Positions 1 to 64,000 of a stretch of 64,000 nt of DNA are shown here, piece by piece. Source of the stretch: Desulfobacterales bacterium (GTDB lineage Bacteria > Desulfobacterota > Desulfobacteria > Desulfobacterales > UBA2245); the NCBI GenBank assembly GCA_040771865.1, contig JAXGZF010000007.1:62001-126000 (forward strand), written 5' to 3'. The stretch's first letter is position 1. The number at the start of each line of letters is the position of its first letter. The translations under genes and the position numbers were made by a program. A model generated the notes under the pieces. The model was not told where the DNA came from. It searched no databases and saw nothing but the letters and a program-made list of their open reading frames with translations.

Positions 1-155
1 GGGAGGATGACCCGCTGGAGAAACTGTCCCAAGATAATCAGTTGATGGCTTATAAACATCACGGGTTCTGGCAATGCATGGACGCCATGCGTGATAAACA
101 AATCCTCGAACATCTCTGGAACTCTGGACTGGCAAAATGGAAGATCTGGGAATAA
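1..155 (+). CDS. rfbF: Glucose-1-phosphate cytidylyltransferase, C-terminal fragment (truncated by window start)
   Basis: Frame from nt 3 reads EDDPLEKLSQDNQLMAYKHHGFWQCMDAMRDKQILEHLWNSGLAKWKIWE*. GFWQCMD..RDK..L..LW is the RfbF C-terminal motif. It lies directly upstream of rfbG. Confidence 0.88.
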   Translation, partial: EDDPLEKLSQDNQLMAYKHHGFWQCMDAMRDKQILEHLWNSGLAKWKIWE

Positions 156-169
156 CCATCGGATAGACT

Positions 170-1261
170 ATGTTTGAGAACATTTATCAAAAAAAGAAAG
201 TTCTTATTACAGGGCACACAGGATTCAAAGGATCCTGGCTAGCCCTGTGGCTTTCACAAATGGGTGCAACGATTACCGGGTATTCCCTGCAACCGCCAAC
301 CAACCCCAACCATTTTCAACTACTCGACCTCAAGATCAACTCCGTAACTGGCGATCTTCGCGATGCGGATAGGCTCAAAAAGGTCTTCAGGGAACAACAG
401 CCGGAGATTGTATTTCATCTGGCCGCACAAGCTATTGTGAGACTTTCCTATAAAGACCCGATGGCAACCTTGACCAGCAACATCATGGGAACTGTCAATG
501 TGCTTGAAGCGTCCCGATCCTGCAGAACGGTGCGCGCCATTGTCAATGTAACGAGCGATAAATGTTATGAAAACCATGAATGGCCCTGGGGGTACCGGGA
601 AATCGATCCCTTGGGCGGATACGACCCATACAGCGCCTCGAAAGGTTGTGCAGAACTGGTTACAAGTTGCTGGCGCAACTCATTTTTTAATCCAAAAGAT
701 TATGGCAACACCCACCGGACGCTTATGGTCAGCGCCCGCGCCGGCAATGTCATCGGCGGAGGCGACTGGGCGTCCGACCGTCTGATTCCGGACGTCATAC
801 GCGCCGTCCATCGGAATCAAAAGGTCAAGATTCGCGATCCGCAGGCTACCCGCCCTTGGCAGCACGTCCTTGAACCCTTAAGCGGGTATTTACTCCTCGG
901 CCAAAAACTTCTGGAAGGACGAAAAGAATTTTCCGAAGCCTGGAACTTCGGGCCTTCCGATGAAGAATACTTTTCGGTCAGCGAGATTGTCGATCAGATG
1001 AAAAAGGTTTGGCCAAAAATTGATTACGAAATAAATCAAACACCCGATCAGCCTCATGAAGCAGGCCTGCTCAGACTCGACTGCTCCAAAGCCCGGACAA
1101 AATTAAAATGGATGCCGGTCTGGACAGGCAGCAACGCCGTTGAGAAGACCGCTCAATGGTATAGAGCTTATTATGAATCCAACAGCATCCAAAGTATTAA
1201 AAATCTCAAGTGTTATATTGCCGATGCGCAAAGCAAACATATCGCGTGGGCTGAAACATGA
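170..1261 (+). CDS. rfbG: CDP-glucose 4,6-dehydratase
   Basis: TGHTGFKGSWL Rossmann motif, TSDKCY, DPYSASK (YxxxK), RAGNVIGGGDW, RPWQHVLEPL. Confidence 0.95.
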   Translation: MFENIYQKKKVLITGHTGFKGSWLALWLSQMGATITGYSLQPPTNPNHFQLLDLKINSVTGDLRDADRLKKVFREQQPEIVFHLAAQAIVRLSYKDPMATLTSNIMGTVNVLEASRSCRTVRAIVNVTSDKCYENHEWPWGYREIDPLGGYDPYSASKGCAELVTSCWRNSFFNPKDYGNTHRTLMVSARAGNVIGGGDWASDRLIPDVIRAVHRNQKVKIRDPQATRPWQHVLEPLSGYLLLGQKLLEGRKEFSEAWNFGPSDEEYFSVSEIVDQMKKVWPKIDYEINQTPDQPHEAGLLRLDCSKARTKLKWMPVWTGSNAVEKTAQWYRAYYESNSIQSIKNLKCYIADAQSKHIAWAET

Positions 1262-1809
1262 AATTCACGGAAATCCAACTCAAGGGCGCCTTTGTCATCA
1301 CGCCTGATCTCCTTGAAGACGAGCGGGGTTTCTTTGCCCGCACGTTTTGCCGCCGTGAATTTGAAAAACAGGGGCTGAATCCCAATCTGGTTCAATGCAA
1401 CATCTCCTTTAACAAAGCAAAAGGAACTCTGCGCGGGATGCACTATCAAATCCATCCGTATGCCGAAGTCAAACTGGTCCGCTGCTCGGCGGGTGTAGTT
1501 TACGATGTCATAATCGACCTGCGCTTGGGATCGCCGACATTTATGCAGTGGTCGGCATTGGAGTTGTCGGCAGAAAACCACAAATTGCTTTACATTCCTG
1601 AAGGTTTCGCCCACGGGTTCCAGACACTCGCAGATAACACCGAACTGATCTATCAGCACTCCACATTTCACAGCCCAGGACACGAAAAAGGCATACGATT
1701 CGATGATCCGGCTCTGAACATTGCATGGCCGTTGCCCGTCAGCATGATTTCTCCAAAGGATCAACACTATTCTCTAATTAACTGTGCCTTCAAGGGAATG
1801 AATACATGA
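1258..1809 (+). CDS. rfbC: NDP-4-keto-6-deoxyhexose 3,5-epimerase (RmlC/RfbC cupin family)
   Basis: DERGFFAR, GTLRGMHYQ, IPEGFAHGFQTL motifs; ATGA overlap with rfbG. Confidence 0.9.
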   Translation: MKFTEIQLKGAFVITPDLLEDERGFFARTFCRREFEKQGLNPNLVQCNISFNKAKGTLRGMHYQIHPYAEVKLVRCSAGVVYDVIIDLRLGSPTFMQWSALELSAENHKLLYIPEGFAHGFQTLADNTELIYQHSTFHSPGHEKGIRFDDPALNIAWPLPVSMISPKDQHYSLINCAFKGMNT

Positions 1810-3032
1810 ACTGCCGTTTCTGCGGGGGAAAATTGACCCACCAGTTTCTTGACTTGGGAACTGCGCCGCCTTCAAATGCCTATCTCAGCCATGAGGACCT
1901 GCGCAAGCCGGAGTTGCATTTCCCCCTGAGATTGCTTGTATGCCATCGCTGCTGGCTGGTGCAGACGGAAGATTACGCGCGGGCCGAAGCACTCTTTCAT
2001 CCTGAGTATGCTTACTTTTCATCGACATCCACGAGCTGGCTTGATCATGCTGCCCAATACAGCGCCATGATCTGCAACCGACTTCAGCTCGGAAGGAAAA
2101 GCTTTGTCATTGAAATCGCCTCGAATGACGGTTACCTGCTGAAAAACTTTGTCGCACGAAATATTCCCTGTCTGGGTATCGAACCGACGGACAGCACGGC
2201 CGACGCAGCGGAAAAAATCGGTATTAAAGTTTTGCGTAAATTTTTTAGTTCAGCGCTTGCGCGACAACTCAGCAACGAGGGAAAACAGGCCGACCTGATC
2301 ATCGGTAACAACGTCTATGCCCACGTCCCGGATATCAAAGACTTCACGGCCGGCCTGAAAACAGCGCTCAAGCCGGGAGGAACGATTACCCTTGAATTTC
2401 CCCATCTCCTGTGCCTGATTGAACACACTCAATTTGATACCATCTACCATGAGCACTATTCCTATCTTTCACTGTACACAGTCAACCACATCTTTGAGGC
2501 CGCAGGATTGAGGATTTTTAACGCCGAAGAACTGCCCACCCACGGCGGCAGTCTGCGCATCTATGGATGTCATGCCGAGGATAACCGCCGTCATGGAAGC
2601 GCTGTTACAAAGATTCTTGCCGAAGAAAAACATGGTGGGCTGCAAAATCTCGCGATCTACGATGCATTTCAGCAACGAGCCGACAAGGTAAAAAACAATC
2701 TGCTTGCCTTTCTGATTAAAAAGAAGCGACATGGCAAAAAAGTTGCCGCTTACGGGGCCGCCGCCAAAGGAAACACCCTGCTCAACTACGCGGGCATAAA
2801 ACCGGATCTGATTTCCTATGTATGCGATGCTTCGCCCTCCAAACAGGGAAAATTCATGCCCGGCAGCCGCATTCCCATTCATCCGCCGGAAATGATCCGG
2901 AAGAAGCGACCTGAACTTGTGCTGATTCTGCCATGGAACATCTCAAACGAGATCATGGAGCAGCTTCATTATATCCGTGAATGGGGAGGCTGTTTTGTTG
3001 CAGCTGTGCCCGAATTGGAGATTTTCAAATGA
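1806..3032 (+). CDS. NDP-hexose C-methyltransferase (class I SAM, zinc-finger N-terminus)
   Basis: CRFC...CHRC zinc site, EIASNDG SAM motif, QFDTIYHEH, ELPTHGGSLR, YGAAAKGNTLL typical of sugar C-3 methyltransferases. Confidence 0.88.
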   Translation: MNCRFCGGKLTHQFLDLGTAPPSNAYLSHEDLRKPELHFPLRLLVCHRCWLVQTEDYARAEALFHPEYAYFSSTSTSWLDHAAQYSAMICNRLQLGRKSFVIEIASNDGYLLKNFVARNIPCLGIEPTDSTADAAEKIGIKVLRKFFSSALARQLSNEGKQADLIIGNNVYAHVPDIKDFTAGLKTALKPGGTITLEFPHLLCLIEHTQFDTIYHEHYSYLSLYTVNHIFEAAGLRIFNAEELPTHGGSLRIYGCHAEDNRRHGSAVTKILAEEKHGGLQNLAIYDAFQQRADKVKNNLLAFLIKKKRHGKKVAAYGAAAKGNTLLNYAGIKPDLISYVCDASPSKQGKFMPGSRIPIHPPEMIRKKRPELVLILPWNISNEIMEQLHYIREWGGCFVAAVPELEIFK

Positions 3033-3135
3033 CGACGCGCAAAATCTTTAGTCCAAAATCGCCTTCATCATGAATCAACGAAATTATATGATCATTTATT
3101 CCTTTTTAACTGTTAGGCCCTAAAGGAGTCTTTGT

Positions 3136-4050
3136 ATGAGCCTCTTTCCAACTCATCTGCAAATCGAAGTTGTAGCCGGTCTTTGTTCTGCTGACTGCAT
3201 CATGTGCAACATCAAAGCGATTCAAGATAAAGGCATACTGGACATGAAGTCTTATCGTGCGATTTTGGACAAGTTTGCCAGTCATACGAACAGGCTGAAA
3301 TTTCTCACTCTGCACTGCCGGGGTGAACCGTTGCTTGACAATTCATTGCCCCAAAAAGTTGGAATTGCCAGAGATCTTGGATTTCCAAGCATTGGTTTCG
3401 CCACCAACGCCACTCATCTGAATAAGGCAATGGCTAAAGCGCTTCTTCAGAACGGTCTGAATACGATCATTGTTTCCATTGACGGCATCAGAAAAGAAAC
3501 ACACGAAAAGATCCGGCGTGGCGTTAACTATGATCAGGTCTTGGGCAACGTACTCGATTTCATCAAGTTGCGAAATGAAAATTACAACGCAAAGGTAATC
3601 ATGCGCATGATTCGCCAGAAAGAGAATCAGAACGAGTGGAATGAATACAGGGAATTCTGGCAAAGCCGTCTGAATCCCGAATACGGCGATCAGGTCAGCG
3701 TCTTCGATATCCATAATTGGGGTGGGAGGGAAGATTCAAATGCGGTTGAACGGGCAACGAGGTTTAAAAGGCTTCAAAAGCTTTCACAAAAAACAAAAAT
3801 GATCTGCCATGATCTTGAAGAAAGAATGGTTGTTTATTGGAATGGAGACATCGGCTTATGCAGTGGAGAGGAACATGCCTCTCACAATTTGGGCAATATA
3901 TTTCGAGACAAACCCGAAACGATATTCAATGGACCTGTCTATACCGAATATAGACGACTTATGAGGGATGGGCGACTTGCCGAAATTGACTATTGCAAAA
4001 ATTGCCAGGTCATACTTTCAAGAATGGAAAGGCAGTATCTTGGCGTATAG
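3136..4050 (+). CDS. Radical SAM protein with C-terminal SPASM/Twitch domain
   Basis: CSADCIMC (CxxxCxxC), GEPLL, ATNA, VSIDG; C-terminal C...NGDIGLC...LGNI...CKNC; AAGGAG RBS. Confidence 0.88.
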   Translation: MSLFPTHLQIEVVAGLCSADCIMCNIKAIQDKGILDMKSYRAILDKFASHTNRLKFLTLHCRGEPLLDNSLPQKVGIARDLGFPSIGFATNATHLNKAMAKALLQNGLNTIIVSIDGIRKETHEKIRRGVNYDQVLGNVLDFIKLRNENYNAKVIMRMIRQKENQNEWNEYREFWQSRLNPEYGDQVSVFDIHNWGGREDSNAVERATRFKRLQKLSQKTKMICHDLEERMVVYWNGDIGLCSGEEHASHNLGNIFRDKPETIFNGPVYTEYRRLMRDGRLAEIDYCKNCQVILSRMERQYLGV

Positions 4051-4120
4051 ACCATGCAGCAATAAAATCAATGGCAACCTGAACATATCCTGAGATCGAA
4101 GAAACCAAAACCGGCATAAA

Positions 4121-5251
4121 ATGACAGATAACAGCAACCGCATCCACTATGCTAAACCGTCCATCACCGAACTGGAAGTGCGTTACGCCACAGATGCCGC
4201 TGCCAACGGATGGGGGAATCGATGTTACGAATATATCTTTCAATTTGAAGATGCCTTCCGGGAGCATTTGGGTGTCAAGCACGCCATTGCCACATCCAGT
4301 TGTACCGGCGCCCTTCATATGGGCCTTACTGCTTTGGGCGTTGGACCGGGCGACGAAGTCATCATGGCCGACACGAATTGGATCGCGACAGCCGCTCCGA
4401 TCACTTATTTGGGCGCCAAACCTGTTTTTGTGGATATTCTGCCCGATACATGGTGCATCGATCCGAAGTTGGCGGAAGAAGCCGTCACAAGCCGCACGAA
4501 AGCCATCATCGCGGTCCATCTTTATGGAAATCTTTGCGAGATGAATGAACTTCTGGCAATTGGCGAGCGGCATGGCGTTCCAGTCATTGAAGACGCGGCC
4601 GAGGCCATCGGATCAGTTTATTTCGGTAAACGCGCCGGGAGTATGGGCCGTTTCGGAACCTTTTCCTTCCATGGGACCAAGACCGTCACGACCGGAGAAG
4701 GAGGCATGTTTGTCACACAGGACGACACACTTTATGAACGGGTCCTGACCTTGAGCAACCATGGACGAAATCGAAATCAAACCAGACAATTCTGGCCGGA
4801 TATCATCGGATTTAAATACAAAATGTCGAATATTCAGGCAGCGATCGGTTGCGCTCAAATGGATCGAATCGAAGAAATGATTGCACGAAAACGAGAAATA
4901 TTTGAAACCTATTCGCATGAATTAATGAAACAGCCCTGTATATCCATGAATCCCCAAAAACCAGGAACCACGAACGGATACTGGATGCCCACAGCGGTTT
5001 TAACTCCGGAAACGGGAGTGACGCGTGAAAAACTACAAGCTGCGTTTTCATCGGAAGACATAGACGCTCGAGTATTCTTCTGGCCTCTGAGTTCACTGCC
5101 TCCTTTTGAACCGAGGTTTTCAAACAAAATGGCCTACGATCTGCCGGGGCGAAGCATCAACCTGCCGAGCTATCACGATTTGACGAAGGATCAAATAACG
5201 AAGGTCTGCAGCGTATTGATGTCGACTCTTTTCAAAGAGGAGCGCGAATGA
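4121..5251 (+). CDS. DegT/DnrJ/EryC1/StrS PLP-dependent sugar aminotransferase
   Basis: SSCTGALH, IEDAAEA, FSFHGTKTVTTGEGG (PLP lysine), GFKYKM, INLPSY. Confidence 0.93.
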   Translation: MTDNSNRIHYAKPSITELEVRYATDAAANGWGNRCYEYIFQFEDAFREHLGVKHAIATSSCTGALHMGLTALGVGPGDEVIMADTNWIATAAPITYLGAKPVFVDILPDTWCIDPKLAEEAVTSRTKAIIAVHLYGNLCEMNELLAIGERHGVPVIEDAAEAIGSVYFGKRAGSMGRFGTFSFHGTKTVTTGEGGMFVTQDDTLYERVLTLSNHGRNRNQTRQFWPDIIGFKYKMSNIQAAIGCAQMDRIEEMIARKREIFETYSHELMKQPCISMNPQKPGTTNGYWMPTAVLTPETGVTREKLQAAFSSEDIDARVFFWPLSSLPPFEPRFSNKMAYDLPGRSINLPSYHDLTKDQITKVCSVLMSTLFKEERE

Positions 5252-5979
5252 AAAAACGCGTCGTCATTTCACAGTCCATGTATTTTCCCTGGGTGGGGCT
5301 TTTCGAGCAGATCCGTTTGGCGGATACCTTTGTTCACTACGACGATGTGCAGCTGTCACGCGGATTTTATAACCGGGTACAGGTAAAGACAGATCATGGC
5401 AGCCGCTGGATTACTGTGCCGCTTCGCGACCATCATCAAGGCCGCCGTATCGATGAAACAATAATTGACAATCGAGTGAATTGGAGACAGCGCCACCGCG
5501 ACGTGCTCGATCAGGCCTATCGCGAGGCGCCATTCCGCGACGATATGCTGACCATCATCGATAAGGTGTTCTCTCTTCCTTCGCATACTCTTTCAGACAT
5601 CGCACGCGCATCGATTCTGGAATTGGCGGATTATTTTTCATTGACAACGGCTTGCGCCTTTATTGATTCCAAAGCGCTGGACATTGAGGGCAAGGGCAGC
5701 CAGCGAATACTCGACATCGTCCAGTTTCTTGATGGAAAAATCTATATTACCGGCCACGGAGCCCGTAATTACCTTGATCATGAGCTATTCGAAAAACGAG
5801 GCGTTTCCGTTCAATATATGAAGTATGAGTTCATGCCCTACCCGCAATTGCATGGTGCATTCACTCCATATGTAACGGCTTTAGATCTCGTGGCAAACTG
5901 CGGAAGAGAAGGTGGAAGGGTCATCCTGTCCGGAACAGTGGGATGGCGAGAGTTCATGCAAAAACCTGTTTTCGATTGA
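5248..5979 (+). CDS. WbqC family protein
   Basis: ISQSMYFPWVG, YDDVQ, YNR, WITVP, YITGHGARNYL, YPQL match the WbqC pattern. Confidence 0.85.
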   Translation: MKKRVVISQSMYFPWVGLFEQIRLADTFVHYDDVQLSRGFYNRVQVKTDHGSRWITVPLRDHHQGRRIDETIIDNRVNWRQRHRDVLDQAYREAPFRDDMLTIIDKVFSLPSHTLSDIARASILELADYFSLTTACAFIDSKALDIEGKGSQRILDIVQFLDGKIYITGHGARNYLDHELFEKRGVSVQYMKYEFMPYPQLHGAFTPYVTALDLVANCGREGGRVILSGTVGWREFMQKPVFD

Positions 5980-6026
5980 AGATCGGCCCATACTCTAAAC
6001 CGTTTATCCGATCCAGGGAGCTGATC

Positions 6027-6851
6027 ATGAAGCAAATGACCCCTTACGAAAGATTTAAAAATGAATGCCGCTTAGAGATCGAAGCGATGGGAAGCGACAG
6101 GTCGCTGTATCAGAAGTCGCAGGATTGGCGCAATGCCGCGCGTCAATACAAATATTCCTACCATTTTGAATGGCTGGGCAGACCTATTATTCAATATCCG
6201 CAGGACATTATCGCCATGCAGGAACTGGTTTGGACGGTTAAACCTGATTTGATTATCGAAACCGGCATTGCCCACGGAGGTTCGCTTGTCATGTTCGCTT
6301 CCTTGCTCGCCCTGCTGGATATCAGCGAGTCGATGGAATCCGGCACGAGTTTCGATCCCAGACGATCCTGTCGCAAAGCACTGGGCATTGATATAGAGAT
6401 CCGGCCGCATAACCGTGCAGCCATTGAAGCGCACCCGTTATTTCCGCGAATCATGATGATTGAAGGATCCAGTATCGATTCCAAGATCATTTCACAGGTA
6501 TATTCTATTGCTGAGCAATACAAGCGGGTCATGGTTTCACTGGACAGTAACCACTCTCACGATCATGTGATAGCAGAACTGGAAGCCTATGCGCCGCTGG
6601 TGTCTCCAGGCAGTTACTGTATTGTTTTTGACACCATCATCGAGGATATGCCGGAAAATCTGTTTCAGGATCGGCCTTGGGGTAAAGGCAACAACCCCAA
6701 AACCGCAGCTCGGGAATACCTAAAAAGGCTCAAAAGCGAAGGCCGCAAGGATATCCAAGGAAATCCCATGTCGTACGAGATTGACAAGGACATCGAACAC
6801 AAGCTGATGATCACTGTTGCGCCTGATGGGTACCTGCGAAGGGCGTCATGA
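6027..6851 (+). CDS. Cephalosporin hydroxylase (CmcI)-family protein, SAM-methyltransferase fold
   Basis: YSYHFEWLGRPIIQYPQD, IETGIAHGGS, LDSNHSHDHV, PWGKGNNPKTA. Start moved to ATG 6027 (AGGGAG RBS). Confidence 0.87.
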   Translation: MKQMTPYERFKNECRLEIEAMGSDRSLYQKSQDWRNAARQYKYSYHFEWLGRPIIQYPQDIIAMQELVWTVKPDLIIETGIAHGGSLVMFASLLALLDISESMESGTSFDPRRSCRKALGIDIEIRPHNRAAIEAHPLFPRIMMIEGSSIDSKIISQVYSIAEQYKRVMVSLDSNHSHDHVIAELEAYAPLVSPGSYCIVFDTIIEDMPENLFQDRPWGKGNNPKTAAREYLKRLKSEGRKDIQGNPMSYEIDKDIEHKLMITVAPDGYLRRAS

Positions 6852-6882
6852 TAATCACTCGAACAACGATGAAGAGAACAAT

Positions 6883-9800
6883 ATGCGATTTTCCGTGTGT
6901 GTTATAGAACCGGAAGGTTACAAATACACCCATTTTCTCTACGATATCTGCAAATACATATGCTACGGCATCGAGTCGGCGGGATATGATTGCTGCATAC
7001 TGAGAAACAAACTGACCGCCGATCGGACGAATATCATCGTAGGCGCCCATAACCAGCGCGACCCCGCTCTTGTTGAAGCGGCTATGCAGGCAGGCAAGTA
7101 CATACTGTTCCAATCGGAGATTATCACGGACAATTTGATTAACAATCAACCTGCTCAAAAATCTTTTGCCGACGTCTATCTGCCCCTCATGCAACAGGCT
7201 CAGGCGGTCTGGACAACCGTTGAATCCAATATCGACGCCTTAAAAAAATGGAATGTGGAAGCGGATCCGATATTTTGGGGCTACCATCCCTTGATGGAAG
7301 AAATTCATCACAAAAGCAATAAGGACATTGACTTTCTTTTTTGCGGATCAATCACTCCTCATCGGAAGAAGTTGCTTGAACAGCTCATCGCGAGGGGAGG
7401 CAGGGTTGTCGTCATGTTCGACGATGCCGCCATGTTCCGCAACGACCTGATTGCCCGAACGCGAGTAAACCTCGCGCCGAATCAGGGACCGGGCATGAAC
7501 CATTTCGGCGGTGTCCGAGTGATGTACCTCATCGGCAACAGATCGATTGTTGTAGTCGAGCGATGCCACGACCAGGCCATGTTCGAGCATTGCTTTCCAT
7601 GGGCCGAGACGGAACGCTGGGTGGATCTGTGCATGGAAACGCTCCGGCGTCCGGATTTAAATCAGATTACCGAAGAATACTACGAAAAAGCAAAAAGCAT
7701 CCGCATGGTCGATTTTCTGACACCCCTTCTGGACAAGTTTCTCTCCGGATGCGCATCGCATGCGCCCGCCGGCAAAGCCGCCCATGCCGGCCCGCTGAGC
7801 GCTCAACAGAACGCGGCGTTGAATGAAAACCACCCGTCGCCGCACTTCAAGGAAAAACCCGTTCCCGGCCTGGTCTCCATCGTCATTTTCACGCATAACC
7901 GCCTGGATCAGACGAAAAAATGCGTCAAGAGCATTTTCAGGCATACGCCGGAAACGCATGAGATTGTTTTTGTGGACAACGGTTCGACCGACGGAACCGT
8001 CAAATGGCTTCAAGGGCAGATCCGGAAAAACAAAAACTGCTTTCTGATCGAGAACAGTACAAATGTCGGGCAGGTCAAAGGACGCAACCAGGGCATGGAG
8101 GCGTCCCGGGGCGAGTTCATCGTGCTTTTGAATAATGACGTCGCGGTGGCCCAGGGCTGGCTTTCCGCCATGCTGGACTGCTTGAACCGCGCACCGGACG
8201 CCGGCATCGTGGGGCCGACGGCCAATCATGCCGGAGGCATTCAGAAGGTGACGGACCCGTCTTACCGGTCCGTCGAATATCTCGATTCATACGCGTCAAG
8301 GTTTCAAGAGCAATTCCGTCATCGTCGGATTCTGCTAAGAAAGATCGACGGATTCTGCATGCTTTTCAGGCGGGCACTGGTCGAGCGGATCGGCATGCCG
8401 GACGAACAATTCGAATCAGGCGGTTTCGAGGATGATGATTATTGTCTCAGATCCGCCCTGGCAGGGTTTCGCACCTATATTGCCGGAGATGTCTTTATCC
8501 ACCGGTTTGAAAGCGAAATCTCCGCCCGGTCCGCTTCAGCTGGAAAAAATATCTTCGAACAAAAATGGACGCTAAGCACTCGCAGCGCCGAGGGCAAGCG
8601 TCTGTCCGCGCTGAAAGCGACGGAACTGGCCGATGCGCTTTGTCAGCATGGAAAACCGGATAAGGCGATCGAAGTCCTCATCGACTGCATTAAAATCGCG
8701 CCGGATGCGGCCGAAATTTACGAAAGCCTGACCCGGATCTTTATCGAATCCAAACGGTTTTCGGAGGCTCGGGAGGTGATCGCGTCCATGCCGGAGGAGG
8801 CGAAGGACGGCCTCAGGGGCCTCGAACTGGCCGGTTACGCAAAAGAAGGCCTGGGACTCGACGATGAGGCAGCCGAATATGCGGACCGCATGCTGGCCAT
8901 GGATGATGCGTCCGCGCCGGCGCTCAACCTGCGGGGCATCCTGGCGTATAAACAAGGCGACCGGAAAGCGGCGGAAAGCTGGTTTCGAAAGGCGACGGAC
9001 GCCGATCCCGGCTACGGCGAGGCATGGACCAATCTCGGCGTTCTCGAGTGGAGCGGAGAACGCCGAGATGCGGCGGTTTCGAATCTGAGACGGGGATTTG
9101 CCCTGGCGCCGGCCGTTCCGGATCACGGTTCGCTTTATTATGCCGCCATAACGGCTCTGAACCGTTTCGACGAGGCGGAAAACGAGCTGCGCCATGCGAG
9201 AAGCATCTGTTCGGGCAACAAGGATATCGCGTTTCTACTCATCGAGGCCCTGATTCGGCAAAACAAGTTGGACGCCGCCATGCCGGAAATTGAGGACGCC
9301 ATCACCGCTTTCGGTCTGGACGAGGGCATGCTCGAAGCGGCGCTGTCGGTTCGGGAACGCCTGGGACCCCGCCGGATCGACAATCGCCAGGGAAAAAAAG
9401 GAACGCTGTCCCTGTGCATGATCGTCAAAAATGAAGAAAAGAATCTGGCCAGATGCCTTCGAAGCGTACGCGGGGTCGTCGATGAGATGATTGTCGTCGA
9501 TACGGGTTCCAGCGACAAAACCATGGATATCGCGCGGATATTCGGCGCCTTGGTTTTCGAGTTCCCCTGGACCGGCGATTTTTCCGAAGCCCGCAATCAA
9601 TCCCTTGCCCACGCCGAGGGAGATTGGATTCTGGTCCTGGATGCCGATGAGGTCATTGCCGCCCGCGATTATGACGAGCTGAAAACCCTGGCCCGGAAAA
9701 AGCCGTCGTCGCCTGTCGCCTATTCCATTATTACCAGAAATTACACAAGCAACGTCAGCGTCATCGGCTGGACGCGGAACAACGGAGAATTTCCCGAAGA

Positions 9801-10641
9801 AGCGGGTGCCGGGTGGGTCAAAAGCTTCAAGGTTCGCCTGTTTCCGCGAAGAAAAGATGTCTTCTTCGCCAATGCGGTTCACGAGATCGTGGAGGATTCC
9901 CTGAACAAGGCCAGGATTCCCATTCGCCGCAGCAATATTCTTGTTCATCACTACGGCAAACTGGATATGGAGCGCGAGGCCCAAAAAGGCCTAGATTATT
10001 ATACCCTGGGGAAAATGAAGTATGAAAGCGATCCGACAAACGTAAAATATATCAACGAACTGGCAAAGCAGGCCCATCTGCTTCACAAATACGAGGAAGC
10101 CGCTGAATTGTGGCTGAAACTCCTCTCGCTGATAGGAACTGATCCCCGTTCGCCGGGCTACAGGGAAATCGCCCAGATATCATACGGCGAACCGTTGCCG
10201 GAAATCTATATTCAGCTCGCCTCGGCGTATCTGATGATGGATCGCTATGATGCGGCGCTTGAAGCGGCAACCAGGGCCATGTCGTCCAGAACGAAGCTCA
10301 AGGAATGCGTCCATATCTACGCGCACTGCGAAATCATCGTCGGCGCCCCGGACAAGGCGTTGCGCGCGCTGGAAGAGCTGCTTGCAGACATGCCGGACTA
10401 CCTTCCGGCATTGTTTTTGACGACCGTCATTTTCTGCCTGAAAGGAAAAACGGAAGAAATGCGGGAGCGTCTGCAGCTGCTGCTGCAAAAAAGGCTTCAA
10501 ATCACGCCGCTCTTAAACGATATCGCTTCCCAACTTCATTCGCACGGAAAGAGAAACGAAGCCTTGCTCATCCTTAATGCAACGGTTGAAAACAAATTGA
10601 GCGACGAGGAAACCGGCAGACTGATCGAGTCAATCGCATGA
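6883..10641 (+). CDS. Multidomain glycosyltransferase: GT-B-like domain + GT2 + TPR + GT2 + TPR; probable flagellin glycosyltransferase
   Basis: DIDFLFCGSITPHR (GT-B-like); VSIVIFTHN..VDNGSTDGT..LLNND (GT2); TPRs; LSLCMIVKNEE..VDTGSSD..LDADE..HYG (second GT2). Start placed at ATG 6883. Confidence 0.85.
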   Translation: MRFSVCVIEPEGYKYTHFLYDICKYICYGIESAGYDCCILRNKLTADRTNIIVGAHNQRDPALVEAAMQAGKYILFQSEIITDNLINNQPAQKSFADVYLPLMQQAQAVWTTVESNIDALKKWNVEADPIFWGYHPLMEEIHHKSNKDIDFLFCGSITPHRKKLLEQLIARGGRVVVMFDDAAMFRNDLIARTRVNLAPNQGPGMNHFGGVRVMYLIGNRSIVVVERCHDQAMFEHCFPWAETERWVDLCMETLRRPDLNQITEEYYEKAKSIRMVDFLTPLLDKFLSGCASHAPAGKAAHAGPLSAQQNAALNENHPSPHFKEKPVPGLVSIVIFTHNRLDQTKKCVKSIFRHTPETHEIVFVDNGSTDGTVKWLQGQIRKNKNCFLIENSTNVGQVKGRNQGMEASRGEFIVLLNNDVAVAQGWLSAMLDCLNRAPDAGIVGPTANHAGGIQKVTDPSYRSVEYLDSYASRFQEQFRHRRILLRKIDGFCMLFRRALVERIGMPDEQFESGGFEDDDYCLRSALAGFRTYIAGDVFIHRFESEISARSASAGKNIFEQKWTLSTRSAEGKRLSALKATELADALCQHGKPDKAIEVLIDCIKIAPDAAEIYESLTRIFIESKRFSEAREVIASMPEEAKDGLRGLELAGYAKEGLGLDDEAAEYADRMLAMDDASAPALNLRGILAYKQGDRKAAESWFRKATDADPGYGEAWTNLGVLEWSGERRDAAVSNLRRGFALAPAVPDHGSLYYAAITALNRFDEAENELRHARSICSGNKDIAFLLIEALIRQNKLDAAMPEIEDAITAFGLDEGMLEAALSVRERLGPRRIDNRQGKKGTLSLCMIVKNEEKNLARCLRSVRGVVDEMIVVDTGSSDKTMDIARIFGALVFEFPWTGDFSEARNQSLAHAEGDWILVLDADEVIAARDYDELKTLARKKPSSPVAYSIITRNYTSNVSVIGWTRNNGEFPEEAGAGWVKSFKVRLFPRRKDVFFANAVHEIVEDSLNKARIPIRRSNILVHHYGKLDMEREAQKGLDYYTLGKMKYESDPTNVKYINELAKQAHLLHKYEEAAELWLKLLSLIGTDPRSPGYREIAQISYGEPLPEIYIQLASAYLMMDRYDAALEAATRAMSSRTKLKECVHIYAHCEIIVGAPDKALRALEELLADMPDYLPALFLTTVIFCLKGKTEEMRERLQLLLQKRLQITPLLNDIASQLHSHGKRNEALLILNATVENKLSDEETGRLIESIA

Positions 10642-10653
10642 CTCAAGCGCCCA

Positions 10654-10985
10654 TTAAGGATGTTGTGCCGGAATTACGCGAAGGCCTGCGGCCAGGTTCA
10701 GGTTGATGTCGATCAGAATCCTGAGCTTTTCCGGCGCCGGATGCGCCATGATCTGAATGATTCGGTTGTCGATGAAAATGCTCAGCGTCAAAAGATTCCT
10801 GCAAACCTCTCAAGGGGCAGCGGGTTGTTGTCTCTGGCCAGTTCGGACTGCAAAACGCTCCAGACCGGCTGGCTGTTTCTCAGGGTCTCGGCCAGAACGG
10901 CATCTCGATCAGGAGCATCCCAGTTTTCCGGCAGTCGGAGAGGATCAGCGCGCTGCGGCTTCGATTTCCCTTCCGGATATTCTGG
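10654..10985 (-). pseudogene. flaF: Degenerate second copy of flaF
   Basis: Aligns at DNA level with 11293-11625 (ISGREIEAAA, WSVLQSELARDNNPLPLE, INLNLAAGLR). It carries about a 13-bp deletion near 10953, a 1-bp deletion near 10924 and a 2-bp insertion near 10808. Confidence 0.85.
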
Positions 10986-11039
10986 ATTTCTGATCACGGT
11001 AATTTTTCGGGCAGCGCCGCGGATCGCGCGTTCTTGCAC

Positions 11040-11210
11040 AGTGCCTGCCGCAGCTTGGGCAATACCTCTGGTTCAGACGATGCCTATGGCCTGTTCTACA
11101 AAAAAGGTAATTGTCTGGTTGATTTTTTGCCGGTTGAAGGGCGGTCCTGTTCGTGGTCAAAAGACGGACCTCTTTTTTCCGGAAGTTCATGATATGTCGT
11201 TGAGAGTCAT
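11040..11210 (-). pseudogene. Eroded remnant of a flagellin 5' end
   Basis: Reads MTLNDIS*TSG (flagellin MAINDISLTSG), then fragments QDRPSTGKK (QGRLATGKK), VEQAIGIV and RGIAQAA (IEQAKGIAQSA). The upstream leader resembles the flagellin leader. Confidence 0.72.
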
Positions 11211-11292
11211 TTTTTTGCCCTTTCTGGGATGCTTTTCCGGCAATTCTTGCCCCGTTTCACTGATGACATAAGTAATCATCCGGTTGCGGCAT

Positions 11293-11673
11293 TTACTCCG
11301 CCGGGCTGCCGCGAAGCCCCGCGGCCAGATTCAGGTTGATGTCGATCAGAACCTTGAGCTTTTCAGGAGCGGGCTGCGCCATGATCTGAATGATTCGGCT
11401 GTCGATGAAAACGCTCAGCGTCAAAAGATTCCTGCGAACCTCAAGGGGCAGCGGGTTGTCGTCCCTGGCCAGTTCGGACTGCAGAATGCTCCAGACCATC
11501 TGGTTGGTTCTCAGGGCGTCGGCCAGTTTTTCCTTATGCCCGACAAAGTCCCAGGTTTTCCGGCAGTCCTGCAGCATCAGCGCGCAGCGTGTTAAAGCGG
11601 CGGCTTCGATTTCTCTTCCGGACATGTTGGTATTCTGAGCTGTTCTGTAAGCTTCAAGTTGCGCTGCGTACAT
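11293..11673 (-). CDS. flaF: Flagellar biosynthesis regulator FlaF
   Basis: AY...SGREIEAAAL, ALRTNQMVWS, DNPLPLEVRRNLLTLSVFI, LIDINLNLAAGL. Start ATG 11673 after GGGAG; overlaps the flbT end. Confidence 0.92.
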   Translation of the reverse strand: MYAAQLEAYRTAQNTNMSGREIEAAALTRCALMLQDCRKTWDFVGHKEKLADALRTNQMVWSILQSELARDDNPLPLEVRRNLLTLSVFIDSRIIQIMAQPAPEKLKVLIDINLNLAAGLRGSPAE

Positions 11674-12052
11674 GGTTGATAATCTCCCGTTCATATTCAA
11701 TCAGTTTTTTCGTCAGTTTCAGTGCCTGATAATACCGGTCATTGAGAATGTATTCGCCGATCTCGTGCAGTATCGGCCTGGTGCTGGGCGCCGCTTCGAC
11801 CACATCCCCGACCAGTTTCCAGAATGTTTTGTGATGGTCCGGCAGATTTTTATTGTCGACGTACATCAGCTGAATGGCGAAATAAATCTTCCTGCAAGGG
11901 GTGTCGGCCGCCTCCAGGCTCAGGATGTCCTTTTCCCGCAGGATCGGCACGTCATTTTCGACGATAAAAACACTTTTTGCATCGCCGTTGGTAATGACCG
12001 CCCCGCCAAGAATGAATTTTTCATAAGGCTTCAGCGTGATCTTGAGCGACAT
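11654..12052 (-). CDS. flbT: Flagellin translational regulator FlbT
   Basis: MSLKITLKPYEKFILGGAVITNGD, ILREKDI, ADTPCRKIYFAIQLMY, YYQALK..KKLIEYE. Confidence 0.93.
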   Translation of the reverse strand: MSLKITLKPYEKFILGGAVITNGDAKSVFIVENDVPILREKDILSLEAADTPCRKIYFAIQLMYVDNKNLPDHHKTFWKLVGDVVEAAPSTRPILHEIGEYILNDRYYQALKLTKKLIEYEREIINHVRSAT

Positions 12053-12079
12053 ACACCCTCGCCTGTGATTTCTTTAAAA

Positions 12080-12505
12080 TCAGACTTTCAAATCCAGAAC
12101 ACTGCCCGGATGAGCCGTCGGGTCCGCATCCGGCGCATGGTTTTGAATCGACTCGTCTTTTTTGTGCGCGGCAGCCTGCTGCCGTTCGGCAACCGCTTCC
12201 CTGCCGGCCGCATTGTCCATTTTCTGCGTTTCCGTGAAGTCGGACGATTCGTTGTCCGGCTTTGCCTGGATCATGACGGAAAAAATCTCCTGCGTATTTC
12301 CCAGCGGGAAAAAGGGAGGAAAGCTGGTTTCAAGCCAACTGGCCTGTTTTTTAGGCGAAGCGTCGGGCAAGGGCGTTGCCTGAGCCGAATTCATTCCGGA
12401 TACGGAGGAATCGCTTTCTGCGCATGCAGCTCCTTTTCCGGCGCCAGATCTTGTCTCAGCAGTCCGGAACAAGCCCTGATTCATTTGAAAATTGTGAATA
12501 TTCAT
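12080..12505 (-). CDS. Hypothetical 141-aa low-complexity protein between flagellin and flbT
   Basis: Fills the gap on the operon strand, with GGGGG upstream of ATG. Contains FPPFFPLG and ends PGSVLDLKV. Confidence 0.65.
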   Translation of the reverse strand: MNIHNFQMNQGLFRTAETRSGAGKGAACAESDSSVSGMNSAQATPLPDASPKKQASWLETSFPPFFPLGNTQEIFSVMIQAKPDNESSDFTETQKMDNAAGREAVAERQQAAAHKKDESIQNHAPDADPTAHPGSVLDLKV

Positions 12506-12529
12506 AATGCGCCCCCGTTACTGGCGGCC

Positions 12530-12556
12530 AAGGCGGGGGAGTTCTTCCCCCGCCTT
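12530..12556 (-). promoter_or_regulatory. 11-bp stem hairpin with AGAAC loop, downstream of flagellin and upstream of the orphan ORF
   Basis: AAGGCGGGGGA-AGAAC-TCCCCCGCCTT perfect inverted repeat. No U-tract follows on the coding strand. Confidence 0.6.
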
Positions 12557-12576
12557 ATCTGTTTCCTGACTTCTTG

Positions 12577-13899
12577 TTACGAGAACAGTTGCAGTACCGA
12601 CTGAGCCGCCTGGGCCGAGAGGCTCAGGGCGGTGGTGGCCAGAGACTGACGGGTCTGCAGCATCAGCATGTTGGCGCCTTCCTCGTTGGTATCGGCCAGG
12701 GTCAGCTTGTCCGAACCCTCGGTCAGCGTGTTGATCATATTCGTCGAAAATTCCTGACGGACGGTGATGATGCTCAGGTTGCCGGACAAACCGGATGCAT
12801 TCTGGCTCAAGGTGTCCAGGGCCGTATCCAGCAGATCCAGATCCGCATCGATGTCGCCGCCTGCCGTCCATGTCGCTTCAGTAATGCCCAGACCGCCCGC
12901 CGAGGCGTCAAATCCCTTCACATCCATCGTGCTGCCTTCAAACTTGACAGTCATGGTGACGTCGGTCAGAAGATTTTTGCCCTTGTACCCGGAGTCACCC
13001 GCCAGCGCGGTGATCTGGGTCCGCATTTCATTGTACTGGGTCTGAAGCGCGGTCATTTCCGCGGATGGAACCGCTTTAAACGTTACGTTGACTACATTTG
13101 CATCAGTTACCGTTGCCGTATTGACCCAGGTGGTGTCCGCCAGAAGGTCCGCCTGCAAAGCGGCGGCGGCGGCGGTTTTGGATGCAGCGGCGGTATCGCC
13201 CGCTCCGGTTCCCGTATACGTGGTTTCGTTGGAATTGGTGATGGTCCAGGTTTCCGAGTGCTGGGTGTCGATGGCTTCGGCATAGCCGGTGGCGCTTCCG
13301 GACAAATCGGCCAATGCGACATCAGCATTGGACTTGGAAATGATCACATCGCCGCTAACCACCGCGGCCGAGTATCCGAGGCCGGTCAGGGTGGTATTCG
13401 CATTGATGTCTGCGGCCAGATCGGCGACGGTGCCGTCCCATTCACCAGTGGTTTTGGTAAACGTTTCTCCGGCGATGACCACATCTTCATCATCAGCAAC
13501 CACTCCAAATGTGATGGACGCGGTCGAATAGGCCGTCACTTGCACAGTCGCCGCTCCATTCGTAATCGTATCGGGCGTTGTGGGGCCTTCGGCGCTCAGG
13601 GCGGACTGCGCGATACCTTTGGCCTGTTCGATCATGGTGGTGATGGCCGTGATGCCCTTGTCGGCGGCGGTGATCGTCTGGATGGCCTGGCCCATGGCAT
13701 CTTTCAAACTGTCAATTTTGGACGCGCGTGAGGTCAGGTTCTGAGACGCGAAGTACGATACCGGATTGTCGATGGCCGTGTTGACCTTCTTGCCCGTGGC
13801 AAGTCTGCCCTGCGTGCGGTTCAAAAGGCTAACCGTGTTTTGAAGGCTCAAAAGGTTGGACCGCATTCCGGAGGTTAAGGAAATGTCGTTGATTGCCAT
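12577..13899 (-). CDS. fliC: Flagellin (alphaproteobacterial-like termini)
   Basis: RSNLLSLQNT..TQGRLATGKKVNTAIDNP N-terminus; RQEFSTNMINTLTEGSDKLTLADTNEEGANMLMLQTRQSL..AQSVLQLF C-terminus; Thr/Ala-rich centre; AAGGAG RBS. Confidence 0.93.
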   Translation of the reverse strand: MAINDISLTSGMRSNLLSLQNTVSLLNRTQGRLATGKKVNTAIDNPVSYFASQNLTSRASKIDSLKDAMGQAIQTITAADKGITAITTMIEQAKGIAQSALSAEGPTTPDTITNGAATVQVTAYSTASITFGVVADDEDVVIAGETFTKTTGEWDGTVADLAADINANTTLTGLGYSAAVVSGDVIISKSNADVALADLSGSATGYAEAIDTQHSETWTITNSNETTYTGTGAGDTAAASKTAAAAALQADLLADTTWVNTATVTDANVVNVTFKAVPSAEMTALQTQYNEMRTQITALAGDSGYKGKNLLTDVTMTVKFEGSTMDVKGFDASAGGLGITEATWTAGGDIDADLDLLDTALDTLSQNASGLSGNLSIITVRQEFSTNMINTLTEGSDKLTLADTNEEGANMLMLQTRQSLATTALSLSAQAAQSVLQLFS

Positions 13900-13928
13900 A
13901 ATGTTTTCTCCTTTTCTAGGTTGTGTTT

Positions 13929-13945
13929 CCGACAGTTCTTGTCGG
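13929..13945 (-). promoter_or_regulatory. Flagellin 5' UTR hairpin with AGAAC loop
   Basis: CCGACA-AGAAC-TGTCGG on the coding strand. Confidence 0.55.
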
Positions 13946-14040
13946 GGTTTTGGTTCTGCCTGTTAAGTTTCCTGTTTTTGTCCGGCCGGACTTTTTTCTT
14001 TTTTGCGTTTTGACGCGATTGTCATCCGCATTTGAACCTG

Positions 14041-14068
14041 TTATCGGAAATTCCGGCGCAAAACTTTA
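14041..14068 (-). promoter_or_regulatory. sigma28 (FliA) promoter for flagellin
   Basis: TAAAG-N15-TCCGATAA on the minus strand, about 140 nt upstream of the ATG. Confidence 0.8.
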
Positions 14069-14125
14069 GCGCTCCGGAAAAATTATTCGCAAAATATTCA
14101 AATCAAGCGGATTGCTGCTTTATAA

Positions 14126-14153
14126 TAAAGTTTCTTCCATCAACTGCCGATAA
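14126..14153 (+). promoter_or_regulatory. sigma28 (FliA) promoter for the TPR gene
   Basis: TAAAG-N15-GCCGATAA, matching the consensus, 35 nt upstream of ATG 14189. Confidence 0.85.
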
Positions 14154-14188
14154 CTACATCAGACAGATGCTTCATACGGGAGACATAC

Positions 14189-15388
14189 ATGGACCTGAGC
14201 GTATCCACAGACGCAATAAACACCTTATTTACTTCAACATCCGCCAACTCCCAGGAAAAACTGGACTCTCTGGCCGGAACCATTCTGGGGCAGGGAATCG
14301 ATTATTTTCAGGACGGAAAATACGAGCTGGCCGTCCAGGCCTTCAAAAGGTCGGCCGCGCTTTCGCCGTTCTCCGACAATAGCGCCAAGGCCTACGATTA
14401 TATCGGCAAGGCTTTTCTCAAGCTGGACAAAACCGAAGAGGCGATCAAAACCTACAAGGAGGCCATTCGGATTTATCCGACGGACGACTCGTTCCATCTG
14501 GCTCTGGGCGACATCTACCTGCAGGAAGATATGCCGGAGGAAGCTGCCGAGGCATACGAAACAGCGGTCAGAATGAATCCGAACGACGCCGAGAGCCAGT
14601 ATTCTCTGGGACAGTGCTACCTCAAAACCGGCGAACTGGATAAAGCCAACGAACGTTTTGCCCAGGTTGTGCGGATCAGCCCCGCCAATGCCTCGGGATA
14701 CTACGGTCTCGGCCAGGCGGCCCGGGCGTCCGGCGATCTGAACGGGGCGGTCTCTTTGTTAAACAAGGCCGTCCGCGTCAACAAGGATTTTGAACTCGCC
14801 TATCTCGAACTGGGGTATGCTTGGGCCGATATGGGAGATTTCAACAGGGCCGAAGACCAGCTGGCGGTTCTGAAGCACAACGATTCCGGTTACCAAACGG
14901 ATCTCGAGAATTATATTACTCAGATCACACAGCCGAGAATGACCGCGGCTTTAAGTTTTGACGGATTCAACACCACGCTGGGTCCGAATACCCCGGTATC
15001 TCGGCTGAGCTCCAGCCTGACCGATGCGAACGCGTCCAAACTCTTTTCGATGACCGTCACGTTTTCCAAGGATATGGACCCGGCCTCCGTCGTCAGCGCC
15101 AAAAACTGGACGATATCCCGGGCCACGATTCAAAACAACGGCGGCGTGTATAATTACGGACTGCCGCCGTCGTCTGCGGAAGCCTCTATTTCCAATAACC
15201 CCGCCTATGTTTTATTCGATGATGAAACCAACATGGCGACCGTTTATTTCCGTATTTCCCAGAACGAAGACGCCGACGCCACGATGGATCCCAATCATAT
15301 CGTCTTTAAATTCTCCGGCGTTGACGCCTACGGAAAGGCCATGGACCCGTCCGCCGACGAATACAGCGGCTTTTCCAGAATCGCATGA
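14189..15388 (+). CDS. TPR protein with Ser/Thr-rich N-terminus and a beta-rich, possibly Ig-like C-terminal domain
   Basis: About six TPRs (residues ~30-230); MTVTFSKDMDPASV resembles bacterial Ig-like (Big_5) domains; GGGAG RBS; no Sec signal peptide. Confidence 0.85.
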   Translation: MDLSVSTDAINTLFTSTSANSQEKLDSLAGTILGQGIDYFQDGKYELAVQAFKRSAALSPFSDNSAKAYDYIGKAFLKLDKTEEAIKTYKEAIRIYPTDDSFHLALGDIYLQEDMPEEAAEAYETAVRMNPNDAESQYSLGQCYLKTGELDKANERFAQVVRISPANASGYYGLGQAARASGDLNGAVSLLNKAVRVNKDFELAYLELGYAWADMGDFNRAEDQLAVLKHNDSGYQTDLENYITQITQPRMTAALSFDGFNTTLGPNTPVSRLSSSLTDANASKLFSMTVTFSKDMDPASVVSAKNWTISRATIQNNGGVYNYGLPPSSAEASISNNPAYVLFDDETNMATVYFRISQNEDADATMDPNHIVFKFSGVDAYGKAMDPSADEYSGFSRIA

Positions 15389-15459
15389 ATTGAAAAGGCT
15401 TCACGGATGCGGGCCGGAACCCCGGGGAAGCGCTTGATCGGGTCCGGCGGAACAGCGGT

Positions 15460-16365
15460 TTATTGAAGGAAGTTGATCAGGGAATATTCCTTGATCTGCG
15501 AACTGACCGAATAGGCGGCCTGCAGGGCGATCTCCGTCATATAATACTCCGCGGCGACCCTGGCCATGTCCGCATCCTGAATATCGGAGATTCGGGTGCT
15601 GACCCGGGTTTCAAGCACGGAGAGATGATTTTCCGCCAGCTCCATGCGCCCGACGATCGCGCCGGTTCTGGAGACGCCCAACTGCACCTGTTCGCGGGCA
15701 CTGGCCAGAATGTCGGCCTGGGCCTGAATCCCGGCGGTATCGTTGTTTTCGAGCGCCGTTTTCAAATCGTAAACCGCCTGAAACACGTCGACATTCCCGT
15801 TGCCGGCGACGAACACCGATTCTCCGGTGATGTTATAGGCCAGCGCCATGCCGGCATCCGCATTGACGAGCAGGCGCTGATCGTCACCGTTGTAAACCAC
15901 CGGCGGATCGCCTCCGGTTTCGGCAAAGGGCGGCGCATCGGAATTTGAGCCGGCAAACACATACCGGCCGCGCAGACTGGCGTTGGCGGTATCGATCAGT
16001 TCCTTCAGGATGTTGTCCAGCTGCATGACGGCCGCCTCCCTTTCGCCGTCCGTGGCGGACCCGTCGCTGTGGGAGTCGGCGATTTGGCAGGCCTCGGAAA
16101 GCAGGGTCCCGGCATACTCCAGATTGACGCAGGAAAAATCGACCCAGGGCCGGATCAGTTCCAGGTTGCGCTGATACTGGGCGTTGCGCTCAATGAATGC
16201 CTGAAGTTTTTCCAGGGAAACGGCGCCCTGGGGATCATCGGATATCTGGTTGATGTTTTGCCCCGTGGTCAGGGTTTCCAAGACCTGAGCGCTCTGGTTG
16301 CGCACCGTGGCCAGATTGCTGCTCATGCCGTAGAATCGATGGTTTTCCGTCGCTCGAAATATCAT
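15460..16365 (-). CDS. flgL: Hook-associated protein 3
   Basis: TGQNINQISDDP, AN..LRGRYVFAG, SDIQDADM, SLINFL; follows flgK. Confidence 0.9.
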   Translation of the reverse strand: MIFRATENHRFYGMSSNLATVRNQSAQVLETLTTGQNINQISDDPQGAVSLEKLQAFIERNAQYQRNLELIRPWVDFSCVNLEYAGTLLSEACQIADSHSDGSATDGEREAAVMQLDNILKELIDTANASLRGRYVFAGSNSDAPPFAETGGDPPVVYNGDDQRLLVNADAGMALAYNITGESVFVAGNGNVDVFQAVYDLKTALENNDTAGIQAQADILASAREQVQLGVSRTGAIVGRMELAENHLSVLETRVSTRISDIQDADMARVAAEYYMTEIALQAAYSVSSQIKEYSLINFLQ

Positions 16366-16375
16366 ATGCTGTTTC

Positions 16376-17752
16376 CTATTGACCGAGGTTCATCAGAACA
16401 TCGAGCATCTCGTTGACCGCCTGGGTGAGTCTGGCCGCGGCGTTGTAACCCAGTTGAAATTTCATCAGCTGAATCATTTCCTCATCGAGGGAAACTCCGG
16501 AAACCGAATCCCGCCAGGTTATCAGCTGGTCCATGACGAGATTCTGACGGTCGACGGCGGAACCGGCATTGTTCAGATCCAGGGCGACCTGTCCGATCAT
16601 GGCCGCGTAAGAATCCCCCAGGGTCGCCCCGTTGATCAGGGCGTCTTCATTGATGGCCGCGATGACGCGCGCGTTTTCGCCGTCGCCTCCGCCGGCGGTC
16701 GATGAAGCGGCAATCCGGTCGATATCGGCGGCAATGGCGGCATTGACCGCCAGCGTGGCGGCATCGGTTGCCGGGTCGAAAAAGTTTTCTCCGGCAAGAC
16801 CGTCCGCATCATATCCCGAGCTGTGCTGCGTGTTGACCGCATCGGCCAGGGTTGAGGCCAGGGTGTTGAGCCGGTCAAGGTATCCGGGAATCACCTCATC
16901 GCGGATTTCCAGCAACGCGCCTATCCGTCCGTTGGAAATGCTGCCGGTCACAGCAGTTCCCGAACTTCCCGAGATGACAATGTCCGAAAAAAATCCGTTG
17001 GCGGGATCGCTTTGCAGGCTCAACTCGCGGCTGGCGACTCCTTCCACCAGGGTCTGACCGGATCCCATGTACACATTGAGCGAGCCATCCGTATTTTCGA
17101 ACCAGCTGATATCCATATACCCGGCCAGTTCGTTGATCAGCTCGTCCCGCTGATCGCGCAGCGGATTGACGCTGAGGTTCTGCACATCGGCGGCCTCGAT
17201 CTGGCTGTTGAGCTGGGCAATGCCGGAGAGAATCCCGTTCACGCTGCTGACGGCGTCGGATATGCCGGCTTCCGCCTCATCTCTGGCCAGAATCAGAGAA
17301 GATGCGGCTTCATGAAACGAAACGGTCAGCCGTTCGGAAGCGTCCAGAAGATTTTCCCGTTCAAGCTGGCCGTCCGGATTGAGCGACAGATCATCCCACG
17401 CGTTCCAGAAGCTGTTCATGGCATCGCCCAGAGCGCCGGATGAATCGTTGAAAATGACCTGAACCCCTTCCAGGGCGTTCTTGCGGGCTTCGGCGTAACC
17501 CACGTTCTGCTGCTGAACGGTGATCCGGTCGGCCAGAAACTGATCGTAGGCCCGCTGAATTCCGGTCACCTCAACGCCGAGCCGGACATATCCGGACGAG
17601 GCGTCCGCCGACCCCACGGCGCTCAAGATCGTCTGCTGACGGGAATAACCGGTCGTATTGACGTTGGCGATGTTGGCGCCGGTCACATTGATGGCCGTCT
17701 GCTGACTCAACAGGGCATTGCCGGCGACATTCAAAAGGCTGCTGATGGACAT
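16376..17752 (-). CDS. flgK: Hook-associated protein 1
   Basis: NIANVNTTGYSRQ, LRDQRD, VSGVSLDEE..LMKFQ..YNAAA. Confidence 0.95.
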   Translation of the reverse strand: MSISSLLNVAGNALLSQQTAINVTGANIANVNTTGYSRQQTILSAVGSADASSGYVRLGVEVTGIQRAYDQFLADRITVQQQNVGYAEARKNALEGVQVIFNDSSGALGDAMNSFWNAWDDLSLNPDGQLERENLLDASERLTVSFHEAASSLILARDEAEAGISDAVSSVNGILSGIAQLNSQIEAADVQNLSVNPLRDQRDELINELAGYMDISWFENTDGSLNVYMGSGQTLVEGVASRELSLQSDPANGFFSDIVISGSSGTAVTGSISNGRIGALLEIRDEVIPGYLDRLNTLASTLADAVNTQHSSGYDADGLAGENFFDPATDAATLAVNAAIAADIDRIAASSTAGGGDGENARVIAAINEDALINGATLGDSYAAMIGQVALDLNNAGSAVDRQNLVMDQLITWRDSVSGVSLDEEMIQLMKFQLGYNAAARLTQAVNEMLDVLMNLGQ

Positions 17753-17756
17753 GGAG

Positions 17757-18308
17757 TCATCCTTTCCGGTTGATGAACCTTCCGTTTAAACTATCGACCG
17801 CCACCCGGCCGGTCCGCTGATAAACCGGACTCGGCGACATGAGTCTGGCAAGAAAGTCCAGGGAGTTGTTGACGTGATGCATAGACGCATCGATCAGGCC
17901 CCGATTCTCCTCGTTGATCCGGCCGACCTGGCCGGCCAGGTTCGCGAGCGTCTCCCGGCGATCCTTCAGTGCCCTGCGCTGGTCCTCTTCCAGAAATTGC
18001 GCCAGAATCGAAAAATTGATTTTTTCCTCATCATAATTCAACAGCCTTGCAATCTTCTTGACGATTCCGGTTCGGGCCTCCTCGATCATCCGGGTCTTGA
18101 GCACGATGGTCTCTTTCCTCGCGTTGCTCTGCTGCAAAGATGCCAACGACGGCCGGGTCAGAATGCTTCGCTCCCCCGTGACGGCGGTCAAAAGTTCCCG
18201 GTATATCTCGATCTCCTTTTCAAGAACCGCGAGCAGGGAACCGCACAGCGATGGAATCGCGTGATCCACATTCGGAATGATGTCAAAACCGATCTCCTGT
18301 CTGATCAT
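17757..18308 (-). CDS. flgN: Flagellar export chaperone FlgN
   Basis: Helical protein between flgM and flgK; INEENRGLI..S, Y..TG motif. Confidence 0.8.
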   Translation of the reverse strand: MIRQEIGFDIIPNVDHAIPSLCGSLLAVLEKEIEIYRELLTAVTGERSILTRPSLASLQQSNARKETIVLKTRMIEEARTGIVKKIARLLNYDEEKINFSILAQFLEEDQRRALKDRRETLANLAGQVGRINEENRGLIDASMHHVNNSLDFLARLMSPSPVYQRTGRVAVDSLNGRFINRKG

Positions 18309-18423
18309 TTATCACCTCGATGCAGCATGAAGGAGGCGTGCAGGGGGTTCGCAGGCGCGCCGGGCAGACGCGCCTGCGATCTCGGGGGCGGGGAAAATCT
18401 GCGGAAATTCAGATCGTGACAGC

Positions 18424-18732
18424 TTAAGCAAAAATATCCAGCAACGAGTCTTTCACCATCTTTTCGGCAATTTTTTCACCGCTGACGCTGTAACTTCCCT
18501 CATCTATCCGACGCTTCAAATCCTGAACCTTTTCGTTCCTCACGTCGGAGAGATCCGCCAACGCCTTGCGTATCTGCTGCACATCTTTTGCCGTAGTGGA
18601 AAGGTCGACTCTCTCGGCCGGAGCACCGGCCGTTCCTCCGGCCGTTTTTTCAGAATCCGGTTTCACGTTCTCGGTTCTCTGATATTGCATAACGGCCTGA
18701 GACTGCATGTCTTTGATGTTAGAAATTTTCAT
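18424..18732 (-). CDS. flgM: Anti-sigma28 factor
   Basis: ERVDLS, DVRNEKVQDLKRRIDEGSYSVSGEKIAEKM. Confidence 0.92.
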   Translation of the reverse strand: MKISNIKDMQSQAVMQYQRTENVKPDSEKTAGGTAGAPAERVDLSTTAKDVQQIRKALADLSDVRNEKVQDLKRRIDEGSYSVSGEKIAEKMVKDSLLDIFA

Positions 18733-18761
18733 TTTTCACCTCTTGGCTGTTCCTAACACCA

Positions 18762-18789
18762 CTATCGGCATTCTGTCCATGAAACTTTA
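18762..18789 (-). promoter_or_regulatory. sigma28 promoter for flgM-flgN-flgK-flgL
   Basis: TAAAG-N15-GCCGATAG. Confidence 0.82.
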
Positions 18790-18810
18790 ACGATATTATT
18801 GAAAAAAACT

Positions 18811-19101
18811 CTATTTTTCGCCTTCCCCGCCCATCTGCCGGTAAAGTATCTTTTTAAGCCCGAGCCCCTCGCCTTTTTGCGAAATCTGCTCGGCCAGTTT
18901 CTGATCCATCAGCATGGTAAAAGTGTCTTCCTTTTTAAACAGGCCGCCGTCGGGAACCGTTGCGCGCATGGATTTAAATAAATAGTAGGCAAGAACGGAT
19001 TCAAAATCCGCGCAGGCTTTTTTCAGATCCGCTGAATCCGCAGCCTTTTCCGGAACGGGTTTGATTGCATCGCCGGCAGCCGGGAATTGAATGCCATCCA
19101 T
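18811..19101 (-). CDS. flgJ: Short FlgJ (rod-binding domain only)
   Basis: LKKACADFES..LFKSMRATVP, MDQKLAEQIS, GLGLKKILYRQM; no muramidase domain. Confidence 0.85.
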   Translation of the reverse strand: MDGIQFPAAGDAIKPVPEKAADSADLKKACADFESVLAYYLFKSMRATVPDGGLFKKEDTFTMLMDQKLAEQISQKGEGLGLKKILYRQMGGEGEK

Positions 19102-19127
19102 AACCTTTTCCTCTCTTTTGTCCGCAA

Positions 19128-20300
19128 TCAGATGACCCTGAGTTCCGCCTGAAGCGCTCCGGCCGCCTTGATGGTCTGCAGAATCGTGATCAGATCCCGG
19201 GGTGTAACGCCGATCGCGTTAAGCGCCTGAACGACCTCCTGAATCGTTACGCCCTTGGGGACCACCATCAGCTGCCTGTTTTCCTCCGATACGCCGATGG
19301 TCGTATCCTGGGTCACCACGGTCTGCCCTCCGGGCGCGACGATCGTGCCGGAATCCCTGTCCTTGTATGGAACGCCTCCTTCAGGAGGCGCGGGAGCAAA
19401 GGGCGCGGGCTGGGACACCATGGATTCTTCCTTGATCTGAATGCTCAGATTGCCGTGCGCGATGGCCACGGTGGATATGCGGACGTTCTCGCCCATCACC
19501 ACGGTTCCGGTTTTTTCGTTCAGAACCACAACCGCCTGGGCGTCGACCGGCACATCCAGGTTTTCGACAATCGATATCAGTTCGGTCAGGCTTCCGGAAA
19601 ATCCGTCTTTCAGATTCACCTGCACCGAACAGGAGTCCACAAGACGAACCTCGACTTGTCCCGAAACCCGGCCGACGACTTCGGCCAGGCGGCGGGCGGT
19701 TGTGAAATCGGGCTGCATCAGGTTGATGGTCACGCTCCGGTTTTTCTCGAAATCAAAGGAGAGCGCCCTTTCCACCATGGCGCCGTTGGCGATTCTCCCG
19801 ACGCTGGTGTGGTTCTTGGACGCGCTGGCGCCGGCGCCGCCCGCGGAATAGCCGCCGAGAATGATCGGTCCCTGAGCCACGGCGTAAATATTGCCATCCG
19901 CGCCACGAAGCGGGGTCATCAAAAGCGTGCCGCCCTGAAGACTGGTGGCATCGCCGATGGAAGACACCATCACGTCGAGCTTGGAACCGATCTTGGCAAA
20001 AGGCGGCAGAACGGCCGTGATCATGACCGCGGCGCTGTTGTCCGCCTTGAGGTTTTTATTGTCCTTCATCGCCAGTCCCTGGGCGCTGAGCATGTTGGAA
20101 AGAGACTCCCGGGTAAAACCGTTTTTGACGTCATCACCGGTACCGGCCAGGCCCACCACAAGCCCGTAACCGACCAGCTGATTGTCCCGGACTCCGCCGA
20201 TGGTGGCGATATCCTTCACTCTTGCCGCATATCCGGTGGAAACCGCCGCAATCCATGCAATGAAGACAAGGATGCCGATAATCCTGATCTTTGTATTCAC
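19128..20300 (-). CDS. flgI: P-ring protein
   Basis: ARVKDIA..GVRDNQLVGYGLVVGLAGTGD, SLQGGTLLMTPL, LQTIKAAGALQAEL. Confidence 0.97.
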   Translation of the reverse strand: MNTKIRIIGILVFIAWIAAVSTGYAARVKDIATIGGVRDNQLVGYGLVVGLAGTGDDVKNGFTRESLSNMLSAQGLAMKDNKNLKADNSAAVMITAVLPPFAKIGSKLDVMVSSIGDATSLQGGTLLMTPLRGADGNIYAVAQGPIILGGYSAGGAGASASKNHTSVGRIANGAMVERALSFDFEKNRSVTINLMQPDFTTARRLAEVVGRVSGQVEVRLVDSCSVQVNLKDGFSGSLTELISIVENLDVPVDAQAVVVLNEKTGTVVMGENVRISTVAIAHGNLSIQIKEESMVSQPAPFAPAPPEGGVPYKDRDSGTIVAPGGQTVVTQDTTIGVSEENRQLMVVPKGVTIQEVVQALNAIGVTPRDLITILQTIKAAGALQAELRVI

Positions 20301-20333
20301 GATGCTTCCTTTCCTTCTCTCATGATCCGATTG

Positions 20334-21038
20334 CTAGAATGGCCAGGCCCAGTCCGCTACTCGAGTCAGCCATCCCGGACGCATCTTCTCGTTGATCACG
20401 CCGTTTCCCGTGTAGACGATTCTGGCATCGGCAATGTACTGGGATTCAACGAGGTTGTCGGCGGTGATATCTTCGGGACGGATGACGCCCGTGATGACGA
20501 TGTACTGGGTTTCGGCGTTCACGGTCAGCTGACGCCGCCCCTCGATGGCCAGGTTTCCGTTTTCAAGCACCTGCGTGACGCGGGCGGTGATCTGGGCCTG
20601 CAGGCTTCCATCCCGGCTGGTTTTTCCCGTGCCTTTCATGGAGTTTTCCGAGGTGCCTCCGATTCCGATCTTCCCGCCCATGTTGGCATTGCTTTTAATA
20701 ATCGACGTATCCAGGCCCAGCAGGCTGGTGATGCTGGCATCCGTGCTCGCGCTTCTGCTGGTGTTGACGCTGGCGTTGTTGCCGCCGCTGGAGGACTCAT
20801 GCACGATGATGGTGACAATATCATTCACGTTTCGCGCCCTGCGGTCGACGAACAGCATGTTGAATCTGTTTTCCCCCGGCCAGATCGATCCGGGCGCCGT
20901 TTCGGTTTTTGCCTGAATGGCCTGCGGCAAAACCGGCTCATTCCGAACCTCCTGAACCGTCGGGCCGGCGCAGCCGATCCCTGTCAACATGATTGCCAGG
21001 ACCCACCATGCACACCATCTCATCGCCCTTGTTTTCAT
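20334..21038 (-). CDS. flgH: L-ring lipoprotein
   Basis: Lipobox-like [41 protein letters not shown]. Confidence 0.95.
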
Positions 21039-21056
21039 GCCGTTTCCTTATTCAAT

Positions 21057-21794
21057 TCAGAATTTCAGCAGGGTGGTGGAGTCGTTCACCACCCTGGCGT
21101 GTACCATCTTATTGGAAGCCATGTTGCGCACACGGATGGTTTGCCCGACAGCACCGTCCTCCTCGGAAACCCCCATCGCCATGACGCTCATGGGTCCGTT
21201 TTTCAGAACGATTTTCACAATCTTGCCCCGCTTGACCATGATCGCATCCCTGAGCATCCTGCGTTTGATCTCCGTGTTGGGCCGGACGGTTACGGCCATC
21301 TGTTTGCCCGTCACCTCCGATAAATCCGTTGCCGTATCCAGGGGTATTCGCTGCACCCATTTCCGAACCATGCTGACATCATTGGCAGCAATTTTCGTGC
21401 CTCTCTGAATGCTGCGGTTGCTCACCACCATGTTTCGAAGCACCTCCAGGCTGACGCGGACGGTTTTCTCGGCCAGAAGGGCGCCATCGCTGGAAAACCG
21501 GATGACAAAGGAAGCGTCGCCGATGAACCGGTTGTTGCGGTTGGTCTGAACATGGTAGGAATATTTTTCCGCATCCAGGGTCAAATCGGTCAGACGGGAT
21601 AGAAACACCAACCGGACCGTTTCCCTGGGCCAGGGCATATTTTCGTGAATATAGTCCTCAATGATACCGCGAATCCGATCGGCCGAAACCCGGCTTTTCC
21701 CAGCTTCCTGAGCGCACGGCGCCACTTCAGCCAGGACCGGCGCGACCAGAACCATGCTCAATAAGACCCCTGCAATCTGAAAGAATCTTCTCAC
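21057..21794 (-). CDS. flgA: P-ring assembly chaperone
   Basis: Signal peptide, SAF-like region, VKRGKIV, EDGAVGQTIRVRNMASNK. Confidence 0.88.
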   Translation of the reverse strand: MRRFFQIAGVLLSMVLVAPVLAEVAPCAQEAGKSRVSADRIRGIIEDYIHENMPWPRETVRLVFLSRLTDLTLDAEKYSYHVQTNRNNRFIGDASFVIRFSSDGALLAEKTVRVSLEVLRNMVVSNRSIQRGTKIAANDVSMVRKWVQRIPLDTATDLSEVTGKQMAVTVRPNTEIKRRMLRDAIMVKRGKIVKIVLKNGPMSVMAMGVSEEDGAVGQTIRVRNMASNKMVHARVVNDSTTLLKF

Positions 21795-21797
21795 GCG

Positions 21798-22580
21798 CTA
21801 CCTCTTCAAATTGTTGACGATCTCAAGCATGCTGTCCGCCGTCTGAATGGCCTTGGAATTGATCTCGTAGGCCCGCTGGCCCGCGATCATCTTCACCATC
21901 TCGTCAATCACGTTGACGTTGGACATCTCCAGAAAATGCTGGGAGAGCGTTCCCATGCCGTTTTCACCGGGGTTTCCGACAGTCGGATCTCCGGACGCAT
22001 CGGTTTCTTGAAAAAGATTGCGCCCCAGGCTGATCAGACCCGCCGGATTGATGAACTTGGCCAGTTCGATGCGTCCGGTGGCCAGGGATGTTCCCTGAGC
22101 GTCCGTAGCCGACCAGGTGCCGCCGCTGTCTATGGTGAACGTGACGGATTCATCGGACAGCGTGATTTCCGGAATCAAACGCAGCCCTTCTGAATTGCAG
22201 ACATAGCCTTCTGAATCGATTTTGAAGTTCCCCGCCCGGGTGTAAACCGTTTCGCCGTTGTCATCGAGCTGAAAGAATCCGTCTCCCTCTATGGCCCAGT
22301 CAAGGGCATTGCCGGTCTGTTCGTAATCGCCCTGGGTAAACACCTTCTGCGTGGCCACGGTTTTCACTCCCATGCCGATCTCAATGCCGACGGGAAGCTG
22401 GTTGCCCTCGGAAGTTTCGGAACCCGGCTGAACCATCAGCTGATACATCAGGTCCATGAAGTTGGCTCGGGACTTCTTGAAACCGACGGTACTCACGTTG
22501 GCCAGATTGTTGGCCACAACATCCTGGTCCACCTGCTGGGCATTCATTCCGGTTGCGGCTATCCATAAAGACCTTATCAT
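21798..22580 (-). CDS. flgG: Distal rod protein
   Basis: MIRSLWIAATGMNAQQ..VANNLANVST.GFK, YTRAG, LEMSNVN, QRAYEINSKAI. Confidence 0.96.
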   Translation of the reverse strand: MIRSLWIAATGMNAQQVDQDVVANNLANVSTVGFKKSRANFMDLMYQLMVQPGSETSEGNQLPVGIEIGMGVKTVATQKVFTQGDYEQTGNALDWAIEGDGFFQLDDNGETVYTRAGNFKIDSEGYVCNSEGLRLIPEITLSDESVTFTIDSGGTWSATDAQGTSLATGRIELAKFINPAGLISLGRNLFQETDASGDPTVGNPGENGMGTLSQHFLEMSNVNVIDEMVKMIAGQRAYEINSKAIQTADSMLEIVNNLKR

Positions 22581-22591
22581 CGATCTACCTC

Positions 22592-23296
22592 CTAATATAA
22601 TTTTCCAACACGGCTGGTGGAAAGTTCATCCTGATCGGCCATGGTGCGAATCACCTTCTGGTACGCTTCAAATGTGCGCTGAATATCGATCATCATGACC
22701 ATTTCCTTGACGGCGTTGACATTGGAAAGTTCCAGTGATCCGGATTTCACCTGGGGATTTTCCACCGGCGTTTCGCCGGCGTTTCCCGGGTCCGTAAAAA
22801 GACCGGATCCTTTTCGCTGCAGCAACTGCGGGAACTCAAAGCGGACGATTCGAAGGCGTCCCGCCTCGTCGCCGTCCGAGATCACACGGCCCTGGTCGTC
22901 GATGGAAATCCGGTCTCCTTCGACCTGAATGGGGCCGGAAGCGCCGAGTACCTTGTCCCCGGCTGCCGTAACCAGATACCCGTTCTCATCCAAAGCGAAA
23001 TTGCCCTGACGAGTGTAGGCCAGACCGCCCTGACCGGTTTCCACCACGAAAAAGCCGTCATCCTTGAGAGCTGCATCCAGTGGATTGCCCGTTTCCTGCA
23101 GCATGCCGGGCGCAAAATTCACCGCCATCTGACCAGACTCCGGCGCCAGACCGTCGTTCTGGCTCTCACGGGCAAAATTCAGATATTCGGCCTTGAATCC
23201 CGGCGTATTCGCGTTGGCCAGATTGTTGGTCACATGATCGAGCCGGCTCATGGTTCTGGAACAGGCATCTGCAACGTCGTTAACCTGATACGGCAT
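22592..23296 (-). CDS. flgF: Proximal rod protein
   Basis: NNLANANTPGFK, ETGNPLD, YTRQGNF, LELSNVN..EMV. Start moved to 23296 (AGGAG RBS, downstream of the sigma54 site). Confidence 0.9.
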   Translation of the reverse strand: MPYQVNDVADACSRTMSRLDHVTNNLANANTPGFKAEYLNFARESQNDGLAPESGQMAVNFAPGMLQETGNPLDAALKDDGFFVVETGQGGLAYTRQGNFALDENGYLVTAAGDKVLGASGPIQVEGDRISIDDQGRVISDGDEAGRLRIVRFEFPQLLQRKGSGLFTDPGNAGETPVENPQVKSGSLELSNVNAVKEMVMMIDIQRTFEAYQKVIRTMADQDELSTSRVGKLY

Positions 23297-23333
23297 AAAT
23301 GACTCCTGTGCTGAAAGTTTTGCCTCAATAATT

Positions 23334-23349
23334 TGCAATCGACGTGCCA
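23334..23349 (-). promoter_or_regulatory. sigma54 -24/-12 promoter for flgFGAHIJ
   Basis: TGGCAC-GTCGA-TTGCA. Confidence 0.85.
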
Positions 23350-23548
23350 GGGGATGAGAACATGGGGTTCCGAAGATCAGAGTAATTCATATCCATCCAT
23401 TATGACTGATTTTTTAGCAATTCGAAGGATGAATATTTTCTAAAAAATCTTTGGGATCCATCCGGCTGCCTTCATTGGAGCTAACGGAACGGGAAAAATT
23501 TTCCTGTCCGGCAGACAGCCGGGGCAATTCAACGGCAGCCGTTTTATC

Positions 23549-23830
23549 TCAAGCGTCGTCCGAAGGACGCTGCCGGTTGAGACGATAAATAAAGGCAAGA
23601 ATTTCGGCCACGGCCCGGTAAAGTTCAACGGGAATGCGTTCGTCAATATCCAGACGGCAGAGAATCTGAACCAGACCAGCATCGCTTTGAATGGGAATAT
23701 CGTGTTTTCGGGCCGTCTCGATAATCTTTTCGGCGATCAGCCCTCTGCCCTTGGCCGTCAGGCGGGGCGCGACATCCTTGGCGGCATCATATTCGATGGC
23801 GGCGGCCATGATTTTTTCTTTTTTCATCAC
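23549..23830 (-). CDS. Stand-alone FlhB C-terminal (FlhB-CC/FlhX/YlqH-like) protein
   Basis: AAAIEYD..APRLTAKGRGLIAEKII..IPVELYRAVAEILAFIY parallels this window's FlhB after NPTH. Confidence 0.88.
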   Translation of the reverse strand: MMKKEKIMAAAIEYDAAKDVAPRLTAKGRGLIAEKIIETARKHDIPIQSDAGLVQILCRLDIDERIPVELYRAVAEILAFIYRLNRQRPSDDA

Positions 23831-23848
23831 TGTCTCCCGGTTGCAGAT

Positions 23849-24979
23849 TCAGACAAAGAGATTCACCGCATCGCTTTCGAAAGCAGACAGCCGGGCCAGA
23901 TGTTCGGTTCTGCGGCGGGAAATGTCGGGTTCACAAACGCAGACCAACTGATCGACTTTTAGCCCCAGCGTTTTCAAGGCTTCGTTCAGCTGCTCCAGAT
24001 TCCCGGCGATATAGGCCCGGACCTCCGGATTCAGGCACCGGATGCTGCAGCCGACCTGCGCGTCCCTGAACCTGGCCTCGATCATCAAATCGCCCAGGGC
24101 GTCCATATTCAGAAACATCGCCACAGTACAGGATTCGGTCGAACGCTCCGCATCCTTTGACCGCTCCTGGTGAAAAAACACATCAGCCATGGAAAGACCG
24201 GAAGACAGAAGCAGGGGCAGCTGAAACATGAGGACATCATCCCGGGATTGAAGCAGGGTATTGACCAGCTGATGGGTTTCAAGCGACTGAAGACCGTCTT
24301 TCGCAAAAGCGCTCAGCCGGATAGCCGCATCGGATGCCGGCTGTTCTGAATTCCCTGGCTGAAGCTGCTCAGCGATTTTGGCCAGCAGGCCCTTGAGGTT
24401 TCCTCTCCACATCTCGGAACCCGCCACAGGCTGCTGCATTGAATGTTTCAGCAGCCGGTTTTCCAGGTCCAGGCCCAGGGTCGAAACGAACTTTTTGAGA
24501 AAAAGGGGATCGCGTACCGTCTCGTCGGACAGGATCAGCGAGTTGAGTAGCCGGGACATTTCCTGCAGACAGCTGCGAACCCCTTCGGAAAGCGCGCTGT
24601 CGCCCTGTGCGGAAAGCATCTTCCCTGCCTGATCGAACAGCCGCAAAAGCTTGTCCGGGTCGGAGAGAAAGGCCCGCAATCCCTGGTTCATCCGCTGGCT
24701 TTCCGAAGCCTCGCTTCCAATCAAGCGCAGGAGAATCTCAGGCTGTGTCCGCGCCACCTGAACGCGCAGTTTCTGTCCCAGAGACAGGGGAATGGAGGAA
24801 GAAGCGATCATCTGCTGATTCTGCATCGTGATCAGAACCCTGTTTTCAGACAGGATTTCGGCGACCCGGGCTTCCAGAATATCGCCGATAGACAAAATCG
24901 AAGGTTTCTGGCCGGCGTTAATGCCAGAAGCGAAATTTTGAGGAAAGACGGATTCAGGAAGGATATAAATGGAAGACAT
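23849..24979 (-). CDS. FliK-like protein (C-terminal T3S4-like domain)
   Basis: N-terminal beta domain (GDILEARV), FQLPL, MFLNMDALGDL..L..LNEALKTLG; adjacent to the FlhB-CC gene. Confidence 0.65.
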   Translation of the reverse strand: MSSIYILPESVFPQNFASGINAGQKPSILSIGDILEARVAEILSENRVLITMQNQQMIASSSIPLSLGQKLRVQVARTQPEILLRLIGSEASESQRMNQGLRAFLSDPDKLLRLFDQAGKMLSAQGDSALSEGVRSCLQEMSRLLNSLILSDETVRDPLFLKKFVSTLGLDLENRLLKHSMQQPVAGSEMWRGNLKGLLAKIAEQLQPGNSEQPASDAAIRLSAFAKDGLQSLETHQLVNTLLQSRDDVLMFQLPLLLSSGLSMADVFFHQERSKDAERSTESCTVAMFLNMDALGDLMIEARFRDAQVGCSIRCLNPEVRAYIAGNLEQLNEALKTLGLKVDQLVCVCEPDISRRRTEHLARLSAFESDAVNLFV

Positions 24980-25452
24980 CAGGGATTTTCATCTTTGGCC
25001 CGCCCGAGACCGATCACCAGGGCAACCTCGCCTTCGGCCAGGCCGGTGCGTCCGGCAATTTCCCCGGCGCTCAATCCCTCGCGGGCCATCTGAATCACCG
25101 TCTGATATTTGTCTTCGAAGGGACGCTCCTCGATTCGGGAAATTCCTGCATCGAGCTTTTCCGAGCAGGCACGGGAGGTTTCGATCAGAGACTGGAGTCT
25201 TTTTTCACGCTCATCCAGACCATAGGCCAGTTCCTTGAACATTCTCCGGCCTTCGGACAGAGCATCGACAAACCGGGCGCCGGTCTGCTGGGAGTCTTCA
25301 ATCAGCCTTCTGAATTCGAGCATCTGCTCCTGGTCCATGCCGCTCCTTGAGGCAGAGACGTCTTTTTTGAAGCGCCAGAGCAGATAGATGATCACCGCGC
25401 ACAGCAGTATGTCGGCCGCAATCTGAAATCCGATCAACACCTGAATATTCAT
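24979..25452 (-). CDS. Hypothetical membrane-anchored coiled-coil protein with C-terminal HTH-like motif (DUF2802-like)
   Basis: N-terminal TM segment; MAREGLSAGEIAGRTGLAEGEVALV. Confidence 0.7.
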   Translation of the reverse strand: MNIQVLIGFQIAADILLCAVIIYLLWRFKKDVSASRSGMDQEQMLEFRRLIEDSQQTGARFVDALSEGRRMFKELAYGLDEREKRLQSLIETSRACSEKLDAGISRIEERPFEDKYQTVIQMAREGLSAGEIAGRTGLAEGEVALVIGLGRAKDENP

Positions 25453-25453
25453 T

Positions 25454-25759
25454 TCAGACCCTTATGTTGATTCTTCCGAACTCTTTTTCATCATCCTGGC
25501 CCGAGTCCTCATCAACGACATCCTCGGAATGCCGGGCCTGTTTCCGCTTCCGCTCCTGCCTGTCTTTTTCCGTTTGCAGCCGGATCTGCTCGTTCTCCAC
25601 GGATTGACCGACCTTTTCCTTTTGTTCCTGTCTTTCTTTGTTCAGTTCAGCTGCAAAATACTTCTGCTGCATGTCCGAATGTTGCTGCTGAACCTGCTGC
25701 ACTCTTTCGGCGGCATTGGACTGCAGAATGACCTGCTGCATGTCAACGGATCTTAACAT
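25454..25759 (-). CDS. Hypothetical Gln/Glu-rich protein
   Basis: AGGAGG RBS; tightly packed in the operon; ends FGRINIRV. Confidence 0.7.
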   Translation of the reverse strand: MLRSVDMQQVILQSNAAERVQQVQQQHSDMQQKYFAAELNKERQEQKEKVGQSVENEQIRLQTEKDRQERKRKQARHSEDVVDEDSGQDDEKEFGRINIRV

Positions 25760-25879
25760 GTTTACACCTCCTGATGCCCTGCGTCCCGAGCGCCCCCGTT
25801 CTCTTTGTTTTCACCGGCCTGCCAGGGTTTCCAAAACACAGATCGTCAAATTCAGGAGAAATCTTTAATCTGACGCACC

Positions 25880-26668
25880 TCACTGACCGTCGCGAAAGGG
25901 AATGGCAATTTCATACTGGTTGCCGTCGACGGTCGGTTCGATCCGGAATACGGCCCGACAGGCATGAAAAGCCATCAGAGAATAGAAAAGGCCTTTGAGC
26001 GCATCGTCAAGCCCTTCCGAACCGGCCCCGTTTTCCAGAGCCGATGCCAGCCGCCGGGCCTGATCGCCGCTCAGCGGGGTCCCCGTATCGCGAATTCTCA
26101 TGCGGACATGCCGGTCATCCGATAAGGTTGCGATACCCAGCTCCTTTAACGGCCGGCCTTTCATCACCCCCATGCAATGCCGGATCAGGCCCCAGAGGCC
26201 CATGGAAAATTCGGCGTGGCTTCCGGTCACATCCGGGAGTTCTTCCTGCAGCTCAAGGTGTTTTTGCACCTCATGCTTGAAATCCAGGTAAAAATTAAAA
26301 AAACGCATCTCCGACTGAACCAGCCTTGAAAGCTGAACGGCCTGGGGTCCGTGCGCGTCAATGCCGTAAAATTTGTTGGCCACATCCTTGAACATGCCAA
26401 AGAAATTATCCGACTCGCTGCCGATGGCATGAATATCATTTGAAATCTTGTCGCAGTTTTCCTTGATCTCACTGGCGACCGCCGGATGGCGTTCCTTGAT
26501 TCTTCTGACGGTTTCATCGAATCGGCGCTGCAGCAACTTGGAACGCCCCATGATTCCGTTGAGCGGATTGGCAAAATTATGAAGAATGCCGGGCATGAGT
26601 TCGGTCAAAAAAGTGGACGAAAAGTCCTTTTCCAATATCTGATATGTATCCGACTTGTCTGTTTTCAT
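25880..26668 (-). CDS. Histidine kinase-like protein with intact H-box and degenerate ATPase domain
   Basis: GILHNFANPLNGIMG H-box; N box reads GLIRHC; G1 reads DTGTP; no G2 GxGxG. Confidence 0.7.
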   Translation of the reverse strand: MKTDKSDTYQILEKDFSSTFLTELMPGILHNFANPLNGIMGRSKLLQRRFDETVRRIKERHPAVASEIKENCDKISNDIHAIGSESDNFFGMFKDVANKFYGIDAHGPQAVQLSRLVQSEMRFFNFYLDFKHEVQKHLELQEELPDVTGSHAEFSMGLWGLIRHCMGVMKGRPLKELGIATLSDDRHVRMRIRDTGTPLSGDQARRLASALENGAGSEGLDDALKGLFYSLMAFHACRAVFRIEPTVDGNQYEIAIPFRDGQ

Positions 26669-26677
26669 TTCATTCCT

Positions 26678-27502
26678 CTACGTTTTTTCAGAAGTCATCC
26701 ATCCGCTTCCCATGGGCGCCAGATCCGCCGGCAGCTCGACAACAAACAGGCTGCCGTCTTCGGGCCGGCTTTCAACCCAGATGCGCCCTTTGTGCTGTTC
26801 CGCGGCCAGTTTGCAGAAGGCAAGGCCGATGCCGACGGAGCCTCCGTAGGCCTTGTAAAGATTTTTGTCCGATTGTCCGGCCCCCGAACCGCGGTAAAGG
26901 TCGAATACGGCCTGCTGGTGTGATTTCGGAATTCCGACGCCGTTGTCCTTTACCCAGATCTGAATCCGCGGTTGATTCTCGAATTCACAAGCCCCCAAAA
27001 TGATCCGGCCGCCTTCCGGAGTATGGGCAATTGCATTAAAAAGAAGATTATATATCATTCTGTGCACCAGATCGATATCCAGCGCCACGATTCGATCGAA
27101 TTCGCAATCGATATCCAGTTGAATTTCCTTTTGATTAGCGGAAATTTCAACTTTTTTTTTCATTTCCTGCAAAAATGTCCGAACATCGACCATGCTCAGA
27201 TTCAGTTCCAGGTTCTGGCTTTCCATTTTGCCGATCTGAAGCAGATTCTGAATCATTGAAAAAAGTTCCTGGCAGCCCTGAAGCGCCGTATGGACGATAT
27301 CCTGCTGCACTCGGTGCAACCGTTTCATGAGCAGCAGATCGAGATTGGCCATAATCGTTCCCAGAGGACCTTTCAGATCATGAATGAGCATGCGAATCAT
27401 GGTCTCCCGGGCCAAGCGGTCCTCCTGAAGAGATGAAATGATTTCATCTCTTTGTTGAATCTGATTCACAACTTCTTGATTTTCCATGGATACGTTCATC
27501 AT
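26678..27502 (-). CDS. Soluble histidine kinase without a sensor domain
   Basis: HDLKGPL, NLLFNAI, DNGVGI, VFD, GSVGIGLAFC. Confidence 0.9.
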   Translation of the reverse strand: MMNVSMENQEVVNQIQQRDEIISSLQEDRLARETMIRMLIHDLKGPLGTIMANLDLLLMKRLHRVQQDIVHTALQGCQELFSMIQNLLQIGKMESQNLELNLSMVDVRTFLQEMKKKVEISANQKEIQLDIDCEFDRIVALDIDLVHRMIYNLLFNAIAHTPEGGRIILGACEFENQPRIQIWVKDNGVGIPKSHQQAVFDLYRGSGAGQSDKNLYKAYGGSVGIGLAFCKLAAEQHKGRIWVESRPEDGSLFVVELPADLAPMGSGWMTSEKT

Positions 27503-27548
27503 GCCCTTCAGGTTCGTCCTGGAGACGCAGGCTCCGGCCGGATCTGGA

Positions 27549-28130
27549 CTACATCAGAAGAAAATTCGTCAAATACACCTCATCGACTACGCCCGGACCC
27601 AACGTCCGCCTCATCTCTTTGAAAATAGCCGTCTTCAGATGCTGAAATCCCATCGGATCGACCAGCCTCGCATAAGAGATCCCCTGAATGACGCGATAGA
27701 TGGCGATTCTTAAATCAGATCTCGCTTCGAGGCGTCCGGGATCCTCGCGGTCGGCAACAACCAGCCTGACATCGCACGCCAGTATGCGGACCCGGCCCTG
27801 ATCATCTTTTAGATCCACATAAAATCCGTGCAAATCCGCCATGGCTTCAGGAATCTGCGCTCCCGGCCCCGCCTGATTTCTATGGAATTGCCGGACCCAA
27901 TCCGGGCACTTGAGAACAAACCAGAAAATCGAAACCATCAGAATAAGGCTCGCAACCGATCCGGAAACGATCCAGAATTTCGGAATTCGCTTTTTCTTCA
28001 AAACCGCCGGCTCAGGCGCGAGTGCTGATTCGTCTTCCAACCCGGCAGCTTTCGGCTCCGGAATATTCAACGGCTCCGAAGACTCGATGTTCAGAATATC
28101 CAGACTTGCTTTTTTTACCATCTTTGCCAT
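27549..28130 (-). CDS. Second FliL-like protein
   Basis: Single TM segment, FYVDLKD, LRIAIY, VDEVYLTNFLLM C-terminus. Confidence 0.72.
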   Translation of the reverse strand: MAKMVKKASLDILNIESSEPLNIPEPKAAGLEDESALAPEPAVLKKKRIPKFWIVSGSVASLILMVSIFWFVLKCPDWVRQFHRNQAGPGAQIPEAMADLHGFYVDLKDDQGRVRILACDVRLVVADREDPGRLEARSDLRIAIYRVIQGISYARLVDPMGFQHLKTAIFKEMRRTLGPGVVDEVYLTNFLLM

Positions 28131-28142
28131 GCGTTCAGCCTC

Positions 28143-29321
28143 TTACGAATCCGAATCAAAGATGATCTCAAGAATCTGGCGGGCTTCACGGAACTCGGGA
28201 TACAACTCCAGCGCCTTTTCAAAACACGGAACGGCACTGTCCTTCATTCCCCCTTCCAGATAGGCCCTGCCGAGATTGTAATGCAGGTGCTCATCTTCCG
28301 GATCGATGCCAAGCGCCTTCTGGTAGGCTTCAATGGCTTCGGAACACTTCCCCTGCTTTCGGTAGGCGATTCCCAGCCGGTTGTATACATGAACGTTTTC
28401 GGGATTGATCTTCAGGGAAGCCTCAAACATTTCAGCGGCCTCGTCATCCATACCATTTTCCAGCAACACCTCGGCGATATTCTGCCGAACAACCGGGTTG
28501 CCCGGCTCGGCCTTGACAGCGGCATCAAAGGCCTTTCGAGCGTCCTTGACATCCCCCGCTGCCAGCATCGCCTTGCCCATGAGCGTCTGGCGGTTCGCAT
28601 TCTTCGGACTCACCCGGACTCCTTCCTGAAGAGTCCGCATGAGCTTTTCGTTGTCCCCTTTTTTCGCATAAATCCGGGTCAGCCCGTCGTAAGCGCGGGT
28701 AAACCGGGGTTCACACAAAATCGCTTTTTTGTAGGCTTTCTCGGAGTCTTCCAGCATTCCCCGCTGAAAATAAATATCCCCGAACTCATTCAGAATTCTT
28801 GGATTTCTCGGGTTCATGTTCATGGCGGTCTTCAGATCTTCCATGGCCTTGTTGTACTCTCCGGCAGCGGCCCGCACCCTGGCGGATCGTATCAGAACAT
28901 CCACCGGAGAAGGATTTTTTTTGCGTACCAGGACCCGATCGATCTTTTCTCCGAGAGTCTGCGCAATAAAAGGTTTGATGATATATGCATCGACTTCGGT
29001 TTCCGCGGCCTCGGCGATCGTCTCCTCAGCCACCTCGGCCGTCACGATGATAAAAGGAATATCCGCAAAGCGATCATTGGCTCTGGCCTTTCGAAGCACC
29101 TCGATGCCGCTGAGCCCCGGCATGTTCCAGTCCAGAATCGCCAGATCCACCTTGTTGAGTTGAAGCTTCTCCCAGGTGATCAGTCCATTGGGCGCTTCGA
29201 TGGTATTATGATAGCCGAGCTCGGCAAGCATGGCCCGAAGGGTTTGCCGCATGCTCATCATGTCGTCGGCAATCAGTACCCGGATTTTTCCCTTCTCTCG
29301 AATTTGTTCCAGAAAACGCAT
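28143..29321 (-). CDS. CheY-like receiver + TPR protein
   Basis: IADD..LDWNMP..VTA..IKPF intact receiver followed by about seven TPRs. Confidence 0.9.
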   Translation of the reverse strand: MRFLEQIREKGKIRVLIADDMMSMRQTLRAMLAELGYHNTIEAPNGLITWEKLQLNKVDLAILDWNMPGLSGIEVLRKARANDRFADIPFIIVTAEVAEETIAEAAETEVDAYIIKPFIAQTLGEKIDRVLVRKKNPSPVDVLIRSARVRAAAGEYNKAMEDLKTAMNMNPRNPRILNEFGDIYFQRGMLEDSEKAYKKAILCEPRFTRAYDGLTRIYAKKGDNEKLMRTLQEGVRVSPKNANRQTLMGKAMLAAGDVKDARKAFDAAVKAEPGNPVVRQNIAEVLLENGMDDEAAEMFEASLKINPENVHVYNRLGIAYRKQGKCSEAIEAYQKALGIDPEDEHLHYNLGRAYLEGGMKDSAVPCFEKALELYPEFREARQILEIIFDSDS

Positions 29322-29389
29322 CGAATCCTTACCCGCTTCGTCACAGGCACTCGAAGCCGTTCGAATACCTTCCCGTGATGATCATCTTC

Positions 29390-30100
29390 TTAATTTGCTT
29401 CCCGAAGAACACTTCTGAGATGCAGAACCGCCTTGGAGTGCAGCTGGCAAACCCGCGATTCTGTCAAATTCAGCACCTTTCCGACCTCCTTCATGGTCAG
29501 TTCCTCATAATAATACAGAGACAACACGAGTCTCTGCTTTTCCGGCAGCGCATCAATCGCCTCCTTGAGCCTTTCCCGCGTCTGCGTGCTGAGCAGGGCG
29601 GCAAGGGGGTTGCCGGACTCGACGGTTTCCATGAAATCGGACGGCTTGTGGTTTTCAAGATATCCGGGCGGCAGATCCTCTCTGCTGACCAGGCTCACTC
29701 CTTTGGCTTCATCCAGCAGCTTGAAGTACTCTTCCAGGGAAATGCCCATATGCCTGGAGACCTCATCGTCCTCCGGTGATCTTCCCAGCTCGCGTTGAAG
29801 TTCATCGAAAGCCCTGGCAAGACGCTGGTTTTTGTTTCGTGCAGACCTGGGAAGCCAATCCCGGATTCTGAGTTCATCAAGCACCGCCCCTCGAATGCGG
29901 AACCGCGCAAAGGTCTCAAACTGAACATCGCGGTTTCCATCGAATTTTTCCAGCGCCGACATCAGTCCGATAATGCCTGCCTGAATCAAGTCCTCCTGAT
30001 CAATCACATGGTCCGGAAGTTTTCTCCATATTCTCGCCACGATATATTTGACCAGGGGCGCATATTTGAGAATCTGTTCGTTTCGTGTCTGGTTATTCAC
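29390..30100 (-). CDS. fliA: RNA polymerase sigma28
   Basis: RIRGAVLDELR..DW, LSLYYYEELTMKEVG.VLNLTESRVCQLH. Confidence 0.96.
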   Translation of the reverse strand: MNNQTRNEQILKYAPLVKYIVARIWRKLPDHVIDQEDLIQAGIIGLMSALEKFDGNRDVQFETFARFRIRGAVLDELRIRDWLPRSARNKNQRLARAFDELQRELGRSPEDDEVSRHMGISLEEYFKLLDEAKGVSLVSREDLPPGYLENHKPSDFMETVESGNPLAALLSTQTRERLKEAIDALPEKQRLVLSLYYYEELTMKEVGKVLNLTESRVCQLHSKAVLHLRSVLREAN

Positions 30101-31022
30101 GGCCGGTTGTCAGAATGTTGTTCCGGAAAAACTGAAGCGCCCCGTCGACATGCACTTCGGGTTTTTCGCGGTAAAGAGTTTCGGCAATGTCATGCAGGCA
30201 CCTTGTCGCAGGCGCCGCCGGATACAATTCCGCGATGGGTTTCTGAAACTGAACCGCTTCGTGCAGCTTGGCGTCATAGATCACATGCCCCAGATAATCG
30301 AGGGTCAGATTCAGGAAATGATCCGTTGCGTGATTCAGACGCTCGTAGACTTCCCTGGCCTGAACGACGCTTTTAACCATATTGACCAGCAGCCGGAAAC
30401 GCTTCTTGGCATGCCGCTGATACAAAATTTTGATCAACGCATAGGCATCGGTCAGCGAGGTGGGTTCGGAGGTGACCACCACAATGATCTCCTCGGCGGC
30501 CAGGTTGAAATACATGACGTTCCGCGAAATACCGGCCGCCGTATCCATCAGCACAAAATCAAGCGGCTCCTTGAGCGCGTTCAACTCATCGAGCAGGGTA
30601 AGCTTCTGGCCGCGCGTCAGGTCGGCCATCTCCCCGATGCCGGAAGAAGCAGGCAGCACCAAAATGCCTCCCGGCCCCCTGACCATGACCTCTTCCAGCA
30701 TTTTTTCGCCCGTTAATACATGATACAGATTATACATGGGCGTCAGGCCCAATATGATGTCAATATTCGCCAGACCGGTATCTGCATCCAGGACCATGGT
30801 TTTTTTGCGCTTCCTGGACAGGATGTACGCGAGGTTTGCCGTGATATTGGTTTTTCCGACGCCTCCCTTTCCGCTGGTAATCGAAATGACACGGCTCGAA
30901 TGGCTGACGGCATCGGACGATGCCGCACGCCCCGGAGAAAAGGCTGTTGAATCCGCCATGCCACTTTCTTCATTTCGAACCCGTTTGATTTCTCTGAGCG
31001 ATGCTGCCTGATCCATGGACAT
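30093..31022 (-). CDS. flhG: MinD-like ATPase FlhG/FleN
   Basis: SGKGGVGKT, DADTGLANI, EPTSLTDAYALIK; between flhF and fliA. Confidence 0.93.
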   Translation of the reverse strand: MSMDQAASLREIKRVRNEESGMADSTAFSPGRAASSDAVSHSSRVISITSGKGGVGKTNITANLAYILSRKRKKTMVLDADTGLANIDIILGLTPMYNLYHVLTGEKMLEEVMVRGPGGILVLPASSGIGEMADLTRGQKLTLLDELNALKEPLDFVLMDTAAGISRNVMYFNLAAEEIIVVVTSEPTSLTDAYALIKILYQRHAKKRFRLLVNMVKSVVQAREVYERLNHATDHFLNLTLDYLGHVIYDAKLHEAVQFQKPIAELYPAAPATRCLHDIAETLYREKPEVHVDGALQFFRNNILTTGRE

Positions 31023-31081
31023 ACGATATCTGCCTTATACCAAGTGAGCGTTTCAGAGGGGTTGCGCCCCCTGAGTCCGGT

Positions 31082-32215
31082 TTACGATAAAATCCATTCT
31101 GCAAGTCTGTCCGGCGTGGAGACCTCAATATCCTGCGGCACATTCTGCCCGGTGGTCACATACAGAACCGGTTTTTTAGCCTGATCCAGCACGTCGTAGA
31201 TAAAACCAAAACGGGTGCATTCATCCGTCTTGGTCAAGATAATATTGCGGTAATCCAGAACCTCGTACCGGACCGCGGCATCCAGAAGATGATCACGGCT
31301 GGATGACAGACTCAGCAGTAGACTGGTCTCCATTTCGGCTTCAGATCCCAGCGTATCTTTGAGCTTTGTTAAAGCGTCCTGATCTTTACGGCTCCGACCC
31401 GGCGTATCGACCAGAATCACGTCCTTATCCGAGAACTGCTGAACGCTGCGGCTGAAGAGTTCCTTTTCGGACGCCACCGCAAGCGGAACGCCGATGATAT
31501 CCGTATAAACCCGCAATTGTTCAGCGGCGGCGATTCGATAGGTATCTGTGGTAATCACCCCAACCCGGTTTTTCTTTTCCAGCGCGTAATGCGCGGCCAG
31601 TTTGGCCAGGGTTGTCGTTTTCCCCGCACCGGTTGGCCCCGCAAAAACCTTGATACGCGAGGAGCCTGCCTGAGAGCGGCTCGCCGCAAATCGTTCGGCG
31701 ATCATGGCTGAAAAATGACGGATCGTCGCCTCATAATCCAAGGTGTCCTGTTTGGGCAGATGGAATTTGAAAGATTCGACCAAACGACATGCCCGGGACC
31801 TGGAAACCCCGTTGGCGATCAGTCTGCAATAGATCTGAGATAAGAAACCGGCGTCTTTATGCCGCATGCCCATCACATCGAACAGAGCTCCCATATCCTG
31901 CTTGAGTTCGGCGAATTCTCTAACATGAGGTTTTTCATTCTGAATCTGGCGAACCAGGGTCTTCAGCTCCTGAATCTCCTGATGAACCTTTTGAAGAGCT
32001 TCGGTTTTCGCCTTTCCGACCGGTTCGCGGCAGGCATCGATGTCTGCGCAGACCTGCTCTTCCTGAATATCCCTGGCAGCGACCACCTCCACCCGTGAGG
32101 ATCCGGGCCCCTTCAAACGCTTTGATGAAAGCACCACCGCATCCGGCCCCATTTCCTTCTTGATTCTGGCCATGGCCTCCTGGATACTGTTTGATTCGTA
32201 TCTCCTGATCTGCAT
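31082..32215 (-). CDS. flhF: SRP-family GTPase FlhF
   Basis: IKKEMGPDAVVLS, GPTGAGKTT, DTYRIAA, DTPGR, TKTDE, GQNVPQDI. Confidence 0.95.
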   Translation of the reverse strand: MQIRRYESNSIQEAMARIKKEMGPDAVVLSSKRLKGPGSSRVEVVAARDIQEEQVCADIDACREPVGKAKTEALQKVHQEIQELKTLVRQIQNEKPHVREFAELKQDMGALFDVMGMRHKDAGFLSQIYCRLIANGVSRSRACRLVESFKFHLPKQDTLDYEATIRHFSAMIAERFAASRSQAGSSRIKVFAGPTGAGKTTTLAKLAAHYALEKKNRVGVITTDTYRIAAAEQLRVYTDIIGVPLAVASEKELFSRSVQQFSDKDVILVDTPGRSRKDQDALTKLKDTLGSEAEMETSLLLSLSSSRDHLLDAAVRYEVLDYRNIILTKTDECTRFGFIYDVLDQAKKPVLYVTTGQNVPQDIEVSTPDRLAEWILS

Positions 32216-32216
32216 G

Positions 32217-34289
32217 TTACAGCTCCACCATTCCCAGAGAGCGGATGTTTACCTCCCGGGCGATTTCGTTGTGGGAAAGCACCACCAGATTGGGATAAAA
32301 TTTCTCCAGCAGCTTTCTCAGATGGATACGGACATTTGGAGAACACAGCACAACCGGCGGCAACCCCTGGGTCGAAAAGTGCGTCATCAACGGCTGAAGT
32401 TTTCGAACAAGACCCTGAACCATATTGGGATCCGGCGATACAAAAGATTCGAATTCCGTATGGTGGACCGATTCACTGATCCGGCTTTCAATGTCCGGTG
32501 AAATCACCGCCACGTGCACATCGCCATCAGGCGCCTGATGCTGGCGGGTGATCGTGCGCGACAGCGCCTGCCGGACATATCCGGTAAGAATATCGACATT
32601 CTTTGTAATCGGCAGATAGTCTGCAAGCGTTTCCAGAATCGTCAACAGATCCCGAATCGCAACCCGTTCCCGCAGCAGACGGTGCAGCACCTTCTGCAGG
32701 GTTCCCAGGGGAACGAGTTTTGGAACCAGTTCCGCAATCACCTTGGGATGCGTGGCCGACAGGTTGTCGATCAGCGATTGAACCTCCTGACGCCCCAGCA
32801 ATTCATCGGAATGCGATTTGACCAGTTCCGTCAAATGGGTGGTTATAACCGTCGCCGCATCGACCACCACGATGCCCTGGGCCTGAGCCGCCTCCTTCTC
32901 CTTCTCGGGAATCCATACCGCCGGAAGACCGAATGCCGGTTCCCGGGTCGTCACGCCCTTGAGCTTGAAATCCGAATCATTCGAAGCGATTGCCAGATAA
33001 TGTCCGGGCATCAACTCGCCGGTCGTGATCTCGATGCCTTTAAGAAAGACCGAATAGGCATTCGGACGCAGCTTGAGGTTGTCCCGAATATGAATGGCAG
33101 GCATCACAAACCCCATCTCCTGGGCCAGCTGTTTTCTAAGCATCTTGACCCGGGTGAGAAGCTCCCCGCCCTGTTCGGCGTCCACCAGAGAAATCAATCC
33201 ATAACCCACCTCCAGCCCCAGAGAATCCAGCGGCGTCAGCATCTCTTCGGCAGGCGCTTCCGAAACAGCCGGCGCCTCCTCAATATCCTCCGGTTCCGGC
33301 TGGGTTCTGAAAAGCTTAAAGGCCAGACCGCCGGCCAGAGCAGCCACCAGAATAAAGGACAGCTTGGGCATTCCCGGAATCAGGGCAAAGGAAAACAGCA
33401 TGAGCGATGCAGTAGCGACCGCCTTGGGATGCATGAATAGCTGTTTTTTAAAGGCAAGGCCGAGGTCCGACGAGGTGGTGGTCCGGGTGACGAGAATGCC
33501 TGCAGCCGTTGAAACGATCAGGGCCGGCACCTGGCTGACCAGACCATCGCCTACGGTGAGCAGGGTGAAGTTCCGCGCGGCATCGGCCACCTCCATGCCC
33601 TGCTGGAGAACGCCGACCACTAGTCCGCCGATGATATTGATCATCACAATAATGATGCCGGCAACCGCATCGCCCCGGACAAACTTGCTGGCACCGTCCA
33701 TGGCGCCGTAAAAATTGGCTTCCTGCTCTATCTCCTGACGACGCTGCCTGGCGCCGATTTCAGTGATCAGTCCGGTGTTCAGATCCGCGTCGATGCTCAT
33801 CTGTTTTCCGGGCATGGCGTCCAGAGTGAACCGGGCGGACACCTCGGCCACGCGCGTGGCGCCCTTGGTGATGACGACAAAATTAATCAGAACCAGCACG
33901 AGGAAAACGATGAGACCGACCACAAAGTTCCCTCCCACCACAAAGGTTCCGAAGGCCATGATGACCTTACCGGCCGCGCCCGCACCTTCGTTTCCGTGAA
34001 GCAGAATCAGCCGGGTGGAGGCGACGTTGAGGGAAAGCCTTAACAGGGTTGAGGTCAGCAGGATCGAGGGAAATACCGAAAAATCCAGCGGTTTGAGCAC
34101 ATACATGCTCATGAGCAGAATGATGATCGACAAGGTAAGATTAAATGACAGCAGCAGATCCAGAACGATGGTGGGCAGCGGAACCATCATCACGATCAGC
34201 ACGCCGATCACGCCGACGCCCATGATCAGGGTGCTGTTCTGCGTGATCTGCAATAGCATGCTGTTTTGCGTGATAGACGATTCCGCCAT
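32217..34289 (-). CDS. flhA: Export gate protein
   Basis: RVAEVSARFTLDAMPGKQMSIDADL, FYGAMDGASKFVRGD. Confidence 0.98.
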   Translation of the reverse strand: MAESSITQNSMLLQITQNSTLIMGVGVIGVLIVMMVPLPTIVLDLLLSFNLTLSIIILLMSMYVLKPLDFSVFPSILLTSTLLRLSLNVASTRLILLHGNEGAGAAGKVIMAFGTFVVGGNFVVGLIVFLVLVLINFVVITKGATRVAEVSARFTLDAMPGKQMSIDADLNTGLITEIGARQRRQEIEQEANFYGAMDGASKFVRGDAVAGIIIVMINIIGGLVVGVLQQGMEVADAARNFTLLTVGDGLVSQVPALIVSTAAGILVTRTTTSSDLGLAFKKQLFMHPKAVATASLMLFSFALIPGMPKLSFILVAALAGGLAFKLFRTQPEPEDIEEAPAVSEAPAEEMLTPLDSLGLEVGYGLISLVDAEQGGELLTRVKMLRKQLAQEMGFVMPAIHIRDNLKLRPNAYSVFLKGIEITTGELMPGHYLAIASNDSDFKLKGVTTREPAFGLPAVWIPEKEKEAAQAQGIVVVDAATVITTHLTELVKSHSDELLGRQEVQSLIDNLSATHPKVIAELVPKLVPLGTLQKVLHRLLRERVAIRDLLTILETLADYLPITKNVDILTGYVRQALSRTITRQHQAPDGDVHVAVISPDIESRISESVHHTEFESFVSPDPNMVQGLVRKLQPLMTHFSTQGLPPVVLCSPNVRIHLRKLLEKFYPNLVVLSHNEIAREVNIRSLGMVEL

Positions 34290-34297
34290 GAAAGCAC

Positions 34298-35374
34298 CTA
34301 TTTCATCCTTTTCTCAGGTTTTAACCCGTACACATAGGCCAGAATTTCGGCCACGGCCTTATAGAGATTTTCAGGAACCACCTGGTCGACATCAACCATT
34401 TTATACAATACCTGTGCCAAAGGCTTGTTTTCAATGACCGGAATTTGGTGCGCCTTCGATATCTCTTTAATTTTTTCTGCAATAAATCCGGCGCCCTTGG
34501 CCACAACCACCGGAGCGATCATTTTTTCAGAATCATATCGAAGCGCTACGGCCAGATGGGTCGGGTTGGTGATCACAACATCGGCCTTGGGCACATTGGC
34601 CATCATGCGTTTTCTGGCCATTTCACGCTGCTGCCGTTTGATGCGGCCCTTGATGATCGGATCACCCTCGGTGTGCTTGTATTCGTCCCGGATATCCTTT
34701 TTGGACATTCGAAGGCTCTTTTCGTGCTCCCAGCGCTGATATGCGTAATCCAGAATCGCGAGCATGATCAGTACGATACAGGCCAGTCCCATGATCCGGT
34801 ATGAGGTCCTGCCGATGTATGCCAGAATTCCGGACACGCTTTGATCCATCAGCGTGGGTAAAACAATGATCTCTTTTCTGACGGTGAGGTAGGCCACGAT
34901 GCCGACAATGCTCATTTTCAGAATGTTCTTGAACAGTTCGACCAGGGATTTGAGAGAGAAAAGCCTTTGAAAACCTTGAATGGGATCGATTTTTGATAGT
35001 TTTGGCTGAATGGGTTCTGCTGAAAAAAGAATTCCGACCTGAATGACGTTGGACAGCAGGCCGATCGCCAGCACCGTCAGAAACAACGGAATCATCAATA
35101 TCACCATCTTGAATGCAAGACTGGCGATCAGACGGTGCATGGCCCGAATATTCAGGTCCTGTTGCGCCGACTCCATGAAAATCCAGCGGATCACTTCCTG
35201 CATCTGATTCATCATGCCGGAGGCGTTGAAATAAAAATAAATCAGACATGCGGCCAGAATAGCGGCCGATGAAACCTCGCGGCTCTTGGCCACCTGGCCC
35301 TTTTCGCGGGATTCCTCCCGGCGCTTGGGCGTCGCCTGTTCTGTGCGTTCCTGGTCTTTATCGTTCTCAGCCAT
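34298..35374 (-). CDS. flhB: Export switch protein
   Basis: TEQATPKR, EGDP, NPTH cleavage motif. Confidence 0.97.
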   Translation of the reverse strand: MAENDKDQERTEQATPKRREESREKGQVAKSREVSSAAILAACLIYFYFNASGMMNQMQEVIRWIFMESAQQDLNIRAMHRLIASLAFKMVILMIPLFLTVLAIGLLSNVIQVGILFSAEPIQPKLSKIDPIQGFQRLFSLKSLVELFKNILKMSIVGIVAYLTVRKEIIVLPTLMDQSVSGILAYIGRTSYRIMGLACIVLIMLAILDYAYQRWEHEKSLRMSKKDIRDEYKHTEGDPIIKGRIKRQQREMARKRMMANVPKADVVITNPTHLAVALRYDSEKMIAPVVVAKGAGFIAEKIKEISKAHQIPVIENKPLAQVLYKMVDVDQVVPENLYKAVAEILAYVYGLKPEKRMK

Positions 35375-35432
35375 AATACGGATGCCGATCTATTTTCTGG
35401 CAAAAGCGTCAACAATCCGACAATTCGGTATT

Positions 35433-36206
35433 TCACATCAGCTTGATCAGCCAGGAAACCTGTGAATTGAGTCCCAGAATCAGCTTCTCAAACATTTTGA
35501 CCATAAAGGGAATCATCAGTCCAAAGGCGATGAGGCCGATGCCAATCTGCAGGGGAAAGCCGACAATGAAAATATTCATCTGAGGAACGGTTCTCGCAAT
35601 AATGCCCAACCCGACGTTGGTGAAAAACAGCACGGCAATAATCGGGGCGCTGAGTTTCAGAGCAATCACAAACATATCCCTGGACAACTGAAAAACCCCA
35701 TCCATCAGAGCTCCTGAAAACTGGAATCCGAAGGCCGGCAGCACGCGGTAGCCTTCGGCGATCGCCGTGATAAAAAAATGATGGCCGTTGATGGTCAGAA
35801 AAATCAGAATTGCAAGCAGATACTGGATCTGAGCGATAATGGACACCTGAGCGCTGGAAATCGGATCGATCACGTTGACGATGGCAAACCCCATCTGAAA
35901 ACCCACAAACTGGCCGGCAATCTGAATGCCGGCAAAAATCAGTCTGGCGGCAAATCCGATCATAACCCCGATCAGAACCTCGCCGGCCATCTTGAGGGCC
36001 AGATCCAACAGGGCCGGATCCGGAATGTGTGCGACGGAAACGACAGGCGCAATCATGAAGGCGATTATGAGAGACAGGCCCGCCTTGATGCGCAACGGCG
36101 TCGCATTGTCGCCGATCACGGGCATCATGGCCATCATGGCGCCGGTGCGCAAGAATACCAGTATAAAGGTCTGGGCGAGTTCCGGCGTAACCAGCGGCAG
36201 GTTCAT
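35433..36206 (-). CDS. fliR: Export apparatus protein
   Basis: AGQFVGFQMGF, RTVPQMNIFIVGFPL. Start 36206 overlaps the fliQ stop. Confidence 0.93.
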   Translation of the reverse strand: MNLPLVTPELAQTFILVFLRTGAMMAMMPVIGDNATPLRIKAGLSLIIAFMIAPVVSVAHIPDPALLDLALKMAGEVLIGVMIGFAARLIFAGIQIAGQFVGFQMGFAIVNVIDPISSAQVSIIAQIQYLLAILIFLTINGHHFFITAIAEGYRVLPAFGFQFSGALMDGVFQLSRDMFVIALKLSAPIIAVLFFTNVGLGIIARTVPQMNIFIVGFPLQIGIGLIAFGLMIPFMVKMFEKLILGLNSQVSWLIKLM

Positions 36207-36472
36207 CGAATATACATCGGAAGATTGGATATCAGGTTCTTGGTGAAAGTCAGAAGCAGATTCAGCATCCACGGAAGGGCCACCAGCAGGGCAAGCATGA
36301 CGGCCAGAATCTTGGGCACGAACACCAGGGTCATTTCCTGAATCTGGGTAACGGCCTGAAAAATGCTGACCGCGATGCCGACCGCCAGCCCCACGAGCAG
36401 CGCCGGCGCCGATATCAGCAGAGTGACTTTCAGGGCCTGACCCATGATTCCCATCACCATGTCAACGCTCAT
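36203..36472 (-). CDS. fliQ: Export apparatus protein
   Basis: SIFQAVTQIQEMTLVFVPK. Confidence 0.96.
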   Translation of the reverse strand: MSVDMVMGIMGQALKVTLLISAPALLVGLAVGIAVSIFQAVTQIQEMTLVFVPKILAVMLALLVALPWMLNLLLTFTKNLISNLPMYIR

Positions 36473-36489
36473 CCTTGTCTTTCCTCCTC

Positions 36490-37263
36490 TTAGGTGAAAC
36501 TTTTAACCAGGGATTCGACGATCAGATACCAGCCGTCGACCAGTACAAAGAGCATGAGCTTGAAGGGCAGGCTGATCATGACGGGCGGCAGCATCATCAT
36601 GCCCATGGACAGCAGAATGCTGGAAACCACCATGTCAATAATCAGAAAGGGCAGATAGATCATGAAGCCCATTTGAAACGCCGTCTTGAGTTCGCTGATG
36701 GCAAAGGCCGGAATCAGAGTGGACATGCCGATATCGTCAGGCTTTTCGGGGCGATCGGCTCTGGAAATCTTGACGAACAGGGAAATGTCCCGCTCGCGGG
36801 TCTGTTTGAGCATGAAACCCCGGATCGGACCAATCGCCTTCTCCAGGGCCTGCTCGCCGCTGATCCGATCCTCGTAGAAAGGAGTCAGGGCATCGGTGTG
36901 CACTTTCTGCCAGGTGGGCATCATCACGAAAAAAGTCAGAAAAAGAGACAGACCGATAATGATCTGATTCGGCGGCATCTGCTGCGTGCCGATGGCCTGG
37001 CGGACCAGGGACAGCACCACCACGATCCGCGTAAACGAGGTGAGCATCAGCAGAATCGCCGGCGCCAGGGACAGAACCGTCAGTACGAAAAGCAGCTGGA
37101 TGGCGGTTGAAACGTTTCCCGTTTCGTCGGCGCCGCCAATGGTCAAGCTCAAACCCGGAAATGCCATTGTTTGCGCATCCGCCCGGAATGCGATCAAAAT
37201 TCCGGCGACCGCCGCCAGAATGGCGCCCCGGGTCAGCAAATCAATGCGCAGTCGCGGTATCAT
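36490..37263 (-). CDS. fliP: Export apparatus protein
   Basis: TSFTRI, QQMPPNQ, PAFAISELKTAF, MGMMMLPP. Confidence 0.97.
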   Translation of the reverse strand: MIPRLRIDLLTRGAILAAVAGILIAFRADAQTMAFPGLSLTIGGADETGNVSTAIQLLFVLTVLSLAPAILLMLTSFTRIVVVLSLVRQAIGTQQMPPNQIIIGLSLFLTFFVMMPTWQKVHTDALTPFYEDRISGEQALEKAIGPIRGFMLKQTRERDISLFVKISRADRPEKPDDIGMSTLIPAFAISELKTAFQMGFMIYLPFLIIDMVVSSILLSMGMMMLPPVMISLPFKLMLFVLVDGWYLIVESLVKSFT

Positions 37264-37652
37264 GGTTCCCGCTCACGGGTCTGAGTTGAATGCCCGTCAT
37301 TCAGACCGCCTTGAGAACCCCTGAAAAGATCCATCATGCCGGCAAATTTCTTTTCGCTTTGCCCCGGAATTTTCCCCTCAATCCCGGACTCCGGAAAGGA
37401 AGCCAGCAAGGACATCTGATGATTGGAGATTCCGACCGCCAGAATCTGATCGAGCACATGGACCAGCACGATGACGTTCTTCGGCCCCAGATACCGGCTG
37501 GCCAGAATCCGCATCAGGGATCCGTCGTCGACCCCGCCCAACCGGCGTCCCGAAACCTTTCGAAACAGATACAGGATGCCGGCCATCGCCCCGAGCACAA
37601 TGATCAGCGCGGAAACCATTTTGACAAAAGAAGGGAAAAGCTCCATTTCCAT
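37260..37652 (-). CDS. fliO: FliO/FliZ export accessory protein
   Basis: TM segment plus LGPKNVIVLV..LAVGI; sits between fliN and fliP. Confidence 0.82.
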   Translation of the reverse strand: MEMELFPSFVKMVSALIIVLGAMAGILYLFRKVSGRRLGGVDDGSLMRILASRYLGPKNVIVLVHVLDQILAVGISNHQMSLLASFPESGIEGKIPGQSEKKFAGMMDLFRGSQGGLNDGHSTQTREREP

Positions 37653-37666
37653 TGGACCGCCTCCGG

Positions 37667-38128
37667 TTAACGCAGCTTGTTGACCCGTTCGGCTGGAGAA
37701 ACGATATCCGTGAGCCGGATGCCGAATTTTTCATTGATCACCACCACCTCGCCCCGGGCGATGAGCCTCTGGTTGATATAGATATCCATGGGCTCGCCCG
37801 CCAGCTTGCTCAGTTCGATCACGCTGCCCTGGCCCAGCTGAAGCAGTTCGCTGATCAGCATTCGGCTTCGGCCCAGCTCAACGGTCAGCGTCAGGGGAAT
37901 ATCCAGAATGAAATCCAGCCCCATGTCAGGCCCTGGCTTGGCGGCATTGGTAATTTCCGTAAATTTTGCCTCGCTGATCTCGGTTTTCGGGACCTTGGTT
38001 CTGGACAGCTCCATCTCTTCCTTCACATCGTCCCATCCGATATTTTCATCATCCGCCTTTACGGCTTCTTCAGCCGGTCCGGAAGATTCTATGCCCTTAA
38101 GAAGCTCATCCACCTCACTCTGTTTCAT
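37667..38128 (-). CDS. fliN: C-ring protein
   Basis: ILDIPLTLTVELG, GSVIEL, GEVVVINEKFGIR. Confidence 0.95.
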   Translation of the reverse strand: MKQSEVDELLKGIESSGPAEEAVKADDENIGWDDVKEEMELSRTKVPKTEISEAKFTEITNAAKPGPDMGLDFILDIPLTLTVELGRSRMLISELLQLGQGSVIELSKLAGEPMDIYINQRLIARGEVVVINEKFGIRLTDIVSPAERVNKLR

Positions 38129-39116
38129 GTTCCTGCACCTCTTGTCCCCGAATGATTTCAGAAATCTGAACCGCCTGATTCCCCTTGTAGACTCCCAGAT
38201 ACCCTTTATATTTCATCACGCCTTCGACAGCGACGTTGACCGGATCGGTGAAGTATTGCTCCAGCTGAATGACGTCTCCGGCCTTCAGGTTGACAACATC
38301 TCCGGTCTTCAGATGGGCGTGTCCCAATTCAACGGACAGATTGATCTGAGATTTCATCAGATTCATTTTAAAACGTTTCATCCACTCCTTGTCTACCTCG
38401 ATCTGTTCGCTCTGGAAGCCGGCCTGAAGCTTTTCACGAATGGGTTCCAGAGCCGAATACGGAATGCATATCGTCATCATTCCGGAGGTATATTCTACCT
38501 CGATTTCAAAGTTGACCACCACCACCACGTCGGTGGGCGGAACAATCTGGGCGAACTGCGGATTGACCTCGGATCTTTGATAGACGGCCTTGATTTCCAT
38601 CAGCGGCTTCCAGGCTCTTTCCAGATCCGCAAGGGCGCTGATCACCACTCTTTTGATGAGATTGTTTTCAATGGCCGTAAATTCACGGCCTTCCACCTTG
38701 AAGGCCTCCTTTCCGGAACCCCCGAAAAGGATGTCGACCAGAGCGAAAATAATCTTGGATTCCACGACAAAGATCGCGTTTCCGCGCATGGGCTCGAGTT
38801 TGAGCAGATGCATGCTCGTCGGCACGGGAAGCGTTTTGAGAAATTCCCCGAATTTGATCATATCCGTGGAAATAGCGCTGACCGTAGCCACCTTCCGCAG
38901 CAGGGCCGACAGGGTGGTGCGAAACATTCGGGCGAATTTCTCGTTGGTCATTTCCAGGGTCGGCATCCGTCCGCGGATGATCCGGTCCTGGCTGGTCAGA
39001 TCATAGGCGACCACCCCTGAAGCATCTTGAACGATCTCCGGCTCGGTTTCAATTTCCCCGCCTGAAATCCCCCTCAAGAGGGCATCCACTTCTTCCTGGG
39101 ACAAAATGTTCGACAT
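38115..39116 (-). CDS. fliM: C-ring protein
   Basis: LSQEEVDALL, LFGG, REFTAIE, EVNPQFAQI. Confidence 0.96.
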   Translation of the reverse strand: MSNILSQEEVDALLRGISGGEIETEPEIVQDASGVVAYDLTSQDRIIRGRMPTLEMTNEKFARMFRTTLSALLRKVATVSAISTDMIKFGEFLKTLPVPTSMHLLKLEPMRGNAIFVVESKIIFALVDILFGGSGKEAFKVEGREFTAIENNLIKRVVISALADLERAWKPLMEIKAVYQRSEVNPQFAQIVPPTDVVVVVNFEIEVEYTSGMMTICIPYSALEPIREKLQAGFQSEQIEVDKEWMKRFKMNLMKSQINLSVELGHAHLKTGDVVNLKAGDVIQLEQYFTDPVNVAVEGVMKYKGYLGVYKGNQAVQISEIIRGQEVQEHETE

Positions 39117-39182
39117 GGGCTACGATCCTGATGTCATCGCCGTCTGAAAACCCGGCTGACCGTTCTGCATGCATTCATGATC

Positions 39183-39674
39183 CTACTGAATGACAAACTC
39201 CGTAAAATAAACCTTGAGAATCTCCCCATCCGTCAGATAGCTGTTCAACCGCATGGCGATCTCTTCCCGAAGGCGCTGTTTGCCGCTGACATCCATCAAA
39301 TCCTTGTAGCTTTTTGAGGAAAGCAGATCCAGAATGTTGTCCCTGAGTTTGGGCTTCATCAGGTTGAGCGTTTCGGTAGTTTTGGCATTCGAGGCTTCCA
39401 GCTGGATCACCGCCTTGAGGTATCGCTCGCCATTGTTGCCCATCAGGTTGACGACAAAAGGATCCATCGGCCACAGAACTGGCGCGACCGGGACTTCGGA
39501 TGTTTTCTCGGCTCCGGAAAGGGCCGCACCGCCTTTCTTGAAATAATACTTTCCGCCGAAAAATCCCCCCGCCAGCAGGGCTGAGGACAAAAGCACGATC
39601 ACGATCAGCTTGAGAAAAGACCGCTTCTTTTTGGGGGCCGCTTCCTGAGATGGTTCTTTTTTTTCTTCTGCCAT
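39183..39674 (-). CDS. fliL: Basal body-associated protein
   Basis: TM segment, PFVVNL, RYLK, LRDNI, VYFTEFVIQ. Confidence 0.93.
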   Translation of the reverse strand: MAEEKKEPSQEAAPKKKRSFLKLIVIVLLSSALLAGGFFGGKYYFKKGGAALSGAEKTSEVPVAPVLWPMDPFVVNLMGNNGERYLKAVIQLEASNAKTTETLNLMKPKLRDNILDLLSSKSYKDLMDVSGKQRLREEIAMRLNSYLTDGEILKVYFTEFVIQ

Positions 39675-39688
39675 GGATTCTTCTCCGT

Positions 39689-40450
39689 TTAGGGACCTGG
39701 TATATTTTCACCGCCGGTCGGCTCGGACAACGGTTGAATTTTGTGAGACAGCAGTACGATCTCCACCCGGCGGTTCAGGGCGCGTTTCGATTCATCGGAA
39801 TTGGGAACCGCCGGTTTGCAGTCCGCATATCCCGCGGCTGAGAGACGTTCGGGCGTCACGCCGCCTTTCATTAAAAATTTCACAACGGTGACCGCCCGTG
39901 CCGTGGAAAGCTCCCAGTTGGATGCATAGCCGGAACGAATGGGCCTGTCGTCGGTGTGGCCTTCCACGCGGATATCCCCATCCGTGGATCTGAGAATGTT
40001 GCAGAGCGCCTCAAGGGTCAAAGAATCATTGACCGCAAGTTCGGCGGATCCGGACTCAAACATCAGTGCCTCATCCAGAATAACGGACAATCTTCCGTCG
40101 ACCATTCGGGCCGATATGCCGGGCAGCCGGTTCATGGAGCCGATCAACTCAAGTCCCGTTGTCTTTGCGGACCGAGGTTTCGAACCGTTCAGCGCATCGC
40201 GCATCCGCTGCCGTTCAATGTCCGGATCCGCGATCGACCTTAATATGGGTTCGAAAACCATGCTCACCGTCTCCCGCGTCTCAAGCGTAGCGCCGAAAGT
40301 ATCGGCCACTGCGGCAGAGGCCTGTCGAACGCGATTCATGTCCAGACTGGACATGGACAGAATGAGTACAAAAAAAGTCAGAACCAGCGTCATCATGTCG
40401 TTGAAAGTCAGCAGCCATCTGTGATGATTCATTTCACTTCCGCGGTTCAT
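39689..40450 (-). CDS. motB: Stator B subunit (Asp-containing)
   Basis: WLLTFNDMMTLVLTFFVL, VEGHTDD, SNWELSTARA, NRRVEI. Start is 40450 or 40432. Confidence 0.88.
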   Translation of the reverse strand: MNRGSEMNHHRWLLTFNDMMTLVLTFFVLILSMSSLDMNRVRQASAAVADTFGATLETRETVSMVFEPILRSIADPDIERQRMRDALNGSKPRSAKTTGLELIGSMNRLPGISARMVDGRLSVILDEALMFESGSAELAVNDSLTLEALCNILRSTDGDIRVEGHTDDRPIRSGYASNWELSTARAVTVVKFLMKGGVTPERLSAAGYADCKPAVPNSDESKRALNRRVEIVLLSHKIQPLSEPTGGENIPGP

Positions 40451-41108
40451 CGGTCTGATCCTTCTTGTTCGAAGCGGGCCTCTTTGAATCGATTCCGAAA
40501 TGGATTTCCACACGCCGGTTCGCCGCACGCCCCTCGGCCATGGCATTATCCGCTACCGGCCGATAAGGGCCAAATCCCACGGCCGAAAGACGATGGGCGT
40601 CCATTCCGGCCTTTTCAAGAAAATACCGCAGCACGTTTACCGCCCGTGCAGTCGAAAGATCCCAGTTGGATGCGAACAAATCGGTATGAATGGGAAGCGA
40701 ATCGGTATGGCCCTGCACCTCCACGGTAAAAGCCCATTTTTTCGCCATCGCCCCGATGGCATTCAAATAAGGGTGTATATCTGAATGGATCAAGGCCTGA
40801 CCCGGGTCAAACAGCATTCGGTTTTGCATAACCGCCTTAAATCCACCGGCGGTCCGGGTCAGCTGAACCTCCCGGTCCACACCGTGCTTCCTGGACAGCC
40901 GGCGCATATCCTCCATGGCGCTGGAAATCAGGACTCCCTTGCCGCTGGCGTCGTATCCGAATCCGGTTTTCAGAACGGCCATCTTTTCGGCATCGGACCT
41001 TGAATAAGCCGCCAGCATGGCGAACAGCGACACCAGAATCAATGCCATGGACGCGTAAACCATCTCCCATTGGGACAATCTTGATATGCGGTCTGCATTC
41101 TGTTTCAA
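40434..41108 (-). CDS. motB: MotB paralogue lacking the TM aspartate
   Basis: WEMVYASMALIL TM segment; OmpA-like domain VQGHTD, SNWDLSTARA, NRRVEI. Confidence 0.8.
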   Translation of the reverse strand: MKQNADRISRLSQWEMVYASMALILVSLFAMLAAYSRSDAEKMAVLKTGFGYDASGKGVLISSAMEDMRRLSRKHGVDREVQLTRTAGGFKAVMQNRMLFDPGQALIHSDIHPYLNAIGAMAKKWAFTVEVQGHTDSLPIHTDLFASNWDLSTARAVNVLRYFLEKAGMDAHRLSAVGFGPYRPVADNAMAEGRAANRRVEIHFGIDSKRPASNKKDQTDEPRK

Positions 41109-41869
41109 TTAAACACCGATTGCCGCTGGCTGGGTGGAACAAAAGAGTGCAGTTTCTGCTCCACCACCCGGGGATTGTCGCCCGCCTGAATGGACAGGAT
41201 CCCGTCAATCATCAATTTTTTGATCATCACTTCCCGATCGCTTCGGTTTCTGAGTTTTCCGGCAATGGGCAGAAAAACGAGATTTGCCAGAATAACGCCA
41301 TAGAATGTCGTCACGAGCGCAATGGCCATGGATGGTCCGATGGCGCGCGGGTCATCGATCTGCATGAGCATCTGCACCAGTCCGATCAGGGTTCCGATCA
41401 TACCCATGGCCGGAGCGAAACTTCCCATGGTTGCAAAGATCTCGGCGCCAAGACGGTGGCGGCGTTCCAGGCAGTCGATCTCTGTTTCCAGAATACCGGA
41501 AACGGCGCCGGGTTCCATGCCGTCGACCATCAACTCCACAGCCTTGGAGAGAAAAGAATCCTCAATGCCCGGCATCTCGTTCTGAAGGGCCAGGATTCCT
41601 TTGCGTCTGGAGAATCGGGACAATTCCACGAGTTTTCGAATCACGTCGGCGACTTTCTGTTCCCGCTGAAAAAATACCTGCTTGGCTACCTTGACGACGC
41701 CGAAAATATCGGAAATCGGATAATTGATCAGCGTTGCACCCAGAGTGCCTCCCAAAACGATCATCATGGCAGGTCCGTTGATAAACCAGGAAAGCCCCCC
41801 GCCCGAAGCCATGGCCGCGATGACCAGACTGAACCCCCCCAATATGCCGATGATGGTTGCCAGATCCAC
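41105..41869 (-). CDS. motA: Stator A subunit (short MotA/PomA type)
   Basis: GTG start; DLATIIG, APAMGMIGTLIGLVQML, IGPSMAIALVTTFYG, GDNP. Confidence 0.92.
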   Translation of the reverse strand: MDLATIIGILGGFSLVIAAMASGGGLSWFINGPAMMIVLGGTLGATLINYPISDIFGVVKVAKQVFFQREQKVADVIRKLVELSRFSRRKGILALQNEMPGIEDSFLSKAVELMVDGMEPGAVSGILETEIDCLERRHRLGAEIFATMGSFAPAMGMIGTLIGLVQMLMQIDDPRAIGPSMAIALVTTFYGVILANLVFLPIAGKLRNRSDREVMIKKLMIDGILSIQAGDNPRVVEQKLHSFVPPSQRQSVFN

Positions 41870-41943
41870 GAAGTTTTCGCTTTATCGTTTGTCAAATTTA
41901 AAAAGGCACTCCGAAAGGAGATGCATTCCATGCCAACATATGC

Positions 41944-41959
41944 AGCAAATAGCATACCA
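41944..41959 (-). promoter_or_regulatory. sigma54 promoter for the motA...fliA operon
   Basis: TGGTAT-GCTAT-TTGCT. Confidence 0.7.
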
Positions 41960-42029
41960 ATTCATCCGCCTTTTTCGTCCAGGATTATGCCTTTAGTTTT
42001 AATTGGTTATAAGGATGTGTAAAAATAAT

Positions 42030-42084
42030 GTCGCAAAAGTGGCTGGTCCCGGGATTTTTTTGACAAAAAAGCCAAATATTTGAC
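42030..42084. promoter_or_regulatory. Three phased GTC-N8-GAC-like boxes (candidate enhancer-binding-protein sites)
   Basis: GTCGCAAAAGTGGC (42030), GGGATTTTTTTGAC (42051), GCCAAATATTTGAC (42071); about 20-21 bp period. Confidence 0.45.
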
Positions 42085-42207
42085 GATAAAATCCCGGCGG
42101 CCGATTAAAATCAAAATACCGCATTTCAGAAATGCGGGAACCGGCGAGACCCAGCAGGATATTGCTGTTGAGTCGAAAAGAACAGATCAAAAGCGGGAGT
42201 TTTATTT

Positions 42208-42233
42208 GGGGCGGAGTTTTCAAACCCCGCCCC
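42208..42233 (-). terminator. GC-rich hairpin just after flgE
   Basis: GGGGCGGGGTT-TGAA-AACTCCGCCCC; no clear U-tract. Confidence 0.45.
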
Positions 42234-42241
42234 TGAATCTT

Positions 42242-43486
42242 TTACCGTTTGATGTTCATCAGTTCGGTGAGCATCTCGTCAGCAGTGGTGATCACGCGGG
42301 AGTTGGCCTGGTAAACGCGCTGGGCGCTGATCATTTTGATGAACTCCCGGGCCATGTCCGTATTGGATACTTCCAGGGCATTGGATTGCAGAGAACCGAG
42401 TCCACTGCTGCCGGGCTCAGCCAGAATCGGTCCGCCGGATTCTGAGGTTTCCACAAAATAACTGCCCTCTTTCTGCAATCCGGAGGGATCGAGAAAATCC
42501 GCCAGAAGAATCTGCGCCATGTTCCGGGATACCCCGTTTGTAAAATATCCGACAACCGTACCGTTGCTGGATACATTCAGGGAATCGAGGCCTCCGGGAG
42601 GATATCCGTCGTTGCTCGCATAATTGACCCGCGAGGACATGGCGTAGCCGGTGATGGCGGGCGCATTGTCCGTCAGATTCCAGGTCAGGCCGGTCAGGGG
42701 ACTGCCGGCATCGGCGAAACTGAAGATCACATCCAGAGGTTCCACTACAGGATCTGCTGTGAGGTCTCCATTCACCAGCTGACCGTCTGCCGTAAAGACC
42801 AAGCTGCCCAGACCGGAAGCATCCAGAGTGGCGGGGTAAATAGTACCGTCCGCAGCTTCCAGCTCCGCGGAAATATCCCAGGTATCCGAAGCCGTTTTTT
42901 CAAAAGCGATATTCAGACTCGCGCTGGAACCGGAAGGACCGTAAACGGTCTGGCTGGTGCTGAAGATCTCTCCGATTTCGGTATCCGCATTAAGATTCAT
43001 TCCCAGATTGAAGGACGAGGTGATTTTGGGCTGGGAACTCGAAGCCAGGAGGTTAATATCGCTGACGCCCGGAATCAAGTTGCCAGTGCTGTCATACATC
43101 AGTCCCTGCACCCGGTATCCGTTCATATCGCAGAGGTATCCGTCCTTATTGAGGTTAAAAGCGCCGGCACGGGTATAATAAGTGGCGCCGTCAACGTTTT
43201 TCACGATAAAAAAACCCTGGCCGTCGATGGCCAGATCCGTCGAATTACTGGTGGTTTCAAAAGAACCCTGATCAAACTGAGTGTTTACGGCCGCCACGCC
43301 AACCCCCTGCCCCACCTGCATATTCCCGGTGGTGCCGGCAACGCTCCGGCTCAACAGACTCGCGAAATAGGTATCACCGGCCTTGAAGCCGACGGTATTG
43401 GCATTGGCCAGATTATCGCCAACGACTTCCAGCTGCTTGGCGCTGGCGGTAAGGCCCGTAGTTCCGATCCATAATGCACTGGACAT
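42242..43486 (-). CDS. flgE: Hook protein
   Basis: GDNLANANTVGFK, DLAIDGQGFF, YTRAGAF, LEVSNTD, QRVYQANSRVI. Confidence 0.95.
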   Translation of the reverse strand: MSSALWIGTTGLTASAKQLEVVGDNLANANTVGFKAGDTYFASLLSRSVAGTTGNMQVGQGVGVAAVNTQFDQGSFETTSNSTDLAIDGQGFFIVKNVDGATYYTRAGAFNLNKDGYLCDMNGYRVQGLMYDSTGNLIPGVSDINLLASSSQPKITSSFNLGMNLNADTEIGEIFSTSQTVYGPSGSSASLNIAFEKTASDTWDISAELEAADGTIYPATLDASGLGSLVFTADGQLVNGDLTADPVVEPLDVIFSFADAGSPLTGLTWNLTDNAPAITGYAMSSRVNYASNDGYPPGGLDSLNVSSNGTVVGYFTNGVSRNMAQILLADFLDPSGLQKEGSYFVETSESGGPILAEPGSSGLGSLQSNALEVSNTDMAREFIKMISAQRVYQANSRVITTADEMLTELMNIKR

Positions 43487-43546
43487 ATGAATTACCTCCT
43501 GTGGTTGTTTAAAATCGAATTGATTCAGCCTCGTTTGAACGAAGGC

Positions 43547-44188
43547 TTATTGCCTGATTGCGTGAACGCTTTCCATCGAAATCTGTTCTCCGTTGACCGT
43601 CAGCCAGATGGTATCGCCGGAAAACTCAATTCCGGTTACCGGCCCGGTCAGGATGCCCTGAACATCAACGGGACAGTCCTCCCCATCCTTGGCAAAAACC
43701 TGAAAACTGTAAACTCCTGAGACCGCATCGCCGGCATCCCAGACAAGCGTCTGAACTCCTTGATTCTGGGGACCCGGAGACAGTTCAGCCACCTGTTGAC
43801 CTGCTTCGTCAAAAATGCCGACCGAAATGTCTTGCGCATCAGCCAGCAATTCGTAGCTGATCTCGGCTGAATTTCCCGTCAGGACAAAGCTGTTGCCGCC
43901 CTCTGCAACTACCTGTTTGCCGATAAGACCGACAGCCTGAGCATTGTACATGCCCTGCTGATAGGCACTCAACTTCTCCACGCCGGCGTTGACGTTATAC
44001 AGCTGCTCCAGGCTGGAAAACTGGGCCAGCTGAGTTGTAAACTCCATGCTGTCCATGGGATTGAGCGGGTCCTGGTTTTTCAGCTGGGCGACCAGCAATG
44101 TGAGAAATTCATCACGGCCCATGCTTTTCGTCTGGTTTGATGAATTCGTTGCCGTGGATTGGCTGGATACGGTTTGTATACCGAGCAT
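43547..44188 (-). CDS. flgD: Hook-capping protein
   Basis: FLTLLVAQLKNQDPLNPMD..QLAQFSSLEQ. Confidence 0.95.
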   Translation of the reverse strand: MLGIQTVSSQSTATNSSNQTKSMGRDEFLTLLVAQLKNQDPLNPMDSMEFTTQLAQFSSLEQLYNVNAGVEKLSAYQQGMYNAQAVGLIGKQVVAEGGNSFVLTGNSAEISYELLADAQDISVGIFDEAGQQVAELSPGPQNQGVQTLVWDAGDAVSGVYSFQVFAKDGEDCPVDVQGILTGPVTGIEFSGDTIWLTVNGEQISMESVHAIRQ

Positions 44189-44211
44189 GGCGTCTCCTTT
44201 GAACCAAAACC

Positions 44212-46017
44212 TCAGGCAAATATGCTGATGCCTGAATCATCGGTTATTTGAATGGTTTGTCTTGAAATTTTGGGGCTAGTTTCGCCGCCAAGGCTTTGTC
44301 TGCTCTCCGAATCCCCTCTGCTTCCTCTGTCCGTAAAAGCATTTCCTTCAAAAGATCTCGGGTCAGAGTCGGAAAAGCAAAGCACGTCATAGCTGTCCAC
44401 CTGAATCCCCTGGGTCAGGAAGGCGCCTTTGATCTGATCCGCATGCGATTGAAGGGCCTGCTGAACCTCGGCCCTGGCAGTCACCATAACGACTTCCACC
44501 TTTTGATTCAAAAGGCGAACATCCATATCGACGGTTCCCAGATCCGGCGGATTCAATACCAGCTTGATCCGCCCGGAGCCCTGGCTGAAAATCTGTTGCG
44601 AATTGGCCAGCACCTGATCAACGATCTGCTGGGAACGAAGTATTGAAAATTCCGGGCTCAGGACCTGGGCCTGATTCTGAACCGCTACGGCAAAAGGTTT
44701 TTCTGCGTTTGCCGCAGGGTTGGAAATCTTCCCGAAAATATCGGAATAATCGGAACCATTTTGCCCTGAAGCATCTTCGAAACGCTGAGGCATTGAATCC
44801 GAACGCCCCCCCTCCACGGCAGCGACTTGAGCCCGCGGATTTTCAATAATATTTTTTATAGCTTGCAGGTTTGTTTGAGAAAAAGTCTCTCGGTCTTTCT
44901 CTGTCTCCTGCTTCAGAGACACGGTCTGCCTATCTTCAACGTCAATCTGAGAATCTTTGCTGAGATCGAAAAGCGCCGCATCTGGTTCATCGGACAAATT
45001 CTCGCCTTGGACTCCGGGCTGCTGAGGTCTCATTGCTTGTAATATTTGACCAACCGCCAGATGCATTCCATGGAATTTATCAATACTGGGCCGGTCCGCT
45101 TCCACGACTCGAACCGTCTGAGACTCCGAAGCAACCCGCCGCGACTGATCCTCGTTCAATAATGCGTTACCGTCCGGCAAAACTCCAGAGTCGCCCTCAA
45201 AACTTGCGTTCAGCATTGTTTCGACTGCCGGGGATTTTATGCTCGAAAGTTTGCTGCGGGCTTGACTGGAAGCGCCTGCGACATCAACTCGAACCTGTGA
45301 AAGCAACTCGCCTTGCCTGCCGAATATATGTCTGTCATCAACCCTGCCCTGTAAAATTTGAGACTCCGAAGCAACCCGCCGCAACTGATCCTCGTTCAAT
45401 AATGCATTACCGTCCGGCAAAACTCCAGAGTCGCCCTCAAAACTTGCGTTCAGCATTGTTTCGACTGCCGGGGATTTTATGTTCGAAAGTATGCTGCGGG
45501 CTTGACTGGAAGCGCCTGCGACATCGACTCGAACCTGTGAAAGCAACTCGCCTTGCCTGTCGGAATAATTATCCCCGTCAATATCGCCCGGCCACGTCTG
45601 TTTGCGGTTCTGAATAGCAGATTCCATATATTGACGAATCAGCTCATGATCCCGAGTCTGCTGCGGGATTTGCCCCAGGGCCAGTCCGGCCGCCGCATAT
45701 TCTTCGAATACCTCAAACTCGACGTCTTCAGCCGCTTCGTCGGCCGAACCTTTGGCGAACGAAATCCCGCCCTCCGCTTCAGGCACATTCCCGCTTGCGC
45801 GTTCAGCTTCTACGGCTGATTCTGATTCTTCGACAGCGGCATCGGCAGATGGATCTGAATCCTGAGCGGTCCGGGTATTGTCAAAAATATTTGCAAAGCT
45901 TGCATCTCGGCCCGATCCGGCACCATCTGGCTCCTGACTGCGGGTTCCGGCTCCGGCTATCTGCCCCTTGATCCCCTGGCCGGCAGCAAGATTGGTACTC
46001 ATCATCACGACATTCAT
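44212..46017 (-). CDS. fliK: Hook-length control protein
   Basis: Long low-complexity N-region; LVLNPPDLGTVD T3S4 motif; upstream of flgD. Confidence 0.9.
   Translation of the reverse strand: MNVVMMSTNLAAGQGIKGQIAGAGTRSQEPDGAGSGRDASFANIFDNTRTAQDSDPSADAAVEESESAVEAERASGNVPEAEGGISFAKGSADEAAEDVEFEVFEEYAAAGLALGQIPQQTRDHELIRQYMESAIQNRKQTWPGDIDGDNYSDRQGELLSQVRVDVAGASSQARSILSNIKSPAVETMLNASFEGDSGVLPDGNALLNEDQLRRVASESQILQGRVDDRHIFGRQGELLSQVRVDVAGASSQARSKLSSIKSPAVETMLNASFEGDSGVLPDGNALLNEDQSRRVASESQTVRVVEADRPSIDKFHGMHLAVGQILQAMRPQQPGVQGENLSDEPDAALFDLSKDSQIDVEDRQTVSLKQETEKDRETFSQTNLQAIKNIIENPRAQVAAVEGGRSDSMPQRFEDASGQNGSDYSDIFGKISNPAANAEKPFAVAVQNQAQVLSPEFSILRSQQIVDQVLANSQQIFSQGSGRIKLVLNPPDLGTVDMDVRLLNQKVEVVMVTARAEVQQALQSHADQIKGAFLTQGIQVDSYDVLCFSDSDPRSFEGNAFTDRGSRGDSESRQSLGGETSPKISRQTIQITDDSGISIFA
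45119..45559. repeat. In-frame tandem duplication inside fliK (240-bp period)
   Basis: 45119-45319 versus 45359-45559: 5 mismatches in 201 bp by manual comparison. Confidence 0.95.
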
Positions 46018-46044
46018 TTAATCCTCCTGTTTGCGCCCTTATTG

Positions 46045-46060
46045 AGCAAACCGCGTGCCA
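46045..46060 (-). promoter_or_regulatory. sigma54 promoter for fliK-flgD-flgE
   Basis: TGGCAC-GCGGT-TTGCT. Confidence 0.85.
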
Positions 46061-46168
46061 AAGAATGCCAATTAGTTTTTATTAATAATTACAACATATT
46101 AGTTGGATTATAAATTTCATCTATTGAAATGCCTCGGAAAATATTTCCTGCGGCGGCTCGGAGGCTGG

Positions 46169-46200
46169 AAAAAAATACCCGCCGGGGTTTTACCGGCGGG
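46169..46200 (-). terminator. Rho-independent terminator ending the flgB...motE operon
   Basis: CCCGCCGG-TAAAACC-CCGGCGGG followed by TATTTTTTT on the minus strand. Confidence 0.7.
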
Positions 46201-46226
46201 TCGGAAAAAGACAAAAGGGGGAGTAT

Positions 46227-46811
46227 CTAGTTGGCATGGTTCTGATTACGGGTGATTTCGCGGGTAATCTCAACGGCCTTCTGAGGACTGATGTATCCCC
46301 AGATCGCTCCTGCCTTATCCCGCTTCATGTTCATGGAGATGCCCGCCGCCGTCGGTATGTCAAGTTTTTCGAGCATGGAACCGGCCTTGGCAGGCGGCGT
46401 GGATTCATACACCTTGGCCAGCTTCTTGAATTCTTCGTTCTCAATGGCTTTTCGACTTTCAATCAGAACTGATAAACGCTTTTCGGCCGCTCCCAGAGCG
46501 TTCAGTTTTTCCTCAATCTGGCCCTTCAGGGAAGCCAGACGTTCCTCTTCGGTCTTGAGAAATTCTTCCCTGGCATCAAGCGTCTTTTTCCGCTCTTCAA
46601 TAAGACTTTCGAAATTCTTTTCATCTGGCAGCGAAAGGGTATCTGTCTGAAAGACGGGCGGTGTCTTCGAGGATTCGGCTCTGGCCTGAGATACGGAAAA
46701 AATCGATTCCGCATCCATATGGATCCCCTGATTCATCAGGCCCGCCAGGAATATCTTGGCCGCAAACACCATCACCACCAGGAGTTGAAATCCCAAAATG
46801 GCCTTCTTCAT
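46227..46811 (-). CDS. MotE/MgtE-N-like flagellar protein
   Basis: N-terminal TM segment, coiled coil, KKLAKVYESTPPAKAG..M..DKAGAI; follows fliJ. Confidence 0.78.
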   Translation of the reverse strand: MKKAILGFQLLVVMVFAAKIFLAGLMNQGIHMDAESIFSVSQARAESSKTPPVFQTDTLSLPDEKNFESLIEERKKTLDAREEFLKTEEERLASLKGQIEEKLNALGAAEKRLSVLIESRKAIENEEFKKLAKVYESTPPAKAGSMLEKLDIPTAAGISMNMKRDKAGAIWGYISPQKAVEITREITRNQNHAN

Positions 46812-47248
46812 AAGTCCCTCCTCAGGTATCTGGATATCGCTGTTTCATCCATCTGCCTCTGTTCGGCTTTGTTGTGTTCCGCAATGTATTCCTGCAATTT
46901 ACGGGCCTTTAAAGCTTCCATGACTTTTCGATCCTTGACCGCGGCCAGCAGGGCTTCGCGCTTTAAAGATACTCTTTCGGTCGACTGTCGCACCACGTTC
47001 TCCTGATCGGTCTCTCTTGCCTGCACCTGCCGAATATAATCCATGAAGAGAGCGATTTCATCGGCCTTCAGGCCGTCTTTCCGCATGTCTCTGAGTTGCC
47101 CGATCAGGGAGACCTTGTGTTCCCGAATTCGGGCAAGCTGCTGCTGTTCCTTTTCGAGATTGCGCTTTTCGTCGGAGAACTCCGTCAAAGCCTTTTCTTC
47201 GGCGGCTTTCCGGCAGTTCATCACGGATTCCAGTCGAAAAACAAACAT
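46808..47248 (-). CDS. fliJ: Export protein
   Basis: FVFRLESV, RKVMEALK, EQRQMDE. Confidence 0.9.
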   Translation of the reverse strand: MFVFRLESVMNCRKAAEEKALTEFSDEKRNLEKEQQQLARIREHKVSLIGQLRDMRKDGLKADEIALFMDYIRQVQARETDQENVVRQSTERVSLKREALLAAVKDRKVMEALKARKLQEYIAEHNKAEQRQMDETAISRYLRRDL

Positions 47249-47251
47249 CGT

Positions 47252-48574
47252 TTATCCCGTCTGCGCAAAAAGCGCCTGCATATCCCGCTTCGTCTGCGGA
47301 AAATCAATCTGTTCATCGATTCCCTGCCTCAGAAAGCCATTGACCGGATTTATCATTCGAATCGCATCATCAATCTCCGGGTTGCTCCCTTCGATATACG
47401 CCCCGATGTTGATCAGATCTTCGGCCTTTTTATAAGTGGATACGATTTGTTGAATCCTGGCGGCCATCTGCCGGTGTTCCGGTCCCACCAGATCGACCAT
47501 CACCCGGCTGACGCTCTGCATGATATCGATGGCCGGATAATGACTCTTGCTGGCCAGATCTCTGGAAAGCGCAATATGACCATCGAGAATCGAGCGCGCT
47601 GCATCCGCCACCGGCTCGTTGAAATCATCGCCCTCCACCAGAATGGTATAAAGGCCGGTAATGCTTCCGCCTTTTTCAAGACTTCCGCTTCTTTCAAGCA
47701 ATTTGGGAAGCAGGCTGAAAACCGACGGCGTATAACCCTTGGTCGTAGGAGGTTCTCCCACGGAAAGCCCGATTTCCCGCTGTGCCATGGCAAAGCGGGT
47801 CAAGGAGTCCACCATGAGCAGCACATCGGCACCCTGATCCCGGAAATACTCGCCAATAGCGGTCGCCACATAGGCGGCGCGCATTCGAATCAGCGGATGC
47901 ATGTCCGACGCAGCCACTACCACCACCGATCGCTTTAAACCGTCCTTTCCGAGATTTTTTTCAAGAAATTCACGGACCTCCCGGCCTCTTTCCCCGATCA
48001 GGCCGATTACGTTAACATCGGCCCGTGTATGTTTGGCAATGGATCCGAGCAGTACGCTCTTGCCGACGCCGGAACCTGCGAAAATCCCCATCCTTTGTCC
48101 CTTTCCGCAGGTCAGGACCCCGTTGATCGCCCGAATGCCCAGATCCATGGGTTCCGAAATGCGACCGCGCTGAAGCGGGTTGATCGGATCGGCATAAATC
48201 GGATATTCTTCGGCGCACTCCATAATCCCCCGGCTGTCGATGGGAACGCCCAGCCCGTCGATCACCCGGCCCAGAAGCGCCGGTCCTACACGAATGCCCG
48301 CCTGCCGCCCCAGAGACATGATCCGGCAGCCGGGCCCCAAACCGTGCATGCCTTCCAGAGGCATCAGCAGCACCTTCCCGTTTTTAAAACCGACCACCTC
48401 GGCATTGAAAGCCGTCTGACCGCCGGCAGGATAGATGCTGCAGAGTTCACCGATCGATGCGGCCGGTCCGTGACCCTCAACCACGAGACCGACGATCTCG
48501 CTGACCTTTCCATTGACCCGGATGGGATCCAGACAGCTCAAGGTCCTGTGATATGTGTCGAAATCAATCCGCAT
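47252..48574 (-). CDS. fliI: Export ATPase
   Basis: FAGSGVGKS, GERGREV, DSLTRFAMAQREIGL, GEPPTTKGY. Confidence 0.97.
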   Translation of the reverse strand: MRIDFDTYHRTLSCLDPIRVNGKVSEIVGLVVEGHGPAASIGELCSIYPAGGQTAFNAEVVGFKNGKVLLMPLEGMHGLGPGCRIMSLGRQAGIRVGPALLGRVIDGLGVPIDSRGIMECAEEYPIYADPINPLQRGRISEPMDLGIRAINGVLTCGKGQRMGIFAGSGVGKSVLLGSIAKHTRADVNVIGLIGERGREVREFLEKNLGKDGLKRSVVVVAASDMHPLIRMRAAYVATAIGEYFRDQGADVLLMVDSLTRFAMAQREIGLSVGEPPTTKGYTPSVFSLLPKLLERSGSLEKGGSITGLYTILVEGDDFNEPVADAARSILDGHIALSRDLASKSHYPAIDIMQSVSRVMVDLVGPEHRQMAARIQQIVSTYKKAEDLINIGAYIEGSNPEIDDAIRMINPVNGFLRQGIDEQIDFPQTKRDMQALFAQTG

Positions 48575-48577
48575 ATT

Positions 48578-49228
48578 TCAGCAATTGTGCCGATCGGGTT
48601 GAGCTGCCTGAAGGGACGCAGCAAGTTCTTCAATCTGACGGTCCAGACGGGCATCCACCTCGCCGAACCGGGTTTCGATCACCGCACCGCCCTGTTGAAT
48701 GCCGCTGTCTTCTTCAAAAACCACATTTTTGACGCCATCAACGCTTTGCAGAAAATCTTCCTTGATCATCATGATCTGACGGAAATCCGCGGGATTCAGA
48801 CGAATCTTCATCCCGTCCCTGTCGGCCACATGCCTGATGGCCTGTCGGATCACGTCCATAACGATTCCGGAATCAACAGCCGCTTCCCGGTGAATGATCT
48901 TTTTGGCAATCGCCAAGACCAGATGAAGCATCTCGGTTTCAGCATGATCCAGGACCTGCTGTTTGAGAGCGGACAACTGCGAAATCAGACCGGACATGGT
49001 TTCTGTTGTTTTACGCAGGGCGGACTTCTGAAGTTCCTGGCCTTTTTGCACACCTGCCGAAAACCCCTGATCGTAAGACTGTTTTTTGATGGCTTCAATA
49101 TCGGGTTGAACCTGCGGCTTGCCGGATTGTTCACCCGATTGTGCCTGATCGGCGGATGCAGAGGACTTTGCTGGCGAAGAAACCATCTTCACGCTGTCGG
49201 ATTTGATGACCCGGCTATACGAACTCAT
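48578..49228 (-). CDS. fliH: Export ATPase regulator
   Basis: YDQGFSAG repeats, RLNPAD, GGAVIET..GEVDA. Start placed at 49228. Confidence 0.9.
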   Translation of the reverse strand: MSSYSRVIKSDSVKMVSSPAKSSASADQAQSGEQSGKPQVQPDIEAIKKQSYDQGFSAGVQKGQELQKSALRKTTETMSGLISQLSALKQQVLDHAETEMLHLVLAIAKKIIHREAAVDSGIVMDVIRQAIRHVADRDGMKIRLNPADFRQIMMIKEDFLQSVDGVKNVVFEEDSGIQQGGAVIETRFGEVDARLDRQIEELAASLQAAQPDRHNC

Positions 49229-50210
49229 CCTCGCCGCCTCCTCTGGACAGGACGATTCGCCCTTCGGCTTCCAGTTTCTTGGTAACATCGAGAATGATAC
49301 GCTGGCTGGCTTCCACTTCGGACAGGCGAACCGGGGGCATCAGCTCGATATCTTCCTTCAGAATCTCGGCCCCGCGCTTGGACATGTTTTTATAAATTTT
49401 CCCCCGCATTTCAGGATCCACCACTTTCAACGACCGGGCCAGATCTTCGCTGCCAACCTCCCGCAAGACCTCCTGCAGGCTCTTGTCGTCGAGATTCAGA
49501 ACATCCTCAAAGGTAAACATCAGATTGCGAAGTTGAGCGGCCAGCTCCGGATCACCTTCCTCAAGTGCGGCCATAATGGCGCTTTCGCTGGATCTGCCGA
49601 TCTTGTTGAGTATCTCCGCCATCGCCTCCACGCCGCCGAGCTGTTGTTCGCCGGTGATTCCGACCGTGATCTCGGTCTCCAGCGTCTTGGCAACCTCTTC
49701 GATCAGGTCCTGAGGAACGCTCTTCAGGGTCGACATCCTGCGCGCAATCTCGTACTGCATGGCCGGTGAAAAATTTTCCAGCATCTCGGCGGCCTGATCC
49801 GCCTTTAAATGGGCCAGAATCAAAGCGATGGTCTGCGGATGCTCGGTCCGGGTAAAATCCATCAACACCTTCGGATCCACATCGCGCAGCTTTTCCAGAA
49901 TCGGGTTTTCGAAACTCCTATGTGCGTGTACGTCGCTGAGAATCTCCCCGGCCTGCTTCTCACCCAGTGCCTTGAGCATGATGTTCTTCGAGGCGTTGAC
50001 GGACACGGCAATGGTTCCGCCATTGGCAGCGGCCAGAGCGCAAAACTCCTTGGCGACCGAATCCAGTGTTTCCGAGGGAATGCAGGAGATCCGGCTCATG
50101 CACTTGCCCAGACGCCGAATCTCGGAAGGCATCATGTTCTTCATGACCGCTGCGGCAGTTTCTTCTTCCAGCGATAAAATCAAAATGGCGGCTTTTTCTT
50201 CATTTGTCAT
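49215..50210 (-). CDS. fliG: Rotor protein
   Basis: KAAIL, EHPQTIALIL, GGVEAMAEIL, MFTFED, NMSKR. Start placed at 50210. Confidence 0.95.
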   Translation of the reverse strand: MTNEEKAAILILSLEEETAAAVMKNMMPSEIRRLGKCMSRISCIPSETLDSVAKEFCALAAANGGTIAVSVNASKNIMLKALGEKQAGEILSDVHAHRSFENPILEKLRDVDPKVLMDFTRTEHPQTIALILAHLKADQAAEMLENFSPAMQYEIARRMSTLKSVPQDLIEEVAKTLETEITVGITGEQQLGGVEAMAEILNKIGRSSESAIMAALEEGDPELAAQLRNLMFTFEDVLNLDDKSLQEVLREVGSEDLARSLKVVDPEMRGKIYKNMSKRGAEILKEDIELMPPVRLSEVEASQRIILDVTKKLEAEGRIVLSRGGGEDEFV

Positions 50211-50293
50211 ACGGCTGTTTTTTCCATATAGCGGCAAACGGGTTCAGCGGGTCGGTTTCAAATCAGAATCAATTAAAAAACATATGATATTTT

Positions 50294-51817
50294 TTATTTC
50301 AACCAGTTACGCAGAAGTTCGGCAAACTTTTTGGAATCCGCTGCGGCCAGTTGCCGGGTCAGTTCGATTTCATTCTTGGGTCCCTGGACATTGGCGCCGG
50401 CAGGGAATTCAGCAAGTTGCGGCAACGCAGGTTCTCCGGCCAGCTGGGGGGGGCGAATCTCGGAAACAGCTTCGGTTGAAAGGCCACGAATCAAAGGCCG
50501 GACCACGAACAGGAAAACAAGAGCAGCAATCGCCAGAATCACAACAAACTTAATCAGCGGCAGGAACTCAGCAAGCTTGTCCCTCCAGGTTTCGCCAACA
50601 AAACCATCCTCTCCGTCAACCTTCTGAAACGGCATGCTTGTCACAGTGATCTGATCCCCGCGATCCGCATTGAAGCCCGTGCTCTTTCGCACCAGATCTT
50701 CGATGGCATCGAGTTCCTGCTTGGATCGAGGCTGATAATCCTCTGTACCGTCGTCCTTTTTGCCGTACAGCCCGTCTACCAGAACAGCGATGCTCAGCGT
50801 CTGTATCTCGCCGACAGGCAGAACCGTCTTGTTGACGACCCGGTTAATTTCGTAATTGATGATCTCGTTTGCCTTTTCATGTCCGGCGGCATTTTCCTCT
50901 CCGGCCGATATGTCTGCAGGGGAACCTGACAATGTCTTTTCTGTCTGGCGCTGTATGCTCCGAATCACGGGCTCCTCGGGATCATATTTTTCTTCCGTCT
51001 GCTCGGTCATGCGAAAGTCCAGTTCCGCAGACACCCTGACCACTGCCTTGCCGGCACCCACGACATTTTCGAGCATGCTCTGAATCCGGGTAGCCATGTC
51101 TTTTTCGATGCCTCGCTGATACTGAACCTGAGAGCTGGTCATCTTGGTCAGCCGGGACTGTCCGCCGCTGTCGGATAAAACATTGCCGCGGTTGTCCAGA
51201 AGCATGACATTTTCCGGATCAAGTCCTTCAACTCCAGCAGCCACCAGATGCGTTATGCCTTCAACCTGAGAAGGATTCAGGCTCTTTCCGGGTTTGATTT
51301 TGACGGTAACCGATGCGGTGGGTTTTTTTTGTTCCTCTATAAAAAGGGATTCCCTGGGAATTACAATGTGAACCCGACTCTGCAGAATTTCATCCAGCCC
51401 GTTGATGGTCCGGGCCAATTCCCCCTGAAGCGCGCGGCGGTAATTGAGCTGCTGCTCAAATTCAGTAGCGCCCAGTGTTTTTGAGTCGAAAATCTCAAAT
51501 CCTACCCCGCCGCCCTGGGGAAGACCTTCAGCGGCCATTTCCAGACGCAGTTCGGAAATCTTGTCCGAAGGAACCGATACGGCATCGCCGGCGGCGGATA
51601 TTTTATAGGAAATTTTTCTTTCCTTGATTTTGGTCAGAATCTGCGCCGCGTCTTCATTGGAAAGGTTCGAGAACAGGACCCGGAAATCAGCCTGATGGGT
51701 AAAATGAATCAAAGCCACGATCGTCACCGCAGTCAGCACTGCGGTCACGGCAAGAGACAATTTCCTTGCCGGCGTCAGCGATTCAAAAGTCTTCCACAGC
51801 CTTGACAAAAAATTCAC
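50294..51817 (-). CDS. fliF: MS-ring protein
   Basis: GFEIFD, RALQGELARTI, PTASV, GFNADRGD, LRNWL. Confidence 0.95.
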   Translation of the reverse strand: MNFLSRLWKTFESLTPARKLSLAVTAVLTAVTIVALIHFTHQADFRVLFSNLSNEDAAQILTKIKERKISYKISAAGDAVSVPSDKISELRLEMAAEGLPQGGGVGFEIFDSKTLGATEFEQQLNYRRALQGELARTINGLDEILQSRVHIVIPRESLFIEEQKKPTASVTVKIKPGKSLNPSQVEGITHLVAAGVEGLDPENVMLLDNRGNVLSDSGGQSRLTKMTSSQVQYQRGIEKDMATRIQSMLENVVGAGKAVVRVSAELDFRMTEQTEEKYDPEEPVIRSIQRQTEKTLSGSPADISAGEENAAGHEKANEIINYEINRVVNKTVLPVGEIQTLSIAVLVDGLYGKKDDGTEDYQPRSKQELDAIEDLVRKSTGFNADRGDQITVTSMPFQKVDGEDGFVGETWRDKLAEFLPLIKFVVILAIAALVFLFVVRPLIRGLSTEAVSEIRPPQLAGEPALPQLAEFPAGANVQGPKNEIELTRQLAAADSKKFAELLRNWLK

Positions 51818-51850
51818 GTTAAAACCTCTGTCTTATATTGAAGGGTATGC

Positions 51851-52153
51851 TTATACCTGCATACGCATCACTTCGTTGTAAGCTTCCAGAATCTTGTTTC
51901 TTACCTGCATCATGGCCCTGAAGGATAGATCCGCCTTTTCCAGGGCGATCATGGCCTCATGAATGCTTCCGGCGTTTTCAATCTGGACCTTGGAGATTGC
52001 ATCGTCCGCGTCGGCCTGCATATCATTGACACCCTTGAGCATGTCCTTGAGAACGGCGCCGAAAGATTTTTCTCCGGTCTGCTGCTGCGCAGCCGGTTTT
52101 GGGGCGGTTGCTGAAGGCGGTATCAGATCCCCACGAATCAACATATCTGCCAT
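51851..52153 (-). CDS. fliE: Hook-basal body complex protein
   Basis: HEAMIALEKA..QVRNKILEAYNEVMRMQV. Confidence 0.95.
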   Translation of the reverse strand: MADMLIRGDLIPPSATAPKPAAQQQTGEKSFGAVLKDMLKGVNDMQADADDAISKVQIENAGSIHEAMIALEKADLSFRAMMQVRNKILEAYNEVMRMQV

Positions 52154-52235
52154 ACGCTCAATCCTCCGCTTGCCTGCATTATCTGAAATCTGCCATGTAC
52201 ATTTTCATGTTCCGTTGTACACTCATGGAACTTAT

Positions 52236-52661
52236 TTATTTGCCGATCTCCAGGGCCTTGAGCGCCATGCTCTTGGTGGCGTCAAAGGCGGTCACGCACG
52301 CCTCGTAAGCACGGCTGACGACGATCATGTCCGCCATTTCCTGAACCGTGTTGACATTGGGCATCTGGACATATCCCTCCGCATCGGCATCCGGATGCAC
52401 CGGATCATGGACCCTTTTAAAATCCCCGCTGTCTTCGACGATTTTCGAAACCTTCACGCCACGCACAGCATCATCCAGCGCACCACCGAAGTCGGCCTTG
52501 ACCTTATCGGCTGCCAGAACAGCGATTTTCCGCCGATACGGTCCGCCTTCAACGGTCTGGGTGGTATGAACATTGGCCAAATTACTGGCCACCACATCCA
52601 TTCGAATGCGCTGAACCGACAAACCCGAAGAACAGATGTCAAATGATTTTGAAAAATCCAT
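52236..52661 (-). CDS. flgC: Rod protein
   Basis: RMDVVASNLAN, GPYRRK, HPDADAEGYV.MPNVN, SRAYEA. Confidence 0.96.
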   Translation of the reverse strand: MDFSKSFDICSSGLSVQRIRMDVVASNLANVHTTQTVEGGPYRRKIAVLAADKVKADFGGALDDAVRGVKVSKIVEDSGDFKRVHDPVHPDADAEGYVQMPNVNTVQEMADMIVVSRAYEACVTAFDATKSMALKALEIGK

Positions 52662-52679
52662 ATGTTACCGCCCTTTATT

Positions 52680-53060
52680 TTATTTAGCGTCCTGAAGCAG
52701 GTTGGAAATTTTTCGGAATTTCCGGGCCAGCATTTCCACCGTCATGTTGTACATCAGATGATTCTCAGCCAGTCGGACCATCTCCGTGTCCACATCGGTT
52801 TTTTCCCTGGAATGCACGACTTCGAATTCTCCGAGTCCGGCATCCTGACGCGGCAAATGCCTGGGATCGGTTTTTGAAAGCTCCACCTGACGGTTTCCGA
52901 AACCGGCCTGGTCGAGCATTGAATCGAATTTCAGATCCACAGGCCGATAATCCGGAGAATCGATATTGGCAATGTTGCTTGAGATCAGTTGATGGCGCTG
53001 GTCACGGTATTCGAGCAGATTGGCCAGCATATCGAAGGTTTTCCCGAACAGCGCTTTCAT
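52680..53060 (-). CDS. flgB: Rod protein
   Basis: RHQLISSNIANIDSPDYRPVDL, TDPRHL, VDTEM. Start 53060 with GGAGG RBS. Confidence 0.92.
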   Translation of the reverse strand: MKALFGKTFDMLANLLEYRDQRHQLISSNIANIDSPDYRPVDLKFDSMLDQAGFGNRQVELSKTDPRHLPRQDAGLGEFEVVHSREKTDVDTEMVRLAENHLMYNMTVEMLARKFRKISNLLQDAK

Positions 53061-53094
53061 ATTGCTTTCACCCTCCTTCACCTGCCATTACTTA

Positions 53095-53110
53095 TGCAAA
53101 ATATGTTCCA
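53095..53110 (-). promoter_or_regulatory. sigma54 promoter for the flgB operon
   Basis: TGGAAC-ATATT-TTGCA. Confidence 0.78.
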
Positions 53111-53120
53111 GCAATAAGGA

Positions 53121-54497
53121 TCAGTCCCGCGTATCCGCCAGTTCCTGATCACCGTACTCGTTGAGCTTGTTTCTCATGGTCCGGACACTGATGCCCAGAA
53201 TTTTCGAAGCCTGAGTTTTATTGCCATGGACCCGGCTCAGGGTTTCATAAATCAGGTTTTTTTCCATATCTCGCAATGTGTTTCCGGTTTCCGCACACTG
53301 CTCAGCAATGTCCGGGTCGGCATTTTTTTCCGGCCGAGAATTCTCCAGAAACAGATGCCCGCAAAGAATCTCATTCTGGTCGCAGATCAGGACTGCCCGT
53401 TCCATGGCATTTTCCAGTTCCCGAACATTGCCCGGCCATGGGTATGCGTTCAACGCCGCCAGCGCATTGTCGGAAAGCCTCAAGGGCGGCTTCTCGTTGA
53501 TCCGGCTGTATTTTTTGATAAAATATTCGGAAAGCAGGACGATATCCTCGATTCTGTCTCTGAGCGGTGGAATTTTGACAGGAATGACATTGAGCCGGTA
53601 ATACAGATCTCCCCGGAAAGTTTTTTCATCAATGGCCTTGAGCAGATCCACATTGGTGGTGGCAATGATGCGGACATCCACCGGCACAGGATTTCTACCG
53701 CCGAGACGATCCACCTCGGATTCCTGAATGACCCGAAGCAGCTTGGCCTGAAGCTGAATATCCATCTCGCCCACCTCGTCAAGCAGCAGCGTACCTCCGT
53801 CGGCCAGCTCGAACTTGCCCGGCTTGCTTTTCATCGCCCCCGTAAAAGCGCCTTTTTCATAACCGAACATCTCGCTTTCCAGAAGATTGTGAGGAATGGC
53901 GGCGCAGTTCACCGCCACAAAGGGCATGTTTCTGCGGTTGCTGTGCCGGTAAAGGAAGCGGGCAAAAAATTCCTTGCCGGTTCCGCTTTCCCCCTGAATC
54001 AGCACGCTGGACTTGCTTTTGGCCACGGTTTTAAGAATATCCAGGATGGATAGAATCCGGCGGTTCCGGGTGATGATCTCAAAATCCGGTCCGACCCGTT
54101 CTTCCGAAGCTTCCGAATCGTCTCCGCGCTCATGCGGCCGGGCATTGAGAACATTTTTAACCACGCACTCCAGATCATCCAGGGAAAAGGGTTTCATGAT
54201 GAAATCCGCCGCCCCCTCTTTCATTGCCTCCACGGCGGTATTGACGGTTCCGTAGGCGGTAATCACGACGACCGGTGTCCCGAAGGATATCCGCTTCACG
54301 CCGCGCAATACATCCATGCCGCTCATCTTGGGCATGCGCATATCGGTGATGACCGCATCAAAGGTGTTTTCCCGGAACCGGTTCAGGCCTTCCGCACCGT
54401 TTTCCGCGGTTTCCACCGCATATCCGCAGCTTTCCAGAGACTCTGACAGGGCCGTTCTCATGGAAAGATCATCATCCACGATCAACAGTTTCTTCAT
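53121..54497 (-). CDS. sigma54-dependent response regulator (FleR/FlrC/FlgR-like)
   Basis: Receiver domain (VDD..DMRMP..KPF), GESGTGKE, GAFTGA, Fis-type HTH. Confidence 0.92.
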   Translation of the reverse strand: MKKLLIVDDDLSMRTALSESLESCGYAVETAENGAEGLNRFRENTFDAVITDMRMPKMSGMDVLRGVKRISFGTPVVVITAYGTVNTAVEAMKEGAADFIMKPFSLDDLECVVKNVLNARPHERGDDSEASEERVGPDFEIITRNRRILSILDILKTVAKSKSSVLIQGESGTGKEFFARFLYRHSNRRNMPFVAVNCAAIPHNLLESEMFGYEKGAFTGAMKSKPGKFELADGGTLLLDEVGEMDIQLQAKLLRVIQESEVDRLGGRNPVPVDVRIIATTNVDLLKAIDEKTFRGDLYYRLNVIPVKIPPLRDRIEDIVLLSEYFIKKYSRINEKPPLRLSDNALAALNAYPWPGNVRELENAMERAVLICDQNEILCGHLFLENSRPEKNADPDIAEQCAETGNTLRDMEKNLIYETLSRVHGNKTQASKILGISVRTMRNKLNEYGDQELADTRD

Positions 54498-55753
54498 CTT
54501 GCATCACCTCGGTCTTTCCCGAATGTCTGAGTTGCATTTTCCTTCAACGCGTCGAACAGCGGCAGAAAAACGCTGAAAACCGCCCCTCCATGCACGCTGT
54601 TTTCAACGTGGATGACGCCTTGATGCAAATCGATAATATTGTGAGCGATCGCCAGGCCCAGGCCGGACCCTTTCTCCTTGGTGCTGAAAAAGGGATCAAA
54701 GATTCGGGTGAGATTTTCCTTCGGAATCCCGCATCCGGTGTCGGAAAAACGTATCTCCACGGCCGGTGAACCGCTGTCGAAATATCCCTCCCGTCGATGG
54801 GTTTCAATCTGAAGATGTCCGCCGTCGGGCATGGCCTGAAAAGCGTTGAGAATCAGATTGAGAAACACCTGCTTCAGCATTTCTGCGTCCGCGTTCACAT
54901 GCGGACTGAGGATGTCGGCATAGGAAACGCTCAGTTCCATCAAATCGACATCCACGACCTGCCGTGAGAACGCCAGTATTTCTTCGAGTACGGCGTGAAT
55001 GTCGACCCTTCGCGGCATGGGATTCAAATTGCGGGTGAACATCAGCAGGTTGGAAATCCTGTTGTCTACATTTTTGACCGAAGTGATGATCCGGGCGGCG
55101 TGCTGTTTTTCCTTTTCATTTCCGGAAGTTTTCAGAATCAGGGAAGCAAAAAGTTCGATGCTGCCCAGAGGGTTTCGAATCTCATGGGCGATATTCGCGG
55201 CCATTTCCCCCATGGCCGCCATCTTCTCGGATCTCTTGGCCATGTTTTCAAGTTTTTCCATTCGGGTAATATCCCTGAACACATACACCGTTCCGATCAC
55301 CCTGCCGTTTCGGTCCTTGACCGGTGATCCTGACACTTCCAGAATATTTTCTCCGGACAGCAGCTTGCGCCCGACCGCGCTTTTGAAAAACTCAAGACGA
55401 AAAACCGGCTCCCATTGATCTTTCGGCGTATCGGCAAACAAAGCGCTCAAATGACAATTCGCAAGCGATTCATGCCGGATTCGGAAGAATTCTTCCGCAC
55501 ATGGGTTTACGGTCCTGATGCGACCGTCAAGATCCGTGACCACCACGCCGGAAGTCAGACTTTCCAGGATGTTCTCCAGATAGTTTTTCATATCTTCCTT
55601 GTCCGCAATGGTCTTCTCGAGTTCGTGGTTTTTGGCCTCCAGCTCCTGGTTGAGACATTCGAACTTATTCTCCAGGCTGCTGTAAGCCTCCTGAAGTCTG
55701 AGGGTCGCCTGGTTGAATTCTTCAAAAGACTTTTGCAGAAAATCAAGATCCAT
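54494..55753 (-). CDS. Soluble PAS histidine kinase (FleS/FlrB/FlgS-like)
   Basis: Coiled coil, PAS, AHEIRNPL, NLILNA, DTGCGI, GSGLGL. Confidence 0.9.
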   Translation of the reverse strand: MDLDFLQKSFEEFNQATLRLQEAYSSLENKFECLNQELEAKNHELEKTIADKEDMKNYLENILESLTSGVVVTDLDGRIRTVNPCAEEFFRIRHESLANCHLSALFADTPKDQWEPVFRLEFFKSAVGRKLLSGENILEVSGSPVKDRNGRVIGTVYVFRDITRMEKLENMAKRSEKMAAMGEMAANIAHEIRNPLGSIELFASLILKTSGNEKEKQHAARIITSVKNVDNRISNLLMFTRNLNPMPRRVDIHAVLEEILAFSRQVVDVDLMELSVSYADILSPHVNADAEMLKQVFLNLILNAFQAMPDGGHLQIETHRREGYFDSGSPAVEIRFSDTGCGIPKENLTRIFDPFFSTKEKGSGLGLAIAHNIIDLHQGVIHVENSVHGGAVFSVFLPLFDALKENATQTFGKDRGDAR

Positions 55754-55852
55754 GATCGCAACCGATCGCTTGTTTAAGGTTATTTGAATCCGCCCGCATT
55801 TCGTTCCCTGAAATGCCGGTCTTGCCGCATCAAAGGGACCGGACGTCTGCGT

Positions 55853-58561
55853 TTACTCCAGATGCTGCTGGTTCGTCTCGCGCCAGCTGCTTTCTTCAAT
55901 CCACCGCTGGGCAGCCTGGGCCCAGAATGCATCGGTCTGCCGAAGTTCGGTCAGACGTTTTTCTGCGGCAAACTTGTCGTTCATCTGCAAAAGCCCGATA
56001 ATCAACTGGTGCAGGGTCCATGCCCTGTCTGTGGCATCCGAATACACCAGGGCTTTTTCAAAAAACGCAACCCCATCATCATAGCGCTTCTGAAGATAGC
56101 AACACTGGCCAAGCCCCACATAGGCCTCCACCCATTGACTGCGAGGCGTATCATCTTCCCGCATAAAGCGTTCCACGATCTTTCGATACGCCCCGAAGGA
56201 TGCATCGATTTTTCCGGCATGCCGCAACGCCGCAGCGTACTGAAGACAGACCCGGTTTTCCGGTGCTTTGCTATCGTCATTCAAGGCCTCACCATAGAAG
56301 TCGGCCGCCTCGCGGTAACGTTTCAGGTCGTACAGAATATCGGCGGCAAGAATCTTCGCTTCACGCATCTGCCCTGCCGTCAGCCCGACGGGATCGGCGA
56401 TGAGTGCAAGAAGACCTTCCGAGGCCTCCTGCTTACGCCCAACTTCGGCATCAGCCCGGGCTTCGCCCAGTGCAACAGGACCGCTGCAGCTTTTGTTCCG
56501 GCAAATGCCCCGAAGTTCCGAGTAAATTGTATTTGCAGCCTGCGGCAGGCCTATGTTGTTCAGACTGGTTCCCAGCATCAGGCCGGTATCTACATCCTGT
56601 TCATCGAAATGGATCAGGCCCCGGCCATAAGTTTTTAAATAAAGATCTGCAACGGCCAGATCCTTCCCCTCCTGAAAAAGCAGCGGAACAAGCGTCTGCA
56701 CGACCGTTTTAAGATGATACCGGCTTTCCTCCTCATGCGGACCTGATGGAAATCTTTCCAGAAGTTCGCTGTAAGCATCGACGCATCGTGCCAATTTTCC
56801 TGTATTTCTCAGGGTATCGGCCTTTTTGGCCATCAGCACGGCTGTCTGCTCGCCAACACGACTTTTCGCGATCAGATGATCATAAGTACCCACAGGATCC
56901 AGGTACACATCAGCACCGGCAAACCCGAACACGCGCATCCCCGGGTTGAGCATCCCCATATCGGCCAGAAGACGGGCCGCCTGATCCGCAGTTTCCGGAT
57001 ATGTTTTCTGGACAAGACCGAACATTGCAAAAGCGCCTTGCAGACGGCCGGAGTCCTGAAGAATCCTTCCCAGAGTACAAAGGGTATCAGAAATACGTGC
57101 ATCGTCCGGATGCATGCTTGCAGCCAGAGAAAAGACATGGGCCGCATCGGCGTACCGGCGGTTTTGATCGTGGTGCTTCCCCATGTTCAAAAGAAGCTCC
57201 AGATCAATATCCCCATAGTCGGGCCACCGCTGCATGGCCTCACGGTATCGGTTTTCCGCATTGACCGCTTGGCGGAGCTGATAGTAGCTGTCGGCAATGA
57301 GAAACGCGGCCGTTTTGGCGTGAATATCGTCTGGATACAGACGCTGCCAGCTCTTCAGCTGATCGATGGCCTGATCAAACCGGCCTGTTTTGTGAAGCAT
57401 TTCACCAATTTTAAAGCCCGCTTCGGCGGCATAGACCGTATCTGGAAAGTCGACGATCAAAAGCCGGTATGCCTCAAGGGCCTCATAATAAAATTTAAGG
57501 TTTTCAAAACTTTTGCCCAGGCGGTAAAATCCGTCGGCGTTTTGAGGTCGATCGGGATATTCCAGCAGAATTTTTTTATATCGCTCGGTGGCGATCAGAA
57601 AGTAGGAGTTTCCCTTCTGCGGTGCTAGGAAATAATAGCAATCGGCAAGACAGCGGGAAATTCGCTCGTTCCGATGGCTGTTATCGGACGGACTGGATTC
57701 CATGGCGGTCAATATTTCCAGCGCGCCTTGATAGTTTGAAGATTCAAACGCCTTGAGCGCCTCTTCAAACATAGTATCTGTCGACAAACCCGAATTGCCG
57801 GCCGCAGGCCCGATATCCGGGTTTGTTTTTCGAGAATCAGGCTGGCCGGTATTCGACGTGTTTTCAACGGGCACCTTATTCATTTCAGCATTGTCCAAGG
57901 CCGGCGGGTTCAAACTTTCCGCATCGTCGACATCCGGCGGCTGAACCTGCAGCGGGTTTGTTTTCTGAATTCCGGAATCCGACCGATCAGGTTCCTTTTG
58001 CCCGGAATCCGGCGATTTTTCGGCAGGCGCCCTGTTCGGTTCTACAGGGTCTGAGACCGGCGGGCTCGAACTTTCCGCATCGCCGAGATCCGGCGGCTGA
58101 ACCTGTAGCGGATTTGTTTCCTGAATTCCGGATTCCGGAAACGCAGGCTCTGAAGCCGAAACCTTCTCCGGCTTCACAACGGCTTGAGGCTGAACCGGTT
58201 TGCTTTCACGTGCAGGAGCGTCAAATTTTTGAATCGAATAATAGCTCAGCACGGCTTTGCTTTTCAGCTCCTCTCCGTGTTGATGGGCCTCGGACTTTTC
58301 GGCAAACCGGCCGATATAAACCCGGTACCAGGTCCCTTTTCCGGGAACCTCCGATTGATGGTAAAACGCCTCCTGTCCCATGGCTTGAAACCGGTTGACA
58401 TCGGATACAGCGCCGCTTTTACGCTGATAAGAAGTCGCATGAATCGAGTAAAACCGCTCCTGATCCGACGAAAGCACCCGGGCGGGACAAATGAACTCCG
58501 ATGCAAGGATCAGCAGAATTCCGCAGACTCTTATCAGCCATTTCCTTTGGTATTCAGGCAT
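55853..58561 (-). CDS. Exported SPOR-domain + Pro-rich linker + TPR protein
   Basis: Start moved to 58561 (MPEYQRKWLIRVCGILLILA signal-like sequence, downstream of a sigma54 site); GKGTWYRVYIGRF SPOR motif; many TPRs. Confidence 0.82.
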   Translation of the reverse strand: MPEYQRKWLIRVCGILLILASEFICPARVLSSDQERFYSIHATSYQRKSGAVSDVNRFQAMGQEAFYHQSEVPGKGTWYRVYIGRFAEKSEAHQHGEELKSKAVLSYYSIQKFDAPARESKPVQPQAVVKPEKVSASEPAFPESGIQETNPLQVQPPDLGDAESSSPPVSDPVEPNRAPAEKSPDSGQKEPDRSDSGIQKTNPLQVQPPDVDDAESLNPPALDNAEMNKVPVENTSNTGQPDSRKTNPDIGPAAGNSGLSTDTMFEEALKAFESSNYQGALEILTAMESSPSDNSHRNERISRCLADCYYFLAPQKGNSYFLIATERYKKILLEYPDRPQNADGFYRLGKSFENLKFYYEALEAYRLLIVDFPDTVYAAEAGFKIGEMLHKTGRFDQAIDQLKSWQRLYPDDIHAKTAAFLIADSYYQLRQAVNAENRYREAMQRWPDYGDIDLELLLNMGKHHDQNRRYADAAHVFSLAASMHPDDARISDTLCTLGRILQDSGRLQGAFAMFGLVQKTYPETADQAARLLADMGMLNPGMRVFGFAGADVYLDPVGTYDHLIAKSRVGEQTAVLMAKKADTLRNTGKLARCVDAYSELLERFPSGPHEEESRYHLKTVVQTLVPLLFQEGKDLAVADLYLKTYGRGLIHFDEQDVDTGLMLGTSLNNIGLPQAANTIYSELRGICRNKSCSGPVALGEARADAEVGRKQEASEGLLALIADPVGLTAGQMREAKILAADILYDLKRYREAADFYGEALNDDSKAPENRVCLQYAAALRHAGKIDASFGAYRKIVERFMREDDTPRSQWVEAYVGLGQCCYLQKRYDDGVAFFEKALVYSDATDRAWTLHQLIIGLLQMNDKFAAEKRLTELRQTDAFWAQAAQRWIEESSWRETNQQHLE
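57901..58137. repeat. Degenerate in-frame repeat in the SPOR-TPR linker (156-bp period)
   Basis: SGIQETNPLQVQPPDLGDAES versus SGIQKTNPLQVQPPDVDDAES (57901-57981 versus 58057-58137). Confidence 0.88.
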
Positions 58562-58618
58562 ATTCAAAATTATTCTCCGGACAGGATCATCTCGTGCGAC
58601 GGAACTGCAATCCCTCAA

Positions 58619-58634
58619 AGCAATTTGCATACCA
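58619..58634 (-). promoter_or_regulatory. sigma54 promoter for SPOR-TPR / kinase / regulator
   Basis: TGGTAT-GCAAA-TTGCT. Confidence 0.72.
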
Positions 58635-58730
58635 TCAACACTATCTTGCATGATTTCAGAATGATCGTTATTAGACTCGGCATTTTGCGGGCAGCTGCCA
58701 TCCGGTTTCTGCCAGGCGGACCGATTGGCA

Positions 58731-58744
58731 GTCAATATATTGAC
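58731..58744. promoter_or_regulatory. Perfect 14-bp palindrome, FleQ-box-like
   Basis: GTCAATATATTGAC, midway between two divergent sigma54 promoters. Confidence 0.62.
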
Positions 58745-58850
58745 ATAAAAGTCGCATAGCTCCGCCAACAGAGACGGCCGGAAACCTGGCTGAAGGCAAA
58801 AGGGAGCTGCTGAACAGCGGATTTGAGAAAATGATTTTTTTGTCCGGCCA

Positions 58851-58866
58851 TGGCATTCACCTTGCA
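58851..58866 (+). promoter_or_regulatory. sigma54 promoter for pilZ-motA-motB
   Basis: TGGCAT-TCACC-TTGCA. Confidence 0.78.
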
Positions 58867-58946
58867 AACAAAGATACAGAAGGCCACGGTCTTCCCATAT
58901 TCAGTGTTCAGACATCCATCAATTTTCAGAAGCGGAGGAAAGGTTT

Positions 58947-59483
58947 TTGAATTCAAATCCGGCAGTTTTTGTCAACAAACGCGGATACTCCAGGGTTGAA
59001 GCCTATATTCCACTGGGCGTACGCCGGATATCCGACGAGGAGCAGACCCGCCTGCGGTCAAGAATATCTGGACAGACAATTCTGGGACGTTTTGCCTCGC
59101 TGCCTGAAATAGACAATCAGATACTGGCCGAATGGCTGCAGATGATCAGTGCCAAGCTCGATGCCGTCATTCGCTTGATGACCGTGCAGCGCGAGGGGTT
59201 TGACATCCTGCCCTTCTGCCATGTCAATATCAGCGGTGGAGGAATTCAGTTTCCCAGTAAAACGCCTTTTTGCGTCAACGATATTCTGGAATTGAAAATG
59301 ATTCTGCCCATGCATCAGCCATTAGCCCTGTATGCGTATGCAAAGGTGGTAAATGTTGATTCCAGACAGGATACTTCAATCCTGTCCGGTGAGTTCGTCA
59401 TGATGGACGATATGATCCGCGACGAGTTGATCCGTTTCGTTTTTGAGCGGGAACGCGAGATCCTCAGAGAAAAAAGGGGGTAA
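58947..59483 (+). CDS. PilZ-domain protein
   Basis: RGYSR (RxxxR) and NISGGG ([DN]xSxxG) motifs; TTG start after GGAGG. Confidence 0.85.
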   Translation: MNSNPAVFVNKRGYSRVEAYIPLGVRRISDEEQTRLRSRISGQTILGRFASLPEIDNQILAEWLQMISAKLDAVIRLMTVQREGFDILPFCHVNISGGGIQFPSKTPFCVNDILELKMILPMHQPLALYAYAKVVNVDSRQDTSILSGEFVMMDDMIRDELIRFVFEREREILREKRG

Positions 59484-59492
59484 CCAAAGCCC

Positions 59493-60350
59493 ATGTTTGC
59501 GCTCGTCGGAATGGGAATAGTGGCGACTGCCATTATCAGTGGGTATATTATGGAACATGGCAATCTTTCCGTGCTGTTCCAGCCAGCGGAATTCGTAATT
59601 ATCTTCGGAGCGGCCATCGGCGGATTTCTCATCGCAACTCCCATGAAAACCGTCAAATTCGTTATATCGTCCGTGATTCGAATGTTTACCCACAGTTCTT
59701 TCGCCAAACAGGATTACATGGACGTGTTGATGCTTTTAAACGGCGTCTTTTACAAGATTCGACAGCAGGGCCTGGTGTCCGTTGAAACCGATGTGGACGA
59801 GCCCGATCAGAGCCCGCTCTTTCAGAATTATCCCAAGGTATTGAAAAATCATCGGGCCATCGCCCTGATTACCGACACAATTCGAACGGTCATGACCACC
59901 ACCATCGCCCCGCATGAGCTGGAAGCTTTGATCGACAGCGAGCTGGAAGCCCATCATGAAGAGCTTCTGACGCCGTCGTCGGCGGTCAATTTCGTAGCCG
60001 ACTGCCTTCCGGGCCTGGGCATCGTCGCGGCCGTTCTCGGAGTGGTCCTCACCATGGGCAAGATCAGCGAACCTCCGGAGGTCCTCGGGCACAGCATTGG
60101 CGCCGCCCTGGTGGGAACCTTTCTGGGCGTGCTCTCCTGCTATGGATTTGTCGGGCCGGTCGGCAAGAATCTTGAACACATGGCCGCGGAAGACCTTCAG
60201 TTTCTGACGGTCATCAAGATGGCCCTGCTGTCATTTATCGGCGGGGCAGCGCCAAAGGTGGCGGTGGAATTCGGACGCCGGGTCATTCCGGCCGAGGTCA
60301 AACCTGCCTTCACGGAACTGGAACAGGCCCTCAGGACGACAAAAAGCTGA
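59493..60350 (+). CDS. motA: Stator A subunit (long enteric-like MotA)
   Basis: FQPAEFVIIFGAAIG, RQQGLVSVE, LPGLGIVAAVLGVV, GAALVGTFLGV, AVEFGRR. Confidence 0.95.
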   Translation: MFALVGMGIVATAIISGYIMEHGNLSVLFQPAEFVIIFGAAIGGFLIATPMKTVKFVISSVIRMFTHSSFAKQDYMDVLMLLNGVFYKIRQQGLVSVETDVDEPDQSPLFQNYPKVLKNHRAIALITDTIRTVMTTTIAPHELEALIDSELEAHHEELLTPSSAVNFVADCLPGLGIVAAVLGVVLTMGKISEPPEVLGHSIGAALVGTFLGVLSCYGFVGPVGKNLEHMAAEDLQFLTVIKMALLSFIGGAAPKVAVEFGRRVIPAEVKPAFTELEQALRTTKS

Positions 60351-61180
60351 TGGACGATCATTCCCAGCAACCGATTATCATCAAAAAAGTCAAAAGAGGC
60401 GGCCACGGCGGGCATCACGGCGGTTCATGGAAGGTGGCTTACGCGGACTTCGTAACCGCGATGATGGCGTTCTTTCTCCTGATGTGGCTGCTGTCCATGA
60501 CCTCACCGGAGCAGAAAGCGCAGCTGTCCAACTACTTTACCAATTTTAGTGTCTTTCAAAGCTCCGGTGTTTCATCCATAAAAAAGCCCGCCGATATTTT
60601 TGACCAGCCCGTAGAGGGAGTACGCATGCTGATACGAAATCCGGGAGAATCGGAAGAGGGCATGAGCTCGGAAAAACTGGTCAAAAAGCTCAAACGGGCC
60701 GTGGCTGAAAAGCTGGAAGCCATTCAGGATCAGATACTGATTGACATCGTTGAAGGCGGGGTAAGGGTGCAGATCGTGGACGCGGAAGGGCATATGATGT
60801 TTTCACTGGGAAGCGCTGAACCCACCGAAGAAGCGAAAAAAATCCTTCAACTGGTCTCTGAAAACATCAAGGGCCTGAACAACCGGATCGCCATCGAAGG
60901 GCATACGGACGCCGCTCCATTTGCCGGCGGACAGATGACCAACTGGGAGCTGTCCACAGCCCGGGCCTCGGCCGCACGCAGGGAACTGGAAAGAAACGGA
61001 CTGGTTTCGGAAAGAATCGCCCGGGTGGTCGGATATGCAGACCAGGAACTCTATGTCAAAACCGACCCGAGAGATCCAAAAAACCGTCGCATCAGCATCA
61101 TTCTGATACAACCCAATACCGCGGAAACGAATTTGCTTGAAAATCAACCCAGACAGACATCCACCACAAAAGATCCGTAA
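60350..61180 (+). CDS. motB: Stator B subunit
   Basis: HHGGSWKVAYADFVTAMMAFFLLMWL, EGHTD, NWELSTARA, NRRISI. Confidence 0.95.
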   Translation: MDDHSQQPIIIKKVKRGGHGGHHGGSWKVAYADFVTAMMAFFLLMWLLSMTSPEQKAQLSNYFTNFSVFQSSGVSSIKKPADIFDQPVEGVRMLIRNPGESEEGMSSEKLVKKLKRAVAEKLEAIQDQILIDIVEGGVRVQIVDAEGHMMFSLGSAEPTEEAKKILQLVSENIKGLNNRIAIEGHTDAAPFAGGQMTNWELSTARASAARRELERNGLVSERIARVVGYADQELYVKTDPRDPKNRRISIILIQPNTAETNLLENQPRQTSTTKDP

Positions 61181-61602
61181 TCCGTCTCAAAAGGAATAAT
61201 GATGCTCGGACCGCCCAAGACATGGCGGATTGTGTGGTCTTTTCCGGCCACCACGGTTGGAATGGCGGCCACGACGTTAAGTCCTTGGGATTCCAAACAC
61301 TTTCGGGACGACCCGGAAACCATGTTGGTGATCTCTCCTACCGCATCCCGAACATCGCCGTTGACTTCCTTGATATCCTCTCCGAGCATGTTGGAAACGA
61401 CCTTGATGATGCAGCCGGCTGAAAAACTCAGCGCCAGGGATCCTTTTGCATCACCGGTAAGGCCGATGATCGCCGACACATCCCCCTGCGCCACATTTTC
61501 CTTTTTCAGATAGGGTTTCCCTGGCCTCGGCTCAATGAATGCCATGGTTTTGAGTACATCGATCGTGCCGTCAATAAAAGCATTGATAAATCTGACATCC
61601 AT
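61144..61602 (-). CDS. cheX: CheY-P phosphatase CheX
   Basis: INAFI, SAIIGLTG, DAVGEITNMVSG (ExxN), IPTVV. Confidence 0.9.
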   Translation of the reverse strand: MDVRFINAFIDGTIDVLKTMAFIEPRPGKPYLKKENVAQGDVSAIIGLTGDAKGSLALSFSAGCIIKVVSNMLGEDIKEVNGDVRDAVGEITNMVSGSSRKCLESQGLNVVAAIPTVVAGKDHTIRHVLGGPSIIIPFETDYGSFVVDVCLG

Positions 61603-61622
61603 AATGGTCCCCGCAAGGTTGG

Positions 61623-62003
61623 TTAAATTTTTTCCATGATCTTCTGAATTTTTTCATTCAGGACCTCGGCGGTAAACGGCTTGACGATGTAATTGCTGAC
61701 GCCCGCCTTGACTGCCGCCACAACGTTCTCCTGCAGCGCTTCGGCGGTCACCATCAAAAACGGCGTTTTGCTCAGATCGGCATCGGCGCGGACCGCTTTC
61801 AGAAGTTCCAGCCCGCTCATGTTGGGCATGTTCCAGTCGGATATGACAAAATCAACCTTCTGTCCTTTCAAAACCTTCAATGCGGAAACCCCGTCCTCGG
61901 CTTCAACAATGTTTTCATAACCGGACTGTTTCAGAAGATTTCGCAACACCTTGCGCATGGTACCAAAGTCATCCACCACCAAAATTTTTATATTCTTGTC
62001 CAT
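61623..62003 (-). CDS. cheY: Chemotaxis response regulator
   Basis: [32 protein letters not shown]. Confidence 0.93.
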
Positions 62004-62155
62004 CTTATCCCCCAAGCTGCGTATCAGTTCAAGAAACCTCGGATGGAGAGGTTATGAAAATTTCTTTATCACATTACGCGCATCCGCAAACAATATTTTG
62101 ATGCATCCAACTCTTTTTCGAGCACTCCGGATTTTGTTCAAACCGTTTTGAATCA

Positions 62156-64000
62156 TCAGGCCTCGCTGAGTTCGAAAATCCCCTCGGGATCGAGAATCAA
62201 CCCAATCTGGCCGTCTCCCATGATCGCCCCGCCGGAAACCCCTCGAAGATTCTTCAGACGCTCCCCGAGATTCTTGATCACCACCTCGGTTTTTCCGATA
62301 ATCTCGTCGACCATCATGCATTTGGACTGACTTTCTCCGTCCACCACCAGCACAATGGCCTCCCATGGAACCATCCGCTCCGGCCGGATGTTGAAAAGCT
62401 CGTACAATCGTACTAGCGGCATCAGGCGCCCCATGACATTGATGATCTCTCCCTTTCCGACGACGTTGGCATAGGCGCTCTCCTGAGGCCGAAACGCCTG
62501 GCGTATGGCGGAGGTCGGCAGAATATATCTTTCCGGTCCGATCTTGACGATCATTCCATCGATAATAGCCATGGTCAACGGAAAACTCGTCACCAGGGTT
62601 GTGCCTTTCCCCGGAGCGCTTTCAATTTCGATCTTGCCCCTTAACTTTTCAACGGCCTGTTTGACCACGTCCATGCCCACGCCCCGGCCGGATACATCGG
62701 TGATCTTCTCGGCCGTGGACAGGCCGGGCATTAGGATCAGCCGGAACACATCCTGATCCGACATTCCCTCATCATTTTCAATGAGGCCGTTTTTAATGGC
62801 TTTATTCAGAATTTTTGTCCGGTCCAGCCCCTTTCCGTCATCAACGATCTCAATGACGACATTGCCGCCCCGGTGATAGGCTTTGAGCTGGATCAACCCC
62901 TTTTCCGGTTTGCCTTGTTTAATACGCTCGGCAGCGGGTTCGATTCCGTGGTCCACGGAATTTCGAATCATATGCACCAGAGGGTTGTAGATTTCATCCA
63001 CCATGTTGCGGTCGATTTCCGTTTCCTCGCCTTCCATTTCCACGGCGATCTGCTTGCCCGTACTTTTGGCAAGGTCTCTGACCAGGCGCGACATTCTCTG
63101 AAAGGTCTGCTTGATGGGAACCATTCTCAGCCCGGTGGAAAGCCGCTGCAGACCCGAGGTGATTCGGAAGAACTGGGCGATGTCCCGCGTCAGATTGCGG
63201 TCGACGGTCAGCTGGTTCTTGATGTCCTGCTGAATCATCGACTGGGTGATCACCAGTTCGCCCACCATGTCGATCATATCATCAAGTTTCTGCGTGTCCA
63301 CCCGAATCGTCGAAGTATCCGTAATCTGGGCTGTCTGCTTTCGAAGAGCCTGGGAAACCTGTCTGGGCGTAACCTTGCCCTCGCCGATCAGAGCCTCGCC
63401 CAGCTTTTTGGGAGGATCGCCCTTGGCGGCCTTCAAGCCTTGTTCAAGAATTTCGGGCGTAATCGCCCCATCATCAATAAGAATCTCGCCAAGCTTTTTC
63501 CCGGTCGGCAGATCATTCTGACGAACCTTGTTAATGCGCGCCATCAGAGCCTTGATATCAAGATCCAGGGCCTGCGCCGGCGAACCGGCCAATCGATCCT
63601 TCAACTGGCCGATCAGCATCTTCAACGCATCGGCGCCGTCCAGAACCACGTCAATGACCGGCGGCGTAACCTGAAGCTGATCGTTCCGGGCGTCATCCAG
63701 AAGGTTTTCCAGATTATGCGCCAGATCGCGGATGGTTTCCAGATTCAGAAAGCTCGCAACTCCCTTCATCGAATGAAATGGACGGAATATGGTATTGATA
63801 TAGTCCTTATTGCCCGGCTCCTGCTCCAGGTTCAGGATATTGACCTCAATTTCCTCTATATATTCGAGGCCTTCGGAAATAAAATCTTTCAAGAGGGACT
63901 CATCCTGAATTTCGGCCTCCTGCGGCGGCGAAACCGGCTGGTCTGACTTTGAATCCGAGCTTTGAAGAGCTTCCGGCGGGGACTGATCCCCAACCTGAGA
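62156..64000 (-). CDS. cheA: Chemotaxis histidine kinase, 5' end outside the window
   Basis: Hpt FRPFHSMKG, IRVD..LD..VGELVI, HMIRNSVDHG, SGRGVGMDVV, CheW-like tail. The frame stays open to nt 64000. Confidence 0.95.
   Translation of the reverse strand, partial: SQVGDQSPPEALQSSDSKSDQPVSPPQEAEIQDESLLKDFISEGLEYIEEIEVNILNLEQEPGNKDYINTIFRPFHSMKGVASFLNLETIRDLAHNLENLLDDARNDQLQVTPPVIDVVLDGADALKMLIGQLKDRLAGSPAQALDLDIKALMARINKVRQNDLPTGKKLGEILIDDGAITPEILEQGLKAAKGDPPKKLGEALIGEGKVTPRQVSQALRKQTAQITDTSTIRVDTQKLDDMIDMVGELVITQSMIQQDIKNQLTVDRNLTRDIAQFFRITSGLQRLSTGLRMVPIKQTFQRMSRLVRDLAKSTGKQIAVEMEGEETEIDRNMVDEIYNPLVHMIRNSVDHGIEPAAERIKQGKPEKGLIQLKAYHRGGNVVIEIVDDGKGLDRTKILNKAIKNGLIENDEGMSDQDVFRLILMPGLSTAEKITDVSGRGVGMDVVKQAVEKLRGKIEIESAPGKGTTLVTSFPLTMAIIDGMIVKIGPERYILPTSAIRQAFRPQESAYANVVGKGEIINVMGRLMPLVRLYELFNIRPERMVPWEAIVLVVDGESQSKCMMVDEIIGKTEVVIKNLGERLKNLRGVSGGAIMGDGQIGLILDPEGIFELSEA

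Follow-up and report, generated by a model that had tools for sequence, protein, structure and literature searches.

Most flagellin genes encoded beside flbT begin with a conserved, covarying leader of about 58 nt, in which a 6-bp stem with an apical AGAA is followed by an A-rich spacer and a CCUAGAAAAGGAG box, and which in the loci compared occurs almost nowhere but at flagellin genes. We found this element in a 64-kb flagellar cluster (the window, by which we mean the whole stretch of DNA analysed), where it terminates at the flagellin AUG, that is, within the flagellin 5′ UTR. That flagellin leaders are a target of FlbT was recognised about 25 years ago, and the covarying AGAA leader offers a concrete candidate for the RNA concerned. 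We hypothesize that a single sequence-specific RNA-binding regulator recognises the AGAA loops and that this is most likely the FlbT encoded in the same operon, which would act at the Shine-Dalgarno in the fashion of CsrA, a reading that in our judgement stands about evenly between right and wrong.

AGAA hairpins in the flagellin operon

Both flbT and flaF belong to the flagellin operon, and a gene for a protein with a PPFP motif lies between flagellin and flbT (Table 1). A FliA gene is present in the window, and 5′ of the flagellin leader we noted by eye a candidate sigma-28-like promoter.

The original prediction described A-AGAAY-U hairpins before flagellin, before the next gene and before a relic. 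All three are present, within 2.7 kb and all on the coding (minus) strand, and the third stem pair is indeed exchanged from A-U in the first flagellin hairpin (HP1) to G-C in the relic. Furthermore, MFE folding recovers both hairpins of the flagellin leader as well as the 11-bp hairpin after flagellin. The 7-mer AAGAAYT itself occurs in the window at chance frequency (20 matches, 21.1 ± 5.0 expected); at the apex of a perfect stem of 4 bp or more, it is found five times, against 0.46 ± 0.68 expected from 200 dinucleotide shuffles, for which the maximum was 4. The remaining two of these five hairpins lie within ORFs, at 921-933 (+) and 55713-55725 (-), and their 4-bp stems are rich in A and U.

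The relic does not stand as a separate instance. It is a decayed paralogue of the flagellin leader, as seen from its match to the leader model R1 (see below) and from the repeats around it, and it retains both HP1 at 11239-11251 and a second hairpin, HP2, CCC-AGAAA-GGG, at 11218-11228. In the broken flaF copy near it, a fragment of 83 aa matches FlaF weakly. The three hairpins therefore amount to two independent instances.

The spacing on which the prediction had drawn is present. Counted from the last loop base, the A of the ATG is 36 positions away for flagellin (13935 to 13899) and for the gene that follows it (12541 to 12505), against 33 for the relic (11243 to 11210). The two equal values arise from stems and spacers of different length (6 + 29 for flagellin, 11 + 24 for the following gene). 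The string CATTATG is present at both intact starts but is not kept in relatives, and is a local coincidence. A paralogous relic, a 7-mer at chance frequency, an unconserved CATTATG and a 36-nt equality built from different lengths are what one might see if the recurrence within the window were chance plus duplication, with the flagellin hairpin and 12530-12556 sharing no meaning. This does not account for the excess of hairpins with this apex, nor for the fact that relatives conserve each of the two elements independently and with the apical motif unchanged between them, and the conservation data make it very improbable.

Table 1. Features of the flagellin locus; coordinates are positions in the window
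Feature	Position	Strand	Description	Evidence
Sigma-28-like promoter	14041-14068	-	TAAAGTTT-N11-TCCGATAA; 5′ of flagellin leader	by eye
Flagellin leader	13897-13954	-	HP1 + A-rich spacer + HP2/SD box + AUG	model R1, 75 bits, E 5e-18
HP1	13929-13945	-	CCGACA-AGAAC-UGUCGG; 6 bp; first half of flagellin leader	sequence, fold, covariation
HP2/SD box	13908-13920	-	CCU-AGAAA-AGG-AG	MFE fold; box nearly invariant among leaders
Flagellin	12577-13899	-	440 aa	Pfam Flagellin_N 1.2e-8, Flagellin_C 2e-3
Post-flagellin hairpin	12530-12556	-	AAGGCGGGGGA-AGAAC-UCCCCCGCCUU; 11 bp	sequence, fold, conservation
PPFP-motif gene	12080-12505	-	141 aa; [FY]PP[FWY][FP]P motif	conserved uncharacterised family
flbT	11654-12052	-		PF07378, 8e-44
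flaF	11293-11673	-	ATG at 11673, overlaps flbT end	PF07309, 7e-30
Relic flagellin leader	11208-11262	-	AUG at 11210	R1 33.6 bits, E 1e-6; fold
Relic hairpin	11239-11251	-	GGCA-AGAAU-UGCC; 4 bp	
Flagellin-start remnant	11187-11210	-	seven codons, MTLNDIS-stop	repeat D5, 79% identical to 13866-13899
Broken second flaF copy	10667-10993	-		repeats D1-D4, 83-89% identical to 11300-11638

A conserved and covarying flagellin leader

The CCUAGAAAAGGAG box of the leader is predicted to form a second small AGAA-loop hairpin, HP2, that spans the Shine-Dalgarno: the sequence AAGGAG (13908-13913) makes the 3′ arm of HP2 and continues past it, and the GGA of the box is the Shine-Dalgarno's own. AGAA is presented twice in the leader, once at the Shine-Dalgarno, which suggests a CsrA-like action of FlbT.

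The original prediction proposed a covariance model of flagellin leaders as a check. We built such a model (R1) from 22 uniform leaders with the structure supplied by hand, and searched with it both strands of 80 flbT loci (862,595 nt), every locus having been chosen via flbT. R1 matches the leader at 60 of the 66 flagellin starts, and its two matches elsewhere are the relic and one weak match. Of the 66 flagellin leaders beside flbT, 59 show AGAA in the loop of a hairpin of 4 bp or more; 53 of them have it at 30-39 nt from the AUG, and in the other six the hairpin proximal to the Shine-Dalgarno is the best one. Elsewhere in the loci, AGAA hairpins with stems of 6 bp or more stay at background level (gene strand 59, opposite strand 46). 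Immediately 5′ of flbT, AGAA hairpins are sporadic (L020, L046, L054 and L077 only).

Next, we examined covariation across 62 sequences in an alignment (A4) that had been fitted to the model. Double changes were found in five of the six pairs of HP1, with 95% of cells paired, and in two of the three pairs of HP2, whose variants still pair (CCUU/AAGG, CCC/GGG, UCC/GGA, CUAACC/GGUUGG). Over the whole leader, double changes occur in seven of nine pairs and 96.6% of cells are paired, compared with 30-43% when the partner is slid, a score that was reached by 0 of 500 shuffles. The HP2 helix is tentative, since it comprises 3 bp, is nearly invariant and has double changes in two of its three pairs. 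RNAalifold gave no structure on the raw MAFFT alignment (A2) because the loops differ in length, and R1 was built from uniform leaders instead. The leader being strongly conserved and covarying in its orthologues at flbT/flaF loci, the concern raised with the prediction that the motif might not be kept in orthologous leaders does not apply.

As the prediction had noted, GGA, the loop preferred by CsrA, is absent from the hairpin loops, which read AGAA(Y); in 62 of 63 aligned leaders the loop has GAA rather than GGA, the exception (L045) having AAGGAU in HP1. The leader element is uncatalogued in Rfam 15, with nothing at E ≤ 10 over 13897-13954 and no gathering-score match in 12 related loci, and the AGAA leader motif was not found in print within the literature searches made. 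A leader peptide, considered on account of the conserved UAG in CCUAG, was rejected, as by eye it has neither a start codon nor a fixed frame.

The hairpin after flagellin and the gene that follows it

The hairpin at 12530-12556 lies 21 nt past the flagellin stop, and the next AUG is 24 nt beyond its G/C-rich stem (-23 kcal/mol). The fold of 12497-12582 has a z-score of -4.84, and none of 200 shuffles folds as well. All 19 relatives compared share the apical GAAGAANUC (G-A-AGAA-N-U-C) unchanged, while nine of the 12 stem pairs show double changes, and judging from this comparison the loop is under sequence selection. A match to the Rfam family Clostridiales-2 at 12517-12567 (16.6 bits, from an E-value scan of 10000-15000) was rejected as being at chance level.

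This hairpin is not a second copy of the leader: R1 does not match it at E ≤ 10, and it has no second, Shine-Dalgarno-overlapping AGAA box. The proposed operator common to flagellin and the following gene is supported in part: the flagellin leader is conserved and covaries among flbT/flaF loci, and the second hairpin is a different element.

In its strong G/C stem-loop and its place just behind a gene of high expression, 12530-12556 resembles intrinsic terminators and 3′ stabilisers. It differs from intrinsic terminators in its selected loop, in the gene start that follows so closely, and in having no U tract 3′ of it on the coding strand, where the stem is followed by GGCCGCCAGUAAC; a terminator scan flags it on the + strand only. 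Judging by its invariant apex, it is probably more than a terminator indifferent to its loop.

A strong hairpin stands after flagellin in almost all of 61 loci, in some with a U tract; the loop contains AGAA in 21 and lacks it in the other 40. We found AGAA in the post-flagellin loop in 19 of 34 loci that have a gene between flagellin and flbT, compared with 2 of 25 that do not (Fisher p = 1.2e-4, phylogeny uncorrected), with 15 of the 34 gene-bearing loci having no AGAA there. These AGAA loops occur in separate lineages, namely Smithellaceae/Syntrophaceae-like, Geobacter-like and Thermodesulfovibrionales (L021), and one further post-flagellin hairpin (L031) has AGGAA. Furthermore, the distance from AGAA to the AUG of the downstream gene is 31-39 nt (20 loci, hand count), against 30-39 nt for flagellin.

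The presence of strong G/C hairpins after flagellin regardless of loop sequence fits an explanation in which the hairpins are purely structural and have no common binder, HP1 being a 5′-end stabiliser, 12530-12556 a terminator or a barrier to 3′ exonucleases, and the common AGAA a legacy of shared descent or of a preference for A-rich (GAA) loops. The AGAAU apex can close into a GAA triloop, alphaproteobacterial leaders show A-rich loops of different sequence (see below), and the leader model leaves 12530-12556 unmatched, all of which fit it as well. What it leaves unexplained is an invariant apical 9-mer beside a stem that covaries in most of its pairs, and an HP1 AGAA held constant over at least three phyla despite stem change, together with the AGAA at the Shine-Dalgarno; it also sits poorly with the recurrence of AGAA 3′ loops in separate lineages and with window hairpins that all stand without a coding-strand U tract. 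We therefore consider a purely structural role unlikely, and retain the AGAA loops as putative sites of a common regulator.

The gene after this hairpin had been taken for an orphan. Relatives are encoded between flagellin and flbT in other loci, and it belongs to a conserved family for which we found no Pfam or NCBIfam family and, in the Atlas, hypothetical clusters only. A lead that the protein might be a relative of the flagellin N-domain was dropped because the hhalign probability was 0.6%. The conserved, unnamed PPFP-motif gene may be flagged as a likely member of the regulon.

FlbT as the candidate regulator

Control of the Caulobacter crescentus fljK mRNA by FlbT and FlaF was reportedly described by Anderson & Gober (2000) and Ardissone et al. 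(2020). In Caulobacter, as here, flbT and flaF stand beside flagellin and the flagellin 5′ UTR is the regulatory target, control being exerted via translation and mRNA stability and tied to flagellar assembly. The present locus is from a different phylum (Desulfobacterota-like; the nearest compared locus is that of a Desulfobacteraceae MAG), its cis element is delineated here by covarying pairs together with an AGAA motif that stays fixed, and it has in addition an AGAA hairpin 3′ of flagellin and the PPFP-motif gene. The excerpted text of PMC4347634, PMC3930126 and PMC7591256 gives the flagellin 5′ UTR as the target of FlbT and treats its RNA determinant and mechanism as unsettled; in the excerpt of PMC4347634, a 2015 review, the RNA determinant is left blank and the mechanism is called "unresolved".

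In the mechanism that we infer, the flagellin 5′ UTR would offer the regulator two sites, the HP1 AGAA about 35 nt 5′ of the AUG and HP2 at the Shine-Dalgarno, and occupation of both would close the ribosome-binding site and repress translation. The leader hairpin is, on this comparative evidence, probably a docking site for holding back flagellin translation. The layout would be that of CsrA on the Bacillus hag mRNA, with GAA replacing GGA, and export would draw off flagellin and its chaperone FlaF and so relieve the repression, as proposed for Caulobacter. The post-flagellin hairpin probably has two roles: as a 3′ or intercistronic barrier it would let flagellin mRNA accumulate above that of the downstream genes, and as a third site it would tie the PPFP-motif gene to the same regulator.

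Flagellin leaders controlled by CsrA have one site in a hairpin loop and one over the Shine-Dalgarno. The arrangement here is alike in both sites, and in its pairing of a small, beta-rich, putatively RNA-binding protein with a flagellin-sensing protein; it differs in that the loop is AGAA, not GGA, and that FlbT adds a four-helix C-terminal domain. The CsrA-FliW pair controls hag and flaA flagellin mRNAs in Bacillus and Campylobacter, according to the excerpted text of PMC4894983.

The CsrA-type layout might also point to a binder other than FlbT, whether a relaxed CsrA, Hfq on purine-rich (ARN-like) tracts, some other protein or a UUCU sRNA. The Shine-Dalgarno box is entirely purine, AAGGAU and AGGAA do appear in the two exceptional hairpins mentioned above, and the excerpt of PMC4347634 documents no binding of FlbT to defined RNA motifs. 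Against this, GAA replaces GGA almost throughout, and neither csrA nor fliW was seen among the ORFs of the window or when the 80 loci were scanned by motif over about 6 kb on each side of flbT. The confinement of the element to flagellin genes speaks against Hfq or any other global binder, and a candidate sRNA was not seen. Collectively, these observations make another binder an improbable choice, and FlbT remains our preferred candidate.

We also compared FlbT with CsrA itself. FlbT is predicted to have an N-terminal domain of five beta strands and a C-terminal four-helix domain. With hhalign, the N-terminal domain aligns in register with the CsrA profile over 38 columns (E 1e-4 to 7e-4), placing the invariant R39 of FlbT on the invariant R44 of CsrA, at a probability of 26% (52% with -M first) that is below usual confidence. 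Column-shuffled controls scored 9.9 ± 2.6, and none of 100 reached the local score of 23.7, one of them scoring 21.6. A HMMER search of the PDB with the FlbT profile did not find CsrA, and Foldseek with models of full FlbT and of its N-domain returned nothing at E < 0.1. The alignment is only suggestive of homology between the two proteins. A more far-reaching version, which we hold to be rather doubtful, would make FlbT a diverged CsrA-type protein with a CsrA-like beta domain and a four-helix domain sensing flagellin or FlaF. Its loop specificity would have moved to GAA from an original GGA, it would use the leader with twin AGAA hairpins as operator in three phyla or more, and the third AGAA hairpin would place the PPFP-motif protein under the same checkpoint. 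If true, the two widespread checkpoints CsrA/FliW and FlbT/FlaF on flagellin translation would be of single origin.

With this leader element, the system would reach past the alphaproteobacteria to Desulfobacterota, Nitrospirota and Gemmatimonadota. On seven alphaproteobacterial loci R1 found nothing at E < 0.01, and its best match there (L082, 8157-8216) was rejected as having no gene downstream. Among eight alphaproteobacterial leaders, two are without an evident layout, four show the two-hairpin layout with other loops (CGAAA, ACAA/GACAAA, AAA), and AGAA hairpins are found in two, from Bosea (L077_2971) and Rhizobiales (L080_2653).

AGAA hairpins of the flagellin locus

The finding of recurring AGAA hairpins is real and broader than first noted. 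On the coding strand of the flagellin locus, the three hairpins of the original prediction are present as described and are recovered by MFE folding, with loop-to-ATG distances of 36 nt for flagellin (hairpin HP1) and for the 141-aa ORF downstream of it, and 33 nt for the relic, a decayed copy of the flagellin leader. Both intact starts in the window do read CATTATG, a start context that relatives do not keep. We found the 7-mer AAGAAYT itself at chance level in the window (20 vs 21.1 expected); capping a perfect stem of 4 bp or more, it occurs five times, whereas 200 dinucleotide shuffles gave 0.46 +/- 0.68, and three of these five occurrences lie in the flagellin locus on the coding strand.

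A large flagellar cluster (flgL, flgK, flgM, flgN, fliA, flhF, flhA, flhB and others) makes up the remainder of the window, and no csrA or fliW was found among the window ORFs tested. The closest related locus belongs to a Desulfobacteraceae MAG (FlbT identity 89%). The flagellin AUG is preceded, at a distance of about 140 nt, by a sigma-28-like promoter, TAAAGTTT-N11-TCCGATAA. Adjoining the flagellin operon are sugar-modification genes (CDP-glucose 4,6-dehydratase, a LegC/PseC-type aminotransferase, a radical-SAM protein, a methyltransferase and a 1274-aa GT2 plus TPR protein), which may form a flagellin glycosylation island.

Positions of the locus features in the window and of related genes in other flbT loci (L-numbers)
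Feature	Position	Strand	Remark
Sigma-28-like promoter	14041-14068	-	
HP1	13929-13945	-	in flagellin leader
HP2	13908-13920	-	overlaps Shine-Dalgarno (SD)
Flagellin gene	12577-13899	-	Pfam Flagellin_N + Flagellin_C
Post-flagellin hairpin	12530-12556	-	
141-aa ORF (PPFP family)	12080-12505	-	no family matched
flbT	11654-12052	-	PF07378, 8e-44
flaF	11293-11673	-	PF07309, 7e-30
Decayed second copy of unit	10667-11262	-	flagellin leader + 7 codons, then broken flaF
Relic leader + seven flagellin codons	11187-11262	-	R1 match + repeat to flagellin start
Broken flaF copy	10667-10993	-	83-89% identity to intact flaF
Sugar-modification genes	170-10641	+	
PPFP family, L041	5390-5986		
PPFP family, L064	5393-5986		
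PPFP family, L063	2724-3359		
PPFP family, L031	5505-5981		
PPFP family, others			

A two-part element in flagellin leaders

FlbT was aligned with 32 relatives, and 80 flbT loci, every one chosen through flbT, were taken from species-representative genomes spanning Desulfobacterota in the broad sense, Nitrospirota, Gemmatimonadota and a few alphaproteobacteria. Using the flagellin N-terminus as tblastn query, we found 66 flagellin starts in these loci, including that of the window. In 59 of the 66 leaders there is a hairpin with a stem of 4 bp or more and AGAA in its loop; it lies 30-39 nt ahead of the AUG in 53, and in six the strongest one is at the SD. The HP1 stems vary freely (CCGACA/UGUCGG, CUGGCC/GGUCAG, CCGGCA/UGCCGG, UUGGCA/UGCCAA, UCGGGG/CCCCGG and others). 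Downstream, beyond an A-rich spacer, a box near-invariant among leaders, CCUAGAAAAGGAG, folds by MFE as CCU-AGAAA-AGG (HP2), with the SD within and past its 3′ arm. Because HP2 is short and near-invariant, support for its helix is tentative; pairing is retained in the variants CCUU/AAGG, CCC/GGG (relic), UCC/GGA and CUAACC/GGUUGG.

Conservation of the flagellin hairpin in orthologous leaders, as predicted, was borne out by a covariance model (R1) built from 22 leaders that share one geometry, on a structure supplied by hand. R1 matches 60 of the 66 flagellin starts, the six others being four alphaproteobacterial and two Gemmatimonadota leaders. Over 862,595 nt on both strands it gave 62 matches at E <= 1, of which 60 stop exactly at flagellin start codons; in the window, nothing rose above chance beyond the flagellin leader (75 bits) and the relic (33.6 bits). 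In the leader alignment, which is fitted to R1 and so leans towards the model, 96.6% of cells are paired vs 30-43% with slid partners, two-sided changes occur in 7 of 9 pairs, including 5 of 6 in HP1, and the covariation score was reached by none of 500 shuffles. The same compensatory changes are visible by eye in the raw, unfitted leaders, and Rfam 15 has no family matching the element. The flagellin hairpin is one half of an uncatalogued leader element backed by covariation.

The relic changes are consistent with the structure, comprising the A-U to G-C change already described in HP1 and CCU/AGG to CCC/GGG in HP2. The relic leader and its seven codons join the broken flaF copy after about 180 nt, an arrangement that implies a tandem duplication in which the flagellin, PPFP and flbT genes were later deleted. 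The relic is the same element as the flagellin leader, as a paralogue and not an independent third occurrence.

The one further R1 match (L044 11723-11779, 21.3 bits) lies ahead of an ORF resembling a SAM-dependent methyltransferase and probably owes its score to the SD box, since its loop is not AGAA. Many related loci have a GCCGAT-type box just ~25-30 nt ahead of HP1, which may therefore be near the mRNA 5′ end there. Geobacter-like loci (L042 ~4383, L046 ~4396, L054 ~2234, L064 ~4385) have an additional 6-7-bp AGAAU-loop hairpin, placed before the putative sigma-28 box at about 95 nt from the flagellin AUG.

The post-flagellin hairpin and the gene that follows

The hairpin before the 141-aa ORF is not a copy of the flagellin operator, as R1 gives no match and the second AGAA box is absent. 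A strong hairpin of G runs and C runs directly 3′ of the flagellin stop is found in nearly all 61 usable loci, and a subset with U tracts resembles ordinary terminators. Of these 61 loci, 21 have AGAA in the loop; they comprise the window with its Smithellaceae/Syntrophaceae-like relatives, four Geobacter-like loci, L037, and L021 from Thermodesulfovibrionales. Among the 19 aligned sequences with 5-nt loops (three with 4-nt loops were excluded) the apical GAAGAANUC is invariant in all, 9 of 12 stem pairs show double changes, and 96.9% of cells are paired vs 57-68% when slid. An invariant apex on a covarying stem indicates that the loop is under selection, which counts against the alternative that this hairpin acts as a terminator whatever its loop. 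No U tract follows it on the coding strand, and a terminator consensus scan flags it on the opposite strand only. It is a different element from the leader, with the same selected apical motif. In most loci the stems consist of GGGGAGG-type and CCUCCCC-type runs (e.g. L018 5452-5522, L020 5927-5997, L064 5332-5402), their arms resembling SD and anti-SD sequences paired together.

AGAA loops accompany an intervening gene: where flagellin and flbT are more than 500 nt apart, 19 of 34 loci have an AGAA loop, vs 2 of 25 where they are separated by less than 300 nt (Fisher p = 1.2e-4, uncorrected for shared ancestry). By hand count in 20 loci, AGAA precedes the AUG of this gene by 31-39 nt, the same range as from HP1 to the flagellin AUG. 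The two 36-nt distances in the window are correct figures built from unequal stem and spacer lengths (6 + 29 vs 11 + 24 nt), and a hairpin just upstream of an SD yields about this distance anyway, so the equal spacing is compatible with a shared factor and no proof of one.

The intervening gene is not an orphan. It has seven close homologues, and many loci encode a weaker homologue immediately before flbT; the proteins at this position across phyla (140-240 aa) have in common a [FY]PP[FWY][FP]P motif with flanking helices. A profile search gave 99 relatives, most unnamed or "hypothetical protein" and a few with generic or likely spurious labels; no specific functional family appears among these labels, and no Pfam or NCBIfam family covers the protein. 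The gene is part of a conserved, unnamed family present in several phyla. A suspected kinship with the flagellin N-domain was discarded (hhalign 0.6%).

FlbT as candidate binder

From this analysis we infer that both hairpin types are most probably sites of one regulator, likely FlbT working in the manner of CsrA. On hag mRNA CsrA has one loop site and one SD-overlapping site, a layout like that of the flagellin leader, and HP1 in many loci is similar to the CsrA loop consensus with GAA instead of GGA. The AlphaFold model of FlbT (pLDDT 74.7; 74.8 for the N-domain alone) has a five-beta-strand N-terminal domain and a C-terminal four-helix bundle. With hhalign, residues 3-40 align in register over 38 columns with CsrA (the E. 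coli gene and eight plasmid genes), and invariant R39 of FlbT falls on invariant R44 of CsrA. The probability of 26% (E 7e-4; 52%, score 23.7 with -M first) is below usual significance; controls came out clearly lower, with scores of 9.4 and 12.6 for reversed alignments and 9.9 +/- 2.6 (maximum 21.6) for 100 column shuffles. CsrA was absent from the FlbT matches in HMMER against PDB and in Foldseek, and the alignment is suggestive only of a relationship.

Reviews place the action of FlbT at the flagellin 5′ UTR and describe its mechanism as unresolved (PMC4347634, PMC3930126, PMC7591256). The leader element is specific to flagellin genes beside flbT and flaF. Counting against FlbT, the set of loci was picked entirely through flbT, the Cereibacter, Methylorubrum and Azospirillum leaders retain the two-hairpin arrangement and an SD that is sequestered but have CGAAA, ACAA/GACAAA and AAA as loops, and flbT's own leader rarely has an AGAA hairpin. 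Among the alphaproteobacterial leaders read, AGAA occurs only in Bosea and one Rhizobiales MAG.

In Bosea (L077) the first flagellin leader, 2911-2973, has three AGAA hairpins (GGCC-AGAAC-GGCC, GCC-AGAA-GGC and UACC-AGAA-GGUA), and a GCC-AGAA-GGC hairpin is found 12 nt ahead of the flbT AUG (5975-6003).
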